Positions 1-64,000 of a DNA stretch of 64,000 nucleotides are shown here, piece by piece. Under the pieces are notes generated by a model that ran no database searches, had not been told where the DNA came from, and saw only the letters and a program-made list of their open reading frames with translations. This DNA comes from Patellaria atrata CBS 101060 (Eukaryota). The first letter of the stretch is position 1, and each line of letters begins with the position of its first letter. Made by a program: the position numbers and the translations under genes. The stretch covers positions 229,570 through 293,569 of the forward strand of contig MU006089.1 in the NCBI GenBank assembly GCA_010093705.1. Reading direction: 5' to 3'.

Positions 1-1
1 G

Positions 2-214
2 TTTCCACGATTATCTATACTTGCAATTGAGATCCTCTCAATTCCAGCAATGAGCGATGAACCAGAACGAGTGTTTTCAGCAGCTCGTCGTACGGTATCA
101 TGGGAAAGATCACGCTTAAGTTCAAGAGAGTTAGAACATACTGAATGTCTTAAACATTGGGCAAAACAAAAAAATTTATTGAAAGGTTCGTACGATTTGT
201 TTAGTTTCACCTAA
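2..214 (+). CDS. hAT transposase, C-terminal dimerisation domain (5'-partial)
   Basis: Frame 2 reads FPRLSILAIEILSIPAMSDEPERVFSAARRTVSWERSRLSSRELEHTECLKHW..., stop TAA at 212-214. This matches the hAT dimerisation-domain consensus (P.L...A...L.IP..S...ER.FS......R..L). It is absent from the ORF track because the start is outside the window. Confidence 0.92.
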   Translation, partial: FPRLSILAIEILSIPAMSDEPERVFSAARRTVSWERSRLSSRELEHTECLKHWAKQKNLLKGSYDLFSFT

Positions 215-316
215 TGGCTACTGATCTCAGACACACGTAAAGGTACAGATCACGTCTGAGTGCTACCAACAGCCCTGGATAGCTAGGCAAAGCAGAACAC
301 CGAAACGCCAGAACGC

Positions 317-883
317 TTAAACGCCAAAGAATACTTCGTACGAAGCTCTGCTCAACCAATGATTATAGCATTTTGGGGAGTAGCCCCTCATCGTCATCCA
401 GCACAATAGCATTCCCAGGGGCGGTGCCGTCAGCTCCGTCAACCCCTGAACCAGGTCCAAGCACCCTGGCTCCTTGAGCAGGCTTATCTGGACCACCAGC
501 TCGTACGGAACAGCGTGCTGTATGGTCGCGCCATTTGCAGTTGGCGCATGTTCCGCCAAAGTGTCCCTCAGCGCGGTGACAACTAAGGAAGGGACGGAAA
601 TCTCTCGTACGACAAGCCGCACAAGGATCAACGTCACCTCCACGAGACTGGATAAGAATCCCATTGACATATGACTGCCTATGAGATCCAATCTGCTCGG
701 TGTGATAGAGTCACGTACGAACTCAACATCAACACCTCCACCGACGGCCAGAAGTGCTCTATTCTGTGGGCTGTGACACCACGGAGCCAATTGCTGCTGT
801 GTTACGAGTAGCACCGGGTTGCGGTTCGCGTGAGCGGCAGCCGTGATCGCTGGGTTATAGAGAACTACTTGCGTATTGGCCAT
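317..883 (-). CDS. 188-aa protein of unknown function carried inside the hAT element, convergent with the transposase
   Basis: Uninterrupted ATG-TAA ORF, more GC-rich than its flanks. On the minus strand it is preceded by a canonical 48-nt intron (932-885, GTAAGT...GCTAAT...TAG) ending 1 nt before the ATG, a CT-rich leader (960-987) and TATAAAA (1012-1006). No domain recognised. Confidence 0.7.
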   Translation of the reverse strand: MANTQVVLYNPAITAAAHANRNPVLLVTQQQLAPWCHSPQNRALLAVGGGVDVEFVRDSITPSRLDLIGSHMSMGFLSSLVEVTLILVRLVVREISVPSLVVTALRDTLAEHAPTANGATIQHAVPYELVVQISLLKEPGCLDLVQGLTELTAPPLGMLLCWMTMRGYSPKCYNHWLSRASYEVFFGV

Positions 884-884
884 A

Positions 885-1012
885 CTATAGTCTTATTAGC
901 CTTCGTACGATAGGTTTAAGCTGAGTACTTACACTTTGAGTTACTAAAATCAAAGATTGAGAAGGAGAGAAGAAGAGAAGAAGAGAAATTCAAAAAAAAG
1001 ATGTATTTTATA
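885..1012 (-). promoter_or_regulatory. Core promoter and intron-containing 5' UTR of the hAT cargo gene
   Basis: TATAAAA at 1012-1006, pyrimidine-rich tract at 987-960, predicted 5'-UTR intron 932-885. Confidence 0.6.
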
Positions 1013-1020
1013 CAAATTGG

Positions 1021-1072
1021 CAGGTAGGCAGGTGGGCCAGTAGACAGGTGGACAGGCAGGCACGTAGGCACG
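1021..1072 (+). repeat. Degenerate 8-bp tandem repeat (about 6.5 copies of CAGGTRGR)
   Basis: caggtagg|caggtggg|ccagtaga|caggtgga|caggcagg|cacgtagg|cacg. Confidence 0.75.
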
Positions 1073-1228
1073 CCCTCGTGCCTTCTATCTTAGAACAGCT
1101 ATAGATGTTATTCATAGCTATATAATCCCTTCGTACGAAGAGTATCTTTATTTTAATTAAATTTCTAAGAAAACGATAATATTTTAGTTGAATTCTAAAG
1201 AATATTAAAAAATCTTAAAATGCCAAGA

Positions 1229-1318
1229 GTATTGTTAAGGTATTATGATATTCGATACAATACCGATGAAATACCGAGAATACTAATACCTTATCGATAC
1301 GGATCGTTGGCCACACTG
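1229..1318 (+). repeat. hAT subterminal repeats and right terminal inverted repeat
   Basis: GTATT at 1229 and 1240 (inverted orientation). AATAC at 1259, 1270, 1279 and 1285. GATAC at 1254 and 1296. Terminus CACTG at 1314-1318. Confidence 0.7.
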
Positions 1319-1344
1319 GTTCCTCGCGTCACCCCTGCAGCCCT

Positions 1345-1350
1345 ACGCGT
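1345..1350. promoter_or_regulatory. MCB element (ACGCGT) upstream of MSH3
   Basis: Exact ACGCGT about 70 bp before the MSH3 ATG, with a second CGCGT at 1325-1329. MBF sites are typical of G1/S replication and repair genes. Confidence 0.5.
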
Positions 1351-1421
1351 TTCCCCGTAGAATGAAATTCAGTTGGACTCAGGATATATCGCCATCTTCC
1401 AACGGTCTAGAACTTCCAATC

Positions 1422-4400
1422 ATGGCACCTTCATACCGGTCTTCTTCGCAAACTCATTCTTCCCAAGGGAAAAAGCAGCAGTCAATTTCAAACTTCTTTA
1501 CCCCCAAGCCAACGCAAACATCTGCACAACCATCTATACCGAAAACTTCCTCTCTCTCCCGAGCAGAGACAGAAAAGGAGAGTGAGAATGACAAGGAAAA
1601 TGACCTTTTCTTGAGTTCTGATGAAGAAGCACCAGTTCAGCCAAGACGGGCATCGCAAAAGTCAAAACGGGTACTGGATAATGGTGAAGGCGAATATGCA
1701 GAAAACCCGCCAGCCCCTAAGAAGTCGAGGAAGAACGGAGGGAATGACAGAGAGTTTGAAGATCCCAACCAAGGAGATGTTAGAACACAAGACGGTCTGG
1801 TGTTGCAGAACCATGCTTCGTCAAAGAGTCAACGCCCAGCTACGAAAAATGATGACCATCAGATACCTTCAATTCACCCGCGGACATTGAGATATATATT
1901 TTCCAGCTCATCGATTCCAGGACAAGTTGAAGGCGAATTGGACAATGACGAAACCAAGCAAAAAAAGGAGCAGTTACACCAACGCTTCGTAAAAAAGCTT
2001 GGGAGGCCAGACAGCATAGCGGATATCAAGAGGAAAAATCATTTCATTACCGAGGATGCAGCAGATGGGGAAGACGTTGAAGATGAAGAAGTTGACGAAG
2101 AGCCTGCATCTAAACCATTGAAGGGCAGGAAAGCGACTTCGACGAAAAAGACATCCACTAAACTTACGCCGATGGAGAAGCAAGTTTTAGAGATAAAAAA
2201 TAAGCATATGGATACCTTACTGGTTGTGGAAGTTGGGTACAAGTTTAGATTCTTCGGAGAGGATGCTAGAACTGCTTCAAAGGAGCTCGGAATTGTTTGT
2301 ATTCCAGGAAAATATAGATACGATGAGCGTACGTCGATCTCACACGCCAAGGTTTTGGCCTTTCTTAAGTTGAGGCTGTTATCTGATAATTTACAGATCT
2401 CTCTGAAGCTCACATAGATCGATTTGCATCTGCCAGCATTCCAGTACATCGTCTGCATGTCCACGTGAAGAGACTTGTTGCCGCAGGGTACAAGGTCGGC
2501 GTGGTACGCCAGGTTGAGACCGCAGCACTGAAAGCGGTTGGAGATAATCGCAATGGGCCATTCGTGCGCAAACTGACTAATCTCTACACCAAAGGCACGT
2601 ATATTGATGATGTAGAAGGACTTGAGGGTCCGTCTCCGGGTACTAACAGTACAGTACCGTCCTCTGGGTACATCCTTTGCTTAACAGAGACTAATGCGAA
2701 GGGATGGGGTAACGACGAGAAAGTACAGGTTGGAATTGTGGCCGTACAACCCGCGACTGGTGACATTATCTATGACGATTTTGAAGACGGCTTCATGAGG
2801 GGCGAAACGGAAACCCGGTTGCTTCATATTGCACCGTGTGAATTCCTCATCGTTGGTTGTCTGTCAAAAGCAACTGACAAGCTGATGAAAAATTTGTCTG
2901 CAAGCAAATCAAACGTTTTTGGTGATCAGGCAAGGGTAGAAAAAGTCGAAAAACCAAAGAGCATGGCCGCGCAATCGTACAGTCATATTTCTCAGTTCTA
3001 TGCAGAGAAAATGAAGAGCACTAGCAACCATCAAGAATCACAAGATCACGTCCTAGATAAAGTCCACCAGCTGTCTGAGCATGTAACTATCTGCCTTTCA
3101 GCACTTATTACTCACATGACCGAATACGGTCTGGAGCATATCTTTGACTTGACCAGGTATTTTCAACCTTTCAGTGCTCGTTCACATATGCTACTCAATG
3201 GCAACACATTATCCAGCCTTGAAATATATCAAAACCAAACAGATTACACTGCAAAAGGTAGTCTTTTCTGGACACTCGATCGAACCAGAACCCGATTCGG
3301 CCATCGATTGCTTCGCAAATGGGTCGGAAGGCCGCTTCTAGATAAACCCAAACTTGAAGAACGTACTTCCAGTGTTGAGGAGCTACGGGATATCGAACGG
3401 ACGGTCGCAGTCGAGAAATTAAAACATCTACTTTCCGACATCAAGATTGATCTCGAGAAGTCTTTGATCAGGATCTATTATGGAAAATGCACTCGCCCGG
3501 AATTCCTTTCTGTCTTACAAGCCCTGCAGAAGATCTCAAATGCATATGCTCATATTGAGTCTCCATCAGATGCAGGCTTCCGCTCCCGAAGCTTGAATGA
3601 AGCCATTGCTTCCCTCCCTAGAATTTCTAACTTCGTTATCTCTTATCTGGAGAGATTAAACGCTCAAGCTGCTAGGGAAGACGACAAGTATAATTTTCTC
3701 CGTGACGATCATGAAACTGACGACATCACTGAGCATAAACTCGGTATTGCCGCTGTGGAGCACGACCTTGACGCGCACCGTATGTTAGCGGCAGAGAAAC
3801 TCAAAAAGAAAAAGGTGGACTATGTCACTGTAGCTGGCATTGAGTTCCTTGTAGAGGTCGACAATAACTACCTCAAGAATGTGCCGGCCTCGTGGGCAAA
3901 AATATCTGGTACCAAGAAAGTATCAAGGTTTCACACTCCAGAAGTTGTCAAGATGATCCGAGAAAGAGACCAGCACAAGGAAGCCTTAGCTGCCGCTTGC
4001 GATAACGCTTTTAAGGACCTGCTCGCTGAGGTTGCAACCAAGTATCAAGAGCTCCGAGACTGTATCCAGTCTCTCGCAATGCTTGACTGCCTCTTGAGCC
4101 TAACGGAGATATCTTTACAACCCGGTTATGTCAAGCCTAAATTTACTGCTGAGGCGACCATTTCTGTCAAGGGGGGACGTCATCCCATGGTCGAGCAGCT
4201 TCTGCTTGATACTTACGTTCCCAACGATATTAATCTCTCTTCAGACAAGACTCGCGCGCTCCTTATTACAGGTCCCAACATGGGAGGCAAATCTTCGTAC
4301 GTACGTTCTGTAGCGCTTATTGCAATAATGGGTCAGATAGGCTCGTACGTTCCTGCTGAAAGTGCAGAATTGGGCATACTTGACGCAGTTTTCACTCGCA

Positions 4401-5017
4401 TGGGTGCCTTCGACAATATGATGAAGGGTGAGAGTACATTTATGGTCGAGCTAAACGAGACCAGCGACATACTCAAGCAAGCTACACCAAGATCGTTAGT
4501 CATCTTAGACGAGTTAGGTCGCGGTACGAGCACGCATGATGGTGTTGCTATCGCGGAGGCCGTACTCATGCATATGGTAACAGACGTCAAGGCTCTCACG
4601 CTATTCATCACACATTATCAGGATCTGAGCAAAATCGCCGAGAGATTTCGTCAAGAGAGCAGTCCAGTGTTGAAGAACGTGCATATGCGATTTACCGAAC
4701 AGCAAGAAGAGGGAATTGGAAAAGGCCAGATCACGTTCCTTTACGAAGTCGGGGATGGCGTGGCACATAGGAGCTATGGGCTTAATGTTGCTAAACTGGC
4801 AAATTTACCAAAGCTCGTGCTGGAAGTTGCTGCTGTAAAGAGTAGAGAGTTAGAAGAAAGCGTATTGAGGAGAAAACTTGGTAGGATGTAAGTTGCTATA
4901 TCCTTCACATCGTCATGGTAGCTAATGCTTGGCAGGGTCCAATTTGCTGGGCGCCTCGTTGATACCAATGCTAGCGATCTTTTGGACATCCTTGTGAAAG
5001 GTATGGAACAGTTGTAG
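1422..5017 (+). CDS. MSH3: DNA mismatch repair protein Msh3 (MutS family); 2 introns (2329-2396, 4888-4935)
   Basis: N-terminal PIP box [15 protein letters not shown]...[14 protein letters not shown]; spliced [17 protein letters not shown]; Walker [24 protein letters not shown]. An alternative in-frame ATG lies at 1362. Confidence 0.96.
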
Positions 5018-5609
5018 TCACCCAAATCAAACAGACTAGTCGCGTCATATTGTGGTAAAGGAATATATGGTTGTTCAAATTATATACGATTACAACAACG
5101 ATACGTATCATTTCCTCCTCGCCCAACTTGCGAAAGAGGATGAACAGATTTATCATGTCGATTAAGCTGTTGTGGACGCATGCTGCTCCCTCATAATACT
5201 TTTAGTCTCCAGGTGCTCTTAATGAGAATATGTACGATTGTTTACTTAAATACACTGTGCGTCAAATAGATCAGTGTACAACTCAGTTTGATATATTCAG
5301 GGGTCTATTATACAGTGCAAGTGACTATAAACTCACGAATTAAGAAACTATACGTTCCACCGGCATTGACCACGACCCCATCTGCTCCCATCAGGACATC
5401 GAGTCAGAGGATGAAATCGTCTCCCGCCCAATAAAGTTGCTCGGTGATCGTATGAATGGAGTGTTGAATCTGATAAGACTTCCAAGGTAATAAACTTCAA
5501 CGGCCTATGGTCGCATCGGTCATGCTCATCTGAACTTGCGTGTTGATCGAAAAAAATGCAGTGGTAAAAAGTCGTACGGCCCATGTTGTGATTTCAGTAC
5601 AATGAGGGT

Positions 5610-5753
5610 TTAAGAACGCGCTTGTCCGCGCCCTGAGCAGCCTTTCCGGTAGCTTCTCCACCGTTTCAAGTTACGGTTTTCTGACGCATCGGATACAGGA
5701 GCGGCTGCAACGACAGTGACAAGGGCAGCGATGATAAAAGCGCCGAGCTTCAT
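5610..5753 (-). CDS. 47-aa small secreted prepro-peptide with a Kex2-type KR site
   Basis: MKLGAFIIAALVTVVAAAP (signal peptide) + VSDASENRNLKR (pro-region) + WRSYRKGCSGRGQARS*. Confidence 0.5.
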   Translation of the reverse strand: MKLGAFIIAALVTVVAAAPVSDASENRNLKRWRSYRKGCSGRGQARS

Positions 5754-6940
5754 AGTATATAACACTGAAAAATCCAGCAGGTGGTTTGATAATGAATGAT
5801 GATTGAGACTTTGATAGTGAGTGGAAGCGGGTGGTAATCTAGCCAGGTCTAGATCCAGAGATTTTGTAGTTTGGGAGAGAGAAGAAAATTTTACTGGGGT
5901 TATCAAGGTCGGGCTTTAAATGATCCAACTTAGGGCAATTCAAAGGCACAGTCAATAAAGAGATGCTGAAGTGGTTGTCAATAGCATTGACAGTGATCTT
6001 CGCCCTAAAGGGGTCCTCAATAGCAGTTGCTGAAGACATCCGCTTTGTTCATAGAACCATAGCAGCTCCTCGACCAAGATTATTTTGGAAAGACTTACTC
6101 TAAGGAAGGGTGGAGGCAAAACTCTCCATATATGTAGTTGACACATCAACTATACCGCATGAAGGAATGTAGTCATCGAAACTCCACCAAGGTCGTGCAG
6201 AGGATATAGGATATATGAACTCAAGAATTAAGTGCAATGCAAGACGGGGAGCAGAAGGTCGTCAACAAAGTGCTCAACGAACATAGACTCCATGTCCCTC
6301 CTCTGGGAATACTATAGAAGGGCCCCTTTTGGCAGCATAAATGAAAGATGATCAGAGAGACCGAAAGGTCAGCTGAGGTAAGAAAGCCAGGAGTTCACAA
6401 GGGAGGAGACTCTTCCTCCCACGTCATATCCTTAGATTAGTCCGTTAAATTGAAGTTTAAAGTTCAGAGTATCTGACGGAAATGATGCTCAATAAGAATA
6501 CCCTAACCAAATGTGGTCTTCAATAAAGTAATTTTCAAACGTTTGATATGTTCCAGCTTGGAGAAGAGGTTTTTTCATTCAGCGAACAGTGGTGTACGGA
6601 TCTTTCATGGATATAACAATATAGGCACTAACAAGATGTGTCGAGTAGTTCGTTTACTGTAGCATGGTATGTTATTAACACTTAACTCGGTAATATCTCG
6701 TACGATGAATAAGGTCTGTTTTCCAAGTCGCTATTAGGGCTACCCTATTGAAACTTCTAACTATGGCCTTAATGAACGTTGATACAAATAGTCTGGGGAG
6801 ATGGCGGAGGTTGACGTTTCGTAGACGCAGGTGAGGTTAAGGTTAAAACTACGGAGGGTAGACAGTTCTCATTGGTCCATTTGCCGGGATCACGTGAAAG
6901 CGCGAAAAGGAGCGTAGCCCTACAAGCTTGTGAGGGCCAA

Positions 6941-9144
6941 ATGTTCTTCTGCAGAATGAGAATGAGACTTACCATATTCAATTCAAAGTTCAGCACTGCA
7001 ATACGACCATCTGCATCGGCATGGGTCTGTCCTTCCTGCATACTGCGATCTGCACCGCGACGCCGCATTGCAAATGTTGCTACACGGGATAAACCCTACT
7101 ACCTCTCTACGCCGATATTCTATGTCAATGCTGGTATGTAAAAGCTATTATTATTCTACTCAAGCCATACTAAAATACTATCTGTCAGCTCCACATGTAG
7201 GCCATCTATACACAATGGTTCTCGCAGACATCATCAAGCGATGGCAGATATTACAAGGGAAAAAGGTCATACTTTCTACGGGGACTGATGAACATGGCAT
7301 GAAGGTATCAAATAATGACTCACCCTAATTTGCGTCAGTGCTAATTGTTTATCAATTAGTAGATCCAACAAGCTGCTTGGAAAGCCGGTAATGATCCAAA
7401 ATCTTTCTGCGACGAAGGTGCCGATGTCTTCAAAGTACTACGAAAGCTCCCATCTCACGAAACGGCCTCATTCTAAACATTTGGCAGACTCTCGCCGCAC
7501 GTGCCGATGTTAGTCACGATCACTTCGTTCGCACGACCGACGCAAATCATAAAGAAGCCGTTCAATATGCCTGGGTAAGCTCAAGTGCCAACCCAGTTTT
7601 GGTTTCAATGTGCACCATGACTCTAATAGCATGGCAGAGACTTCTAAGAGATAGAGGGTACATCTACGCATCAAAACATGAGGGGTGGTATTCCGTCAGC
7701 GATGAGACGTTCTATCCTCAATCGGGAGTTCATCTCGTATTAGAACCGAGTACGGGTCGTAAAATGATGGTATTTTTTACCGTAAATCCGTCATAACTTA
7801 TCTGATATCACAAAGGCATCGATTGAGACTGGTAAGGAGGTTGAATGGACATCCGAAACAAACTATCATTTCCGACTATCAGCCTTCAAGTCCCAACTGC
7901 TCGATTTCTACGATCAGAATCCGGGATGGGTTATTCCAAATACACGTATGCAGGATGTCGTGCAGCAGGTATTACAAGGATTAGAAGACTTGTCAGTATC
8001 GCGCCCAACCGAGCGATTATCCTGGGGTATTAGGGTACCAGATGACGAAAGCCAGACCATTTACGTTTGGCTTGACGCCCTGTTGAATTATGCTACTATT
8101 ATAGGATACCCATGGACACCCGGTTACGAGCGGCTTGCAGGCTGGCCTGTAGACTTGCATGTGATTGGAAAAGACATTGTCCGGTTTGTTACTAACAGAC
8201 TCCCTCATAGCTAATAGCTGATACATATTCTCCAGGTTTCATTGTATCTACTGGCCCGCATTCCTTATGGCTTTAGATTTACCGCTCCCAAATCGGGTAT
8301 TAACAACGGCTCATTGGACCCTAGGGCGTCAGAAAATGGCAAAGTCAACTGGAAATGTTGTAAATCCCTTCTTCGCTATCGACCGTTTCGGTGTAGATGC
8401 CATGCGATATTACCTGGCACACGACGGTGCTATTACCGACGACTCCGATTATAGTAATGAATATATCATTGAGAGATATAAGAAAGGTTTGCAAAACGGT
8501 CTTGGTAACCTCGCAAGTCGAGTTCTTAGAGGCAAGTCGTGGAATGTGCAAGAATCGATCCAAACGACTCGATATCGGATTATCAACGATGACCCACCTG
8601 GCGAGTTCAGCAGAAAACAGTGGGCTTTGTTAAGGGACTTGCCAAACACGGTAAAAACCCACATGGAAGAATGTCAAGTTGGGCAGGCGCTGAAGGTCGT
8701 TATGGATGCGGTTTATCAGGTAAGAAACTGATGAGGTCTCGATCCACAGTTGAGAATGAGCGTCAAATTAACTGGAAATCTCAAAAGGGCAACAAATACT
8801 TGCATCACGCTGCTCCATGGTATCATGTGCCGCCGAGTCCCACGCACAATCCCAACACCCATATGAACGTTCCTCCAGAGTTTAAGCAGAGTCCTGAGGA
8901 TGCTGAATATGTCAACACATGTATATTTATCTGCGCAGAGACTCTCAGGCTCGTCGGTATTCTACTTCAACCCTACATGCCTACCAAATCCAACCAGTTA
9001 CTGGATATGCTAGGCGTGGACACCACCAGGCGAGCTTTTGAGTATGCGCATGTGGGAGCCGATGGTGACTATGGACAACCTAATGTTGATCTTGGCAAGG
9101 GGCATAAAGGCGCATTGTTCCCGCCTTTGTCCAGCGAATCCTAA
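6941..9144 (+). CDS. MSM1: Mitochondrial methionyl-tRNA synthetase; 7 introns
   Basis: Arg-rich presequence; PYYLSTPIFYVNAAPHVGHLY (HIGH motif); GTDEHGMK; YVWLDALLNY; IGKDIVRFH; KMAKS (KMSKS motif). The exons join through canonical GT-AG introns. Confidence 0.95.
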
Positions 9145-9509
9145 ATTTCGATTCAAAGTAGGTTGTATAAATGAATTGTAAAATACAATTTGTATAATGC
9201 GATAGTTGGTATAATAATTACTTCTACATACGACTTTGCGGTTACGCCATCTATTTTACACAAATTATCAATACAGAGTACAGTGACTCAATATCCGCTT
9301 AAAACGATAATGTGGGAGGCGAAGCTCGTCTTGTGACCTTTCCGAAGCGTGCCAGTCCTACTTGACACCGGTAGACTATCTTCTTTGATTCGAAATATAA
9401 AGGCTGGTGAGCATAAAAGAAGGCAAATATTAGACTGTATGTTCTCTTCATACAGCCAGGAGCGTCTGAATTGAAGGTGGCTTTCTTTTCTGGTAGTGAC
9501 TACTACATA

Positions 9510-11150
9510 TCATTCAATTTTACTGCTTGCTTTCGACCCGTACCTCCGTTCGTAGTCATCGTTGACCGCTTGAATTGCTGCAGCTGCACCATCCCACTTT
9601 TTCCGCTTCCCATCAAAGAGCCTCAATATATGAGGTGAATCTACACCCCCCATGAGCAGATTGCACTGAGACGGATTTTTCAACCAATACCACCAGCCTC
9701 GCCAGCCGTATCCCAAGTTCTCATTAACCCCGGTTCCTGCGGCATCGTTGAGAAATCTACGCCATCGTTCTTCGTGGACCTTGTATAGCGAAGCATTACG
9801 CTCGTTCGGTACCACTTTCCTAAGCCACGTATAATGATCGTCTATAGCTCTATTCATCTCCTCTTCCGCCGGAAGGGAACTAGCACCTTTCCATATTTGT
9901 GTGATTGCCATGCAGCAGAGATCGCCGGCTTCGCAGATACCGGTTGGAAGCTGCCAGCTGTCCAAAAATGCCAGGGAATGCGCATACGCCGGTGGAAAGA
10001 TGTTCTGGTATAAACGCGGTAAACCTCCTTTGTTCTCACTGTGTAGAGCGCCAGTCCGGATGTTAGTGACGAGAGATGTGTCGGTGGTGTATCCGGTACA
10101 AGCGATGATACAATCCACCTTAATGCACGATCCGTCATCAAGTTCTACATTCTTATCATCAACGATGCGCTTGAGGTTCGCAACGGACTTGACGTCCCCT
10201 CGCTGCAGTGCTGGCATGAATGTATCTGACAACATCACCTGTAGAGAAGCTCGAGACGCTGCTGGTCTCATGCGCCACTTTGGGTCCGGTGGACAGCTGG
10301 AATCGCTCAGCTTAGCGAGCTGGGTTTCCATCATGTTGTCAGTCCATCCGGGGGCCACAACCATGAGCATCTCCAAGATAGCATCGAGTCTCCGGTTCCG
10401 TATCTGATCGGCAGGTTTGCCATTTGTGATCCTGGGTATGGCGTATGCTCCTCGCCGGTGCGCTACATAGATATCCTTCGCTATTCCTACGAGATCGGTG
10501 GATATATCTCCAGCTGAGTTGCCAATTCCCAGAACTAGAACAGTCTTGCCTCGATAGGACTCGGGGCCTTTGTACGCGCTTGCATGAGTGATTCTGTCTG
10601 GGCCAAAGAACCCTACCCCTGAAATGATCGGAGGAGTGCGTTGACATTGCTTGCCAGTACAAATTAGAACTTTATCAAAATAGTGCTCTTCTGTTAATGA
10701 GTCATCTGTGTTGCTGCTCGTTGCTGAGTGATGAACTTTAACCGTCCATCCTGATTGATTAATTTGTTGATTTTCTCCCTTGGATTCGCGAGCTTTCACC
10801 TCCAGGACTTCCGTGTTGAATTGTATCCTCGATGTTAAATTGAATGCTTGGGCGTAATCTTGTAGGTATTCCAGGAATTGAGGCTGGGTCATATACGGCG
10901 GGTACTTTTCATCGAAAGGGAAGTCGCTAAAGCAGTTTCTGTACTTGCTGATGTTGAGTATCGTTGTTTTACTGACGGTTGTGATATTCGGATCATCGGA
11001 ATATGCCCACAGGCCCCCAAGAACATCCCTACGTTCAAAAATCGTTGCATCAAAGTCCTCTTCCAAAAAGTTTTTGAGTGCGCAGAGCCCGAGAGGCCCG
11101 GCGCCGATTACTGCGACTCGGGTGCTCGGCTGAGCTTTTTCGCTAGACAT
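9510..11150 (-). CDS. Flavin-containing monooxygenase (class B, dimethylaniline monooxygenase-like), intronless
   Basis: FAD motif GAGPLG, FMO-signature-like FFGPDRITHASAYK, NADPH motif GIGNSA, ACTGY. First ATG at 11150. Confidence 0.93.
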   Translation of the reverse strand: MSSEKAQPSTRVAVIGAGPLGLCALKNFLEEDFDATIFERRDVLGGLWAYSDDPNITTVSKTTILNISKYRNCFSDFPFDEKYPPYMTQPQFLEYLQDYAQAFNLTSRIQFNTEVLEVKARESKGENQQINQSGWTVKVHHSATSSNTDDSLTEEHYFDKVLICTGKQCQRTPPIISGVGFFGPDRITHASAYKGPESYRGKTVLVLGIGNSAGDISTDLVGIAKDIYVAHRRGAYAIPRITNGKPADQIRNRRLDAILEMLMVVAPGWTDNMMETQLAKLSDSSCPPDPKWRMRPAASRASLQVMLSDTFMPALQRGDVKSVANLKRIVDDKNVELDDGSCIKVDCIIACTGYTTDTSLVTNIRTGALHSENKGGLPRLYQNIFPPAYAHSLAFLDSWQLPTGICEAGDLCCMAITQIWKGASSLPAEEEMNRAIDDHYTWLRKVVPNERNASLYKVHEERWRRFLNDAAGTGVNENLGYGWRGWWYWLKNPSQCNLLMGGVDSPHILRLFDGKRKKWDGAAAAIQAVNDDYERRYGSKASSKIE

Positions 11151-11832
11151 GGCATCAAAAGTCTTCCAAGTCACAGGCCTTTTACAGTATCTAAGTGAAA
11201 AGTCTATCGATGAGTATTGTTCTAAGCAGTTGTATATCGTAAAGATGAAAGGTTTGCAAAGTTCGAGAGAAGTTCAACTGTGAGCAGTAATAAAAGATTT
11301 TCTATTTAAGCACTATTAGGTCTAGAGCGAAAGGGATCACTTGGTCAGTAAGGCTGTGCCGGTGTCTCAGCGTGACTTTAGCGATATCACACTAAAAAGT
11401 GTTGGTTGTATAGTATGTACAGTACAATGCACCCGAATAGGATTATCTGCATTCTGTCCCCATCCAATCATTGAGAATACTTTCCCATGGTCCAACACAG
11501 AGCTGATGCAAGATGGGTACGAAAATCTGCACTACTGTGGCCCATTCGATTCGAATCTACCACGCCGTTAGCGAACACAGGGAACCAAAGTCATGTTCGA
11601 TAGGATCATGGTGGGAATTTCAAGCGGATCAGCGATGGTTGAACGGCGATTCACCCAAGTGATGCCTCCATCGTGCGTATAGCAGAGATCTTAATGCTTC
11701 GAATAGCTCCATTGATAGGCCACTGTTTTCATTTCTCTTAGAACCTGTAAATACAGAGGCGCTGCCAAACATGATGCGCCAGACCCGATGCTAAACCCCC
11801 ATCGTGTTTCATTTCCCCGCAATCTGAATCGT

Positions 11833-12551
11833 TCATCTGACGATGCCCTCGAATCGGTTCTTGTACCATTTAATGGTTTCGGCCTGGTTGATACGGTGGG
11901 AAGCACCGATTCTGCTCTTGCATCGTCTCCTCTTTGATACGCGCTCTCCAGGACGAGTCCTTACACAAGTGTCAGTATATGTTTTACGACACTCGCCATT
12001 CCGTTGCACTCACATGCAGCAGTAGAAATCCATGCCGTAGATTCCAATAGCGGGATCATACTTGATTCCTAGATCAATATGTTCGCTAATTCCGAAGCCG
12101 AAGTTGCCCGTCTCACTGAAGTTTCGCTTGCGCAGTTCGTACTCCTTGACTTTCAGACCACGCTCAAGGATTTCCTCCGCTTTGGGTCCACGGACAGTGA
12201 CATGCACAGCAATTTTTTCGTTACGACGGATACCGAAAGTACGGACAGTGTATCGAGCCTTGCCTGTAGGAGGGGCAATGGTTAGTCGACCGTGCTTAAG
12301 AGGATCAAAATGTTAAGCAGCGCAAGGGGAGATAAGCACGCACTGTAGACTGGAGTTTGACCACTCAATTGTTCGAGCACCTTTGCAGCACGAGTAAGTC
12401 TGTCACCAGATTCACCGACAGAGATGTTGAGGACGAGCTTCTGGATGCGAAGCTCCCTCATGGGGTTGCTGCTCTTGTCTTTGCCTTCAGCCTATCGTGT
12501 ATGTTAGAGCTTGGGATCGTAAATATATGTAAGTGATATTAGTTTTACCAT
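11833..12551 (-). CDS. RPL11: 60S ribosomal protein L11 (uL5); 3 introns, first coding exon is the ATG alone
   Basis: [79 protein letters not shown]. Confidence 0.97.
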
Positions 12552-12824
12552 TGTGCAAAATGTGGTTTGTCGGCAGTTGTTGTATCTCTGTCCTGGCGCG
12601 GTGGTATACAGAAACAAATTTGGGGGAGGAGAATGGTGCGGATCTCGCTACAAGCCTTGGCATCTGCAGAGCCTCAATATCAACCTTAGCTTCGAAGTCG
12701 AGCTCCGTCCACCCCACAAGAGTTCTCATATTCTCCACGTCCACACTTCGCAATACAAATACTGTTGTTATTCATCTTAATCCTGTTCTAGGAAAGGTCG
12801 TTTTTCGACACGCCGTATGTAAGC

Positions 12825-13825
12825 ATGGCGGCGAACAAGCAGGGCAAGATGGTCAGTCTCACATTCCATTCTATCTCTAGCATCACTAGAATTGTTCGTT
12901 GACGATAGTAGCTGACTTCGGAAACTCCAGCAAAACCTCGTGAGCGGTCCTTCATTCTATATCTCTATAGCGACAACTTGATTCGCATAACATCCAATCC
13001 TAACGATTTCCTAGGTTAATTATCGGATGAGAGCTACTCTCAATGACGGCAGACAGATGGCGGGTCAGATGCTTGCATTCGATAAAGTATGTTAGATTCT
13101 ACATATGCTATTTTATTATACTAACAGGAGCATCAGCACATGAACCTCGTCCTCGCTGATACGGAAGAATTCCGTCGCGTCAAGCGTAAACCACAGAAAG
13201 GCGCAAGTGCTCCTGGTGCAGCATCTGCCCCATTAGTTGAGAGTGAAGAGAAACGAACCCTTGGCCTTACCATTGTACGGGGCGCTCAGATCATCTCGCT
13301 CTCTGTCGACGGCCCACCGCCAGCGGATCCATCTGCACGATTAGGCGCAGCAGCGCCAAGCGGGAGTGCGACTGTAGCTGCAACATTAGCTGCCGGTCCC
13401 GGAATAAGTAAACCAGCAGGGCGTGGCCTACCGGTCGGGTTGACAGGACCCGCTGCCGGCGTAGGCGGGCCCGGACCAGCTGGTTTCGGGGCAGGTTTCC
13501 CACCACCACCGGGATTTCCAGGTGCTGGTGGACCACCAGGCTTCGGAAGAGGTGGCCCTCCCGGAGGCGGACCACGTAAGATCTCTTAGAATAAATGCAG
13601 CCCCTAGGTTTCCGTGCTAATTTCTATTGTAGCTGGGGGCTTCCCACCTCAAGGTTTCCCACCTGGTCAAGGAGGACCACGTAGGTTTACTTTTCTCCCA
13701 TATTTTCTCCCATATAGCACGCACCCGCTGATCATCTTATAGCTGGTAGTTTCCAACAACCACCACCGGGTTTTCAACCTCCTGGCGGAGGACGGGGTTT
13801 TCCTCCAGGCTTTGGTGGCAGATAA
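12825..13825 (+). CDS. SMB1: Small nuclear ribonucleoprotein SmB; 5 introns including a 9-nt micro-exon (12931-12939)
   Basis: MAANKQGKM-QNL-VNYRMRATLNDGRQMAGQMLAFDK-HMNLVLADTEEFRR...EEKRTLGLTIVRG, followed by a Pro/Gly-rich tail. Divergent from RPL11 across 273 bp. Confidence 0.95.
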
Positions 13826-14414
13826 TGTCCGCATGGGCTAAGCCTAAGCCTGGAAATTCAAAAGCAGCCGAGCATCTATGCTCGAGTGTGCTTTATACAT
13901 ATAGCACCCTCCTAGATGGGATTTGAAAAGGTTGAAGCTACAATAAGTTTTATGTGCTTATTAGTGAGTACGTGACGTGAGGTGACATAGTCATGGGGGG
14001 GGGAATCAATCGGGACTTGGGAGAAAATATTGGCGGAATCTGCGAAACCTGGAAAATTCCATGTCGGTTGACGCCTTGATGGTAGCATAGCGAGATATTG
14101 AAGTTAAAATGATACCCTGTGCCATCCGATTCGTTCTTGAACGATTACTTCCTTTAGCCTAGGAAATGAGATATTATTGCGAAAGATGTTGTAGCTCCAA
14201 ATGCAGTTATAGTTGTCGGTTGAAGTCTCGGACCGCAACCCTGCCAAACTCCGATCGCCGGCCCCAATAATCCCTAAGCCATTCCTAAGCTTGACGACTT
14301 CACCTTACTTTGTACCTTGCGAGCTTGATACCTTCTTGAAATCAGCAAGTTCGTCACGCCTTTAAAAACATCTTCTACGAGCACTTACGGAAAGGAAAGG
14401 TGAGACGTAGAACA

Positions 14415-15178
14415 ATGGCGGCTGCGATAAAGGCGATCAATGCGAAGATTCGCGCAAACCCGGTGTCAAACTATGTCTGCTCGACTCGTGAGTGCGGCCC
14501 ATATTCCACCCATACAGGATATTGTTGGAGGACTAGATAGCATCGAGAAAATCGGGCGCATTAGAAGACTGCTAACGTTGAGATCTCTCGCTCAGACTTT
14601 TGGGGCCCAGTCTCGAACTTCGGTATTCCCGTAGCGGCCATAATGGACACGCAGAAAGACCCCGAGATGTACGAAAATATCTATCATATGTTATACTTCA
14701 TAATCATATCCTATACCTACAACATTCACCTGACTGGCTGTTGTTGAGATTTGTCTTAGACACGCACATCTCCCCACCACTTCTCTCAACACAATGTAAG
14801 AGACAACTTTGCTGACACAAACTACAGTATCTCCGGCCGCATGACCGGCGCTTTAGCAATCTATTCAGCAGTCTTCATGAGATACTCTGTCGCGGTCACA
14901 CCTAAGAACTATCTACTCTTCGGATGTCACTTCATCAATTGCGGTTCACAGTTGATCCAAGGATACAGATACCTACAGTACTGGAAGTGAGTAGTAACCC
15001 TAATATAGCAGCGAAGATCTTTGTGACCCTAAGGATGATCTATGTTTGTCCATAAGGGCTGACATATGATAGTTTCGGCGGACGGGAACAGACCCTCAAG
15101 GGGATGGGAAAGGAAGGAGCATCGAAGGTGGAGGACAAGGCGAAAAATGTTGCTGAAAAGGTGTTAAGGCAGAAATGA
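14415..15178 (+). CDS. MPC1: Mitochondrial pyruvate carrier 1; 3 introns
   Basis: Spliced [39 protein letters not shown]...FMRYSVAVTPKNYLLFGCHFIN. Not present in the ORF track. Confidence 0.94.
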
Positions 15179-15545
15179 CCAATAGATGAGGGAAAGAGCG
15201 GAGGATTCGAACAAACGAACTGGGATGATCTTGGATTCGATGCAGATACCACATTCAGTCCCAAGGCGCACTGTACGGTACACCTGCGGAAGGCCGAGAA
15301 CTGATTTATCCATTCTGATCTTCAAGTTATACAGTAAAATCTTTTAAGGATACATCGACATCGTGTTCCTCGGTTCCATCCGTCTGTACAGAACTTTTGT
15401 GCTGGTATCATCGAACGAAAGCCACTTTTTCCTCTACCAACCCGAAAAGCATTTTATACTACAATCTGTACAAAAATTAAAGATTTGAAAACTTCAAACT
15501 TCTATGCTCGTGTTGAGACGGGCAATGTATGCTTTGACCTGCTCA

Positions 15546-18198
15546 CTAATGGTGGAATAGCCTAATGTGCTGTTCCACGAACGTGATACCTAGTTTCTCA
15601 GCCGTGGAGAATACGGCCTGATCGTTCTGGCTACCGGTAGGCGCAGCTATGTATTTGACCCCTGAACGAGCAGCTCTGAAGACGTTGTCGATGAATGGGA
15701 ACTATTACCAACGTTAGTGTCAAAAATCGTCCATTGGCTCTTAATTAAGGGATGACACAAAATACTTACGAAAGCATCTGAACTGCAGGCTACTTCGGAG
15801 ACGTTGTTGAGCCATTCTTCGCGTTCGGTGTCAGTGAACGGTGTGGGCACGTAGCCTTCCTCAAAATTCTTTTCGTAGTCGTCCCTTTCGATACCCGATT
15901 TAGGTAGCTGTTACATTTGAAACAAGGTAATTAGACCCATATTCAGCGCAGTCCTCAACAGGAAATACTTACGGAGCCACTGCAAAGCATATCAATCGCA
16001 TTTGCCTTATCAGCTCTCTTGATACCTTTCCTCCATTTAAGATCTAGAGTCCGCGGGTTGAAGCGCATCCACCAGTTGTCGGCCTTATCACCTGCCAATC
16101 GAGTGCAGTGAATCCGAGCTTGAGAAAGATGAGCGATAGACACCAATACATTAGAAGAGAGTGACTCACACTGCTGTCCAGCACCTAACCCGACCACTTG
16201 TCCATTGAGAGCATAACAGACTGAGTTTGATTGAGTATATTTGAGCGCAATAGTCGCAACCGTGAGATCTCTCAGCGCGGACTCTTTCAGCGGCCCTGAA
16301 TTCTGAGGCACAATGATATCGCCAAATGTGTCCACTGGAGAAATTCTTGCGTCGTTGCGCTGCTGGGTCAAATATATCCCGTATGCCATCCTAGTCTCTT
16401 GCGTGGGCGGCTCATACTCTGGATCAATCTGTAAAATCAGATACTTGCCACCTTTTTTCCTCTTGAGGATCTCCAAAGCCTCTGGCGCATACCCTGGAGC
16501 AATTATCCCGTCTGAAACTTCCCGGCTGATGATCTTAGCAGTGGTCACGTCAACTTCATGAGAAAGCGCTATCATATCCCCAAAGCTAGACATGCGATCG
16601 GCACCCCTAGCACGGGCATATGCTTGTGCTAACGGGGAGTTTTCGAGACCTTCGATATCATCAACCATGTATACTTTTCTCTCTACCTCTGATAGCTTTA
16701 CGTCTATCGCCGCACCTGCTGGTGAAACTGCGAACATATACTATAAGTATTATATTTTCCAACACAATCTGAGGTCTACCTACCGTGTTTGAAACTAGCA
16801 GCGGCAGCATGGCCGGGAAACGCTTGACTAAGTTCCTTAACGAGAGGCCACGCGTTGAGCTATACATGTTAGAGAGATACTATCGTAGGCAGGAGAGCAA
16901 ATATACCGCATCGAGGAGATTGATGTACCCTGGTGCACCGCATAACGTTCGAAAGGGAAGTTTCGCATCTTTCATGTATGCCGCGGCTGGCTTTTGGTGA
17001 GGGTTTGCTCCATATCTGGAAGGAAGGGTTAGCTTGAACACTGCATAAAACACAACAAGTGAACAAGATCTACCTTAGTGAAATCTGTTGCTTGCCATCT
17101 CCCGTGGAGTATTGACGTCGGAAGAAGTCGGATATCGCATTGTCGTAATCTGCGGTATGCTCAAAAGCTTTGAGGGCATATAGTTGTCGCAGATCCTGTG
17201 AGACTTCTCCATCCTCGATGGCGGTAAGGAAGTCATGGTATTGAGAAGGATGAGTAAGAACTGATACTCGCAAATGGTTCTTTGCAGCAGCTCTTAAGAG
17301 GGTAACACCTTTTGCCCATGGTTAGAATAATAGAGTGTAAAAGAACGGTCGAGATCATACCGCCAATGTCAATTTCCTCTACCGCTTCCGGTATTGTGAC
17401 ATTGATCTTTGCAACCGTTTCCTTGAAAGGGTCTATAAAGTATAAGGACTTTGTCTGGGAGGGGAAGCTGGGACAGACTGACACAAATTGCAAATGACAT
17501 AGTCGATCTTAGAGATATGTTCCCGCAGAAGATCTTCCTATACTTGGGCATCAGTAAATGCATTAGATAATTTAAGAATCAATCTGACCTCGTCGGCGGG
17601 TAAGTCTCGGGCGAGAATGCCAGCATGAACCTACACATATCAGCCGTGTTCTACGTAGGCAGATGATTGCAATTACGGCAGCTGTATTGTGTTAGTAGTT
17701 GCTATGATATGGATTTCATGGGGAGATTCAACCTACGGTGGAGGGACTTCACGCGTCCATTCAGCATTTCAGGGGCTAAGGCTTTGTCAGCTCCAATATG
17801 TTATTCCAGTTACAGAAAGCACATTTCACCCTTGGTAATTGAGGATATATCATCCACTGGAAAGCCAGCCTCGCGTATCATTTTGGCAGTACCGCCAGAA
17901 GCAAGCATTCTGATCCCATTGTCAACTGACTGGAGATGCAACAGAGGAATTTGCTTATAACAGAGTAGATTCAATCATACCGAACTCCATTCTTCTCGAG
18001 ACCTTTGGCAAGATCTAAATAATCCCTAAAGCATCAGCATGGAAGCATCAAGACCGGTATCGGAGACCGCACCTAAAATGCCTTCCTTGTTATAAACACT
18101 CAGGATGGCTGTAGAAGTGGTGTCAGACGGCGACTAAGATGAAAATTCACTGCATACAACTCCATACCGATCTTCTGTGAATCCCCAGATGCCATCAT
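15546..18198 (-). CDS. ADE17: Bifunctional AICAR transformylase/IMP cyclohydrolase (PurH/Ade16/Ade17); 15 introns
   Basis: [97 protein letters not shown]; ends RLFHH*. Start ATG at 18198 or 18195. Confidence 0.96.
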
Positions 18199-19176
18199 GA
18201 GCTTTTGATACTCCGAATTCTTCGATGTAGAGTTTGGAGGGGTATACGGTAAGAATTTCTAGATCTATAAAATGTTTTTGATACCCCTCGATTGGGCCAA
18301 GGGGCGTCATCATAGTGCAATGGAAGGGGGCCAAGGGGGGCACATCTAATTCTCCAAGCTAGGCCTTGACAGCGGTTGTATCTCGGCATTGACCCTGAAA
18401 ATCCAGTACTTAAAATTCATTTTCTCTCCCAATTTTCCTTTTCTTCTTATGAACAACGCAAATTTCTAACACTCACTAAAAGCATTTTCGATCGAGGAGC
18501 CCGTCATTCCTAACGGATTGACGTGAGGCTCCCATGAGCCCGAGAACCGTCATGATGAGTGAAGATAGAAGTTGACTGATCTTGGGTGCGGTGCCTTCTC
18601 CTTCCATGGAAGGGGCTGCAATGATCGGTCGTACATTCAAACGTTTTAATACTGTCCTTGGTTGTCTGAGATACAGTAGGAACTTCATATGATATTCGAC
18701 AGTATCTCATGAATGCTCCTCTTACACCCGCCTTCTTTCGATTCAGTGTTCACATGGGCCTGAAAGTTCTTTGGTCGTCTACGCTAGACCCAAACCATGT
18801 CTGATGAGATATAGCAGAAGCTATGTTTTGGGGGAAATAACGCCCTTTGAAAGTTCGTGATGCAACCTGTATGACTGTTATAAGTTTTATCAGCGGAGAC
18901 GATGCAGAAAATCCATACTATACACTCTTCTTACCCTAGGAAAGCACAAGAATACGCCCAAAGGAACCTATGAGAGTCTCATAATCTCATGTGTAGTATC
19001 TATATCTTACTGCCTGGCCAAAACCACTCGTTCATTTGCATAACCCGCTCTATATTATACAATGAGTTGTGTATAGTACATATAGTAAAACCGACGGCCA
19101 ACCAAAACGCTGTATGCAATGCTCAAGGCCACTGCATTATGTTCATTCACACTATTTTTACACGGTCCATCTGAGT

Positions 19177-20291
19177 TCAGCGTCTGTTGGATCGGAAACT
19201 TTGTGGCATCTTTCCTATATTCCCCGCACCCTCCTCCACTGCAGCCCAATTAATTCTATCCCACCAGTTCTCCAAGTACTTCATCCTATCCTTGACGCCG
19301 TAATCTCTTATGTAAACGTGCTCCCAGGTGTTTACACATAATATTGGTGTGACGTCCGCACCTCCGGGGGGTAGTCTGGTTCCTACTTTTGTTGCGTATG
19401 GACCAGTAATGCCGGCTGTATTCTGCACTTGTGTCTGCTGACGCACGTAGTCTGGGTTGGACAGACTGAGACCCCCTTGGGCACTGCTGGGGAGAGGCCC
19501 GGTGGTATTCATATCTAGTGGTTGCTGTCTGTAGTGTGCCCCAGACAACGGACTGCCAGCAATGTATGTATTCAAAATCTTGAATTTGGCACCCTCTTCC
19601 TTCGTATATGATTTTACTAGCCATACGAATCCGGGCCCAAACATGGAGTCAGCGGTACCGAGGAAGGTGTCGCGAAGGGTCTCCATTGAAGAAAAGGAAT
19701 CAAGAAGCGCGGATACGAATGTTGAGCTTGGCGGAGTGGGAGTTGTTTTGTTCGAGAGACAGTTAAAGAAGAAATGATTGTTATGCGCCATACTTGCGGC
19801 ATTAAATAGGGGGGCTAGGTTAGGATCGCGTGCGGATTTTATGATGAGCGTCTTGATCGAAGCGTTCTCCAGTTGGGTGCCTGTGAGGATACGGATTAGC
19901 AACTAGGAGATGCAATGAAGCTACCATCTGATAAATCTTTCGGACGAGGATGGAAAGTATTGGTGTTAAACATGGTCATTCGTACCACTCGTGAGCCTAT
20001 CCAACTTTTCGAGCATGAATGATTGGTATTGTGACCACGCAATCTGAACGCCATCCGACGACATGAAGCCAGGATATCCGTTTCGCAGAACCTCATCTTC
20101 GTCTGCTAGATTTGGCATTATATGACGGTATCTCCGCTGGTATAAATCTACTACACCGGGGCGACATCTCTGTTGATGGAATTAGCATAGGTGCTGAGGA
20201 TCGAACTGATGACGGGATGGTGGTTTCTTACTGGGGTTTGGGATACAGCTCGCCATAGTGTGGTCGGCCGTGATAAGGATTGTAATATCAT
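19177..20291 (-). CDS. Fe/Mn-SOD-fold mitochondrial small-subunit ribosomal protein (Rsm26/Mrp1, mS42/mS43 family); 2 introns
   Basis: Arg-rich presequence; IAWSQYQSFMLEKLDRL; LFNAASMAHNNHFFFNCL; FGPGFVWLV; PILCVNTWEHVYIRDYG. The DxWEH metal-ligand Asp of true SODs is replaced by Asn. Confidence 0.85.
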
Positions 20292-21013
20292 ATCTGGACT
20301 ATGAGGTACGCGTGGTTGGCATTCGGTCGTCGAAAAATAAAAATCTCTGTGAGAGTGAGGATCTGCCCTGAGGTCTCTTAGAACTAGATCTAAGGCGCCG
20401 ATGACCAATGAAGATACGCGCCTCGACCTCAACTGAAACTCGGAGCCGCCCAGCGTCTCGTCTCACGTCCAAAATTGTATCTCAAGAGCCTCAAGAGCCT
20501 CGAAAAACTCTTCATCTCTCTTAAAATGTTGCTGTAAACATGCTAAGTTTGCATAGCCCCCCGAAGAGTACAAGGTGCTAGTCAGATGGGACATCTGCTA
20601 ATGTACATCCTTTCAAGGTCGCCGTTTTGTCGACCATCCGGCGCGTGTAGATGATATTTCCATAAAACTCTCTGACACTTGTGCCCACGGTAGAGGAAAC
20701 ATTGAGCATGTGGGGTGAGTAAACGCCGAAGAGTCATAATTACAGCCTTACAGTCTTCATTGTTTCTATAATTGTCTGCTTCTTTCCTCTCACTGTTTCG
20801 TTTATCATTTCAACTCCTTCCATTCAAATTGACCAGATCCCCTGGCCACGCGCGTACGTTCAAGTGACTTCGAACTCGAACTTTGCCAGCATCTCTCTTT
20901 CTCGTCATATGTGCATGACATTTTCCATAAGCCGACTCTGAGTCACTATCTCCCAGGACTTCAACCCTCTCCCACTTTTCAAATCTATCCTAACTTCGTT
21001 CTTCTTTATCAAC

Positions 21014-22447
21014 ATGAGTATTGCGCGCACCACTTTGCAGAAGCTCACTTTCATTTGCGCCATCTCCTCAACGGTCCCCTCCTCATTAGCTTTAACCACT
21101 GCCCTACACACTGCCCGAACCGTCGGCTTGCTGCGGCCGCGGGAACCCTCACAGATATGTGGAGGAAACTCTCAGCTTCGAACCTGTGGCGCATCACTTC
21201 CCGACGACTTCTGTTGTCCGGCAGCATCTAGTTGTCTCCAACTAAATACCACCGGGATCAACACAGACCTTGCCGATGATATTATCAGTATTATATGTTG
21301 TCCCGCGGGTGCCAAGTGCTCCTTTATCGCACCGATCACCTGTGACATCCAAGCGCAGAATGCAACACTACATCCGGCAAACCAGATACACACCTCTAAT
21401 TTGGATGTGGGACTTCCAACTTGCGGAGAAGGGTGTTGTCCTTTAGGCTACAGCTGCGCGGACGGCAGATGCCAAATGAACAGAAGTGACGGACCGCGCA
21501 CATCAACATCCTCCGTCCTAGAAGTGTTTCCCGCACCGACATCCACAAGCTCCAGCTCCCCCCAATCCGATGTTCCAATCGCTTCACCCGTCGGCAGTAG
21601 CGGCATCTCCCCTGGTGGCGCTGCAGGTATTGCCATCGGATGCCTCTTCGCTGGTGGTCTCATCATGCTCGGGGTGGTCTGCTTAATTTCTCGTCGGCGC
21701 GAGAAAAAGAACAGGACTTCGCACTCAAGCAACGGTTCCCACATGCGGAACATCAGCAAACCCATTTCCAATCCCGCGCTGAACACCGGCACCGACATGT
21801 TCCCTCATAATAGTATCAGGTACGCTGCCACTCATTCGCCGGCAACGATGCGCGATTACGGCCTGCCTATAATGAGTGAGCACAGTACGAACGGATTGAA
21901 TATGGGCTTCGGAGCAGAATCAGAACCAAGACCAAGCTACCAAGCAGACACAGCTGATATCTCTCCCGTCACACCTCCCCAAAGAGTCGAGCCTCTCTTT
22001 TCCACCGCCACCAGTACAACCTCCGCACCGCCGCCCCGGTTTGTCTCCAACCTACCCAACCCCTTCTCTTCACCCACACGCACCACCGCATCCCCGCGGC
22101 AGAACCCCTACTCGACTCCCGAGCGTAGAAACAACGCACCGCTGAACCCTTACGCAGAGTCTACAGCTGGCTCGCGAGTATCCTCTGACTCCTTCGATAG
22201 ACGGCAAGGCTCCTCGGAAACGGTACATGTGATGCTGCCGGCGCAGGCATATCTACAGCCGCCACCACCCTTGGCCGTACCAGGGCAGTCGAGAGACAAG
22301 GCATCCTCTCGCATGACGGGCGACACGACATTCACAAGATTTATAGAGGGCGGAAAGGGAAATGGGAGTGTGGATGGGAAGGTGAAGAAGGCGAAGGGGT
22401 TGGGGGTTACGGGGGGTGATTTTATGAGTGGGGCGAGAGCGTTTTAA
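21014..22447 (+). CDS. Single-pass membrane protein with Cys-rich ectodomain, Ser/Thr stalk and disordered cytoplasmic tail (cell-surface sensor-like)
   Basis: Hydrophobic N-terminus; three CCP motifs (DFCCP, ICCPAG, GCCPLGYSC); TM segment GAAGIAIGCLFAGGLIMLGVVCLI followed by RRREKK; ISKP motif. Confidence 0.8.
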   Translation: MSIARTTLQKLTFICAISSTVPSSLALTTALHTARTVGLLRPREPSQICGGNSQLRTCGASLPDDFCCPAASSCLQLNTTGINTDLADDIISIICCPAGAKCSFIAPITCDIQAQNATLHPANQIHTSNLDVGLPTCGEGCCPLGYSCADGRCQMNRSDGPRTSTSSVLEVFPAPTSTSSSSPQSDVPIASPVGSSGISPGGAAGIAIGCLFAGGLIMLGVVCLISRRREKKNRTSHSSNGSHMRNISKPISNPALNTGTDMFPHNSIRYAATHSPATMRDYGLPIMSEHSTNGLNMGFGAESEPRPSYQADTADISPVTPPQRVEPLFSTATSTTSAPPPRFVSNLPNPFSSPTRTTASPRQNPYSTPERRNNAPLNPYAESTAGSRVSSDSFDRRQGSSETVHVMLPAQAYLQPPPPLAVPGQSRDKASSRMTGDTTFTRFIEGGKGNGSVDGKVKKAKGLGVTGGDFMSGARAF

Positions 22448-22890
22448 TGAGAAAGAACGTCGCTCTGTAACTGAAGATGTGTGGTGCGAGATGTTCTGTA
22501 CAGGTCCACATGTTGATATTTACACGGTTCAATTCTTATAGCACACTGCCACATGTGTGTGGATGGATTTTACTGGATTTACATTCCATAGGGTTGATAA
22601 TCAATGTTTGGCGCACTGACTTATTTCAATTCAACATATTATATCAGTAACGAGTTCCTGATTTTCGTGAGGAGAATATGAAACCGTGACTGAAGAGCAA
22701 ATGATGCACAATGCCCTCCAACAGTACGACCGGAGCACAAGAGGACGATAAGTGTAATAGATTCAAATACATAATTTTAGTCATCCCATAGTACCCTGTC
22801 TTAATCGTACAAAGAACTGGACACCAGCGCAGAGCAGCAAAAAGTCATCATATGAATTGCAGCCCTACGCTAACAGCACAATTTGACAAA

Positions 22891-25800
22891 CTACACAGTA
22901 GCCCACTCATAAAACCCCTTAAACCTCTCTTCCTTATGAATCTCACACTTCAACACCGCCAGCCAACACGCAATGATGAGATACGGAAACCTCGTTGTCC
23001 AATACCTCAAATACCCTGCCGGCAACTTGCCCACTCTCGCCTTGACATCCTCGGGCATGTCCTCGTAATGATGCTTCTTGTTCCTCAGAGCACGCAGGAG
23101 ATCCAGTAACTTGTCGCCCTTGTACTTACGCTGCTTGCCGAGCGTGTCGGTAAACTTATGATCTAGCCTGCGGAGGAAGTCGGCTTCGGTCCCGTAGTTA
23201 TTGATCACCGAAACAGGGGTCGAGGCAAGGACTTTGCTCATGAAGCTCTCGAGAGTGTTGAGGGCTAGAGAGGGTGGATCGCGTGGTTCACGTTCGAAGC
23301 GATCAGAAACATCGCAGAGGAACGTGAGGCGCTTCTCGGGACTCCAGAAGAAGGGGTGGTGCATTACTTGCAACGCTGTTGGTCTGTTCTCTGGTTTGTT
23401 CTCCAGCATCCATGAGATGAGGTGGACGGGTTCTTCACAGTCATCTCCGAGATATTGTAGTTTGCTCAGATTATGCTGATCCTTCTTGATGTTGAGCTCA
23501 CGGATCTGCATCCATCCTTCGGCGTCATCGTACGGGTGGGACCCGTTAGTCAATACGTAGAAAAAGACACAACCAAGGGAAAAGATGTCGACGGCGCGTT
23601 TCACCCCTTGAGCGCCCGCTTCACCGGAGCTGGAAGATTCCCGGCTATGTCCCTGAGAACTCTGTTGCCCCATTGCGTCACGAGGCTGCAGTATAAGCTC
23701 AGGAGCTTTCCATCCAATCGTGCCTGCGCTGACAGTGTTGCCGATAAGAGTACTGGCGTTGTCGGGTAGAGTCTTGCACAAGCCGAAATCTGATATTACG
23801 AAACGGGGACCTCCGGATTGATTCTTCTTCGGGTAAGCGATGAGGATATTCTGAGGTTTGATATCTCTGTGAATGATCCGTAAGCTGTGCAAATGATGCA
23901 ATCCAGCCGCCAGCTGATAGAGGGCCTTGGTTACATCACGATTGATCTCGTTGACAAGCATCTCATGAGCTTTGGAAAGATCCTCGTCGTGAGTGCCGTC
24001 TTTAAACAAATCCCACAAGCTTGCCTGGCATAGTTCAACCGCAATATACAAGAAATGTTGGTCCTTTTGCTGGCAATAATATCGTATGACGTTCGGATGA
24101 TCATCACTTTGTTGAAGTAAGGACACCTCTTGGGACGCAAGTTCGAAGTACTGTGGTAACATGCGCTTAACTGCAACTTCACGTTTCTGCGAAGAGTTAG
24201 CGAGGGCCCTTGGGGAGGTTTGCTAGAAAATTTTACCTCAAAACTGCCCCTGAAGACGAAAGTACCACCACTTCCACTACCGAGTATATCGTCCGTGTAG
24301 ATTGTGAGATTGTTGATTTGGACTGTAGAAGATACATCTGTAATATCTCCATTCACAGTGATCTCGTCAGGTTGTAGACCTTGGTCAGGTTCCAAGTGCA
24401 AGCCAGCAACGCGTCCCATATCATCTTCTTCCTCGGTACCGCTTCTAGTGTTCTTCCTCCTACGTCTACCTCCTCGTTGACCCCTATGAGCCTTCTTCTT
24501 CTTGGGTGTTTCATCAGCTGGCGTCTCAGCCTGCTCGACAGGAGGGGTCGCCCCATCTAAAGCTTGGGTTTGCGGCTGTTCAGATGATGCCACAGTGGTC
24601 GTTTGCTCTACAAGAGTCTCCGCTACCGGCCCATCGTCACTTTCTGGCATATCAAAATGTACTTTACGCTCTTGGTGCTCACGTGTGGAAGGTTGGGCTG
24701 TCCCATTGCTCAACTTAGCGTCCGTCTCCTTAGAGACAGAAAGAGATCGTCCAACTTTTACTGAGATCCATTGTTGTACAGGCGATGGGAGAGAGTTCAG
24801 CCGAGGGTCAATATAAAGGCCCACACCGGCGAAGAGAGCTAGTATTACGATCGTCTTGAGGAAGTTTACCGCGAAAGACGAAGTGGGCGGTGGTGGGGAT
24901 ATTAGTTTAGGCGGAACCTCTATATATTCTTCAGTCTCCTCAGGTTCGTTAACTTCTTCAAGATGAGTCTCCACGCCACCAATCATTGGTATGCTCTTCC
25001 TACGGAAACCACGATCAGAAAGCGAATGTACACCAACAAGTTCGGTTTTGCTTGGTATGAAATGCTCATCCCACTCAAAGATATCGTCATTCCACATAGA
25101 ACTGTAGCATTTCGCTTTTGAGGCTCCGTCGGTGACTGTAGGGTAATTACCCTCCGACATCGCGTACCAGCTACCGGATTCGGTACAGTTGACGAAGACG
25201 TTCTGACTTATCTCCTCGCCCACTGCAGGCCCGATAGGTTGAGGAAGAATGACCAGTGAGGTATCCCTAGCATTGGAACCAAAGGGACGGGCAACGTCGT
25301 AGACGCGAACTACGGGAGAGGCAAATTTGTATTGAAACAGTTTCTGTGGGTAACTGTCTTCTTGTTTGGGGTGTCTTAAGGCCAGGATACGCCCATCGAA
25401 TCTGCTGTAGATGTACTTGCTATCCATTGTGGTGAAATATTGAGAATGAAGATCTCGATCGCGATTATTCGGAGTCCATTCAAAATATTTGATTGTGCAG
25501 ATTGGATCTCCCGATCTTGAGCTGATTCCTACGGTGTATTCCGTCCGTCCGAGTGTTAAGGTGTCGCTGATATCACATTCCTCTTCATCGAGCCCATCGA
25601 GGCCAGGGCTCACTCGACGACAGCTACCCGCATCTGTGACTGGGACGGAACCGCTGGTGGAAAAGATTTTCAGAATCTTGCCTGTAGCTGCATTGATCGT
25701 GTAGAGCGTGTTCCTCTTCTCTGCGGTATAGACAATTGGAGGATCTTCACCCAAGTAAGGAGAGAGGTCTTCGGCCAATTGTTTGACAGTGAGACCCAAA

Positions 25801-26432
25801 CGTTGCATACCAAGTTTTGGGCCAGGCGAATAGACGTAGAGACTCCCGTCCTGACTGGGTTCTACGATCCACAGAAAATCGGTTTCCGTCTCTTCTAATT
25901 TTGAACCTTCCGAATCATTCTTCCGGTGGTAGATAGTTTCCACCATGGGACGCTCGGCTTCCAATGTCCACCGATGCTCGCCAGTGTTTCTGTCTCTCGC
26001 GTGTATCTGTCCATCAACGGTCGCCAGCAGGACAAAGTCCTCAACTTCCCAATCCTGCAGGGACCGCGCTCCAGGTCGCGAGAGAGTCCCACCGGAAGAA
26101 CCGGCTGAATGCTTTGCAGGAGGTGCTCGTACAGCAGACTTTGAGTCTGCTGGAGCTAAAGTAGCAAGGGCGCGCACATTCTTGGATTTCGATAGAGTAT
26201 CTTGACGTCTCTTTCGAGGCGTCTCGACGTGTGCCTCTTGGAGAGGCTGTTGTTGTGGTTGTTTTGTAAAGGTGTCTAACAATGACTCCTCTCGTGGGGA
26301 TCGACGGATACCATTTTGCGGTGGTTGTTGCTGCTGCTGAGCACCCGCAATGAGTGGTATCAAGAATAATAGAACGATGAAATGAGAGGTAGTAAATGTT
26401 GTAGCCGGGCCTGGCGGCCGGCGTCGAGGCAT
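22891..26432 (-). CDS. IRE1: UPR sensor kinase/endoribonuclease Ire1; intron 24187-24236
   Basis: Signal peptide; luminal domain VLLATVDGQIHARD; TM helix; kinase motifs [30 protein letters not shown] RNase domain LLRALRNKKHHY. Confidence 0.97.
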
Positions 26433-27472
26433 TCTGAGCGACTACAACCGACTATGTTATATGCCGTATAAGGCTCTCCAAGAGCCTGTTATCAAGCATC
26501 AGATGGGCGTAGGGATATTACGACAGTTGACTTGAAGGATTGTCGACGTTCTGGGAAATGAAGGGATATGGTTTCTGATGGGGTGAGACGAAAGAGAAGA
26601 ACTGTCCAATGTTTTGTTGGTGACCTGACAGTGCGAGGTTTGACTAAAGGTTGCGAGAGTTGGTGGTGGACGGCTATTTCTTTAGGGGACGCATGTGGGG
26701 TCCTCGCTCTGTGGGGCCTGAAGCGGCGGGCGAGGCCTTGAGCTGTGCTTCAGTTGCACCAAGGGCACCTTGTTAACAAGAGCAGGGCGGCGAAGGACCA
26801 AAATGGGCACCCGAGGATGGGGGGGTTGTTACGGATGTTTGGTGGGTGGCGGGTATAGCCGAAACACCATTATTAGCAAGAATTCGTAAGGTACGAACTA
26901 TGGCAAATATTTTATTGCATTCTTAATATATACATATATGAATACCCACTTGGCACCAAAATTTTTGACCTGATGTTCACGCTTTGTCGATCTGGATCAT
27001 GACTTTATCAGGAGTTGATGATGTAGACACAGGATTTTGACGTCGAATTCTCCTGTTAACACAACCGAACTCGGGATACTGTAGTTCTAGCAATACTCCT
27101 TGCTGTCAAGATGTTACAACTGCAGCAACGAACAAGCACGAACCAAACTATCTTCCCGATTGGTGATGCATCCTCCGAAACTCGTGCTCGAATATTGTAC
27201 AATACCAGGAATATTATCGCGTCGATCATGTGGGGAGGCTTCATCTGATACCTTACATTCTACACCCCTATACCCGAATCTGCTCGAAATTCCCCTAAAC
27301 AAGAATGTGTTGGGTATCGGACGAGTTCCTGAAAGCTAGAGACTGAACACGTGAGGTGTTTAACCGTTTTCCATTCATTTTGATACACAAGGCTTTTTGA
27401 TGTCATACTACTCTTCACATCTATGTCTATGTAATCGCTTTCCGCTTTTCAAAGACCTAAAACGCCTCGTGC

Positions 27473-29220
27473 TTACATTCGTTCTCTCTTCCTTGGCGCA
27501 CTTCGAATGATATTATCAACACGTAGTAACAGCTGCAATATCACATCAGCACTAATTAGACAATCGCATTGCGGGTTCACGTACCTCTGCAGCCTCAGAT
27601 GCGGATGAGACAACTGCTCGCTTGAGCTTATAGCTCTCTATCACACCCAGCTCCCTCATATCTGCTATGCCGCCTCCTGGCGTTAGTAGATCTAGCCCTG
27701 AGCTCGTCATTCCTGCATAAACCGATTTCCGCAGTCTTGTGACTAGATCACTGGAATCGAAGCCAGCATTATCCGCTAGAATCGTAGGTAATTGTCGAAG
27801 AGCTTTGGCAAAAGAGTCAACCGCAATTGCTTTCTTGCCAGCAACGTTGTGTGCTTCCTGATCCACAGCTTTCGCCATAACCATTTCAGCACAGCCTCCA
27901 CCAAGAGTCGTTCGCGGCTCTTTAACAGTCTGCGAAAGGACGGCAAGAGCATCATGTATCGATCGCTCAGCTTCATCCAACAATTGCTCCGTTGCTCCTC
28001 GTAGGACAATTGTGCACGCCTTTCCTGCTGCGACCCCTGAAAATCTTATCAGAGTATCTTCACCGATGATGACCTCCTCAATCAGATCGCAATGACCAAG
28101 TTTGACGTTTTCGGGATGATCGAAAGTCGACGTGATCTCACCACCAGTAACCAATGCTAATCGCTCAACGCCGTCGAAATCTGCGTGTTCGATAGAGCAG
28201 ATTCCCGCGTCGGCGAAAAGTTGCTCTGGCCAGTTGTAGATGAGTTGTCGATTTACGAAGCAGTTGATACCGTGCGCCTTGATCCTCTCGACCTTAGCCT
28301 TCATCTTTTCCCGCTCCGCTCTCTCCAACTCCGCAAGCTTGCCGGTCGAATCGACCTTTACCCGTGCCCCGAAAATCTTGATTTTGTCGGTGTCCATGGC
28401 TGTGTTTGCGACGAGAATTTTGGCATTCTCTATCCGCTTTGGTTGGTTGACTCCAAACTTCTTATCGAGAATAAATCCCTCGTCCAAATATGAATCCTTA
28501 AGCTTTCCACCGGCTTTCTTGATGATCTGGATGTGGGTCAGATCGGTCGAACCTTGCATACGCAATACAGCGTCGACTGCTAACTCCGCAAACTGGTCCC
28601 GGTCCTGGCTAAGCACCTTAGAGCTCAATGTTGTCCTTGCTATTGCTACGAGATCTTTGCGAAAGGCTGTAGGGTCCTTGCTGTGATCAACGGCGGTCTT
28701 CTCTAGAGCTTGAAGTGCAACCTTGCTTGCTATTCTGTACCCTTCAATGATAGTCTGAGGGTGTATCTTTTGATCTACGAGCTTTTCTGCTTCCCGTAAT
28801 AACTCTGCCGCAAGAACTGTGACTGATGTTGTGCCGTCTCCCACTTCATCATCTTGCACCTTAGAGATATTGACGAGGACTTTGGCAGCAGCATTATCTA
28901 GTGCTATCGATTTTAAAATAGTAGCTCCGTCGTTTGTGACCATGATCTCGCCGGTTGATCTAATATTTTCAACACCCCTCTTTTACAGACTGATGCAGGG
29001 AAACTTACGCTGACTGAAGAATTTTGTCCATTCCTTTTGGTCCAAGTGTACTCTTGACCAGATCACCCACAGCTATTGCGCCCACGAAAGCAGAAAGACG
29101 CGCATTCTCGCCTTTCTCTTCTATAACGTCTTCGGCGAAGATTTGCGTAGGATTTTGGTATGACTGAAGGGCCCAGTTAGTATAAACCTACAGATAAGTG
29201 AAATGTATGTGTCTTACCAT
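27473..29220 (-). CDS. CCT2: T-complex protein 1 subunit beta; 3 introns, first coding exon is the ATG alone
   Basis: [61 protein letters not shown]. Confidence 0.97.
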
Positions 29221-29394
29221 TTTGAATATTTAGGTTCTTGGGTAAAGTTGGTGTACCTTAAGAGGTTGATATTGACTGCCTGGCGAACGCGACTTTTTTG
29301 GTCGTTGTCTTGGCAGAGTTGAGGATCTTCAAAGCTCCTCCGACAGTAAAGCACTTAGAGTCAGAATTCAGAGACCAATTTCCCGGTTCTCGAA

Positions 29395-31092
29395 ATGGCC
29401 AAAAGACCGGCGACAGAATCACTTGAAGAAGCAGTAGCAGCCGATTCTCCGGCATCAAAAAGGGCGCGCGTTGAAGAGATACCAGACGAAAGTGAGCTTG
29501 TTGATGGAGCTTCAAGTAAGAATGGCCATCTACTATCTCCAACAGCAGAACCACAAGACTTAGATGGCGCAATCAGCAGATCGAAGGGCATACTAGAGAA
29601 TGGAGAAGAGCTTGGGGTTTTGGAAGATAGAGATGATGAGGATGATGAGAGCACAACACGAACAACGATACGGCAGCAGGCACCGGACGAAGGCTATAGG
29701 GACCTTTACCTCGACACTATCAACCGCTCTGTTCTGGATTTCGACTTCGAGAAGCTTTGCTCTGTTACTCTCTCCAATATCAATGTATATGCGTGTCTGG
29801 TATGTGGGAAGTATTTTCAAGGCCGAGGCCCCAAATCGCAAGCCTACTTCCACGCCCTCGATGAAGACCACCACGTCTACGTTAATATGTCTACCAAGAA
29901 AGTATACGTATTACCGGAAGGATACGAGGTGCAATCCAAAAGTCTCGACGATATCAAATTCGTGGTCAATCCTCAGCTACCTAAGGAGGAAGTTCTTAAA
30001 CTTGATAAAGAGCAGAAAGCATCTTGGGATCTCCTTGGTCGTAAATACATTCCCGGTTTCGTGGGCATGAACAACATTAAGGCAAATGACTATTTCAATG
30101 TTATCTGTCATGCTCTCGCTCATGTAACGCCACTTCGAAATTACTTCATGCTAGAAAACCTCTCCTCAAGACCTCAACTCGCCCAACGCTTCTCCATCCT
30201 CGTCCGTAAAATCTGGAACCCACGCGCTTTCAAATCTCACGTCTCTCCACACGAACTGCTCCAGGAAATTGCCTTACGCTCGTCCAAGCGATTCACTCTC
30301 ACCAATCAAGCCGACCCGGTGGACTTCCTCTCCTGGTTCCTGAACAATCTTCACCTGTCACTCGGCGGCTCAAAGACGAAACCTGGCACATCTATTATCC
30401 AAAAGGTCTTCCAAGGGACCTTGAAAGTGGAGTCCCAACTCATCACCGCACGCGCCGACGCTGGCGACCGCCTGCGCTTTGAAGACGCGGATATCACAAC
30501 CGAGATCTCACGCTTCTTGATCCTCACTCTCGACCTTCCACCCGCGCCCCTTTTCCAAGACGACGTCGAAAACAACATCATCCCCCAGATACCCCTCGTC
30601 AACATCCTCTCCAAATACGACGGTGTACGCGCCCAAGAACGCTTGAACCACCGCCGGCGTTATCGGCTCTTGCACCCCCTACCTCCCTACCTTCTCTTCC
30701 ACATCAAGCGCTTCACCACCAACAAATTCGTCTCGGAGCGAAACCCCACCATCGTGACATTCCCGACACGGTCGCTCGATATGGCGCCCTACGTCGAGCC
30801 GAATCCGTCGCTTCATCCTCCAGGTGAGCCGATATGGTACGACCTCGTGGCCAACATCACGCACGAGGCGATCAAGATCCGGGACGACAGCGTAGAAGGC
30901 GAGGCCGAGAAGAAAGTATGGCGGGTACAATTACGGGATAAGAGTAGGGAGGAGTGGATTCAGGTGCAGGATTTGTATGTGGAGAAGGCGAGCGCGGAGA
31001 CGTTGTTTACGAAGGAGAGTTACTTGCAGGTTTGGGAGAGAAGAAAGGCGCCAAGAGAGAAGGGGAAGGGAAAAGACGTTCAAAGTAGATAA
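29395..31092 (+). CDS. SAD1: U4/U6.U5 tri-snRNP-associated protein Sad1 (USP39; ZnF-UBP plus inactive USP domain)
   Basis: LYLDTINRSVLDFDFEKLCSVTLSNINVYACLVCGKYFQGRG; PGFVGMNNIKANDY (the catalytic Cys is replaced by Asp). Divergent from CCT2 across 174 bp. Confidence 0.96.
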   Translation: MAKRPATESLEEAVAADSPASKRARVEEIPDESELVDGASSKNGHLLSPTAEPQDLDGAISRSKGILENGEELGVLEDRDDEDDESTTRTTIRQQAPDEGYRDLYLDTINRSVLDFDFEKLCSVTLSNINVYACLVCGKYFQGRGPKSQAYFHALDEDHHVYVNMSTKKVYVLPEGYEVQSKSLDDIKFVVNPQLPKEEVLKLDKEQKASWDLLGRKYIPGFVGMNNIKANDYFNVICHALAHVTPLRNYFMLENLSSRPQLAQRFSILVRKIWNPRAFKSHVSPHELLQEIALRSSKRFTLTNQADPVDFLSWFLNNLHLSLGGSKTKPGTSIIQKVFQGTLKVESQLITARADAGDRLRFEDADITTEISRFLILTLDLPPAPLFQDDVENNIIPQIPLVNILSKYDGVRAQERLNHRRRYRLLHPLPPYLLFHIKRFTTNKFVSERNPTIVTFPTRSLDMAPYVEPNPSLHPPGEPIWYDLVANITHEAIKIRDDSVEGEAEKKVWRVQLRDKSREEWIQVQDLYVEKASAETLFTKESYLQVWERRKAPREKGKGKDVQSR

Positions 31093-31364
31093 GAAGTAAT
31101 GGATAAACTGTGTAATAGTCCAGCATCTTTGTTATGCTTGAATAAGTTTACAGTTCTATCGCACCTATCCAAGGTTAGAATCTCTGTTCGCGATATACTC
31201 CAAATCCACAATCCGTTATAACCAACCTCTGGTTCCACATCCCAACAGACAGAAGCTTACACTGTATCAATAACCTAACCCATTCAGTCCGTCTCTTTTA
31301 CACGGTTGATTCCGTCCAATCCCTCTCTATTCAGCAGTGACCACCACCCCTTTTCAGACATCTC

Positions 31365-32240
31365 CTATTCAGAGTGCCCCTGACTCCTTCGTCCTTGACT
31401 CGGTCGCAAATTTCTTAGTGGGGTACCTCTAACCTCTGCTTCTATGATTTGCCGTTCCCTGCGTCTTGCACCTCGGGTAGAGTTCCACCTAACAACCATC
31501 CACAGCACAAACATCAAAAAAGGGGCTAAAAGGAGAAAAAAAGCCGTTTGTGCAAAGTTTGCATGCGACCTAACAACTATCCGCCTGCTTGGGTCCTCAT
31601 CTGACGAGCGCGAACTATAGGTTGGTAGGGCCTGAACAACGCTGCCGGTGAGGAAAGCTACGGTTGCATACCCTCGAGGATTGATGTGAACGGTCGATAC
31701 TGGCATGCCTCTAGTTACGTCGTCTAGATGGAAATGGTGGGTCATGTTTGAGCTAGTGATCTCTATGACGTTCTGCGGTGAAGAGTAACTGAGACTGAGC
31801 AATGAGCAGTAGGGAGGAGTCGGGTCCGATGACGTCGGTAAAGTAGCTACCGTGAATGAAGGAACAGGGAAAGTCGTCAATGTATGTTCATACGACCCCG
31901 ATGAATACAAGACAGAGTCTATTCCAGTTGTATCACGTACGCGGTTCTCCTCGTCCCAATTCGGTTCTGACACAGGACTCGGTTCGGGATGTGGCATCCT
32001 CGAGGTCACGGTAGCAGGACTCCCCCAATTCGCACGATCGGACGGTGGATGAATCTCATGGCGGTCATGGCTTCCCAGGATGTTCCGGACAGTTTGTCTA
32101 CGCTGAGCATATCGGACCATGAAGTTATAGATGCCACCTATGAGAATGCGCATCGCGATAGAGACTGTGATCACGCTAATGATGGGATTCATTAGGGCGA
32201 GTAAGGCCCAGCCAAGGAATTTGAGGTCGTTTGACACCAT
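31365..32240 (-). CDS. Hypothetical membrane protein, 291 aa
   Basis: Intronless ORF with hydrophobic segments at the N-terminus and near the C-terminus (AFFLLLAPFLMFVLWMVV followed by an Arg-rich tail). No family recognised. Confidence 0.6.
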   Translation of the reverse strand: MVSNDLKFLGWALLALMNPIISVITVSIAMRILIGGIYNFMVRYAQRRQTVRNILGSHDRHEIHPPSDRANWGSPATVTSRMPHPEPSPVSEPNWDEENRVRDTTGIDSVLYSSGSYEHTLTTFPVPSFTVATLPTSSDPTPPYCSLLSLSYSSPQNVIEITSSNMTHHFHLDDVTRGMPVSTVHINPRGYATVAFLTGSVVQALPTYSSRSSDEDPSRRIVVRSHANFAQTAFFLLLAPFLMFVLWMVVRWNSTRGARRRERQIIEAEVRGTPLRNLRPSQGRRSQGHSE

Positions 32241-32591
32241 CTGAGCGTTTCGGGCGGAGCTGGGATAAAGGGTATGACTGTGAAGAAGGGAACGGATGCG
32301 GATAAAAGCTGTGAGTAGAAGAAGTTGACAAACGATACAATGTTTTGAGATGAGAGTATAAGTTGGAAGAGATCAATTGTAAAATCTAAATGAGTTTTGC
32401 ACTTGCCCAGGGCGAACGCTGGTCCATTGGAGATAACAACAAGAGTGGAATGGAAGGAGCGCTCTCGTAAGAAACAGATCTTACTCTCATCTAGGTATAG
32501 TAGGTTTGCAGTCGAAGGTGCATTGAGATGCTGTAAGCGATCCAAACAGGAGCATGACTTCCAAAGCTAAGTTATGTCCATTTCTGATGAG

Positions 32592-33371
32592 TTATATCTG
32601 GTTTGTCTTCCCTCCCCAGCCCGGTCCTTCCATCACATCTTTCACCCTTTTCTCAAATGCCCCAATCATGTACCCAGCAACTTTCGGTGCTACTGCAGCG
32701 CTGAGAGCGTTGTAAACTGGATTTGTGAATTGAAATTCGATCACCAAGTTGATTTCAGTCTGCTCCTTCGCCGGTATATTTGTGGATCCCTCGGCTGGGT
32801 TGATATTGCTATCTGGCGATAAGGGAGCAGGAGGAGGTTTATACGGATACGGTCGGACGGTCCATCGCGTCAGGAGATGACTGATAAGACCATCACTAAC
32901 ATCAGGTGTCACTTCGGAGGAAGCATGAGTGTGATGTTTCGTCTCTTCCTGAGGAAGTTGGCTTTTAGTGATGCCGCCCACAGCTTCAACTACACGACCG
33001 GGTACGCAGTATATCCGAGAAGTGAACTTCTCCTCGATCCCGCCGTATCCCACGACAATATCTGCCAATTCAGGCCATTTTTTCCCTTCAGTATCGGCGT
33101 TGGAAAAGCGAGTGATAGCGCTACTTTTACAGTAAGGGAGAAACTTGGAGTAGGAGGATACATCAGCAATGATGTTGTATATTGCGGAGGAAGGGTATGG
33201 GAGTGAGCGAGAAGCGGTAAGGGTTTGGGGTTTTGAAGAGGAAAAGGGGGTGTCTATGAAGCTTCTACTTGTTGAGACAGAGAAGGGTGAAATTGGTGGT
33301 AGTCGAACTAGCGGACGGCAGGTTGAAGCAAATCCATTATTGCTGAAAGGTCGAAGGGTACGCAGCATCAT
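32592..33371 (-). CDS. COQ10: Coenzyme Q-binding START-domain protein Coq10
   Basis: Mitochondrial presequence; SRSLPYPSSAIYNIIADVSSYSKFLPYC; VGYGGIEEKFTSRI; IEFQFTNPVY; IGAFEKR. Confidence 0.9.
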   Translation of the reverse strand: MMLRTLRPFSNNGFASTCRPLVRLPPISPFSVSTSRSFIDTPFSSSKPQTLTASRSLPYPSSAIYNIIADVSSYSKFLPYCKSSAITRFSNADTEGKKWPELADIVVGYGGIEEKFTSRIYCVPGRVVEAVGGITKSQLPQEETKHHTHASSEVTPDVSDGLISHLLTRWTVRPYPYKPPPAPLSPDSNINPAEGSTNIPAKEQTEINLVIEFQFTNPVYNALSAAVAPKVAGYMIGAFEKRVKDVMEGPGWGGKTNQI

Positions 33372-33579
33372 GAGATGGGAATTTTAATGTGAGTGTGAAT
33401 ATGAATGTGAATGGTGAAATCTAAATGCTCAACATCATCTTCAAGAGGAGGGGGAAATAGACATCATGGAGTAAAGAAATCGGTCTACCAGATCGATTTC
33501 GAGTTGTTTGCATCATCACTTGGAGCTGTCGGGTTCCTGTCAATCATTACTATATCGGGTTAGTAGATAATGTCTTCCT

Positions 33580-33639
33580 TCTTATCGATAAGAGTTTATT
33601 TTCTGACCCTCCGCCCCCCGCCGCGACAGGAATTTTTCA
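33580..33639. promoter_or_regulatory. Palindrome TCTTATCGATAAGA plus RRPE-like AATTTTTCA in the COQ10/TRM140 divergent promoter
   Basis: 14-bp perfect palindrome at 33580-33593 (two inverted GATAAG sites) and AATTTTTCA at 33631-33639, upstream of a tRNA-modification gene. Confidence 0.5.
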
Positions 33640-33714
33640 ATTTTCAATACGATTCAGTATCTTCTTTATATTCCTAGATCTTTATGAGAAAAGACCATAG
33701 TCCCCCCATCCACA

Positions 33715-35004
33715 ATGCCCCCGACAGATGCATCCAAGGAACGTGCCCGCCGGCAGCAGCTCTCCAAGGGAATGGAGCATATGCGCTTCGCCGTGACCGT
33801 TGATCCCATCCGCAATCCCTCCACTCCGGACCTCCCTACTGAGACATATGGTGTCCCTCATAGCTTTGAACCTCCTAGAAAACCAGCAAATCGATTAGAT
33901 GATCCTTCAAACAATCAGAAAAGAACGGATCCTTTTCAATTCGGGTCACGTCTCCTCGAGGAGGGCGACGACATCTTCGAATTCAATGCATGGGATCACG
34001 TTGAAACGGACGATGCTTACAAGGAGTTCTCTCAGTTGCAATATCAGAAACAACGTGAATCTCCCGTCTCCGATTTCGAGAAACGCCGCATCAACTCAAA
34101 TCCGGAGAAGTTTTGGGACCTCTTTTATAAACAGAAAACGACAAACTTTTTTAAGAATCGGAAATGGCTAGCTCAAGAGTTTCCCATCATCTCGTCCCTC
34201 GTATCCTCCCCTGAGCCAACCTTAGTCCTCGAGGTCGGTGCGGGAGCAGGGAATACCGCCTTCCCAATTCTTGCGCTCAACCAAAATCCCAATTTCAAAA
34301 TACACGCTTGTGACTTTTCCAAGAAAGCCGTGGAACTGATTCGAGATAATGAAGCGTACGATGAGAGGTTTATAAGGGCAGATGTCTGGGACGTTACATC
34401 GGAAACTGAGACGCTTCCCCCGGGTATCAAGGCAAGCAGCGTAGACATTGTTATGATGATCTTCATATTCTCGGCGTTATCCCCCTCGCAGTGGGACCAA
34501 GCTATCCGAAATATACATAGTGCTCTAAAACCAGGAGGACAGGTACTCTTCAGGGACTATGGGCGCGGAGATCTTGCCCAAGTACGGTTCAAGAAGGGTC
34601 GATGGATGGAGGAGAATTTCTATGTCAGAGGCGACGGAACAAGAGTATATTTCTTTGAAAAGGATGAGTTGGAAGAAATATGGTCTGGTAAAAGGCATGA
34701 CCGGCTTGATGCCGAGACTTTGGCTGAAAATGTAGAGACGCTTAATATCGGTCTTGACGGGGAGAAAGCAACTGCAGAAGAGCCGTCACCCCAACTAACA
34801 AACCCCTCTAATCCCCGGCCCAAGTTTGAAATCGTCAATATTGGAGTTGATCGACGTATGCTGGTCAACCGTCAGCGAAAACTGAAAATGTATAGGTGCT
34901 GGATGCAAGCTGTATTCAGGAAATCGGATGACTCCCAACCGTCCGATGAACCCGGTCGAGAACCCAAGAAAGAGGTAATCGATGATACGAATAATATAGA
35001 ATAG
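33715..35004 (+). CDS. TRM140: tRNA m3C32 methyltransferase (Trm140/Abp140, METTL2/6 family)
   Basis: FQFGSRLL...FEFNAWDHV; FFKNRKWLAQEFP; SAM motif LEVGAGAGNT; FRDYGRGDLAQVRF; YVRGDGTRVYFF; VNRQRKLKMYRCW. Confidence 0.95.
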   Translation: MPPTDASKERARRQQLSKGMEHMRFAVTVDPIRNPSTPDLPTETYGVPHSFEPPRKPANRLDDPSNNQKRTDPFQFGSRLLEEGDDIFEFNAWDHVETDDAYKEFSQLQYQKQRESPVSDFEKRRINSNPEKFWDLFYKQKTTNFFKNRKWLAQEFPIISSLVSSPEPTLVLEVGAGAGNTAFPILALNQNPNFKIHACDFSKKAVELIRDNEAYDERFIRADVWDVTSETETLPPGIKASSVDIVMMIFIFSALSPSQWDQAIRNIHSALKPGGQVLFRDYGRGDLAQVRFKKGRWMEENFYVRGDGTRVYFFEKDELEEIWSGKRHDRLDAETLAENVETLNIGLDGEKATAEEPSPQLTNPSNPRPKFEIVNIGVDRRMLVNRQRKLKMYRCWMQAVFRKSDDSQPSDEPGREPKKEVIDDTNNIE

Positions 35005-36238
35005 GTAGAATCAAAGGGACATGACACCTGGATAAAGTGGTGAATATATGGAAACCCCCAAGGAGACCAGGCCAATTAGGTCAGGGACTACTAGAGTTCT
35101 GAAGGAAGCGTTTCAATAGGCATGATAGACCACACTGGATGTATTCGAAAGCCAGATTCCTCGAGGACTTCCGGAATTTATCTCTCTTCTTTTACCGTCA
35201 ATGACGTTGAACTCTCTCAGGGCCAAATCGGTTGCATACTATGAGGAGATGTTGTGCTCTGGCTGATATTGGACTCCAGCGGAACAGGTACTCGTACTGT
35301 TGTGTACGAGAAGGGTGATACGCCTTGAAGCGACGTCGAGAAATCGTTCACAAGTTGTCTTCCAATCAGGCCTCATACTCTCGGTATGGGCAAGGTGCTG
35401 AGACGCTCAGTTCCCTGGTATTGTGCAGTGTTTGATAGTGGCAGGCGTACTGATAAGCTGCAATTCATATGAGTAAAAAAGGACCTTACGACCAAGGGTG
35501 CTAATTGATTAACTAGCCATTCAAAGGGTGTACATCTTATAAGGACGTTGGTCTCACGTACTTATACTGCACGATATAATAGCTAGAAGTAGATAGATGC
35601 ATGCAGCGCAGCCGTACAAGTATTCGTCGCGTACATTACGGAGACAAACTCGAGGTGGTGGTCAACATACATTAGTTGGGCAGAAATATAATTTTGTGCC
35701 TTAGCCCTCTTTCTTGTCATGTCTTGAAATAGCAGTAAGGTGTGAGGGATAATAAGATGGGTTATAATCTACATAGCACGCCGATATAAGCACAGCTGCA
35801 CCATACCGAGCAGGTTACAGCTTGTTGCCGGTGAGTAGTGCTGAAAGTACTTTGTAGATCTATACAGTACATGTGCTTTAAACGATTGCTTTGCACAGGC
35901 TAAATGTTTCTTCTTTACTCCTGTGAGGTTTCGTAGATTTGTAGACTGAGATATGGGACGCGCAACTCTGTGGCTGATGTATTTTGAAGCTGAGAATAAA
36001 TTCGGTTGTAGGTATGAGGTGCAGGATACAGCTGCGGTTCCTGGATCTTTCTCTTTTGGCCTTGGTCGATCATTCAGGGACGCCAGATGCCAAAAATTGG
36101 GAAAGCCCGTTCCCGCCTCACATCCCGACGTCTTCATGACCTGGAGCACGCTTCACGGCTCATGTCGTTTATCCCCCGAACATAAACAAGAATGGAAATA
36201 CAGCCGGCCATTGTACTACTCCTCACCTTCCTATCACC

Positions 36239-37983
36239 ATGACAAGCTCCGACATATCCTCTCCTTCAAATGGATCTATAAGAAAAGCAAGTTACCCAAA
36301 CGTCCTCACCGTTACTCAACGCCGTCGCAAATCTTCCAATAGCAGCAAAACGTCCTTCTCCGATAGTAACGGGGCTATTACACCAACTTCCTCCCTAGCC
36401 GAGAAATTCGAGTCTACCGGTCTGGATATGAACTCTGCCCATCCCGCGCAGAATGGGAACAGCCCTCGTCCTCCTGGTCTGACCAGAAAAAGTTCATCGC
36501 CTCTCATGCCCGCATATATGGTCTCTGCGCCTGGAAAGGTCATAGTCTACGGAGAACATGCCGTCGTGCATGGAAAGGTCAAATAGCATATCTTTTACTG
36601 TACCTATATTCTGAATTAACAACAATGCAGGCCGCAATTGCCGCAGCTATCTCCCTTCGATCCTACCTCCTTGTGACGTTCCTCTCTAAATCTCGTCGCA
36701 CTGTCTCCCTCCGATTCCCAGACATCAACCTAGATCATACTTGGAATATAGATGATCTCCCATGGGCTGCCTTCTCTGATCCAACAAAGAAGAAGTACTA
36801 CTATGACCTCGTCACCTCCCTGGACGAGGATCTGGTGGAAGCGATTCAGCCCCATATTACTTGCGTATCTCCACACATTCCCGAGCAACAACGTAGAATA
36901 CATCAGAATTCCGCTGCTGCATTCCTATACCTGTTCCTTTCCCTTGGATCGCAAAAGTCACCTCCATGTGTATATACTCTTCGGTCTACAATTCCAATTG
37001 GCGCAGGTCTGGGGAGCAGCGCGACCATAGCCGTGTGCTTGAGCGCAGCCCTCCTTCTTCAGATTAGAGCGTTGAGTGGACCGCATACAGATCAACCACC
37101 GGATGAATCGGCTCTCCAGATCGAACGCATCAATCGTTGGGCGTTCGTGGGGGAAATGTGCATCCACGGAAATCCTAGCGGTGTCGACAATACTGTCTCC
37201 TCCGGGGGTAAAGCGGTCTACTTCAAGCGCGAGGACTACTCGAAACCCCCTATCGTCAAAGCCCTTCGTGATTTCCCCGAACTCCCTCTTCTCCTCGTGA
37301 ACACCCGCCAACAGCGCAGCACGGCCGTCGAGGTCGCCAAAGTAGGTGCCTTGAAGAAAGCCCACCCCCGCGTGGCGGAGCTCCTCCTCTCCGCCATCAA
37401 CGACGTGACAGAATCTGCGCACAGTCTCATATCCGCTGAGGATTTTGACCCGGATGATCCTGCAGCACTCAAGTATCTCGGTGAACTGATCACCATCAAT
37501 CACGGCCTCCTCGTTTCCCTCGGCGTGTCGCACCCGAAACTTGAACGCATCCGCGCGCTCATCGACCATGCTGGCATCGGGTACACCAAACTCACCGGCG
37601 CAGGCGGTGGCGGTTGTGCCATCACCATCCTCAAACCCGAGGCTATCGCGCACCCCACCGACACTACCAACGGACACCAGACCAATGGCGCCAACGGTCA
37701 TACCCCTAAAGGTAAAAGTCCCATTCTTCAAGACCTCGAGCGAAAGCTTGACGCCGAGGGTTTCGAGAAGTTCGAGACCACGTTAGCTGGAGATGGCGTA
37801 GGCGTCCTCTGGCCTGCCGTGCTGCAGAATGGTAGTGGCGAAGAGGGCGGCGAGGAAATCGATCAGGAGAAGTTCCTCAATGCCGAGGGCGACAAGGGGA
37901 TTGAGGCGTTAGTCGGGGTTGCCGTGTCCAGGAGGGAGGAGGAAGGCGAGGTCAGGGAGGGATGGAAGTTTTGGAGACCTTGA
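36239..37983 (+). CDS. ERG12: Mevalonate kinase; intron 36578-36630
   Basis: SAPGKVIVYGEHAVVHGK; GHMP motif PIGAGLGSSA; HGNPSGVDN; KLTGAGGGGC. Confidence 0.96.
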
Positions 37984-38400
37984 TATCCCCGTTTCTTCTC
38001 CTTTGTATGGTTCAAAATGCGTCCCATGGAAGGATAAGTTCTTGGGTATCAAAATGCGAATCGATTGTAAGATCAGTGCCCTTTCGCGATCTAGGATTCG
38101 GGAAGGAAGCGGAGGTAATATGTAATATCTTCGATTGTCTGTCATGTGTATATATATAGCTAGACTTTTCCCTTGTCCGTAGTATTCCGCGAGGGATCTA
38201 ATATTGAACTACTTCTTTTTTTTTTTTTCTTATAATACCTCGCCGTATCAGATTTTCCGACATGCATTGATTAAAGGAAATCATATCATATCATAGTATC
38301 ACAAGTATCTATCTCGTAACCTGAAGGGAAAGGAATAAACTACAAATCACCACCGCCGTTTCGCACACCTCATCGTTTCGCACTCGTAACCCACCTCCGC

Positions 38401-39630
38401 TTACCTGGTCACCGTAACGACACTCGTCGTTGTCGGGTTCGGATCCCCATTGACCAACCCCCTGCACGTCTCCCCGGGATACGGATACGGACAATGCTCT
38501 CCATTCCCATTCCCGATCACATTCGCCCTCCCCGTCGTCCTCGCTTCGCCCACATTGCCTAACGTAGTCGTCACAACGAGAGTGCGCAACACGATCGTAG
38601 TGACGGGTTCAACGACCCTCGGCTTCGGCTTCGGCTTCGGCTTGACGGATAGAGCCGGGGAGGGAGTGTCGGACCGGGGCTTGAGCGTGTGGGCTTTAAC
38701 GGTGGGGTTCCCGGAGCGACGGTATAGCGTCTCGAAGGTGGAGTGGGCCATGTTGAAGCGGACGGAGCGTTTGGGCTTGGCCGCGCCGCCGTCGAGGGAT
38801 TCGAAGGGTGTGCCTTCTGCGTCGCTTGGGGCGGGTGCGGATGCTGCGGGACTGGAAGCTGGAAGGGCGGAAGAAGCGGCAGGAGCGGACGCGGCTGGAG
38901 TAGATGCTGCGGGATCGCTTGGGCTGATGGTCGTGGTTCGAGTTGTTGTGGCTGTCACTACGATTAGGGGTGCTCCTGATCCTGCCGGAGCGCTGCTAGC
39001 TGGGGTAGATGCGCCGGGTTTGACGGTCGTGGTGATGGTCATTTTACGTGTAACAACGACGATGCTGCGAGATGGTGCTCCGCCACCAGCTGCGTCACCC
39101 CAGAACTTGGAAATCGTTTTAGCCGCCGGGTTAGATGGGGCGACACAGGCGTGGGTTGCAGGGGAAGATGAAGTTGGTTGGGCCGAAGAGGCTGCGGGAC
39201 CAGATGAAGCGGCAGGAGTACTTGATGCCACCGGTGCTGAAGAAGCTGCTGGTGCTTCTGAGGTAGAAGCAGGAACACCACCACCAAGGTTCTCGAATGG
39301 TGTGCCACTTCCTACGGCCGGAGGAGCATCTGTCGATGCCGTAGGTGATCCAGCTGTTATGGTCACAGTTACTGTGGATGGTGGTTGAGCCGCTGGATCT
39401 GGAGCTGGTGTACTAGTATTAATAGAAATTATTATGTTCATCGCCGGGCCTGCTGATAAAGCGTCGATTTCGGGAGCAATATCGACTGCGGCTACTCCCG
39501 ACGGTGAAGGAGCGTAAACTGTGGTTGGTAGGGTTTCTGTAGAAACAAGAATGTGAGCGTGTTCCTCATGAGCAGCCGCTTGCAGGAAGCTACTGGTCAA
39601 GGTGGCGAAGAAGAGAACTTGTGCAAGCAT
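38401..39630 (-). CDS. Secreted Ser/Thr/Ala/Pro-rich (mucin-like) protein with internal repeats
   Basis: Signal peptide MLAQVLFFATLTSSFLQAAA; repeated GTPFE(N/S)L(G/D)GG and (P/A)ASS(A/T)PA units; C-terminal HCPYPYPGETC. The 3' end is ambiguous. Confidence 0.8.
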   Translation of the reverse strand: MLAQVLFFATLTSSFLQAAAHEEHAHILVSTETLPTTVYAPSPSGVAAVDIAPEIDALSAGPAMNIIISINTSTPAPDPAAQPPSTVTVTITAGSPTASTDAPPAVGSGTPFENLGGGVPASTSEAPAASSAPVASSTPAASSGPAASSAQPTSSSPATHACVAPSNPAAKTISKFWGDAAGGGAPSRSIVVVTRKMTITTTVKPGASTPASSAPAGSGAPLIVVTATTTRTTTISPSDPAASTPAASAPAASSALPASSPAASAPAPSDAEGTPFESLDGGAAKPKRSVRFNMAHSTFETLYRRSGNPTVKAHTLKPRSDTPSPALSVKPKPKPKPRVVEPVTTIVLRTLVVTTTLGNVGEARTTGRANVIGNGNGEHCPYPYPGETCRGLVNGDPNPTTTSVVTVTR

Positions 39631-42488
39631 GGTGAAGCTTCGGATACTCGAATATTAAAAAATTGTATATCAATAAGAGAATGTGAATGTTTTGTAAAAT
39701 AGCTTGCAGAGAATTTCAAAGAGTTTCGGAGAGTTTGAGAAGTATGAAGGGAAGACGTAGTGACTATATGTGATATTGGAACTTTTCTTTCGTGATAGAG
39801 GTCAAAGGACCGCGTTCTTTGTTCATGGAGACCGTCCATTATCCACAACTATTTTGATATTTGTGTGACTGTCTTTGTTGGTAATCCGTTGTCCAAGGAA
39901 GGTCTTTGAATAATGGTAATCATATCCTTTGTTCAGTTTAAGACACTCGACGGCCTCGTGAGTATGCGGTGTTGGGGAGTGTCGTGACTACTAGATTTGA
40001 AGCGCAGTCGGTCCACAACGATCTGTGTGTGCGTAATTCCCTGTGCTGTAGCCTCACCGGCTACATACGGATTCCAGGAAGTGTTGAGAAGATTAGTCAA
40101 TATCTCATATTACAGTATCTGAAGCCAAGGCAACATGAGGTCAGTTCGAAAGCCATATCCTTATTTACGCAGGAATAGCCTTCGTCCAACGAATATTTAA
40201 GGCTGGAGCCCCTAGGTTAATCAATACCAGGGAAAAATTTCCTTGGTCCACGAGACATTATTGTTAAGATCGAGAATATCATGCGATGTTGATAATTCAA
40301 TTTTGTGGTCTTTTGCGGTTGACATTGGATTAAGTATGATTTTGAGTAGCAGGAGAACTGATCGTCATCCAATAAGGGGGGCCGTATTATGACTATTAGT
40401 CCCATTCATGTCCTTAACGTGTTTCTCTTTTCAACATTCTTATCTCTTTTTTCTCCAGCCGAATCTCTGACCTTGTATTCTAACGGAAAGATCCAAGACA
40501 TGTGATAGAATTCTGCAGAGGTTTCAACGATGCGTTCATTATCCTCCGACTATGGATATCGGCCAAATTCTCATGTAGAACCGACCGGTATCCGGTCAGT
40601 GGTGTGAAATACCAGTACCACATGCAATTGCAAGATTAATTCTTGATATTTCTGTCATACCTAACAGCAATGGTTTACTATTGTGGAAAATCGAAAAGAA
40701 ATGTTAACATCCTTAATTGAAAGAGCTAAAGGCAATGAAGAGAAAAAGTGACTTGTTTGCACTGCATTGAAGGTATCCAATATCTTCATGGTGGACTGTA
40801 GATATGACTGATATTTAGGCAACAATTTATCCTTGAAGAGACGGATCAATGAACTTTGACCACTCTTATCTCCTTGGTGTTGTATCCTTCCAACAGACGT
40901 ACAAAGCAAATGTAGAACATAGCCTACCCACTATCATATTCCTCATTGATCATTCAGGAGTCCTCTAGGAAATCTCTCGGGAATAGAACTGGTCCGCGGA
41001 CGGGTCTTGTGGTGATAAGGATAAGGATGATAAGGCATAGAGGTATTGATGTTTGACAGAAGCGCAGGCGATCATGGACATTTTGTCCTACCAGGTCAAA
41101 GTGACCGACTTCAAGAGAGCACAATCCAAATGAGCTTGTGACATGGAACGGCTTCCCCGCAGCCCTGGTGCTAGCATTTTTGAAGAAGTCGTACACGATG
41201 TTATCTAGACTTCCACTCCATTCTCATGGTCCTCATGCTTTAGCAGTCGAACAACCTATCTGATTTCGCCATGTTTGGTTTCGAGGCGGCAGAAGAATTG
41301 TTGGGATACCACACGCATATGCACGCTGTTTTCGACCTATCCGTACACTGCAGCGCATGTTTTTCCAGGTAACGTAACAAGACGTAGCTGTCGAATGAGA
41401 GAAAGAAAAGTTGAACTGATCTCATGTTTAATAACCCCTAGAAAGGATACAGAGGATCATGTGAGGTTCGGAAGCAGAGCGGCAATGTGAAGGATGAAGC
41501 CGCCCCTTGGACCCTGCTGCTAGAGCTGCCTGTTTGGATTAGTACCTGGTGTACGTTGCTTGCTGCCGCATGTTGAATCTTGACTGGGCAGACCCAACGA
41601 TGGGAGTGCAAACAAAACCATTCATTCGCTACTAGAAGAGAAGTAAAGCACACAAAGGGTGGAAGGGTGTAAGGGTATATATGGGGGGTGTTTTGATGGG
41701 TCGTTGGGGACGGTAAGCCGGTAGAACTACTTCAGGTGAAATCACTCATGAGAAAAAAGGTTAATATGTAAAAAGGATTCGAAAAGATGTAAGACCGAGA
41801 TGAGACGAACCTCGATCGATTGGTCTGAGTTAGGCGAAGAGCATTGTGAGAATGAATCGATGAGGATTTGCAGGAAAAGTTATAGCACATATGTAAACTG
41901 GTCGTCACAATTGAGTATCCGACGTCCGTACTCGGTACCATGAGGACATTCTCAAGGTTTATGATGCTATAAGATGATGTTATACAAAGAAAATAGTAAC
42001 AATTGTTTCAAAGAGAGGCTAAAGGTCATACCGGTTGATTAGTCAATATTTGCCTTCAGAAACAGAAGTGTTCCATAAGGTACGTAGCCATGTCATATGT
42101 TCCGTCACGCGCAGGGAGCAGAAGCGGTCAGTCAGCAGGGACGGGAGGCGATGGAAATTCCCAACTGACTGCCTATGTATTCACCTGTCATTACGTAGAT
42201 CCATTTACTTGGTACCTAGATGAAGCTATCGGATCGAGTATTGTATCCTTTAATCAACCCTCCTGTAGTCTGTAGGATGATTTACTGCTAGATAGTAAGG
42301 ATACTGTACAAGGGAAGGTTTTAAATACAGCCTTTAGGGGTCCCTTGAAAGCTCAAGGTCCGTTATCGAATTCGTTATCGTCCGCCAAGATCTCCTCTGC
42401 GCGCGAGACCTCCACACTGATGTCTCTCAAGCTCCTCTGGAGTCATTCTCGCTCACCATCACATCCTCAATAGCCCGCAGCCCCTTCA

Positions 42489-42490
<2 letters not shown>

Positions 42491-42521
<31 letters not shown>
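42491..42521 (+). repeat. (CT)n microsatellite in the pyrimidine-rich region upstream of ATG1
   Basis: ctctctctctttctctctctctctctctctc. Confidence 0.9.
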
Positions 42522-42522
<1 letters not shown>

Positions 42523-42887
42523 GACACGACCTCTTACTCCTCTTCACCTCCCCAATACTTCCCCTTCTTAATTTTTCGTTCCGTTCTCCTTCATCTCTTA
42601 CTGTGTATTTTCTTCGCGTCACTCCTGTTATACTTAAACTTCAACCTACTCATTCTCGGACAGCCCTGCAGGTACAGCTTGCTAGACGGAGCTTCCTGCG
42701 CCTTCATTCGTTGAGTCTAGATCCACCGCAGCCTACCATATTGCAGCCTTGTCTACATCTCAACCTGTCTGCCATACAAGTCCAACACCGCTTTCCATCC
42801 TAATCTTAGACCCTCCGACTCTCACTCAACCTTGACCGACTCGAAGCTACAACACGAACTTTCCAATCCTCATATTCAAAGGTGCTC

Positions 42888-42935
42888 ATGTACAACGACT
42901 TGACGGCTTCCCTATATCCGCAGCTGCGCTGGTAG
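42888..42935 (+). promoter_or_regulatory. Candidate uORF (MYNDLTASLYPQLRW*) in the ATG1 5' leader
   Basis: The only ATG seen between the CT tract and the ATG1 start. It stops 67 nt before the main ATG. Confidence 0.45.
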
Positions 42936-43002
42936 CTGAATCGTTTTCGTTACCTTTCCAAAGGATCATATCCTCGATCACAAAGTCTTTAACATCTCTG
43001 TC

Positions 43003-46000
43003 ATGGCAGGCCGTATACCCTCATCCTCGAGCTCGAGGCGAGTTCCAACACCACAAGATGATAAGATCGTGATGATAGGACAGTTCCGGAAACTAGAAGA
43101 GATTGGTAAGGGCAGCTTTGCGATGGTCTACCGAGGCATACATGTGGTAAGTTAGGATAAACTGGCGGTGAATATAAGACTATCGGAGTTATTAGCTGAC
43201 ATTATGCTTTTAGAAACACCGGTCCTTGGTTGCTATCAAATCCGTCCACTTGGCCAAGTTGAACAAAAAGTTGAAAGAGAATCTTCTGTCGGAGATCAAA
43301 ATATTGAAGAGTCTACATCATCCACATATAGTAGCTCTCATCGATTGTCAGGAATCAACACAGTATATGCATCTGGTCATGGAGTTCTGCGAGTTAGGAG
43401 ATCTATCAACATTCATCAAGAAAAGAAACTCGCTCGGAGAACATGAGGCAACAGCTGACATGATACGGAAGTACCCCAATCCTGCTGTCGGTGGACTGAA
43501 CGAAGTCGTCGTAAGACACTTCCTGAAGCAAATGGCTAGTGCCCTCCGGTTTCTACGAGCCAGAAACTTCGTACATCGTGATATCAAGCCACAGAACTTG
43601 TTGCTCAATCCTTCGCCTCGTTTCTGGGCGAAGACCAGACCTGAAATGATGCCTCTTGCAGTCGACGAAAATTCATTGGTACCTGCGGCCGGCCTCGAAT
43701 CTCTGCCTATGCTCAAGATAGCGGACTTTGGTTTTGCTCGTTTTCTACCGCAAACGTCTCTCGCTGAAACCCTATGTGGCTCCCCATTGTACATGGCCCC
43801 TGAAATTCTAAGGTATGAAAAGTATGGCGCAGGAGCAGATTTGTGGTCTGTTGGCACAGTTCTTCATGAGATGATGGTTTCGAAGCCTCCGTTCAGGGCG
43901 AACAACCACGTAGAGCTACTTCGAAAGATCGAAAAACAAGATGACAGAATCAAGTTTCCCGAAGGGTGCGAATTGAGCCGTGAAATGAAGACACTTATCC
44001 GAGCTCTACTCAAGAAGTCGCCCACCGAAAGGATGAGTTATGAGGACTTCTTTGCAAGTCCAGTGATTAGCGATGACATTCCCGGGCTAGTAGAAGACGA
44101 TTTACCTGCAGAACCCGAACCAGAAACTCCAGCATTGAGCCGTCGGATGGAAAAGCAGCCATCACGATCCTCAAATAAGTCTAGAGAGCAGTCAGAGTAC
44201 CAGCAACAAGACAGCAACATCTATTCAATATCACCAAGAGATGGTGGTACTTCCCCGAAAGTGCCCATGTCACGAACTAGTTCTACTGACCAGCGTTCCG
44301 CAACATCTTCCCGACCTCCTTCGTCCAACCGTCGCTATAGTCATGTGCCAGCCCCTACGAGCGAACAGCAGTATGTATCTGTTCGGGAGAGACGTCCTTC
44401 AATGATTAGCCATGCAACTGCTCCAGCGCGTCAAATCCATGATCGTGTCCCTACAACTACTGCTGCCCTTAGGGAGCGGAGGGATAGCCGGCCATCTCCT
44501 ACCCAAAGCCCACTTCCCACTGATTACTACGATAGGGATCGGACAAGCCAGAGGAGGGCGGAAGAAAGAGAGCTCAGAGAAACACGGGAAAGAGCTGCAC
44601 AGGATGTCGCCTTCGAAAGGGACTATGTACTTGTAGAAAAGCGTCAAGTCGAGGTAAATGCTTTGGCAGACGAGTTAGCCGCGAGTCCACAGTTGCACAG
44701 TAACTCTAGGGATCATTCTTCATCGCCTCAGTACGGCGGGATCGTTCGCCGACCTACGACGCAGGGTGCACCTTCCTCCACAACCGGAGCGACTTCCAAC
44801 CCATCTCGTGCAATTTCAATTAGCCGACCACGTGAAGCAATGCACCAACGAACAAACTCTTATGAACGTCGTTATGGACCCAATGCCAGTTCTGCAACAT
44901 CTGCCATTTCCAAAGCTCTCAACATGGCCAATTTCAGATTGTTTGGTTACGGCTTATCACCGCCTTCAGGGAAAGGTCCATCGCCCCCTCAAGGGTATGG
45001 AGCCTATCCCTCATATCCTACAGCGCAAGGAAGCTTAGTAGTCATTGCTGATGGCAGAACCCCCGAGTCTCGAGATCAGGATACGAAAGTCCTTGTTTTG
45101 ATAGAAGAACTGGCGTCTCGGAGTGACGTGGTGTACGGATTCGCTGAAGTCAAATATAAGCAGCTTCTGCCTGCTACTCCCGCGAACGATCGAGGTTTAG
45201 GCATCGGCCCCGTGGGAGATGTCGAGAATCCGGACGATGATGATTTAACTATCGATGCAGTCGTGATAATATCTGAAGAAGCTCTGGTCCTTTATGTCAA
45301 AGCACTCTCAATCCTAGCCAGAGGTATGGATCTTGCTGCCGACTGGTGGGATCAGAAGAATAGAGGAGAGATCATTTCCGAACACACCTCACCACGGTCA
45401 GGATCCCCAAGGTCGAATGTGGGTGCTGTCGGTGCGCGTATGAACAATGTTGTTCAATGGGTTAGAGAGCGCTTCAACGAGTGCGTGCAGAAATCGGACT
45501 TTGTGAGCCAAAAACTCGTCGATGCCCAAAAACGTCTGCCTCTTGATCATCCTGGACACCCAAGTAACCACCATTCTGCATCTACTTCTGCAACGAGCAT
45601 TGGAACTTCTGCCGAAAACATCATTCTCACCACTGGAATCACGGCTGAAAAACTTATGTATGACCGAGCAGTAGAAATGAGCCGCTCAGCTGCCGTCAGT
45701 GAGCTAGTCGGCGATAATTTCGTTGACTGTGAGATTAATTACTGCACTGCGATACGCATGCTTGAAGCTATTCTGGAAAGCGATGAAGGACCGTCTTCGC
45801 GTAGATCTAGTATAACAAAGGTGAACGAGGAACTGATCAACGGTTTAGAAACAGAAGACAGACAAACTGTTATTAAGCGTAGGTTCTCTCCCTCTACTTT
45901 GGATTATTAATATATTGACGGGATCAGTCGTCGAGAGCATCAAAGGTCGCCTAAAAGCCTTACGAAAGAAGATCGAGATTCAGAAAGCCAATAAACGATC

Positions 46001-46085
46001 CTCCATCACAGGCATGCCAGGCGGCGTTCCGAGCAGATTGTCGCCGTCTGCTACGCCGTTAACTGGAGTGACGCCTCCTCGATGA
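43003..46085 (+). CDS. ATG1: Autophagy Ser/Thr kinase Atg1; introns 43147-43213 and 45879-45927
   Basis: [37 protein letters not shown]...[37 protein letters not shown]-terminal MIT-like region ([19 protein letters not shown]). Confidence 0.97.
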
Positions 46086-47002
46086 ACAACCCCCTTCTCA
46101 CACAGGAAGAATATTACAAAGTACATCAGACCCAATCGTCTGGATATAATCACCTTCCCGTTTTCTTTTCCGTTGGAGAATTTGGTGAAACTTGATTTGA
46201 TTTACGAATCTGCATACGTAGGAGTCATGGTGTTTCAGATTCTGGAAATGATCCGCTACCGTTCTGCGTTGTATTGATGACATGGGCGCGCTTTTCTTTT
46301 TCAACTCTGCGTTTGATTTATTATCTCTGTGGCGCCTGCTGGGATGGGGTCAGGCGTAAAATTGCTACATCTACCACAGCAAGATACCACAGAGCTTTCG
46401 CGACGATTTTCATGACGGGGCGCTAGCATTCTGGCTTTTCTGGGTTCGGTTATGTTAGGATGCGCCCCTATATGGAGCTTTTCGTTTTATGGAGTGGTTA
46501 CTTGCTTCCGTTGTTTTCTCTTCGAGCTTCTAGAAAGCTGATTGTATATTCTTGGTCTGGCTGATTAACTCTCTGGCGTTCAGAAACCTGGTAGGCAGTA
46601 TCAAGGTATGACATGGTTTCGGAATTGCGCTGGCTGTAAGCATGTAAAGGTCACAGAACGGTTGGATGGAGGGGAATGGGGGAAGATTGGGGCTATAGGA
46701 AGTAGACAGACTGAATATGAGACGAATTAACATTTACATTGCGTATAGCGTTTGCCAATAGTCTTTGAATTATCATAAAGTACTACCCGTCTTTCCAATG
46801 TGATACACCAGATATATGGATTCTTGGGTAATTGTTGAGATGGCGCTAATCGGAGCTGGAGCGCCACGCGTACCACTCGTCGTTATGAGTTTCGATATCG
46901 ATTTGCACAACACCACAACCCCGGATTCCTAAGATTCAGTCGCCTTGTACCTCCAGCATGTAGAGTAACCTCACCCCGTACATAACCTGTTGACTGTTCA
47001 AC

Positions 47003-49023
47003 ATGGGTCTCGGTATACTGGAGGATACGAAGCTTCAGCATGTGCCTGGTTCGTCATCTCTATACGATCCTAAAGAATCAACTAACCTCGATGACTTATA
47101 GGCACAGTGCGATTCGGTGAACGGAACACGCAACAAGACGACGTCGTAATCGAAGGTCCAGACCTCAAGTATGATCGCAGCGGCTCTCATGCTATCATCC
47201 TGGTACCCCAGCCCAGCGATAATCCAAATGATCCTCTCGTATGCGCAGAAACTCCCTAATAATAAGGAAGAAGTAAACTAATTGCTCCTTGGATAGAACT
47301 GGCCTCTATGGAAACGGGACCTTATTCTCCTAACTCTCTCCCTTCTAGCCGTCATTGCGTCTACCCTCTCCCCGATCCTTGCAGCGAATACCTTTACTCT
47401 GTCCCTCTATTTCCATCGAACTTTCACAGATATGGCACTCTTGACTGGCTGGCACCTCCTAGCTGTCGGTATCGCAGGCTTTATCTTCGTACCTTCCGCC
47501 CGTGTCTGGGGAAAACGACATTGCTATATTATCGGTACGGTGGTCTTGATATTCAGTAGCGCATGGGGTGGGGCCAGCGGTACGAACTACAAGAGTCTCC
47601 TCGGAGCACGCATATTTCAGGGTATTGGATTAGCCCCGTTTGAGGCGCTGGTGAATGCCAGTGTTGGAGATCTGTACTTCGTGCACCAGAGGGGGAAGAG
47701 AATGGCTTTGACAAATCTGGCACTGTTTGGGGGCGCTTTCTTCACACCAGTGCTAGTAGGGAAGATCACGGATACAATTGGTTGGGAATGGACCTTTTAC
47801 TTCGTCGCAATCTTCTCAGCAGCTTTTTTGCCAGTTGTGCTGCTCTTCGTACCTGAGACGGCTTTCAGGAGGGACTCGAAGCTGAACACAGATATCGCCA
47901 CGACGGACGACGGAGGTTTCAGAGGCCACGAATTAACATCTACAAATCTAGAAAATCGAACGACAGCGACTTCCAAAGAACCCATCTCCCACAGCCAAAA
48001 CGGGTCCAGCGACGAGCACAGACTCCACACGACCCCTCCCCCTCCCATCTCTCACTCAAGGCTAAAACCTACGCTGAAAGTCCGCCTCTCCCCCTTCAAT
48101 GGCCGCAAAGCCGACGAACCGTACTGGAAGCTCCTCCTGCGCCCGTTCCCGCTCTTCTTCCACCCTAGCATCCTCTGGGCCTGTCTCATCCAAGGCACGC
48201 TCATCGGCTGGACGGTCATGATCGGCATCGTGCTCGCCGCCATCGTCATCGCCCCCCCTCTCTTCTTCTCCGAAGTCGAGACCGGATACTTGTACGCGGG
48301 TGCCTTCATCGGAGCACTCGTCGGCTTCGCGATAGCTGGAATTTCCGCCGATTGGATCGCGGTACGATGCACGCGGTGGAACGGTGGGATTTACGAACCC
48401 GAGTTCAGGATGTGGCTCGTCCTCCCGCAACTTGTGTTGGGTTGTGCAGGGTTGTATGGGTTTGGGATCACCAGCGATAAGACGGGTAAATATGGATGGA
48501 TATGGCCGGATTTCTTTTTCGGGATGGAGGTCGCCGGGATGGTTGTGGGTGCGGTGGCGAGTGCGTTGTATATTGTTGATGCGCATCGTGAGTATTCTTT
48601 TTCCACCTTTAACCCCTTTTTGCTTATCTCCTGTTCAACCCCTTTTATCCCTCGGAATGAGATGATCAGTTAAGGTGGTTTGAAGAGTTATGCTAACGAT
48701 GTGATATAGGCGATATCGCCGTCGAAGCATTTACCTGCCTCATCGTATTCAAAAACATCTTCTCCTTTGGTCTAACTTGGAGCGCGTACGACTGGCTTAT
48801 CGAAACCGGCATAAGGAAGCCATTCATCGCCGTTGCGAGCGTCCAGGTCGCCATCTGCTGCTTGACCATCCCAATGTGTGAGTTCGATATTCCTTTCCCT
48901 AAATTCTTCAGGACACCTTGGCATTTACTGATCCTTTTTTTTTTTCCTCTAGATATATTTGGGAAGAAGAACAGGAGCTTTTTCGCGCGCCATGACATCT
49001 TCAAGACTTTGGGGTTGCGGTAG
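47003..49023 (+). CDS. MFS transporter (Hol1-like), 4 introns
   Basis: MGLGILED...PGTV; LVPQPSDNPNDPLNWP; WGKR; ARIFQG; VGDLYFVHQRG; FVPET; YEPEFR; multiple TM helices; ends YIFGKKNRSFF. Confidence 0.92.
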
Positions 49024-49377
49024 GGGTTATAAAAGCTATGATGCATTGGTTTTGCGTTGTACGCGATATACTTGGAAGATATGTAATGATAATTGTATCG
49101 ATTCATAATACTTAATACCCAAATTCATGTCCTGCAGTACTATCCGTACAAGATTGATTCTGCTCCAAGTTTACAGTCTCCGATACTATGTTTTCGCTTA
49201 CTCCACTCGACGCTTTTGCTGGTTGTACACGATACGGGGTAAAAAAAACTTCTCGGTAGCAAAAAGGTATAAAATATATAGAAAAAAAAAAGTTGGAGAA
49301 ATAGGAGCTATTCCCGGTCATATCCCGTTACCGTTCATTTAATACTTTACATAAGCAGCAATTTCACCTTTTTAGAC

Positions 49378-50640
49378 TTACAGTTCCATAGTTCCTTCCT
49401 CTATTCCGGCAACTATATCCTGTTCAACTTGTCCTTCCTTTCCGCCACCTCCCCTCCACCAATCCCAAGGATCGCCTCCTGGGATGCACAACCCAAGCCG
49501 CCAGAAGTAATCACGGTGCGCAAAGAAAAGCTGCCAGAGCTTATACCGCGTGGGAATCGGGATTCCACCAGTCGTATCTCCGTTGGCGATGCATGTCGGG
49601 TCCTCGTCACCGTCACAGACGTGAATGTCTTCGCGTTCCGGGGGGAGTGGGGATTTGGTGATATATATCTCGCCGGCATGCATGCGATAACCCCACTCCG
49701 AGAGTGGAAGCATCGGTACTGGGTCTGCGTTGTGGGTCACACGGCGGTACTTTAGATCTTGCGGTGCGGTGGAGGTGCTATTTGTGAGGTTGAAGCGCGC
49801 GTCAACGTACTGCGTGAAGGCGAGGTTACCGACACGGGGTTCACCGAAGGTGGTGATCTTCGGGTCAAAGCCACGCGCAAGGAGGTCCAAAGCTGCGAGA
49901 GAGGCAACGGCACCACCAAGACTGTGACCTACAAGGATCAGGTTGTAGGTTGGATGGGACATGAGCGTGGAGAGTAGGATAGGAAGGATTTCAGCTCGAG
50001 TGTTTAGCCAGGAGGTGTGGAAACCGGTATGGACTGTGCAATTGGTGCATTTAGAGGGTTGGGAAGGCGGATTTGTAATGGAGTCTGCGTTAGAGGACGG
50101 CGCATCGTCATCTTCATCGCCTGGATAAGGGACATATTCCTGAGGGACGGTAGAGAGGTCTGCGATAGTATTCGCAAGGGAGTAGGTTCCGCGGAAGGCG
50201 ACGATGACGCGAGGTGAAGAGGGTGAATGAGAGAGGGCAATGTAGCCGCACGAGTCTGATAAAAATGGGCCAGTGTTCCAGGCCTTAGTCATCTCTGTTA
50301 GTCTCGTTGCTATCTCTATCATGTTCATCACATTCTTCATTCTCCCTCTGGAGATACGCACCTTTACCAGCTCGAAATGCTCGAATTCATCGCAGCGGTT
50401 GGCGCACTCGAAAGGTTTCGAGATGCCTGTTCCGGTGACCCCTATACAGTAGGCTATGTCAACGATTCTTGCAAGCTCTTCCAGCTCATTAAAGAACTCG
50501 ACGGAGATTGTATCGGTAATGTTTCCGTTCCCGGTGGTGATATGAGACGGAAGCGGGCCTTGTTCTTGGTCTCTCGGCAAACCGACGGCAACGCTTCCCA
50601 GAGACAAGAAGATAGAGATAAGTAGTAAGAGGTAACGCAT
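49378..50640 (-). CDS. Secreted class-3 lipase (alpha/beta hydrolase); in-frame intron 50284-50361
   Basis: Signal peptide from MRYLLLL (ATG 50640); IVAFRGT; VHTGF; GHSLGG nucleophile elbow; TFGEPRVGN; RVTHNADPVPMLP; HRDYF. Confidence 0.93.
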   Translation of the reverse strand: MRYLLLLISIFLSLGSVAVGLPRDQEQGPLPSHITTGNGNITDTISVEFFNELEELARIVDIAYCIGVTGTGISKPFECANRCDEFEHFELVKVRISRGRMKNVMNMIEIATRLTEMTKAWNTGPFLSDSCGYIALSHSPSSPRVIVAFRGTYSLANTIADLSTVPQEYVPYPGDEDDDAPSSNADSITNPPSQPSKCTNCTVHTGFHTSWLNTRAEILPILLSTLMSHPTYNLILVGHSLGGAVASLAALDLLARGFDPKITTFGEPRVGNLAFTQYVDARFNLTNSTSTAPQDLKYRRVTHNADPVPMLPLSEWGYRMHAGEIYITKSPLPPEREDIHVCDGDEDPTCIANGDTTGGIPIPTRYKLWQLFFAHRDYFWRLGLCIPGGDPWDWWRGGGGKEGQVEQDIVAGIEEGTMEL

Positions 50641-51026
50641 AGCTAGCGACCTATGGGATCGGGCGGTATTACATTCTTCTATTTGAGAGATGCTGCTCTG
50701 TTCGAAAAAGGATGATTTGTGATGAATTCGATATTCAGGTGCAGGGTGGTATTCAGGCTTTGGTGGAGACTTGGCCCCTTGTTCCTCTCTTGGCATTCCG
50801 AACGTCATAGACTAGGGGAACGCTGAGTCTGACAGATTCCGTCAAAACCCGCCCGTCTGCTCCTTCCCATTCTCCATTTCACGCCTTCTCACCTGAGTGA
50901 TCCGATCATCAGACTATTACACTTTTATTATTAAGATATGCACCTCTAAGGGGAGAATTCGACCTCTTCAACACCATAAATCGTACAATCTTTGCTTCCC
51001 TTTATCCCCTTATTCACCAGCAAAGA

Positions 51027-52348
51027 ATGACGCAGGACCGGGCAAACACAAGCGGCACTGAAGCTCCACGACCGGTGGAAGGCCAGAGCAATGTACCCGA
51101 TCAATATGCAGAGAAGGTGCAAACAGAAGACCACCTACCTAAGGGTACTACTCAACCAGTAACGACCACTGCAACGAACGATACCCATTTACAAATCCCC
51201 AATGAATCCTCTCATGCACTTGGGCCGACAGCAACGAGTGCTCCATCCACTCGACCACCCTCTATCAATGCCATGTATCCACCTACCCAAGTCGTTTACA
51301 CCGACTTGGATTTAAGCATACCTCCTCCTCTAAACTATAGCCTACGTCCTCGCAAGAAATACATATTTTGGTTCTGGTTCCTTGTCGTCTTAGATGTTGT
51401 TTGCATGCCAATTGCGCTATATTTTGGTCTTTGGTATGGGACCAGTTTATCACCAAATGCCGGTGAGTATAACTATCATTTATATTGTCGCGACGTAATT
51501 GACGTCTTCTAGTCTTCAGTATAAGTACAGCACTACTGGGAACAGTATCGATTGTGGAGTATTTTTTGCGCTTCTATCGCTTATGGAAGAAAGGCTCTAC
51601 ATGTCGAGTTATCGGGGCCAAAAGGTTCTATGTAAGTTCTTATAGCTCTCTGGTTTTGCAAACGCGCTGACTTTGACCCAGCTCGATTTCTTCCACTGGA
51701 ACTTGTCGATTGCTTGGATTGCGGTAATGATAGAACTCATTGTGTGCGTCATGCATCTTCATTCACCGGTCTAATTGTTATTTGCTAACCCAACACAGTG
51801 GTACCGTTCAAGAAAACCCACCCATTCGTTTACTCGCAATGCCCGTATCCAGCATGATATTTGGCATAGCAGTGCAGTTCCTTCTGATTGATATTTTGCG
51901 CCTCGCCGGTGTTAAAGCACCGGTCCGTGTTTCATCCTTACCTCGTGGCGTCCCTCTTCGACCTGGGATCTATTCGATCATTGAGGATATCGTCGCTGTC
52001 GATGGGTCCGGTGGTACGGAGTTTAGGCAGCGACTAAATTTACGTTATCAGGCTAGCCATTTGTTCAGGCAAATGTTGCATAGACTCACACTCTTTTGGG
52101 CTTTTGGCGCATTCGGTGTTGCTTCAGCTACGACAGCCATCATCTTCACCATTGATGGAGATATAGCTTATATCGTAAGTTCCCGTTCGTGTGACATCCT
52201 TTGACGCCCTGCTAACCAGGCGGCATAGTTGGGCTGGGTAATTCCTTTTATCTGGGCTGGTATATGGTCCTGGATAACGATCATATGGGTCCAGAGAGAC
52301 CTTGAGAAAGAGAGACGTGAATGGCCAAAGGAGCAGGCAAACCCTTGA
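51027..52348 (+). CDS. Multi-pass membrane protein of unknown function; 4 introns
   Basis: The exons join via GT-AG introns into PPLNYSLR...MPIALYFGLWY...LDFFHWN...PPIRLLAMP...IIEDIVAVDGSGG...LGWVIPFIWAG, with several TM helices. Confidence 0.85.
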
Positions 52349-53304
52349 TAGGGTTATTGTGAGACATTTTTTTACATGCATTGTAGGGCGTCCAGGTCGG
52401 TAATAAAGCTCAGACACTGCAGCGTACTTTCCTTTTTCAATTTGATACCAGATATTTCCTGTCGGAAGCATGGAGAATCATAATTCCTCCCAAGAAATGA
52501 TTGTCTCAGGAGCTAGGCTATGACGTCCACTACGCCCGGTGTGCACACGGTAGTTACCGGATTCTCCCGCTGCGAACTACTCTCCCGTACTTGCTTAATC
52601 TCTTGCGTCAACAGGCAGAAGGATGTATGCAATCGAGCTAAAATCGCTCTGTTCACCGTCCTCTGACCGGCGATAGACTACCGTATCAGGCCGAGGGAGG
52701 TTTGACAAGCCGTGTCTCGCGGGCAGTGATGCAGTACGTCCGTAGGGAAGGCTTGTCCTCGTACAAAAGTATTGTGTCCTATGATGGTATCTTGCTGATG
52801 TATTATTTAAGAAAAATCTCATGAACAATAGCAGAGTGAACTGGCTTATAGTGGATATTAACTTTGAAATATTTGTAGTGCTAAATACTTCTGAACTATC
52901 TATAAGATGATTCACCGGATTTCTCATCTAAGGCAGAGTTGGGTAATCAGTAGACGTCTCAGCCTTATGGTAGTTTTACAGTACAGAATGCTCCGCCTCG
53001 CCTCACTTTTCATTCGTCCAATCACGACCAAAAAGTGGACACCCTCCCCGTATAGTCGGTCAGCTAACTTAGAATAGATCGACTTGTCGGAACTGGGAAG
53101 ATCCCATGGCGTGTTGTTGGACTACCTAATTCGGTTGCAGATCTAGGTTCACCAACTATGTTGATATCAAAGCCTTTAGCCTACCTTTACATACCATGCC
53201 CGACATAAGAAGGGCAACATCTCAGGTCTCCAGGCGTCTGATTGCATTCCTCAGCCTATCATGATACCATTTTACACGGCTAACTAGTTCTCCCGGAAGA
53301 AACT

Positions 53305-55503
53305 ATGGCTGAAATCGCTCCTATTCTGCGTGTCATCGAATGGGGCACCAAACTCTCCTTGAACTTGTACGGCTTCAGCACTTCTCTACCAATCCTTGAA
53401 GAGGCGCGAGATATTATCGGTTTGGCAAAGGAGGTCGTCGCATTCGATGTCGTTCTCAAACAGGTTATTGTGACATATAAGGAGAAAGATTCTATACCGT
53501 CCGAAGAAGCTTATACGGTTATCAAAGACATCCTCAAACAATGTCAAGATATATTCAGAGAAATTGAGGAACTTGTTCCGCCGGGGAAATCGAAAGATGA
53601 TCAGGTATCCAGTAGTCCTTTTACCCCAGTTCAGGAATGGATCTGGACGGCATCTTCCACGATCAAGGGACAGTGTCTATCCACAAGTCTGGCAGCCCTG
53701 AAAGCTACACTCTCCGTGATGCTGCAATCTTTCTATACTGTGAGGGTAATACGTGCATTCCGGTAAAGCTCTTTCTATATTCTCGCTTGTATCTGAATGA
53801 CTAATTCTGGTGAAGAGACCAACAGATATCGTCTAACGGAACTCAGTTCAATGTTGAGACCGAGCGGGAACAACTAGAAGCGCTGATTATAGATCAACAA
53901 ATGATCATCTTGAAGGTATATGAGATATACAACGGTACCCACAGTTTGGAAAACATGAATTGCGAACATCTTAGACCTACCGCGAACATGTCTCTTGCGA
54001 GAAGAGGCGATCAAGCATGCAGACTTTTCGTTCTGAAGCAGTTTCAAGAACGCTCACTGGTAAACCTTTATCCAATTCCACCGGAAAACGAACGCTTGGC
54101 TCTCGTTCGAGGCTTAGCGGTCCCACATATAGAAGATATTCTTGCTAAGTGGACCAGACTGCCTGAAATAGAGGCGGACTTCCGAAAGTTCCAAGCTGGC
54201 TACGAATCATCGGAGCGTGAAGAAATGACTGAATTTCGGAAGCGTCAGCAACCACAAGTGGAATCTGTAATCAGTGAGCAAGACGCTCAGTACCTGAAGG
54301 ACTCTAACGATAGAATGACGAGTGGTACTTTTCAATCCCCTATGCTACAACGCCCGATCTTTACCAATCCCATCTTTAATGGCCATAGTTCAGTGCCTGT
54401 GAATATTCCTCTGAGGAACCCAGATCACAGTCACCCTTTGACCCCAGAATCCTCTAACGCTATATTGTCGCCGAAGAAGCCGGCGAATCATGTTACACCA
54501 TCATTATCAGTGAACTCAGGGGTTCTGGGGTTCATACAGACTACACCACTTCCAGATTCTCCGCGGTCTAGCATCTCTAGTACAGTTCACACGCAAGCCG
54601 CCGCAGTAGCTAAGCTCGATGTTCTCGAGCACCATGACCATGATCTTGGTATACCTTGGCGTATTTGCCTCCCTGAACAATATTGGAGTTTCATTGATGG
54701 ACGACAGGTAGAAGGCAACACTCGGATACCATTAGAGCATTTACGCAATAATAGGTCGGCTTGGACGGAGATAACCGCTGCTTGGGTCTGCAAACCTGCT
54801 CTTGAGGCAGGGCGATATGACTTCCAGAGCATTCAAAAGGAAGTCCGACATGGAAAGAATGAAAGTAATACAAGACTTGAGCCCTGTTGGACTATCTCAA
54901 GAGCATTAACATATGTGAGTTGCTTGCCCCTAGAATCGGGTTGAAAATGAATGACTGACATAATCATAGGTCGAAGTCAAGGAACTTGTCGAACACACCA
55001 TTCAGATCTTCCGCGACCGCGAAAATCGCAAACGTGTCTCCCTCAACCCCTATCCTCAAGTCCGAACCACGAGGAGTATTGACCGGTCACTCAACTTACC
55101 GCGAACACCAACCTCCCCGAGCTACAATTACCAAGAATTCGCATCTTCTCCCCGGCAGCAATACCAGCAGCCATCTCAACTTATCCAGCCCCAACAGGCC
55201 CCTCCTCTTAGTTCACGAGACTGGCAGTATCACTCTCAGTACCAACAACCGCCCAACACTGCTCCGCGACTGCACCGGGCCGAAACCGCTCCAGCTCCAA
55301 GACGCCAGTCGGATGATCGCTATGGATACGAATCCGATTCGTCAGACCCAGATGATAGAGTTCGCTCGAGGCGAACATCATCTGGGAGCGGAAGTACAAG
55401 ATATTCAAAGAGTGATAGAAGAGGGAGTAAGACTCTTGGTACCATGGCCAGATATGGAGGTGCCGGAGTATTATTAGAGAAGTTAGTAGATGTTTTAACC
55501 TAA
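53305..55503 (+). CDS. Hypothetical protein with an N-terminal amphipathic helical domain resembling fungal STAND N-terminal/HeLo-like domains; 2 introns
   Basis: N-terminus MAEIAPILRVIEWGTKLSLNLYGF...ARDIIGLAKEV...QCQDIFREIEEL...LKATLSVML. C-terminal WTEITAAWVCKPALEAGRYDF domain, then an Arg/Ser-rich tail. Introns near 53763-53816 and 54915-54969. Confidence 0.7.
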
Positions 55504-56620
55504 TTTGTTAGTCTTATTATACGAAAAGAAGGTGTCCTTTGGATGGGTCAATAGACATTTAGGTTCTCTCTGGGGCGTTCTGGTGATACCGTAAGCGATG
55601 ACTGAATGATATACGAGGGTGATGAGATAATATTTGTAATCTGTTCTGCAAATTCGACTTTCATGACCCTGCTTTATATTTTGACCTTTTCTTGTTTGTC
55701 TTGTTACTCACTAATTGTGATGCTCAACATCAGCTCTTACCCAAGCCATTATGTGGCCGTACATTCACACAAAATATGGTTTCCGACTTTGCCATACAAG
55801 CTAACTGAAATCCCATAATAGGAACACCTAGAAGCTGGACCTAACATCTTAGGGGAAGGGAAATAGGAATGAAAGAAACTCAACTAGTTGCAGGTAGTTA
55901 ATATCATCTCCTATCGGGCAATTCCTATCTACTATGCCCATGTAAATCCCGTTTCAAACTTCGCCGTAAACATCATGTGAACCCCGTTCCGAGCCGAAGT
56001 TGGTAGACGGTCGGTAACGCGTACGGCAAGTCGGGTGTACTGCACAGTACAAGAACCGAGGGACGCGAAACCAACAGAAAAATAGATACCGGGAGATAAT
56101 AATAGACGTAGAAGTTGCGACGGGTCTTATATATCTTCACGTCGTTCCATTCTGATATACGGTAGACTCATCCCTAAGGGTGATTCCGACTTCTCCGTCA
56201 CGTTCGTATACATCGTAGACGTTTCGTATACAGTAGAGTTGAGGATGTCCTAGTATGGCCATAGCGTCCAGAATTGCCAACAGATACCAGGTAAGTGCTA
56301 AACTACCTTTCAGGTGTTTTTTGGATCGTTGTAAAAATAAGCGGTGAATTTGTAGCAACAACCTTGAAATTCTAGTAATCTGGTTAGAAACCGTTAGGTG
56401 GTCCATGTGTCCACGTTGTCTTGACGATCACGGAGTAGCGCACTCTTAGCGTGGAAATTTATTCCTGTCTGCTATCTCGCGTGTCTCGCTTACTTCCGAT
56501 AAGGAAAATCTCATGCAGTACATCGTCATTCCTTCGCGCACTCCAAACCCCTTTCTTCGAAATTTTTACCTTCTTTCTATCATATATACAACTTCTCATC
56601 GCGTAGGTCCGTAAACAAAA

Positions 56621-59579
56621 ATGTCAGACGTGAGACTCCCAAGCGGCGCTCTGACGAGGACTACCGAGCAATTTGATCTCACAAATGACGATTTTGAAAC
56701 GGATTCGCGCGCCTTCAAAGCTCCAAGATTAGACAATCGTGTTCCATCATCTTCAAGAGATATCGCTATTGCAAATAACGGTGCAAACGGCACTGAGGAA
56801 GACTATGATGAAGTGGTTAATTTACCAGATGCGTCTCAAAATGTCGACGATACATGTTCGAGATGTATGGGTCCCTCCCTAAGAAAATCGTAGGTGTGCA
56901 CTGTTACAAGAGTCACGCGACAGTTGGCGAAATGGTCATGCTCAGTCGGGAGCCTCACAATCGATACGACTCGAATGCGATCCAAGTCCAGAATGTACGG
57001 CGCGAGCAGGTTGGCCATATCCCTAGGGATGTGGCCACGAGACTAGCGAAGTATATGGATAGGAATGAGCTCCTCGTCGAAAGGTGTATTACGGGCGAGA
57101 TGGGGCATTTTGAATGCTCTATAATGTTGAAGCTCTTTGGGCCGAATGATCCCATTGTACGCGCAGAGTTGAAATCTAGAATGCAAGCTGATAGGCTTCC
57201 GTTGAACGATCTGAACAATAGAATTAGAGATGAGGCAGAGAGGGAGAAGGAGAGATTGAAACAGCTAGCCGCTATTCAAAAGAACCGTACTATGGCTGGG
57301 AATGGCGGTAGACAGTTCGCCGCGAATCCGGACTCTCAATATGCCCCAGGTATCAGCCATGACCCTTCCGTCAATGACTTCTTACCGTCTAATCACTTAA
57401 TAGGATCTTCGCAAGGTTTGGGATCCGTCCAGAATCTGGACAACATCATCCAAGGAGTGAGCGTTTCAACCCTAGGAACGTTGACCAAGTCATTGAGAAG
57501 TTCGGTAACGGTGAGGATATTCTAGTAAGTCGACCTGCCAACTCTTTCCGTGTGCTCACTCTAACCTTTAAATAGTCAAAGTTACCGATGGCTAATCAAC
57601 CTGAAGCCACTGAGGCCGAACTCTACCCTTTCCAAAGACAGGTAAGCCCAGTGTCTCCAGAGCTGTTAAGTATTCATGTATCTGATTTCTTTTTAGGGTT
57701 TACAGTGGATGCTTGATCGAGAAAACCCGCAGCTTCCAGCAACATCGAAAGACACGGTCCAACTGTGGACTAAATCAGCCCGTGACTCAAGTATTTACAT
57801 TAATATTGCAACTAAATTTCCTCTCCCAGGTACAAACCCGTACTCGCAAGTGGTGGTATTCTTGTTGATGATATGGGTTTGGGAAAAACAGTCCAAATGA
57901 TCTCACTAATTATGGCCGATAGGGCTATTGGTCCTAAAGTAGTCACCGACGTGTCTAACGCCACTCTGATACTTGCTCCATTGAGCGTTATGAGTAATTG
58001 GAGCTCTCAGATCGCCCGCCATGTTAAATCTTCACATGCGCTCCGTGTACTAATGTATCATGATACGAAGAAGCAGACCCTGGACTTGAAGAAAATCAAG
58101 AACTTTGATGTTATCATAACAACGTACGAGAGTGTGGCTTCCGAATATTGGAACAAGGGTGCCCACAATAAAATCCCTACTAAGACTGGTGTGTTCTCCA
58201 TCAAATGGCGCCGACTAGTGCTAGATGACGGTCACAACATCCGAAGCCCTCAGGCTAAGAAGGCTATTGCCGCCTCCAGCTTGTTGGCACATTCAAGATG
58301 GTTGCTAACTGGAACACCTATCATCAATTCTCTTAAAGACTTGTTTTCCCTCGTCAAGTTCCTGAGACTTTCGGGCGGTCTGGAGGGATTCGACCTGTTC
58401 AAGACTGCTTTGATGAGACCTGTTAATCAAGGAGATGAGAGGGGTAATAAACTTCTCCAGTTACTTATGGGAAGTATCTGCCTTCGACGCAAGAAGGATA
58501 TGAAGTTTATCGACTTGCGACTCTCGGAGATATCCGAGTACCTACATAAGATCAACTTCCTACCCCACGAACAGGAGAAATACAAAGGCCTCGAAGCCGA
58601 AGCCAAGGGAACCTTAGCCACTTACCAGAGAGGAGAAGGCGAAGACAGCACTTTTACCCATCTTCTCGATATCTTGCTCCGTATGCGTCAAGTCTGTAAT
58701 CATTGGAAGCTATGTGGCGAAAAGCGTATTGCAGACCTTATGTCTCTTCTCAAAAAGCAGCAGACAGTAGGCCTTACGCCTGAGAACATTGTCGCTTTGC
58801 AAGATATGCTTACACTGAGCATCGAGTCTCAAGACGACTGTCCGGTCTGCTTAGATCCACTCAAAGAACCTGTAATCACATGTTGCGCCCATGTCTTCTG
58901 TGCACCTTGTTTGGAGGGGGTCATAGAGACCCAGCACAAGTGTCCCATGTGCCGTGCTGAGCTTCCAGCCTTTTTCACACATACCGTCAAACCGCGCCCC
59001 GAGTGCCCGGAGCAAGAAGAAGAAACATCAGATATCGACACGGAAACATCGAGTAGCAAAGTCGAAGCCTTGATGTCTGTCCTCAAGGCTTCGCAGGACA
59101 ATAAAGGTACAAAGACGGTGGTGTTTTCCCAATGGACGAAATTCCTCAACATGGTCGAACCTCACCTCACCGACGCCGGCATCATCTTCACCAGAATCGA
59201 TGGTACGATGCCACCAGTGGCACGTGACTCTGCTATAAATTCTCTCGAAACCGACGAGAAGTGTACTGTGATGCTTGCGAGCTTGAGCGTTTGCTCCGTC
59301 GGCCTAAATCTGATCGCGGCGAACCAGGTCGTGCTGGCCGATAGTTGGTGGGCACCGGCTATCGAGGACCAGGCCGTGGACAGGGTGCACAGACTCGGAC
59401 AGAAGAGGGAGTGCAGGGTTTTTAGGCTGGTGGTAGAGGGGAGCATAGAGGAGAAGGTGCTCCAAATCCAGGAGGATAAGAGGAAGCTAATGGCTTTGGC
59501 TTTTTCGGAAAAGGAGGAGAGCAGGAAGAAGGGGAAGACGGCTAGGTTGGCGGACGTCCAGAGGTTCTTGGCAAGGTAA
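56621..59579 (+). pseudogene. Rad5/HLTF-like HIRAN + SNF2 + RING helicase/E3 ligase, disrupted by three frameshifts
   Basis: HIRAN (REPHNRYDSNAIQV...QVGHIPR); GGIL.DDMGLGKT; LTGTPIIN; C3HC4 RING CPVCLD...CAHVFC..C...CPMCR; VVFSQW; QAVDRVHRLGQ. Frame changes near 56850, 57455 and 57838 have no intron signals. Walker B reads DDGH instead of DEGH. Confidence 0.8.
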
Positions 59580-60056
59580 GGGAAAATATTGTTGGAACGG
59601 TAATTTACGTCTTTACTTTGTTTTGGTATAGGGCGGGCTTTTTTTCATCTTATACCTTGTATAATTACTCTTGGTGCGGTCCTGTGAAAGAAAAGTATGC
59701 ATCGCTGTACGTAAGGGTAGGGGCTGGGGTTCGTTAATACAATATTAGAAACTTCTCTTTAAGAACTAATGCACGAAATTATATTGATAAAGCAAAAGTA
59801 CAAGATAGCAGCATAGAATATTCTTTTGCTCCAGATATATAACTAGAACTATGCTAAAGCTTCAATTAAATCCATACAATCGTAAACCATAGGCGCAGAG
59901 AATTGCAAAGAACCTCATATATCGGGTAGTCGCAACGCCTCTCGCCCAGAAAGGAGTCAATTACACAGAGCAATGAAAAAGAATAGGCACGAGTGATAGT
60001 TACTCATATCGCATCAGCCAAGAAAGGGATCATGGAGAAGAGGTCTTCCGCCAGAT

Positions 60057-61048
60057 TTACATGAAATCGTCACTTTAATTGAGTTAGAATAACGCATACT
60101 CGAACGGACTACAGAAGACTTACTCTCCGAAGTCATCGTCAAAGGCTGTTGTATCTGCCTTGTAGGAGATGTCTCTGCTAGCCACGAGACTGTTTTTGGT
60201 TTTCGCAGCCTTCGTTTTCTTTCCGCCTTTCTCTGCCGCCTTCTCCTCCTTCATCTTTTCGTTCGATAGAGTCGTGAGGCCGCTAGCAATCTTCTTGATC
60301 TGTTCACTAGGGAGGTCTTTGCTTATTTGCTTTGTAAGTTCCTGGAGGAATAACACATAGGCGCCCTTCTTTGAGTTTTGTGAAATGAGCGGGACCAGTG
60401 TTTCCCGAAGCTTTGTAAATTGGTCCTTCGTATTGGGATCGAAGATCTTTAGTGCGGAGAGATCGAGAGTACTCGTTGGATCATTTGTGTCCTGTACTGT
60501 TACAGGCTTTACGCTCCGCGACTTTATTCCAGCGGCCCCACCGAAGAGATCTTCGGCGTGCTTGAGGTCGGCATCTTTTTCGGTTTGCCTTAGTCTCGCC
60601 CGCCTGGTTGCTTCGTCCTCTTCTTCCTCGCTGCTCTCTTCTTCCTCCAACTGCCTTCTCCTCATGTTTTCCATGCGCTTTTCTTCTATGCGTTGCGCGC
60701 GTGACTTGTGATTGGCCTTTGCCTCAGCCTCAGCTTTCGCTTTGGCCTCAGCGGCCTTCTTTGCTTTCTCGCGCTCTACCTCGGAGTCTTCTGCGGCATC
60801 CCATGATTCTAGGACCTGAAGTTGATGTTAGTGGACAATAAAAGCTTCCGGGACCGCGAAGACGCACGTCATCATCTTCCTCCTCGTCGTCGAACTTGCC
60901 ACGTCTAACAATTGGGGCAGGAGGGGAGGATGGAGGAGTGCTATCCTCCTCTTCATCATCTGTTACACATGGAGTATGGTTAGCACTCAGATATGCTTTA
61001 TGCGGCTATCGCGAAATGGGACGTCATACCCCACTTGGAGGGCGCCAT
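60057..61048 (-). CDS. HCR1: Translation initiation factor eIF3 subunit J; 3 introns
   Basis: MAPSKWDDEE...KFDDEE...VLESWDAAEDSE; EKDADLKHAEDLFG; LTTLSNEKMKEEK; ends DDFM*. Confidence 0.94.
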
Positions 61049-61950
61049 TGAGAGTGAGCGATCAGAACTTGATGCGAACGAAAGTGTGATCTGTAGATAA
61101 GCGTCGGTGGTTAGATTAGGGTTGGTGAATTCGGATTTGAAGGGCAACTGATATTATGTGTCTATGAAAGGGAGAGGTTTTGTGGAAAGAGAGAGAGGTT
61201 TAAAATTGTGGGTGGGGAGAAAATGTCCCCGCGGTTACCTCAGAACTAAAAGTTAGAGGTGGCTCGTTTGGCAGGGACCCGTGCCCGACGCATTCCGCAT
61301 GAACGCCCAACCACGTTATCATCTTTTCCATTGCATCTATAAAAAGAAAATACAAAACTATACTGTTCTATACCATCTGCTCCTCATAATCCATCTAGCC
61401 GTATCATAGTCGATATCGATTACAAAATAAAGCAAGGAGAGAGCTACGAAAGGTACAGAGCAGCGCCTTTGCTAAACCCTCTTCATTACATGCAAAAGCT
61501 ATCTTTTCTGGTCCAGGAAGTACATGTAGCCCAAAATGGCGAAGCTTGAGGTAGGAATCATGGTCAGGACCTTTCTCCCAATATATCAACTGTACAATTA
61601 CACTTTCTAGTAATTTATAGCGGAAAAGATCTGGAAATTTGGAAGGGAGCACGGGGGTAGCGCGATCACGTGTTTTGGCACGGGCCGAGTCGCGTCGCGG
61701 TAGACACTTTATGATAATCGTAAATTCCTCAACACTGTGAAAACTTTCCCAATTTATTTGACTTCCCCCTAACCGCCAGTCTCTTTGCCGTTTCAAATTG
61801 AATCTTTGCTTCACTGTATTTCTCAATGACTCTTTACAACGTAACGAAACCCCACATATCAAAACCGAGCTTCCAAGCGTTTCTTCTGTCAGGCAGCTCA
61901 AAGTTCCAATTTATCCTAAAATCATCATCCCGTTCACTCATGTGGGCACA

Positions 61951-63954
61951 ATGGTGAAATACGTCTCTATTCGATCTCGTCCATCCTCTCTTTCTCATAC
62001 CATATACGAAGCGCTCGTCAGCCGTGCTATCGAACACAAGCTCTCCGACCTCTTAACCCCCTCCGTTCTCCTTCCACTCCGCGCAAAAGCAGAACCCGCC
62101 GAAGTTACCCCGACGTTATTTAAGATTCTGAGGATCCAAGACAGAGGATGGTCGAAAGAAGACTGGCAAGCATGGATAGATAATCTGGGTGTGGTGGAGT
62201 GGAAAGATCTGATTGAGACCTTAGACCAGGGAGAGATCAAAGAATGGATTACGGGACCTGCGGATGATGAAGTGGATGAGGAAGGGATGGCGGAAGAGCA
62301 AGGTTGTTTGCTAGATTCCTTTGAAATTGGAAATCTTTTGCTCCAGAACTTGCGGAACGTCAACCAAGCGTTATTACATTGCCGGGCTATCTTTGAGTCC
62401 GAGCAAGATACAAAGGACATTTCTCGGGAGGAAATTGGCCAGGTTACCAGTGATATCGTAAAAGGACTCGACCTACTTGACGTTGCAGCTGCGTTCACTC
62501 GAGAAACGAGCAAGGCCCAAACGGAGGAGTCGGTATTTGAACATAAGTATCCTGATCCTGCGACAGAATCATCAGATCAACATGAGAAGAAGAGTTCGAA
62601 GAAGCGTAAACTGGATTCTAATACTAGCTCAAAACAATTACCTCCTCCCGATACAGATAGTTCAAGCAATCGAAATAGTATCGGAAGCAGACCGCAAGAA
62701 CTGTCGAAAAAGCTTAAAGAATCCTTGATTTCTACTAGAGTACGCAGCTATAGCCACAAACATAACTTCCTCGCCCAGCCTACCGTTCCTGTAAACGACG
62801 AGGACTATGAACTATACCTGAAGGATGTGTATAGGTTCGCGCGGCAAAGCGGCCTCAAGCGCAAACGCGCAATAGCATGCGTGATTGAAGCTGTTGAAGT
62901 GCTACCTGAAACGTTGAGATGTCATCAACAGCTTTTGTTTGCGTCTCCATCAACTGAATTGTTGGATGGGAATTTGGAAGAACCTCCAACTGAAGATCAA
63001 GAAATGCCACTTATAGTCTCTGACGCGGAGACAGAGATCAAAACCCGAGCGCCAATAGTTCGTGAAGGGCAATTATTGACGCCGGTGGCAAGTTTTTCGA
63101 GGCAATATCCGGTAGAATTACCACATCCAAAACTGGAAGCCCCAGCTCGAAAGAATGATAACCAAACTGAGAGCGCTAGTAATGGGAGAAAAAAGAAGTT
63201 CAAGAAGGCCAAAGACATGCAAACTACACCTCAATCGAGTTCGTTGCAAAACTCATCGAAACCAGCTACTCTTGATGAATTTGACAGCTCTGATAGACGG
63301 AGTAAATCACTCCGCAAGCGAGAGAGAAAACGTGACCGCAAAGCAAACCAGAACCACTCATTCACTAACAGCTTACTCTCTGACAACAAGCGATTCCCTC
63401 AAGGCACGGTGACACCTTCGCAACATTTTGTTTCCACTAGTCCCGCTACAGAGGTAACCTCAATACTACAAGCACGATCGCCATCCCTAGAATTGGGTAC
63501 ATCTTTCTCTCACATTGGGCCGTCCATAAAATCATTTGAAAAGAGGTCTTCTTTTATGAACCAGAGACTGAACCTTCCTGGAAGGAGAATTATTCCTGAG
63601 AGTCCGGAAATTGGAGATAGCATTACTGTGTATTCTAGATCAAAGCGAGAGCGTGTCGATAGGGAAAATAAATCTAACTCGCAAAAGCACCTATTCGACT
63701 CGATCGCACCACAGACAATGCCTGGATCTACGGGTAAAGGAAATGAAGTCGAGAACTTCCTTACCCCCAATGGAGAAGCAATCCCCTACGGACTTCCAAC
63801 TTCCGCACGAAGACGTGTCTCATTTGATATGATATCTCCAATGGAGCAGCATTTTCCAAGCCCAATGATTCGCCCAGCGAAGCCGGCGATGAGGATTGGC
63901 CCGAATGCGAACAATGGAGAGAAGAGGGACCCTCTAGGGGAGAAAAACATTTAA
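61951..63954 (+). CDS. Hypothetical protein (667 aa from the first ATG) with basic NLS-like tracts
   Basis: Long intronless ORF with a helical N-terminal part and a largely disordered Lys/Arg/Ser-rich C-terminus (KKSSKKRK, RKKKFKK, RKRERKRDRK). No family recognised. Confidence 0.75.
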   Translation: MVKYVSIRSRPSSLSHTIYEALVSRAIEHKLSDLLTPSVLLPLRAKAEPAEVTPTLFKILRIQDRGWSKEDWQAWIDNLGVVEWKDLIETLDQGEIKEWITGPADDEVDEEGMAEEQGCLLDSFEIGNLLLQNLRNVNQALLHCRAIFESEQDTKDISREEIGQVTSDIVKGLDLLDVAAAFTRETSKAQTEESVFEHKYPDPATESSDQHEKKSSKKRKLDSNTSSKQLPPPDTDSSSNRNSIGSRPQELSKKLKESLISTRVRSYSHKHNFLAQPTVPVNDEDYELYLKDVYRFARQSGLKRKRAIACVIEAVEVLPETLRCHQQLLFASPSTELLDGNLEEPPTEDQEMPLIVSDAETEIKTRAPIVREGQLLTPVASFSRQYPVELPHPKLEAPARKNDNQTESASNGRKKKFKKAKDMQTTPQSSSLQNSSKPATLDEFDSSDRRSKSLRKRERKRDRKANQNHSFTNSLLSDNKRFPQGTVTPSQHFVSTSPATEVTSILQARSPSLELGTSFSHIGPSIKSFEKRSSFMNQRLNLPGRRIIPESPEIGDSITVYSRSKRERVDRENKSNSQKHLFDSIAPQTMPGSTGKGNEVENFLTPNGEAIPYGLPTSARRRVSFDMISPMEQHFPSPMIRPAKPAMRIGPNANNGEKRDPLGEKNI

Positions 63955-64000
63955 CACACTCTACTAATGATCATGAATCGGGAGCTGCGGCGGACTCGCA

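Follow-up and report, generated by a model that had tools for sequence, protein, structure and literature searches.

We show that the first 1318 positions of the window, by which we mean the whole analysed stretch of 64,000 nucleotides from Patellaria atrata CBS 101060 (contig MU006089.1, positions 229,570 to 293,569), very probably make up the right-hand end of a hAT DNA transposon that is present in multiple copies and whose plan runs from an inverted end through a DUF3716-family gene and a BED/hAT transposase to the other inverted end. The element is mobile and repeated, being present in several copies with differing flanks. Since hAT elements such as Ac, hobo and Restless are usually described as single-gene transposons, a conserved two-gene family changes this picture for fungi. 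We also found that the second gene and a short palindrome, TCGTACGA, recur together in fungal transposons of other classes. Taken whole, our best explanation combines the two-gene hAT structure with a mechanism linking the DUF3716 protein to the palindrome, and we give this combination an even chance of being right.

The reading frame at 2..214 on the plus strand encodes the C-terminal 70 residues of the hAT transposase, with the stop codon at 212-214 and the remainder of the gene upstream of the window start. Positions 2-211 match the C-terminal dimerisation domain Dimer_Tnp_hAT (PF05699; E 3.1e-12; 46.5 bits, with the cut-off at 21.4), in agreement with the initial annotation, which had proposed a transposase C-terminus with its stop at 214, and in 13 related loci the end of the transposase shares 54-69% identity with this segment. 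Reading inwards as CAGTGTGG..., the element's right terminus lies at 1306..1318 on the minus strand, with the repeat boundary at 1318. Over 1-996, contigs that match exactly reach word depths of 2684-3303 in run X1 and 4379-5310 in run X2, compared with 316 and 456 for the flank, and depth over 1-1318, second gene included, is about ten-fold that of the flank in these two runs, which possibly represent the very sample behind the window assembly and therefore lend no independent support. Single-copy flank contigs of 30,261 and 3,085 nt start at 1289 and 1290, one assembly word before 1318; two contigs in run X2 diverge past 1318 and one contig in run X3 ends at that position, while run X4 contains only 1134-1288, at low depth. 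The depth step, the flank-contig starts and the diverging contigs thus agree on the terminus at 1318 that had been read from the sequence. The terminal sequence occurs exactly once within the 64-kb window; searched there as a loose pattern with up to two mismatches, it gives 2 matches against 1.21 expected, which alone is not significant. The subterminal repeats of the initial annotation hold up in modest form: two hexamers recur four and three times in the last 200 nt of the element, and the strand-less region of short repeated hexamers at 1240..1305 is a weak feature.

Complete relatives on metagenome contigs supply the rest of the architecture. At about 3.3-3.7 kb, these elements are bounded by CAG-type inverted ends and 8-bp target duplications and encode a BED/hAT transposase together with a second gene. 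The relative L002 measures 3336 bp, with inverted ends that match at 17 of 17 positions and a transposase (494+212 aa) carrying Dimer_Tnp_hAT together with a zf-BED match at 20.7 bits, just over the cut-off of 20.6. Its subterminal 7-mer is found nine times within about 150 nt of both ends and twice elsewhere in 16.9 kb. No target duplication was found at L002 itself; L014, of the same family, has a perfect 8-bp duplication. The L032/L033 element, at 3713 bp, carries both genes on the same strand and has inverted ends of 19 nt that match at 84% in L032, and its 8-bp duplication is seen as 8 bp of the L032 left flank that are identical to the L033 right flank. The first eight bases of the window terminus are common to the inverted ends of L002, L014 and L064, and L003 and L002/L004 represent one element with different right flanks. 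Across the related loci, a hAT transposase adjoins a DUF3716-family gene in 23 of 79, convergently in 16 and in tandem in 7. In the subfamily of the window element, the two genes converge tail to tail. The hAT element hAT-1_Ptr, described in a preprint, was considered as well and is an unrelated hAT. Sequencing depth, the complete relatives, the 23 loci and the purifying selection described below collectively support what the initial annotation had suggested, namely a hAT element that encloses a transposase plus a genuine second gene.

The window copy of this second gene occupies 352..883 on the minus strand and is broken into frames 883-698, 698-384 and 387-355, with a stop codon at 354-352. 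It had first been read as a 188-aa ORF (883-317) without any recognisable domain. That ORF exists mechanically, and its first 62 or so residues (883-698) are coding; the true frame shifts by one base at 698, so that the rest of the ORF is an out-of-frame read. The 188-aa ORF matched no Pfam family, whereas the true frame, at 683-372, carries DUF3716 (PF12511; E 1.5e-12; 47.6 bits, with the cut-off at 22), the match covering positions 2-59 of the 59 in the profile. The gene therefore encodes a Cys/His protein of about 175 aa with a DUF3716 domain, and its intact colinear homologues measure 167-178 aa. A 44-nt intron at 718-675 would join both frames, but every homologue continues through this stretch in conserved coding sequence, and the intron was discarded. 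The window copy is a pseudogene that has lost its intact frame through two 1-nt frameshifts on the minus strand, the first at 697..698, where a C-run is one base short relative to intact copies, and the second in a G-run at 384..387, which removes the conserved C-terminal ...QNAIIIG end. Contigs with the extra base at 697/698 are in the minority, with depths of 434.7 against 2570 in X1 and 1459.8 against 9995.9 in X2, and the exact-match X1 contig of depth 2684 spans the 384-387 site unaltered. By these depth counts, most near-identical sister copies share at least the first frameshift, which indicates that amplification proceeds without need for the gene in cis.

The expression signals noted initially are all present in the sequence. 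A predicted 48-nt intron of the form GTAAGT...CTAAT...TAG (885..932, minus strand) ends 1 nt before the ATG at 883, and a TATAAAA box, recognised by consensus match at 1006..1012 on the minus strand, precedes a CT-rich leader. An intron occupies the corresponding position in relatives: that of L002 splits the start codon, 19 of 21 genes have an AG|G junction codon, and 9 of the 21 have a strict donor 46-96 nt upstream. On these signals, the second gene is very probably a genuine Pol II gene with a start-codon intron. Of 11 pairs in the comparison of dN/dS that had been suggested as a check, 10 gave 0.14-0.31, while the closest pair stood at 0.55, and the gene family is under purifying selection.

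We found that DUF3716 is the only domain that a Pfam search finds in the protein, with scores of 46-62 bits in relatives; a weak 'Agouti' match in the second-gene protein fell below its own cut-off and was disregarded. The protein comprises a conserved N-terminal domain, an eight-ligand Cys/His module that corresponds to DUF3716, and a disordered acidic tail with a short hydrophobic end motif. In an alignment of 29 sequences, the ligand set C, C, C, H, C, C, H, C is conserved, with C85, C88, C99, C110 and C113 invariant and H105, H118 and C122 present in at least 90% of the sequences, a pattern that makes the module a putative zinc-binding one. The family counts 402 representatives when the limit is set at E<=1e-10, of which 118 reach E<=1e-30, and its named members come from species of Dothideomycetes, Lecanoromycetes, Eurotiomycetes, Leotiomycetes and Sordariomycetes. 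A protein model with pLDDT of about 87-93 over residues 20-125 matched none of the solved DNA-binding folds: Foldseek against the PDB returned nothing at E<=0.001, the best E being 5.8, VIA-align, run over 48,161 chains, returned nothing at Z>=2, and the best score in a protein atlas comparison, 0.81, was under the meaningful level. Comparison of the profile with PDB sequences gave only rows at E 0.18-2.6, including a ZZ-type zinc finger at E 0.44; fingers of this type are known for binding proteins rather than DNA. As for related proteins, NCU05718 of Neurospora is described as binding double-stranded repeat DNA directly and as having no annotated DNA-binding domain (PMC4650311), and it is named as the orthologue of a DUF3716 protein in a source that also places DUF3716 domains in ordinary fungal proteins (PMC10776026).

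The second feature of these elements is the palindrome. CGTACG occurs at eight sites in window positions 1-1318, compared with 12 in the other 62.7 kb. Two of the eight belong to the transposase, one within its coding sequence (89..94), where the homologous codons of L002 also hold a site, and one at the end of the coding sequence (189..194). The third (337..342) is part of a 12-nt palindrome, CTTCGTACGAAG, just beyond the accessory gene. Three sites lie within this gene, at 502..507 over S-V-R codons, at 606..611, and at 714..719 over F-V-R codons, and the same codons hold the first and last of these in L002. The seventh site (904..909) falls within the 5' intron, which holds one TCGTACGA site, and many relatives have a palindrome site at the 3' end of the start-codon intron; the eighth (1132..1137) forms a 12-nt palindrome upstream of the TATA box. 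L002 has 17 sites inside its 3336 bp and 2 in the 13.6 kb outside. Over 32 non-redundant loci, there are 622 sites in 86.1 kb inside elements against 21 expected, an excess of about 30-fold, and 36 in 93 kb outside against 22.7 expected. The gaps between sites in these 32 loci have a median of 138 bp and a mean of 146 bp, with a coefficient of variation of 0.585; random placement gives 0.97 and never fell below 0.85 in 2000 trials, so the sites are more evenly spaced than chance would produce. All the carriers of the gene are dotted with them in coding and non-coding sequence alike. In 11 of 15 ORFs the palindrome count exceeds that of all 1000 synonymous-codon shuffles, and one Copia pol holds 41 palindromes against a shuffle mean of 6.25. 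The palindromes thus stand about a nucleosome apart and are kept against codon expectation.

The palindrome differs in sequence from the hAT subterminal repeats, which keep to the ends. The only motif-free controls are a pair of adjacent transposase ORFs that were not seen with the gene; they hold no palindrome sites, and both lie in possibly old regions. Gene and intact motifs are found together in 44 of the 79 loci, and a further 28 hold decayed relics, with 545 CpG-to-TpG transition relics of the palindrome against 72.8 expected. Among the 40 variant positions listed, out of 90, for sister copies, none falls in a palindrome; with about 1.5 expected, this carries no information either way. 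Comparison of protein clades with motif variants revealed an invariant core, with only a flanking base shifting, in L055 and L036; there is hence no covariation to prove direct recognition. The central six bases of the palindrome alternate between pyrimidine and purine.

The initial annotation asked whether homologues of the second gene always sit next to hAT transposases, and they do not: beyond the 23 hAT loci, the same gene family adjoins Copia, Gypsy, Crypton-like, helicase and IS3EU-like genes. The partner gene types include Copia, Gypsy, rva_4 integrase, NDC10_II/GCR1_C and OrsD-helicase; at L023 the gene is found with an rva_4 integrase and an ORF with a Clr5 domain, and at L055 it is paired with Gypsy pol. 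Gene and motif travel together in at least six unrelated transposon types, a link that is one of co-occurrence only; the loci in the motif analysis were selected for holding the gene. Among the matches listed in our literature search, none linked DUF3716, hAT elements and TCGTACGA. The presence of one gene family and a periodic palindrome across unrelated transposons hints at a shared system of self-protection or self-activation.

How could a small protein and a dispersed palindrome serve so many elements? The most likely reading, which we infer at somewhat less than even chances, is that the DUF3716 protein binds TCGTACGA sites and keeps its element active. The transposon-encoded protein would be a sequence-specific DNA-binding factor for this CpG-containing palindrome, which recurs every 140-150 bp or so, roughly one nucleosome length, across the entire body of each carrier of the gene, coding regions included. 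Their occupancy may sustain transcription or shield the element from CpG-directed methylation, mutation or heterochromatin. Because frameshifts disable the gene in the window copy and in most sister copies, the few intact copies would have to act in trans, supplying protein to the others. The protein would then be a functional counterpart in fungi of the VANC proteins of Arabidopsis VANDAL elements. Among the roles that had been proposed for the accessory gene, anti-silencing of this kind probably fits best; a toxin or drive function is without support, and a transposition cofactor is disfavoured for reasons discussed below.

It is tempting to extend this proposal to a system of self-marking that crosses element classes in filamentous ascomycetes, in which a small zinc protein may act in trans on palindrome-marked copies, keeping them open or shielding them. 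We regard this broader version as tentative and hold it with distinctly limited confidence. The palindrome would be written about once per nucleosome over the full length of hAT, Copia, Gypsy, Crypton-like, helicase-bearing and IS3EU-like carriers, the shielding could be directed against CpG-directed methylation, RIP-like mutation or heterochromatin, and the gene-plus-motif pair would have switched element classes repeatedly. In this scenario, the protein family may also be the factor that acts on the TCGTACGA promoter repeats of azole tolerance in a banana pathogen.

Another possibility, which we consider unlikely, is that the palindrome is the site of a host factor, an activator or pioneer, that many transposons gathered independently, and that the DUF3716 protein acts otherwise, for instance as a histone- or SUMO-reading adaptor through its zinc module and its acidic/hydrophobic tail. 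In the 29-sequence alignment the tail holds hydrophobic-plus-acidic motifs, which we take to resemble the consensus of SUMO-interaction motifs. The faint profile match to a ZZ-type finger and the invariance of the palindrome core over protein clades are consistent with such a role, as is the description of TCGTACGA raising expression at a host-gene promoter, where no transposon gene is implicated in the accounts given (PMC6637983, PMC8252799). A host factor would, however, lead one to expect sites in promoters or LTRs, yet the palindromes are evenly spaced through 5-kb coding regions. It would also leave aside that gene and motif have travelled together through so many unrelated transposon types, that the two neighbouring transposase ORFs not seen with the gene are devoid of sites, and that direct binding to double-stranded DNA has been reported for a member of the DUF3716 family (PMC4650311, PMC10776026).

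The regular spacing, with its mean near one nucleosome length, and the pyrimidine/purine alternation in the central six bases would also suit palindromes that act as DNA without any protein, by positioning or excluding nucleosomes or by interrupting the homology sensing that sets off repeat-induced point mutation, with the gene as an unrelated passenger. We consider this improbable, since it explains neither why one gene family accompanies the motif in unrelated elements nor why that gene is under purifying selection, and the decayed copies show that the sites failed to stop CpG-to-TpG mutation.

The location of the gene inside the element and beside the transposase, the repetition of the motif within the element, and the prospect that frameshifted copies use the protein in trans could point to a cofactor of transposition, a protein that would bind the repeated sites and so assist the transposase in locating the ends or bringing them together. 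Such a part is played by two accessory proteins, the Myb-like one of PIF/Harbinger and TnpA of En/Spm, each acting in the transposition of a single superfamily and binding close to its element ends. A cofactor is nonetheless decidedly improbable here, because the gene-plus-motif pair serves cut-and-paste, LTR and tyrosine-recombinase-type elements alike, and LTR retrotransposons and Crypton-like elements use no hAT transposase; moreover, the sites fill the whole element body and its coding regions rather than only the ends, where separate subterminal repeats of another sequence are already confined. Finally, it is very improbable that the second gene does nothing for the element, as a piece of a host gene picked up by capture or as a neutral hitch-hiker, a view that the frameshifts in the window copy and most sisters and the occurrence of DUF3716 in ordinary fungal proteins (PMC10776026) would favour, given the purifying selection across elements, the conserved gene structure with its start-codon intron, the constant position and length of the gene in 23 hAT loci and in other element classes, and the large size of the family with its similar protein lengths.

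Binding of the palindrome by the DUF3716 protein thus remains our preferred reading, and it has several implications. The recurrence of one small gene family and one 8-bp palindrome in cut-and-paste, LTR and recombinase-type elements points to self-marking, combined with either self-defence or self-activation, as a general strategy of fungal transposons. It also provides a concrete candidate for a DNA-binding role of DUF3716 and a simple sequence signature with which live and dead members of these elements can be found in genomes.

Several known systems bear comparison with the elements described here. DUF3716 genes within a DNA transposon have already been reported: REP9, an IS3EU-type transposon of Zymoseptoria tritici, has four genes, two of which encode DUF3716 (PMC8232023). 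REP9 thus resembles our elements in carrying DUF3716 genes inside a DNA transposon, and in this respect locus L023 may be compared with it. It belongs to a different transposase superfamily, the comparison with the window family being by description only, and neither a dispersed palindrome nor a link to hAT elements or retrotransposons is reported in the available part of that source (PMC8232023). An antisense extra gene is also on record for an LTR retrotransposon, as brtn of the Boty-like (Gypsy) elements of Botrytis cinerea (Zhao et al. 2011, cited in PMC8365987 and PMC4227169). Its domain content is not given in the available parts of these two papers; Botrytis species have DUF3716-family members, and L055 likewise pairs the gene with a Gypsy pol.

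The palindrome, in turn, has been described from a host gene. TCGTACGA is the palindromic core of the Pfcyp51 promoter repeats of Pseudocercospora fijiensis, which are associated with azole resistance; the copy number of these repeats tracks higher expression, the factor that binds them was not known to the authors in the accounts given, and the authors suspected that the repeats are remains of transposon activity (PMC6637983, PMC8252799). The 8-bp palindrome is identical to that of the DUF3716 carriers, although at Pfcyp51 it occupies a host promoter, in 1-6 copies of tandem 16-20-bp units as described there, rather than the body of an element. Our findings offer a lead on the factor behind this published fungicide-tolerance repeat.

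With respect to classical hAT transposons, the window element shares the C-terminal dimerisation domain, and its relatives share the BED finger, the short CAG inverted ends, the 8-bp target duplications and the short subterminal repeats. The family differs from them in that a conserved gene other than the transposase is inserted between the latter and one of the ends, and in a palindrome that is dispersed over the whole element and not only near its ends. The Myb-like protein of PIF/Harbinger and TnpA of En/Spm offer another parallel, as a second element-encoded protein that is a presumed binder of repeated sites in the element; in contrast to these, the sites of the DUF3716 carriers extend over the body of the element, and the gene is shared between element classes.

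We know of only one comparable case of self-marking, that of VANC in plants. The VANC proteins, encoded by the Mutator-type VANDAL elements of Arabidopsis, are described as binding motifs in their own elements and removing methylation (PMC5735166). As a functional analogy only, the two systems share an element-encoded, non-transposase protein paired with a short motif that is concentrated in the same elements, and action in trans on sister copies is plausible for the DUF3716 carriers as well. The targets of VANC are often tandem repeats, as described in PMC5735166, whereas the DUF3716 carriers hold single 8-bp palindromes spread evenly through coding DNA. In contrast to VANC, the pair formed by the DUF3716 gene and its palindrome is common to class I and class II elements.

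We find that the repeat unit ends exactly at window position 1318 and that the accessory gene lies within it. Public contigs were aligned to window positions 1-2400, two of the runs coming from one sample that is perhaps the window's own source. This conclusion holds because exact-match contigs over 1-996 had word depths of 2684-3303 and 4379-5310 against 316 and 456 in the flank (depth not being equivalent to copy number), single-copy flank contigs begin at 1289 and 1290, two contigs run on past 1318 in unlike sequence, and in a third run one contig breaks off at 1318, where the initial annotation had also put the end of the element. The gene region is also covered by diverged variants, about 10-14% different. 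In one run from a different coded organism (X3), positions 1-653 and 737-1318 recur without differences at a depth of about 6 and the neighbouring repair gene is absent, which points to one of two causes, a recent horizontal transfer of the element or high-copy sequence carried over between libraries. That neighbour, in the stretch 1319-4891, is a MutS-family mismatch-repair gene with MutS_I, III, IV and V domains and a likely start at 1422; as the element ends about 100 bp upstream of this start, the promoter region of a gene for DNA repair harbours a transposon.

Within the unit, a hAT C-terminal dimerisation domain (2..214, plus strand; PF05699, E 3.1e-12) faces a minus-strand gene whose previously described TATAAAA box (1012-1006), following CT-rich leader, 48-nt intron (932-885, GTAAGT...CTAAT...TAG) and ATG (883) could all be located by reading the sequence. 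The 188-aa ORF attributed to this gene (883-317, minus strand) exists but matched no family, and from residue ~62 onwards it is an out-of-frame reading. No domain had been recognised in the protein; a complete DUF3716 domain (PF12511, scoring 47.6 bits where the cut-off is 22) lies in a different frame at 683-372 on the minus strand. Because homologues are colinear (167-178 aa, with one partial form of 131 aa) and join the frames without a gap, and because tblastn switches frame at base 698 and again at 384-387 (both minus strand), the window copy reads as a DUF3716 gene broken by two 1-nt frameshifts. A 44-nt intron joining the two frames was discarded, since relatives keep the same stretch as protein. 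Contigs with an extra base restoring the first frame are a minority (depth 434.7 of 2570, and 1459.8 of 9995.9) and the second site is unchanged in the exact-match contig at depth 2684 (run X1), so most sister copies are broken in the same way. Over window 355-398 the comparison is with P0002, the closest intact protein, which reads ...DDDEG-LPP-QNAIIIG where an older relative has ...DDDEG-ATP-QN...; it looks as if a frameshift like the window's was followed in P0002 by a compensating second indel a few bases away, although the pattern could equally be a gene-model artefact. Genuine compensation would point to selection for retaining the C-terminal motif.

Complete relatives were found among 79 loci obtained by scanning metagenome contigs with the family alignment, using search peptides that do not encode the palindrome. 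At locus L002, a whole element of 3336 bp with inverted ends matching at 17/17 carries a 178-aa accessory gene facing a 494+212-aa transposase with zf-BED and Dimer_Tnp_hAT domains. No target duplication was present at its flanks; a decayed copy of the same family, L014, has a perfect 8-bp duplication, and L003 has the element of L002/L004 with a different right flank. A second architecture (L032/L033) places both genes on one strand of a 3713-bp element with 19-nt ends at 84% and an identical 8 bp on both outer flanks. The first 8 bases of the window terminus are common to the relatives' ends, and a hAT transposase adjoins the accessory gene in 23 of the 79 loci by tblastn, convergently in 16 and in tandem in 7. 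The proposal of a hAT element with a transposase and a genuine second gene is thus supported in its core, and the observation as a whole is partly confirmed. The L002 contig also holds a second hAT transposase (15391-16938; ~37% identical, palindrome-free and not seen with the accessory gene), and next to it a small element whose 22-nt inverted ends are perfect (14756-15199).

In sequence terms, the accessory gene reads as functional at the level of the family; of 11 pairs compared, 10 have a dN/dS of 0.14-0.31, and the closest one has 0.55. The family alignment has 8 conserved Cys/His positions, and in an AlphaFold model residues 20-125 are placed with confidence and the chain beyond 126 is disordered. 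A profile search returned 1356 representatives at E<=0.001; tightening the limit to E<=1e-10 leaves 402, and E<=1e-30 leaves 118. Named members occur in Patellaria, Villophora, Usnea, Blastomyces, Histoplasma, Botrytis, Clarireedia and Nemania. The position of the intron first noticed in the window is conserved among relatives, and in most family members a ~46-nt intron appears to split the start codon itself, with AT before and G after (9890-9940 in L002); of 21 genes, 19 have the AG|G junction codon and 9 a strict donor. Family-wide, the 3' end of the intron often holds a copy of the palindrome, which might let the protein regulate its own gene. The disordered tail (alignment columns 160-264) has acidic runs beside short hydrophobic cores, and nearly all members have a short hydrophobic (N/D)(A/P)-I-V-L-type motif at their very end; we take these tail motifs to resemble SUMO-interaction motifs. 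Four contigs (L037, L071, L076 and L077) carry two copies of the gene, inverted or in tandem, which may represent nested or adjacent elements.

The gene is also carried outside hAT elements. By tblastn, 12 of the 79 loci were Gypsy-like, 7 Copia, 4 OrsD-helicase (one also with NDC10 and GCR1_C matches), 3 NDC10/GCR1_C and 2 rva_4, and 29, mostly short contigs, fell in no class; among the latter, Pfam assigns a Copia-type RVT_2 domain to L042. In palindrome-rich loci, the large ORFs adjoining the gene are Copia-type pol, Gypsy-type pol, an rva_4 integrase with a Clr5 ORF, NDC10_II and GCR1_C proteins, and OrsD plus DEAD-helicase proteins. A quick tree of 31 rows, omitting redundant or decayed loci and hits shorter than 100 aa or with stops, scatters hAT-linked genes over at least three positions among the rest, with the modest support of so short a protein. 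In the Copia-type carriers L030 and L017, whole contigs assemble as circular permutations with repeated ends and periods of ~7.2 kb and 7139 bp, which could reflect collapse over LTRs, tandem arrays or circles; L018 is the same unit as L017 with another start point. GCR1_C and NDC10_II ORFs accompany the gene in L025, L051, L060 and L075, and in the named protein P0093 GCR1_C is fused to DUF3716, partners that presumably point to Crypton-type elements.

A second feature travels with the gene: the palindrome CGTACG, for the most part within TCGTACGA, has 8 copies in window 1-1318 against 12 in the remaining 62.7 kb, and 17 inside the L002 element against 2 in 13.6 kb outside. A crude excess of at least five-fold was found in 44 of the 79 loci, none in 29, and an intermediate one in 6, among them L002, where it is limited to the element. 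Spacing was analysed in 34 non-redundant loci, 13 redundant ones having been omitted beforehand; after 2 with fewer than 5 sites in the densest chain were dropped, the 32 kept held 622 sites in 86.1 kb where 21 were expected, and the 93 kb outside held 36 for an expectation of 22.7. The gaps between sites averaged 146 (median 138) with a CV of 0.585, compared with 0.97 for random placement (minimum 0.85 in 2000 trials). The sites occupy all three codon phases, and their number exceeded all 1000 synonymous-codon shuffles in 11 of 15 ORFs, the other 4 being short. Other GTAC-centred palindromes showed no enrichment, and none of the sites fell in two nearby transposase ORFs for which no accessory gene was seen. 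The hAT subterminal repeats are unlike the palindrome in sequence and restricted to near the ends. The palindrome-poor loci are no exceptions: 28 of them (205.8 kb) hold 545 occurrences of the 16 transition derivatives of the palindrome against 72.8 expected (maximum 89 in 30 resamples), compared with 118 against 79.8 expected for the transversion control; usually both CpGs are affected, and the median gap is 152.

One explanation is that the accessory protein is a transposition cofactor. Against this, and in favour of a trans-acting factor, gene and palindrome together cross unrelated element classes and the sites fill element bodies. Such co-travel of protein and 8-bp palindrome, both of them conserved, would fit a trans-acting factor that recognises palindrome-marked elements, and we infer that the accessory protein may be what binds the palindrome. 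Such a cross-class self-marking system is a tentative proposal, somewhat more apt to be wrong than right. Counting against a trans-acting factor of this kind, the loci were chosen for having the accessory gene, no solved fold matches the protein model, protein clade does not covary with palindrome variant, and the gene is not needed in cis, because frameshifted copies were amplified.

Our literature search found no link between hAT elements, DUF3716 and the palindrome; preprint supplements and Zhao 2011 lay outside it, and an earlier description there is possible. DUF3716 genes inside a transposon are already known from REP9 (PMC8232023), and an extra antisense gene is known in Boty. Three published leads bear on the proposed mechanism. 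A Neurospora protein with no annotated DNA-binding domain binds directly to double-stranded repeat DNA (PMC4650311), and PMC10776026 calls it orthologous to a DUF3716 protein. In the Pfcyp51 promoter, TCGTACGA forms the core of repeats that vary in number in step with expression (PMC6637983, PMC8252799). For element-encoded, motif-directed anti-silencing, the VANC proteins provide a precedent (PMC5735166).

Follow-up and report, generated by a model that had tools for sequence, protein, structure and literature searches.

Eight copies of the palindrome CGTACG lie close together at the start of the window – the whole 64-kb stretch of DNA analysed here – and raise the question of what such a repeated word does and which protein, if any, reads it. 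The sites begin at positions 89, 189, 337, 502, 606, 714, 904 and 1132, as a first-pass annotation of this DNA had recorded. Its tally of TCGTACGA at five of the eight sites and of two 12-bp palindromes is likewise borne out: TCGTACGA has a single further copy at 6698, and CTTCGTACGAAG occurs only at 334–345 and 1129–1140. That annotation had estimated a dozen or so sites elsewhere, and we counted 13 in the remaining 62.9 kb. Three of these (4296, 4300 and 4344) encode Ser-Tyr-Val within the nucleotide-binding motif of a neighbouring MutS-type gene.

All eight sites belong to one mobile element, which has the following features:

1 to 1318, plus strand: right-hand part of a multi-copy hAT transposon; the window starts inside the element.
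2 to 214, plus strand: last 70 codons of the hAT transposase, stop at 212–214; Pfam Dimer_Tnp_hAT.
363 to 883, minus strand: DUF3716 gene, a single exon convergent with the transposase; Pfam PF12511.
1225 to 1318, no strand assigned: subterminal region free of CGTACG, with other short repeats (AATACC four times, TATCGA three times).

The right end was set at 1318 from read depth and loose ends, the left end lying outside the window. Over 1–1318 summed contig depth is 3000–20000, versus 316/456 in the flank; position 1289 is the start of a unique 30-kb contig, and loose ends lie behind 1318. The terminal sequence reads ...GGCCACACTG, which from the end inward is CAGTGTGGCC. The transposase tail contains the C-terminal hAT dimerisation domain (PF05699, E 3.1e-12, 46.5 bits versus a cut-off of 21.4) and aligns to 16 hAT relatives. 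No further copy of the element was found within the 64-kb window. Two hAT relatives recovered with both termini, L005 and L065, have inverted ends of 17 and 25 nt, both starting CAG, and measure 3336 and 3426 bp between them; no matching 8-bp target-site duplication was seen at either. CGTACG sites span nearly the whole of these two elements, and the eight sites at the start of the window are probably the right-hand third of an array covering a whole element of ~3.3 kb. The earlier description of the motif as spread through the transposon holds for 89–1137, across both genes, and fails for the last 181 bp ahead of the end (1138–1318), which contain no CGTACG and carry different short repeats.

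This density is far beyond what composition or coding would supply. In 5000 dinucleotide-preserving shuffles of positions 1–1318 the mean count is 0.22 and the largest 3, against eight sites observed (Poisson ~1e-10); every other 1318-bp window holds at most four. On the corrected gene model, coding sequence contains five of the eight sites versus 0.53 expected; none of 10,000 synonymous-codon shuffles reached five, and all three codon phases are used. The annotation's statement that codons do not explain the motif thus survives both nulls. Only one single-mismatch variant of CGTACG occurs in 1–1318, and none of the 40 variant places listed, out of 90, falls inside a site. The eight sites, none assigned to a strand, are placed as follows:

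89 to 94: site 1, transposase Arg-Thr codons, phase 0.
189 to 194: site 2, TCGTACGA, Ser-Tyr-Asp codons close to the transposase stop, phase 1.
337 to 342: site 3, core of the 12-bp palindrome 334–345, between the two convergent stops.
502 to 507: site 4, DUF3716 Ser-Val-Arg codons, phase 2.
606 to 611: site 5, TCGTACGA, Arg-Thr codons after the first CxxC of DUF3716, phase 0.
714 to 719: site 6, DUF3716 Phe-Val-Arg codons, phase 2.
904 to 909: site 7, TCGTACGA, 21 bp upstream of the DUF3716 start codon.
1132 to 1137: site 8, core of the 12-bp palindrome 1129–1140, the last site before the element's end.

Several of these positions recur in relatives. Fifteen of 17 aligned hAT sequences retain site 1, with variation at adjacent synonymous positions. 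Among 43 non-redundant DUF3716 loci, the position of site 4 (+40 to +44 from the CxxCKW codons, a 5-nt window) carries a site in 15, and the position classes of sites 5, 6 and 7 are common to 5, 16 and 17 loci, respectively. Site 3 represents the 3'-end site class of the DUF3716 cassette.

The accessory gene itself is a clear family member, matching the DUF3716 profile PF12511 with 47.3 bits (curated cut-off 22; E 1.9e-12) and lying inside the repeated unit alongside the transposition enzyme. The only other Pfam match was a sub-threshold one to Agouti. Its coding sequence is split into two frames, 883–698 and 698–366 with the stop at 365–363, which abut at ~698 when aligned to intact single-exon homologues. 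This copy has a 1-base deletion at ~698 that leaves it without an intact reading frame; minority contigs carry an extra G at 697/698. A model with a 71-nt intron was rejected because the homologues align as a single exon, so the intronic site of the first-pass annotation falls away: 714 encodes Phe-Val-Arg. Apparently most of this young hAT family is also frameshifted in DUF3716, which implies that the protein is not needed in cis.

We identified 177 DUF3716 relatives at E≤0.001. In an alignment of 30 sequences with the cysteine pattern CxxC...C...CxxCKW...C, four of the six cysteines are invariant and the first-CxxC pair is at least 90% conserved; the window protein has all six. The family combines a basic core of ~110 residues (mean net charge +7.4) with an acidic tail (−6.7), and the C-terminus often ends in a ...P-I-V-L motif. 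A structure model is confident over residues 15–125, and a predicted homodimer with zinc scored 0.01. Foldseek of the model against the PDB returned no matches, a wide VIA-align search none at Z≥2, and a PDB profile search gave as its best hit an unrelated channel (E 0.39); in these comparisons with solved structures no DNA-binding fold was recognised. An ESM Atlas search with the model retrieved only DUF3716 clusters, from Ascomycota, and a homologous-protein search among longer proteins gave no match.

Does the association between gene and motif extend beyond this element? We examined 80 metagenome loci chosen solely for encoding a DUF3716 relative, a survey that runs in one direction, from the gene to the motif. 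Together they contain 1257 CGTACG versus 57.6 expected, including 567 TCGTACGA; the motif is present in 76 loci and enriched at Poisson P<1e-4 in 60. Collapsing near-duplicates to 61 families leaves 984 sites versus 46.8 expected, with P<1e-4 in 44. Within the eight longest loci the sites cluster in blocks with sharp borders, at 7.10 per kb inside versus 0.15 per kb outside, and the blocks end at element borders.

These blocks cover open reading frames (ORFs) of six transposon classes: hAT, NDC10_II/GCR1_C (Crypton-like), Gypsy, Copia, rva_4+Clr5 (IS3EU-like) and DEAD-helicase+OrsD. All 16 block ORFs exceed the largest count of 300 synonymous shuffles, with sites distributed over the three codon phases as 143/87/119. 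Two control transposon ORFs outside blocks on the same contigs carry few sites (LINE-like, 2 in 3.3 kb; pogo-like, 1 in 2.1 kb). Spacing is regular: the median is 138 bp, the CV is 0.63 versus 0.92 for random placement, and gaps below 60 bp make up 11% versus 32% expected. Pair distances peak near 150, 300 and 420 bp, a quasi-period of ~145–150 bp. Site positions are conserved among relatives, and all six classes have the same core hexamer, flank preferences differing only mildly between elements. Two solo DUF3716 cassettes (L055 and L069) have their own arrays of 1–1.5 kb.

The association has exceptions. About eight loci have DUF3716 without an array or with a decayed one (L044, L062, L071, L072, L012, L004/L018 and L057/L059); a search of array-free loci for an alternative motif, as protein–site co-evolution might produce, found none. 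Conversely, of the Crypton-like copies in L063 the first carries an array and lacks its own DUF3716 gene. The dead relatives L045 and L066 are CpG-depleted, their arrays decayed by transitions, which is the one hint of a link to methylation in these data. A scan of viral contigs for three TCGTACGA at gaps of 115–145 bp returned three loci, which we deemed unrelated to the arrays: all are short, dense clusters, they lie on phage-like contigs, and a CxxCKW frame is lacking.

The same tag on six unrelated transposon classes that carry DUF3716 suggests that DUF3716 reads it. We therefore favour, with a probability of roughly 55%, a portable two-part module in which arrays of YCGTACGR are read by a zinc protein, DUF3716, that probably keeps chromatin active. 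The protein half would be encoded inside the element and the palindrome array would be the DNA half. DUF3716 would bind YCGTACGR, probably as a dimer, at about one site per 145–150 bp, and could thereby cover almost the full length of the element, coding sequence included. The likeliest purpose would be to keep the element's chromatin and transcription active, whether by anti-silencing or by activation. Portability is suggested by the recurrence of gene and hexamer array in classes that are mechanistically unrelated. Two proposals of the first-pass annotation gain support here: that the motif is a tag at the DNA level, given its conserved positions, regular spacing and sharp block borders, and that the cargo protein is a candidate binder, DUF3716 now being the best candidate reader, with the motif in 76 of 80 loci chosen for that gene alone. 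Among the papers listed in our literature search, we found no description of CGTACG arrays or of their link to DUF3716.

The activating direction is suggested by one published promoter correlation in another species. According to two reports on the cyp51 promoter of Pseudocercospora fijiensis, expression is higher where TCGTACGA is present in extra copies; their authors suspect that the repeats came from a transposon and that an unknown factor is involved (PMC6637983, PMC8252799). These repeats share the 8-bp palindrome with our arrays, also in a Dothideomycete; as described there they are a tandem insertion of two to six copies in the promoter of a host gene, whereas here the array extends over kilobases of a mobile element. 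Connecting the cyp51 repeats to DUF3716 is our conjecture, a link their authors did not make. A broader reading would make DUF3716 and YCGTACGR a ‘chromatin passport’ that any ascomycete transposon class can acquire: DUF3716, bound about once per nucleosome length, would keep the element free of heterochromatin or cytosine methylation, or activate it directly, and the same factor would lie behind the cyp51 effect of TCGTACGA. We offer this reading tentatively, judging it rather doubtful in its full extent.

Other explanations fit parts of these data. An artefact of chance, composition or codon usage would accommodate the three background sites that simply spell Ser-Tyr-Val in the neighbouring gene; dinucleotide and synonymous-codon nulls are exceeded everywhere, however, and the sites use all three phases as well as non-coding DNA, leaving this explanation a negligible chance. 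hAT elements are known for short repeats near their ends that are bound by the transposase, and CGTACG resembles these in being a short repeated word inside a hAT element. Unlike subterminal repeats, the sites run through the whole element (89–1137 here), are palindromic, enter coding sequence and stop 181 bp short of the end, in a stretch whose subterminal repeats are other words. The same array also occurs in the five non-hAT classes – Crypton-like, Gypsy, Copia, IS3EU-like and helicase-type elements – with other enzymes. The sites are thus neither confined to ends nor specific to elements moved by the hAT transposase, and subterminal transposase binding is highly improbable. Arrays in other classes, regular spacing and conserved positions together exclude both transposase-binding repeats and codon effects as the source of the pattern.

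The two remaining alternatives concern who reads the array and why. A host protein, either a transcription factor or a genome-defence factor, might be the reader, with DUF3716 a passenger, a competitor or a non-binding adaptor. One hexamer core across six classes with mild flank differences would suit a single conserved host reader, TCGTACGA acts in a host promoter of P. fijiensis according to the portions of the reports cited above, and DUF3716 has no recognised DNA-binding fold. Yet a host reader would not account for arrays that stop at element borders and accompany this single gene in six classes, or for solo cassettes with arrays of their own; the DUF3716 core is, moreover, strongly basic and cysteine-rich. 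We think a host reader quite improbable. Alternatively, DUF3716 may read the array for another purpose, be it self-restraint (heterochromatin recruitment, a limit on copy number) or the handling of a free dsDNA intermediate (protection, nuclear import, chromosome tethering). The same co-occurrence data apply to this explanation, and the acidic tail and terminal hydrophobic motif would suit any adaptor role. A factor that is dispensable, or that restrains the element, would be in keeping with the multiplication of a young family whose gene is frameshifted. hAT, Crypton, IS3EU and LTR elements make free dsDNA whereas LINEs do not, and the sole LINE-like ORF is outside an array, although one LINE is a single case. 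The only functional datum for the motif, the cyp51 promoter repeats as presented in the accessible text, indicates activation, and another purpose for the array seems unlikely to us.

If DUF3716 reads the array to keep elements active, the nearest known counterpart would be VANC, a group of anti-silencing proteins with target motifs in Arabidopsis VANDAL transposons, as outlined in the available portion of Hosaka et al. 2017 (PMC5735166). Both are accessory proteins encoded beside the transposition enzyme, and in both a short motif is concentrated in the protein's own elements (here, inside the blocks). That portion of the report describes VANC as sequence-specific with an effect along the whole element; binding and anti-silencing by DUF3716 would be the putative counterparts. 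VANC targets are described there as non-coding, often tandem and differing among related VANCs, whereas here one hexamer core runs through coding sequence at ~150-bp intervals and is common to six classes, and the protein family is fungal.

Accessory genes of comparable placement have been reported in fungal transposons. REP9, an IS3EU transposon of Zymoseptoria tritici, carries two DUF3716 genes, and the accessible part of that report mentions no motif array (PMC8232023). It likewise has DUF3716 as an extra gene in a DNA transposon, REP9 being of another superfamily than the window element; two of our loci (L003 and L034) pair DUF3716 with an integrase-type gene. In five loci (L017, L022, L035, L073 and L047) the extra gene lies antisense behind pol, whereas in the window hAT it is convergent with the transposase. 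This placement, on the opposite strand of an LTR element, resembles that of brtn (Zhao et al. 2011, cited in PMC8365987), an extra gene that lies antisense in Boty-like Gypsy elements from Botrytis and for which the available excerpt describes no motif array. Finally, TET/JBP dioxygenase genes are carried by heterogeneous fungal DNA transposons, according to the accessible sections of PMC12730594. As with DUF3716, one accessory gene of plausible epigenetic role is found across unrelated fungal transposon lineages; unlike DUF3716, TET/JBP is an enzyme of a different protein family and, in those sections, comes without a cognate array of a DNA word.

If the proposed module is correct, DUF3716, widespread in ascomycetes and so far a domain of unknown function, would gain one, and the extra antisense genes of many fungal transposons would be explained. 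Fungi would also have their first counterpart of VANC, known from plants, and a candidate reader would be at hand for a palindrome already tied to azole-resistance promoter variants in a crop pathogen. Were the broader passport reading to hold as well, field fungicide resistance in the banana pathogen P. fijiensis would be tied to a transposon protein. CGTACG blocks with a site about every 150 bp offer a simple signature for active or recently active elements and their borders, and the protein could become a compact, sequence-specific tool for fungal chromatin work. Unrelated transposon classes would, on the favoured reading, exchange a single module of protein and DNA word, the word running through their genes with selection acting at synonymous sites.

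All eight CGTACG sites listed in the first-pass annotation (at 89, 189, 337, 502, 606, 714, 904 and 1132) are present in the right-hand part of a hAT transposon at window 1–1318. The window as a whole contains 21 copies of the hexamer (7.5 ± 2.6 expected), while the eight copies in 1–1318 compare with a mean of 0.22 and a maximum of 3 in 5000 dinucleotide-preserving shuffles (Poisson ~1e-10), and every other 1318-bp stretch holds at most four. CGTACG is the top over-represented hexamer of this segment. Because just one variant with a single mismatch occurs there, copies are either exact or absent. Five of the eight sites read TCGTACGA and two extend to the 12-bp palindrome CTTCGTACGAAG. Outside the array the window has 13 background sites; three of these (4296, 4300 and 4344) are Ser-Tyr-Val codons in a nucleotide-binding motif of the adjoining MutS-type gene and are ordinary.

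Genes in the right-hand part of the element
Window 2–211, + strand: last 70 residues of the hAT transposase (Dimer_Tnp_hAT, E 3e-12)
Window 883–363, opposite strand to the transposase: DUF3716 gene (PF12511, E 2e-12)

The element is clearly present in multiple copies and ends on the right at 1318 (...GGCCACACTG): the depth of public contigs, summed and thus not equal to copy number, is 3000–20000 over 1–1318 vs flank values of 316/456, a unique 30-kb contig starts at 1289, and loose ends begin behind 1318. Its final 181 bp contain no CGTACG and carry other short repeats (AATACC four times, TATCGA three times) that look like the usual hAT subterminal repeats. In two of the sequencing runs aligned to the window (X1 and X2), one contig each skips 78 bp within 1140–1219, an AT-rich stretch between the last CGTACG and the subterminal repeats – a deletion variant among element copies. 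A MutS-family (MSH3-like) gene at 1364–5020 begins ~50–100 bp past the transposon end, which places the insertion in its promoter region. Contigs from two runs labelled as two other organisms match the element without any difference (X3 over 1–653 and 737–1318; X4 over 1134–1288). Possible explanations are that these runs represent this species under different names, that they are contaminated, or that the element was transferred very recently.

An intron had been proposed around site 714. Alignment of the DUF3716 gene to 29 relatives, together with intact single-exon genes in two hAT relatives, rejects this model: the two frames of the window abut (...VEFVRDSITP / EQIGSHRQSYVNGILIQSRG...) and cover the whole protein. 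Since they abut on intact homologues, the window copy carries a 1-base deletion near 698. One extra G is found at ~698 (697–699) in a minority of mostly divergent contigs from the same organism; it is missing from the window copy and from most of the depth. The recently multiplied family thus seems to carry a broken accessory gene, with an older subfamily (about 87% identical) keeping it intact. Without the intron, five of the eight sites are coding.

Coding CGTACG sites and the residues they encode
89: Arg-Thr
189: Ser-Tyr-Asp
502: Ser-Val-Arg
606: Arg-Thr
714: Phe-Val-Arg

These five sites occupy all three codon phases, and none of 10,000 synonymous-codon shuffles reached five (mean 0.53), in agreement with the earlier claim that one protein's codons do not explain the motif. 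Of 17 aligned hAT sequences, 15 retain the Arg-Arg-Thr site at 89, and neighbouring synonymous positions vary among them.

A Zymoseptoria IS3EU transposon is reported to carry two DUF3716 genes (PMC8232023), and for this reason the cargo gene was put to the test. We collected 177 DUF3716 relatives at E ≤ 0.001 and used an alignment of 30 to fetch loci from metagenome contigs, with DUF3716 peptides rather than the DNA motif as search patterns; of 224 matching stretches, 165 passed confirmation, and the top 80 (393,229 bp) were retained. These 80 loci contain 1257 CGTACG against 57.6 expected, 567 of them TCGTACGA. At least one site occurs in 76 loci, and enrichment reaches P<1e-4 in 60. Collapsing near-duplicates to 61 families leaves 984 sites (46.8 expected) and P<1e-4 in 44 families. 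Across the eight longest loci, CGTACG is concentrated in sharp-edged blocks of 1–7 kb that hold the DUF3716 gene, with 7.10 sites per kb within blocks vs 0.15 beyond. About eight loci have DUF3716 and no array. Among such array-free relatives (L062, L071, L072, L012, L057/L059 and L044), the first three are longer, with reading frames of roughly 300 aa, and those in L012, L057 and L044 neighbour HET, NACHT-like or GTPase genes; they may be host-recruited family members. Solo DUF3716 cassettes with their own 1–1.5 kb arrays of 7–8 sites (L055:8771–10335 and L069:9305–10338) have ordinary host-type genes as neighbours and lack an adjacent transposase; domestication, or origin as a small non-autonomous element, may explain them.

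The arrays extend across unrelated transposons. We scanned 40 of 179 candidate frames from 20 loci and 59 of 131 from the other 60, a selective sample of the longest, and assigned 33 of the 80 loci to six classes, the remainder being short contigs or unclassified.

Transposon classes under the arrays
hAT (Dimer_Tnp_hAT, zf-BED): 12 loci, plus L007 by shared 25-mers
NDC10_II with GCR1_C, which we take to be Crypton-like: L051, L063, L075
Ty3/Gypsy (pol domains): L079, L017, L022
Ty1/Copia (pol domains): L035, L073, L047, L038, L042, L025, L033
Probably IS3EU-like (rva_4/rve with Clr5): L003, L034
Unclassified giant ORF (DEAD/Helicase_C with OrsD): L068, L052, L032, L043, L050

In all 16 frames examined from these classes, CGTACG is more frequent than in any of 300 synonymous shuffles (45 vs a shuffle mean of 6.5 in one Copia pol), with codon phases of 143/87/119. 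The sole two control transposon frames, one LINE-like with 2 sites in 3.3 kb and one pogo-like with 1 site in 2.1 kb, adjoin arrays and lie outside them. Among the 20 loci scanned first, DUF3716 and the main gene could both be positioned in 17; the two converge in 12 of these, as in the window, the exceptions being L079, L068, L038, L029 and L032. Two hAT elements span 3336 and 3426 bp between inverted ends and hold 17 and 24 sites (L005 and L065), and in two loci (L035 and L073) a circularly permuted LTR unit takes in the DUF3716 gene. In L063, the first Crypton-like copy has an array without a DUF3716 gene of its own. In another Crypton-like element (L051:10425–10896), a 257-bp tandem duplication between the DUF3716 and recombinase genes copied several TCGTACGA, showing one route of array growth. 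The giant frames of about 1500 aa (including L068:816–5483 and L052:2971–7359), which join an OrsD-type zinc domain to a DEAD/Helicase_C helicase, lie under arrays and adjoin DUF3716; they may represent an unclassified mobile element class. Short, dense clusters in three phage-like viral contigs, two of them high-GC (L081–L083; 9–12 sites in 0.5–1 kb), represent a distinct, prokaryotic use of this hexamer.

The array consensus is YCGTACGR: 71% of sites have T just ahead of the core and 63% have A just after it; these flank preferences differ only mildly between elements. The 1122 gaps average 152 bp (median 138, CV 0.63 vs 0.92 under random placement), only 11% of gaps are below 60 bp (32% expected), and all-pair distances peak near 150, 300 and 420 bp. 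Together these indicate a quasi-period of ~145–150 bp, a possible match to the DNA length on one nucleosome. Two dead relatives (L045 and L066) have no exact CGTACG and show strong CpG depletion (observed/expected 0.11 and 0.29). C-to-T and G-to-A changes have eroded their arrays, leaving 18 and 39 transition-derived versions vs 4.2 and 8.6 expected, the outcome anticipated if silenced copies had carried cytosine methylation.

The cysteine pattern CxxC-x10-C-x10-CxxCKW-x8-C recurs among DUF3716 relatives, as does a conserved stretch towards the N terminus (...SHRPSYINAILIQSRG...). Their basic core has a mean net charge of +7.4 and their acidic tail one of −6.7; in 21 of 74 proteins the C terminus is xP(I/V/L)3. 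A search of the ESM Atlas matched DUF3716 clusters from Ascomycota only. A structure model from 78 sequences is confident at residues 15–125; because structure searches found no solved structure resembling it and a homodimer prediction gave no verdict, the fold speaks neither for nor against DNA binding.

What could the array be for? Binding sites for the transposase are excluded, since the array is common to six classes that rely on different enzymes, and since the repeats at hAT ends are of another kind. The shuffles rule out effects of codon use and composition. This leaves a DNA tag travelling with a single gene for a small basic zinc protein. The simplest interpretation of these sequence patterns is that DUF3716 binds the tag, to which we assign a probability of roughly 70%. 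Counted against it are the one-way sampling (all 80 loci were chosen for DUF3716), the availability of only two control frames, the array-free loci, the L063 copy and the frameshift; alternatively, a host protein could read the array.

The closest known system is VANC/VANDAL of Arabidopsis (PMC5735166). Unlike that system as described there, a single hexamer is common to six transposon classes, the arrays are regularly spaced and written through coding sequence, and the protein is fungal and apparently unrelated. Antisense extra genes (brtn) are already reported in fungal LTR elements (Zhao et al. 2011, as cited in PMC8365987). None of the papers examined in our literature searches describes CGTACG arrays or a link to DUF3716.

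We tentatively favour, at somewhat below even odds, the idea that array and protein together keep the element active: DUF3716 would bind the tag on element DNA and, once bound, would maintain activity. In P. fijiensis, cyp51 is reported to be expressed more highly where its promoter has additional copies of the array's 8-bp palindrome (PMC6637983, PMC8252799), and many DUF3716 cassettes have a site directly upstream of their own start codon; both argue for this purpose. Paired with the array, DUF3716 might instead serve self-restraint or the handling of a free DNA intermediate. Since the DUF3716 gene is frameshifted in the window copy, and apparently in the young family too, any action of the protein must be in trans.
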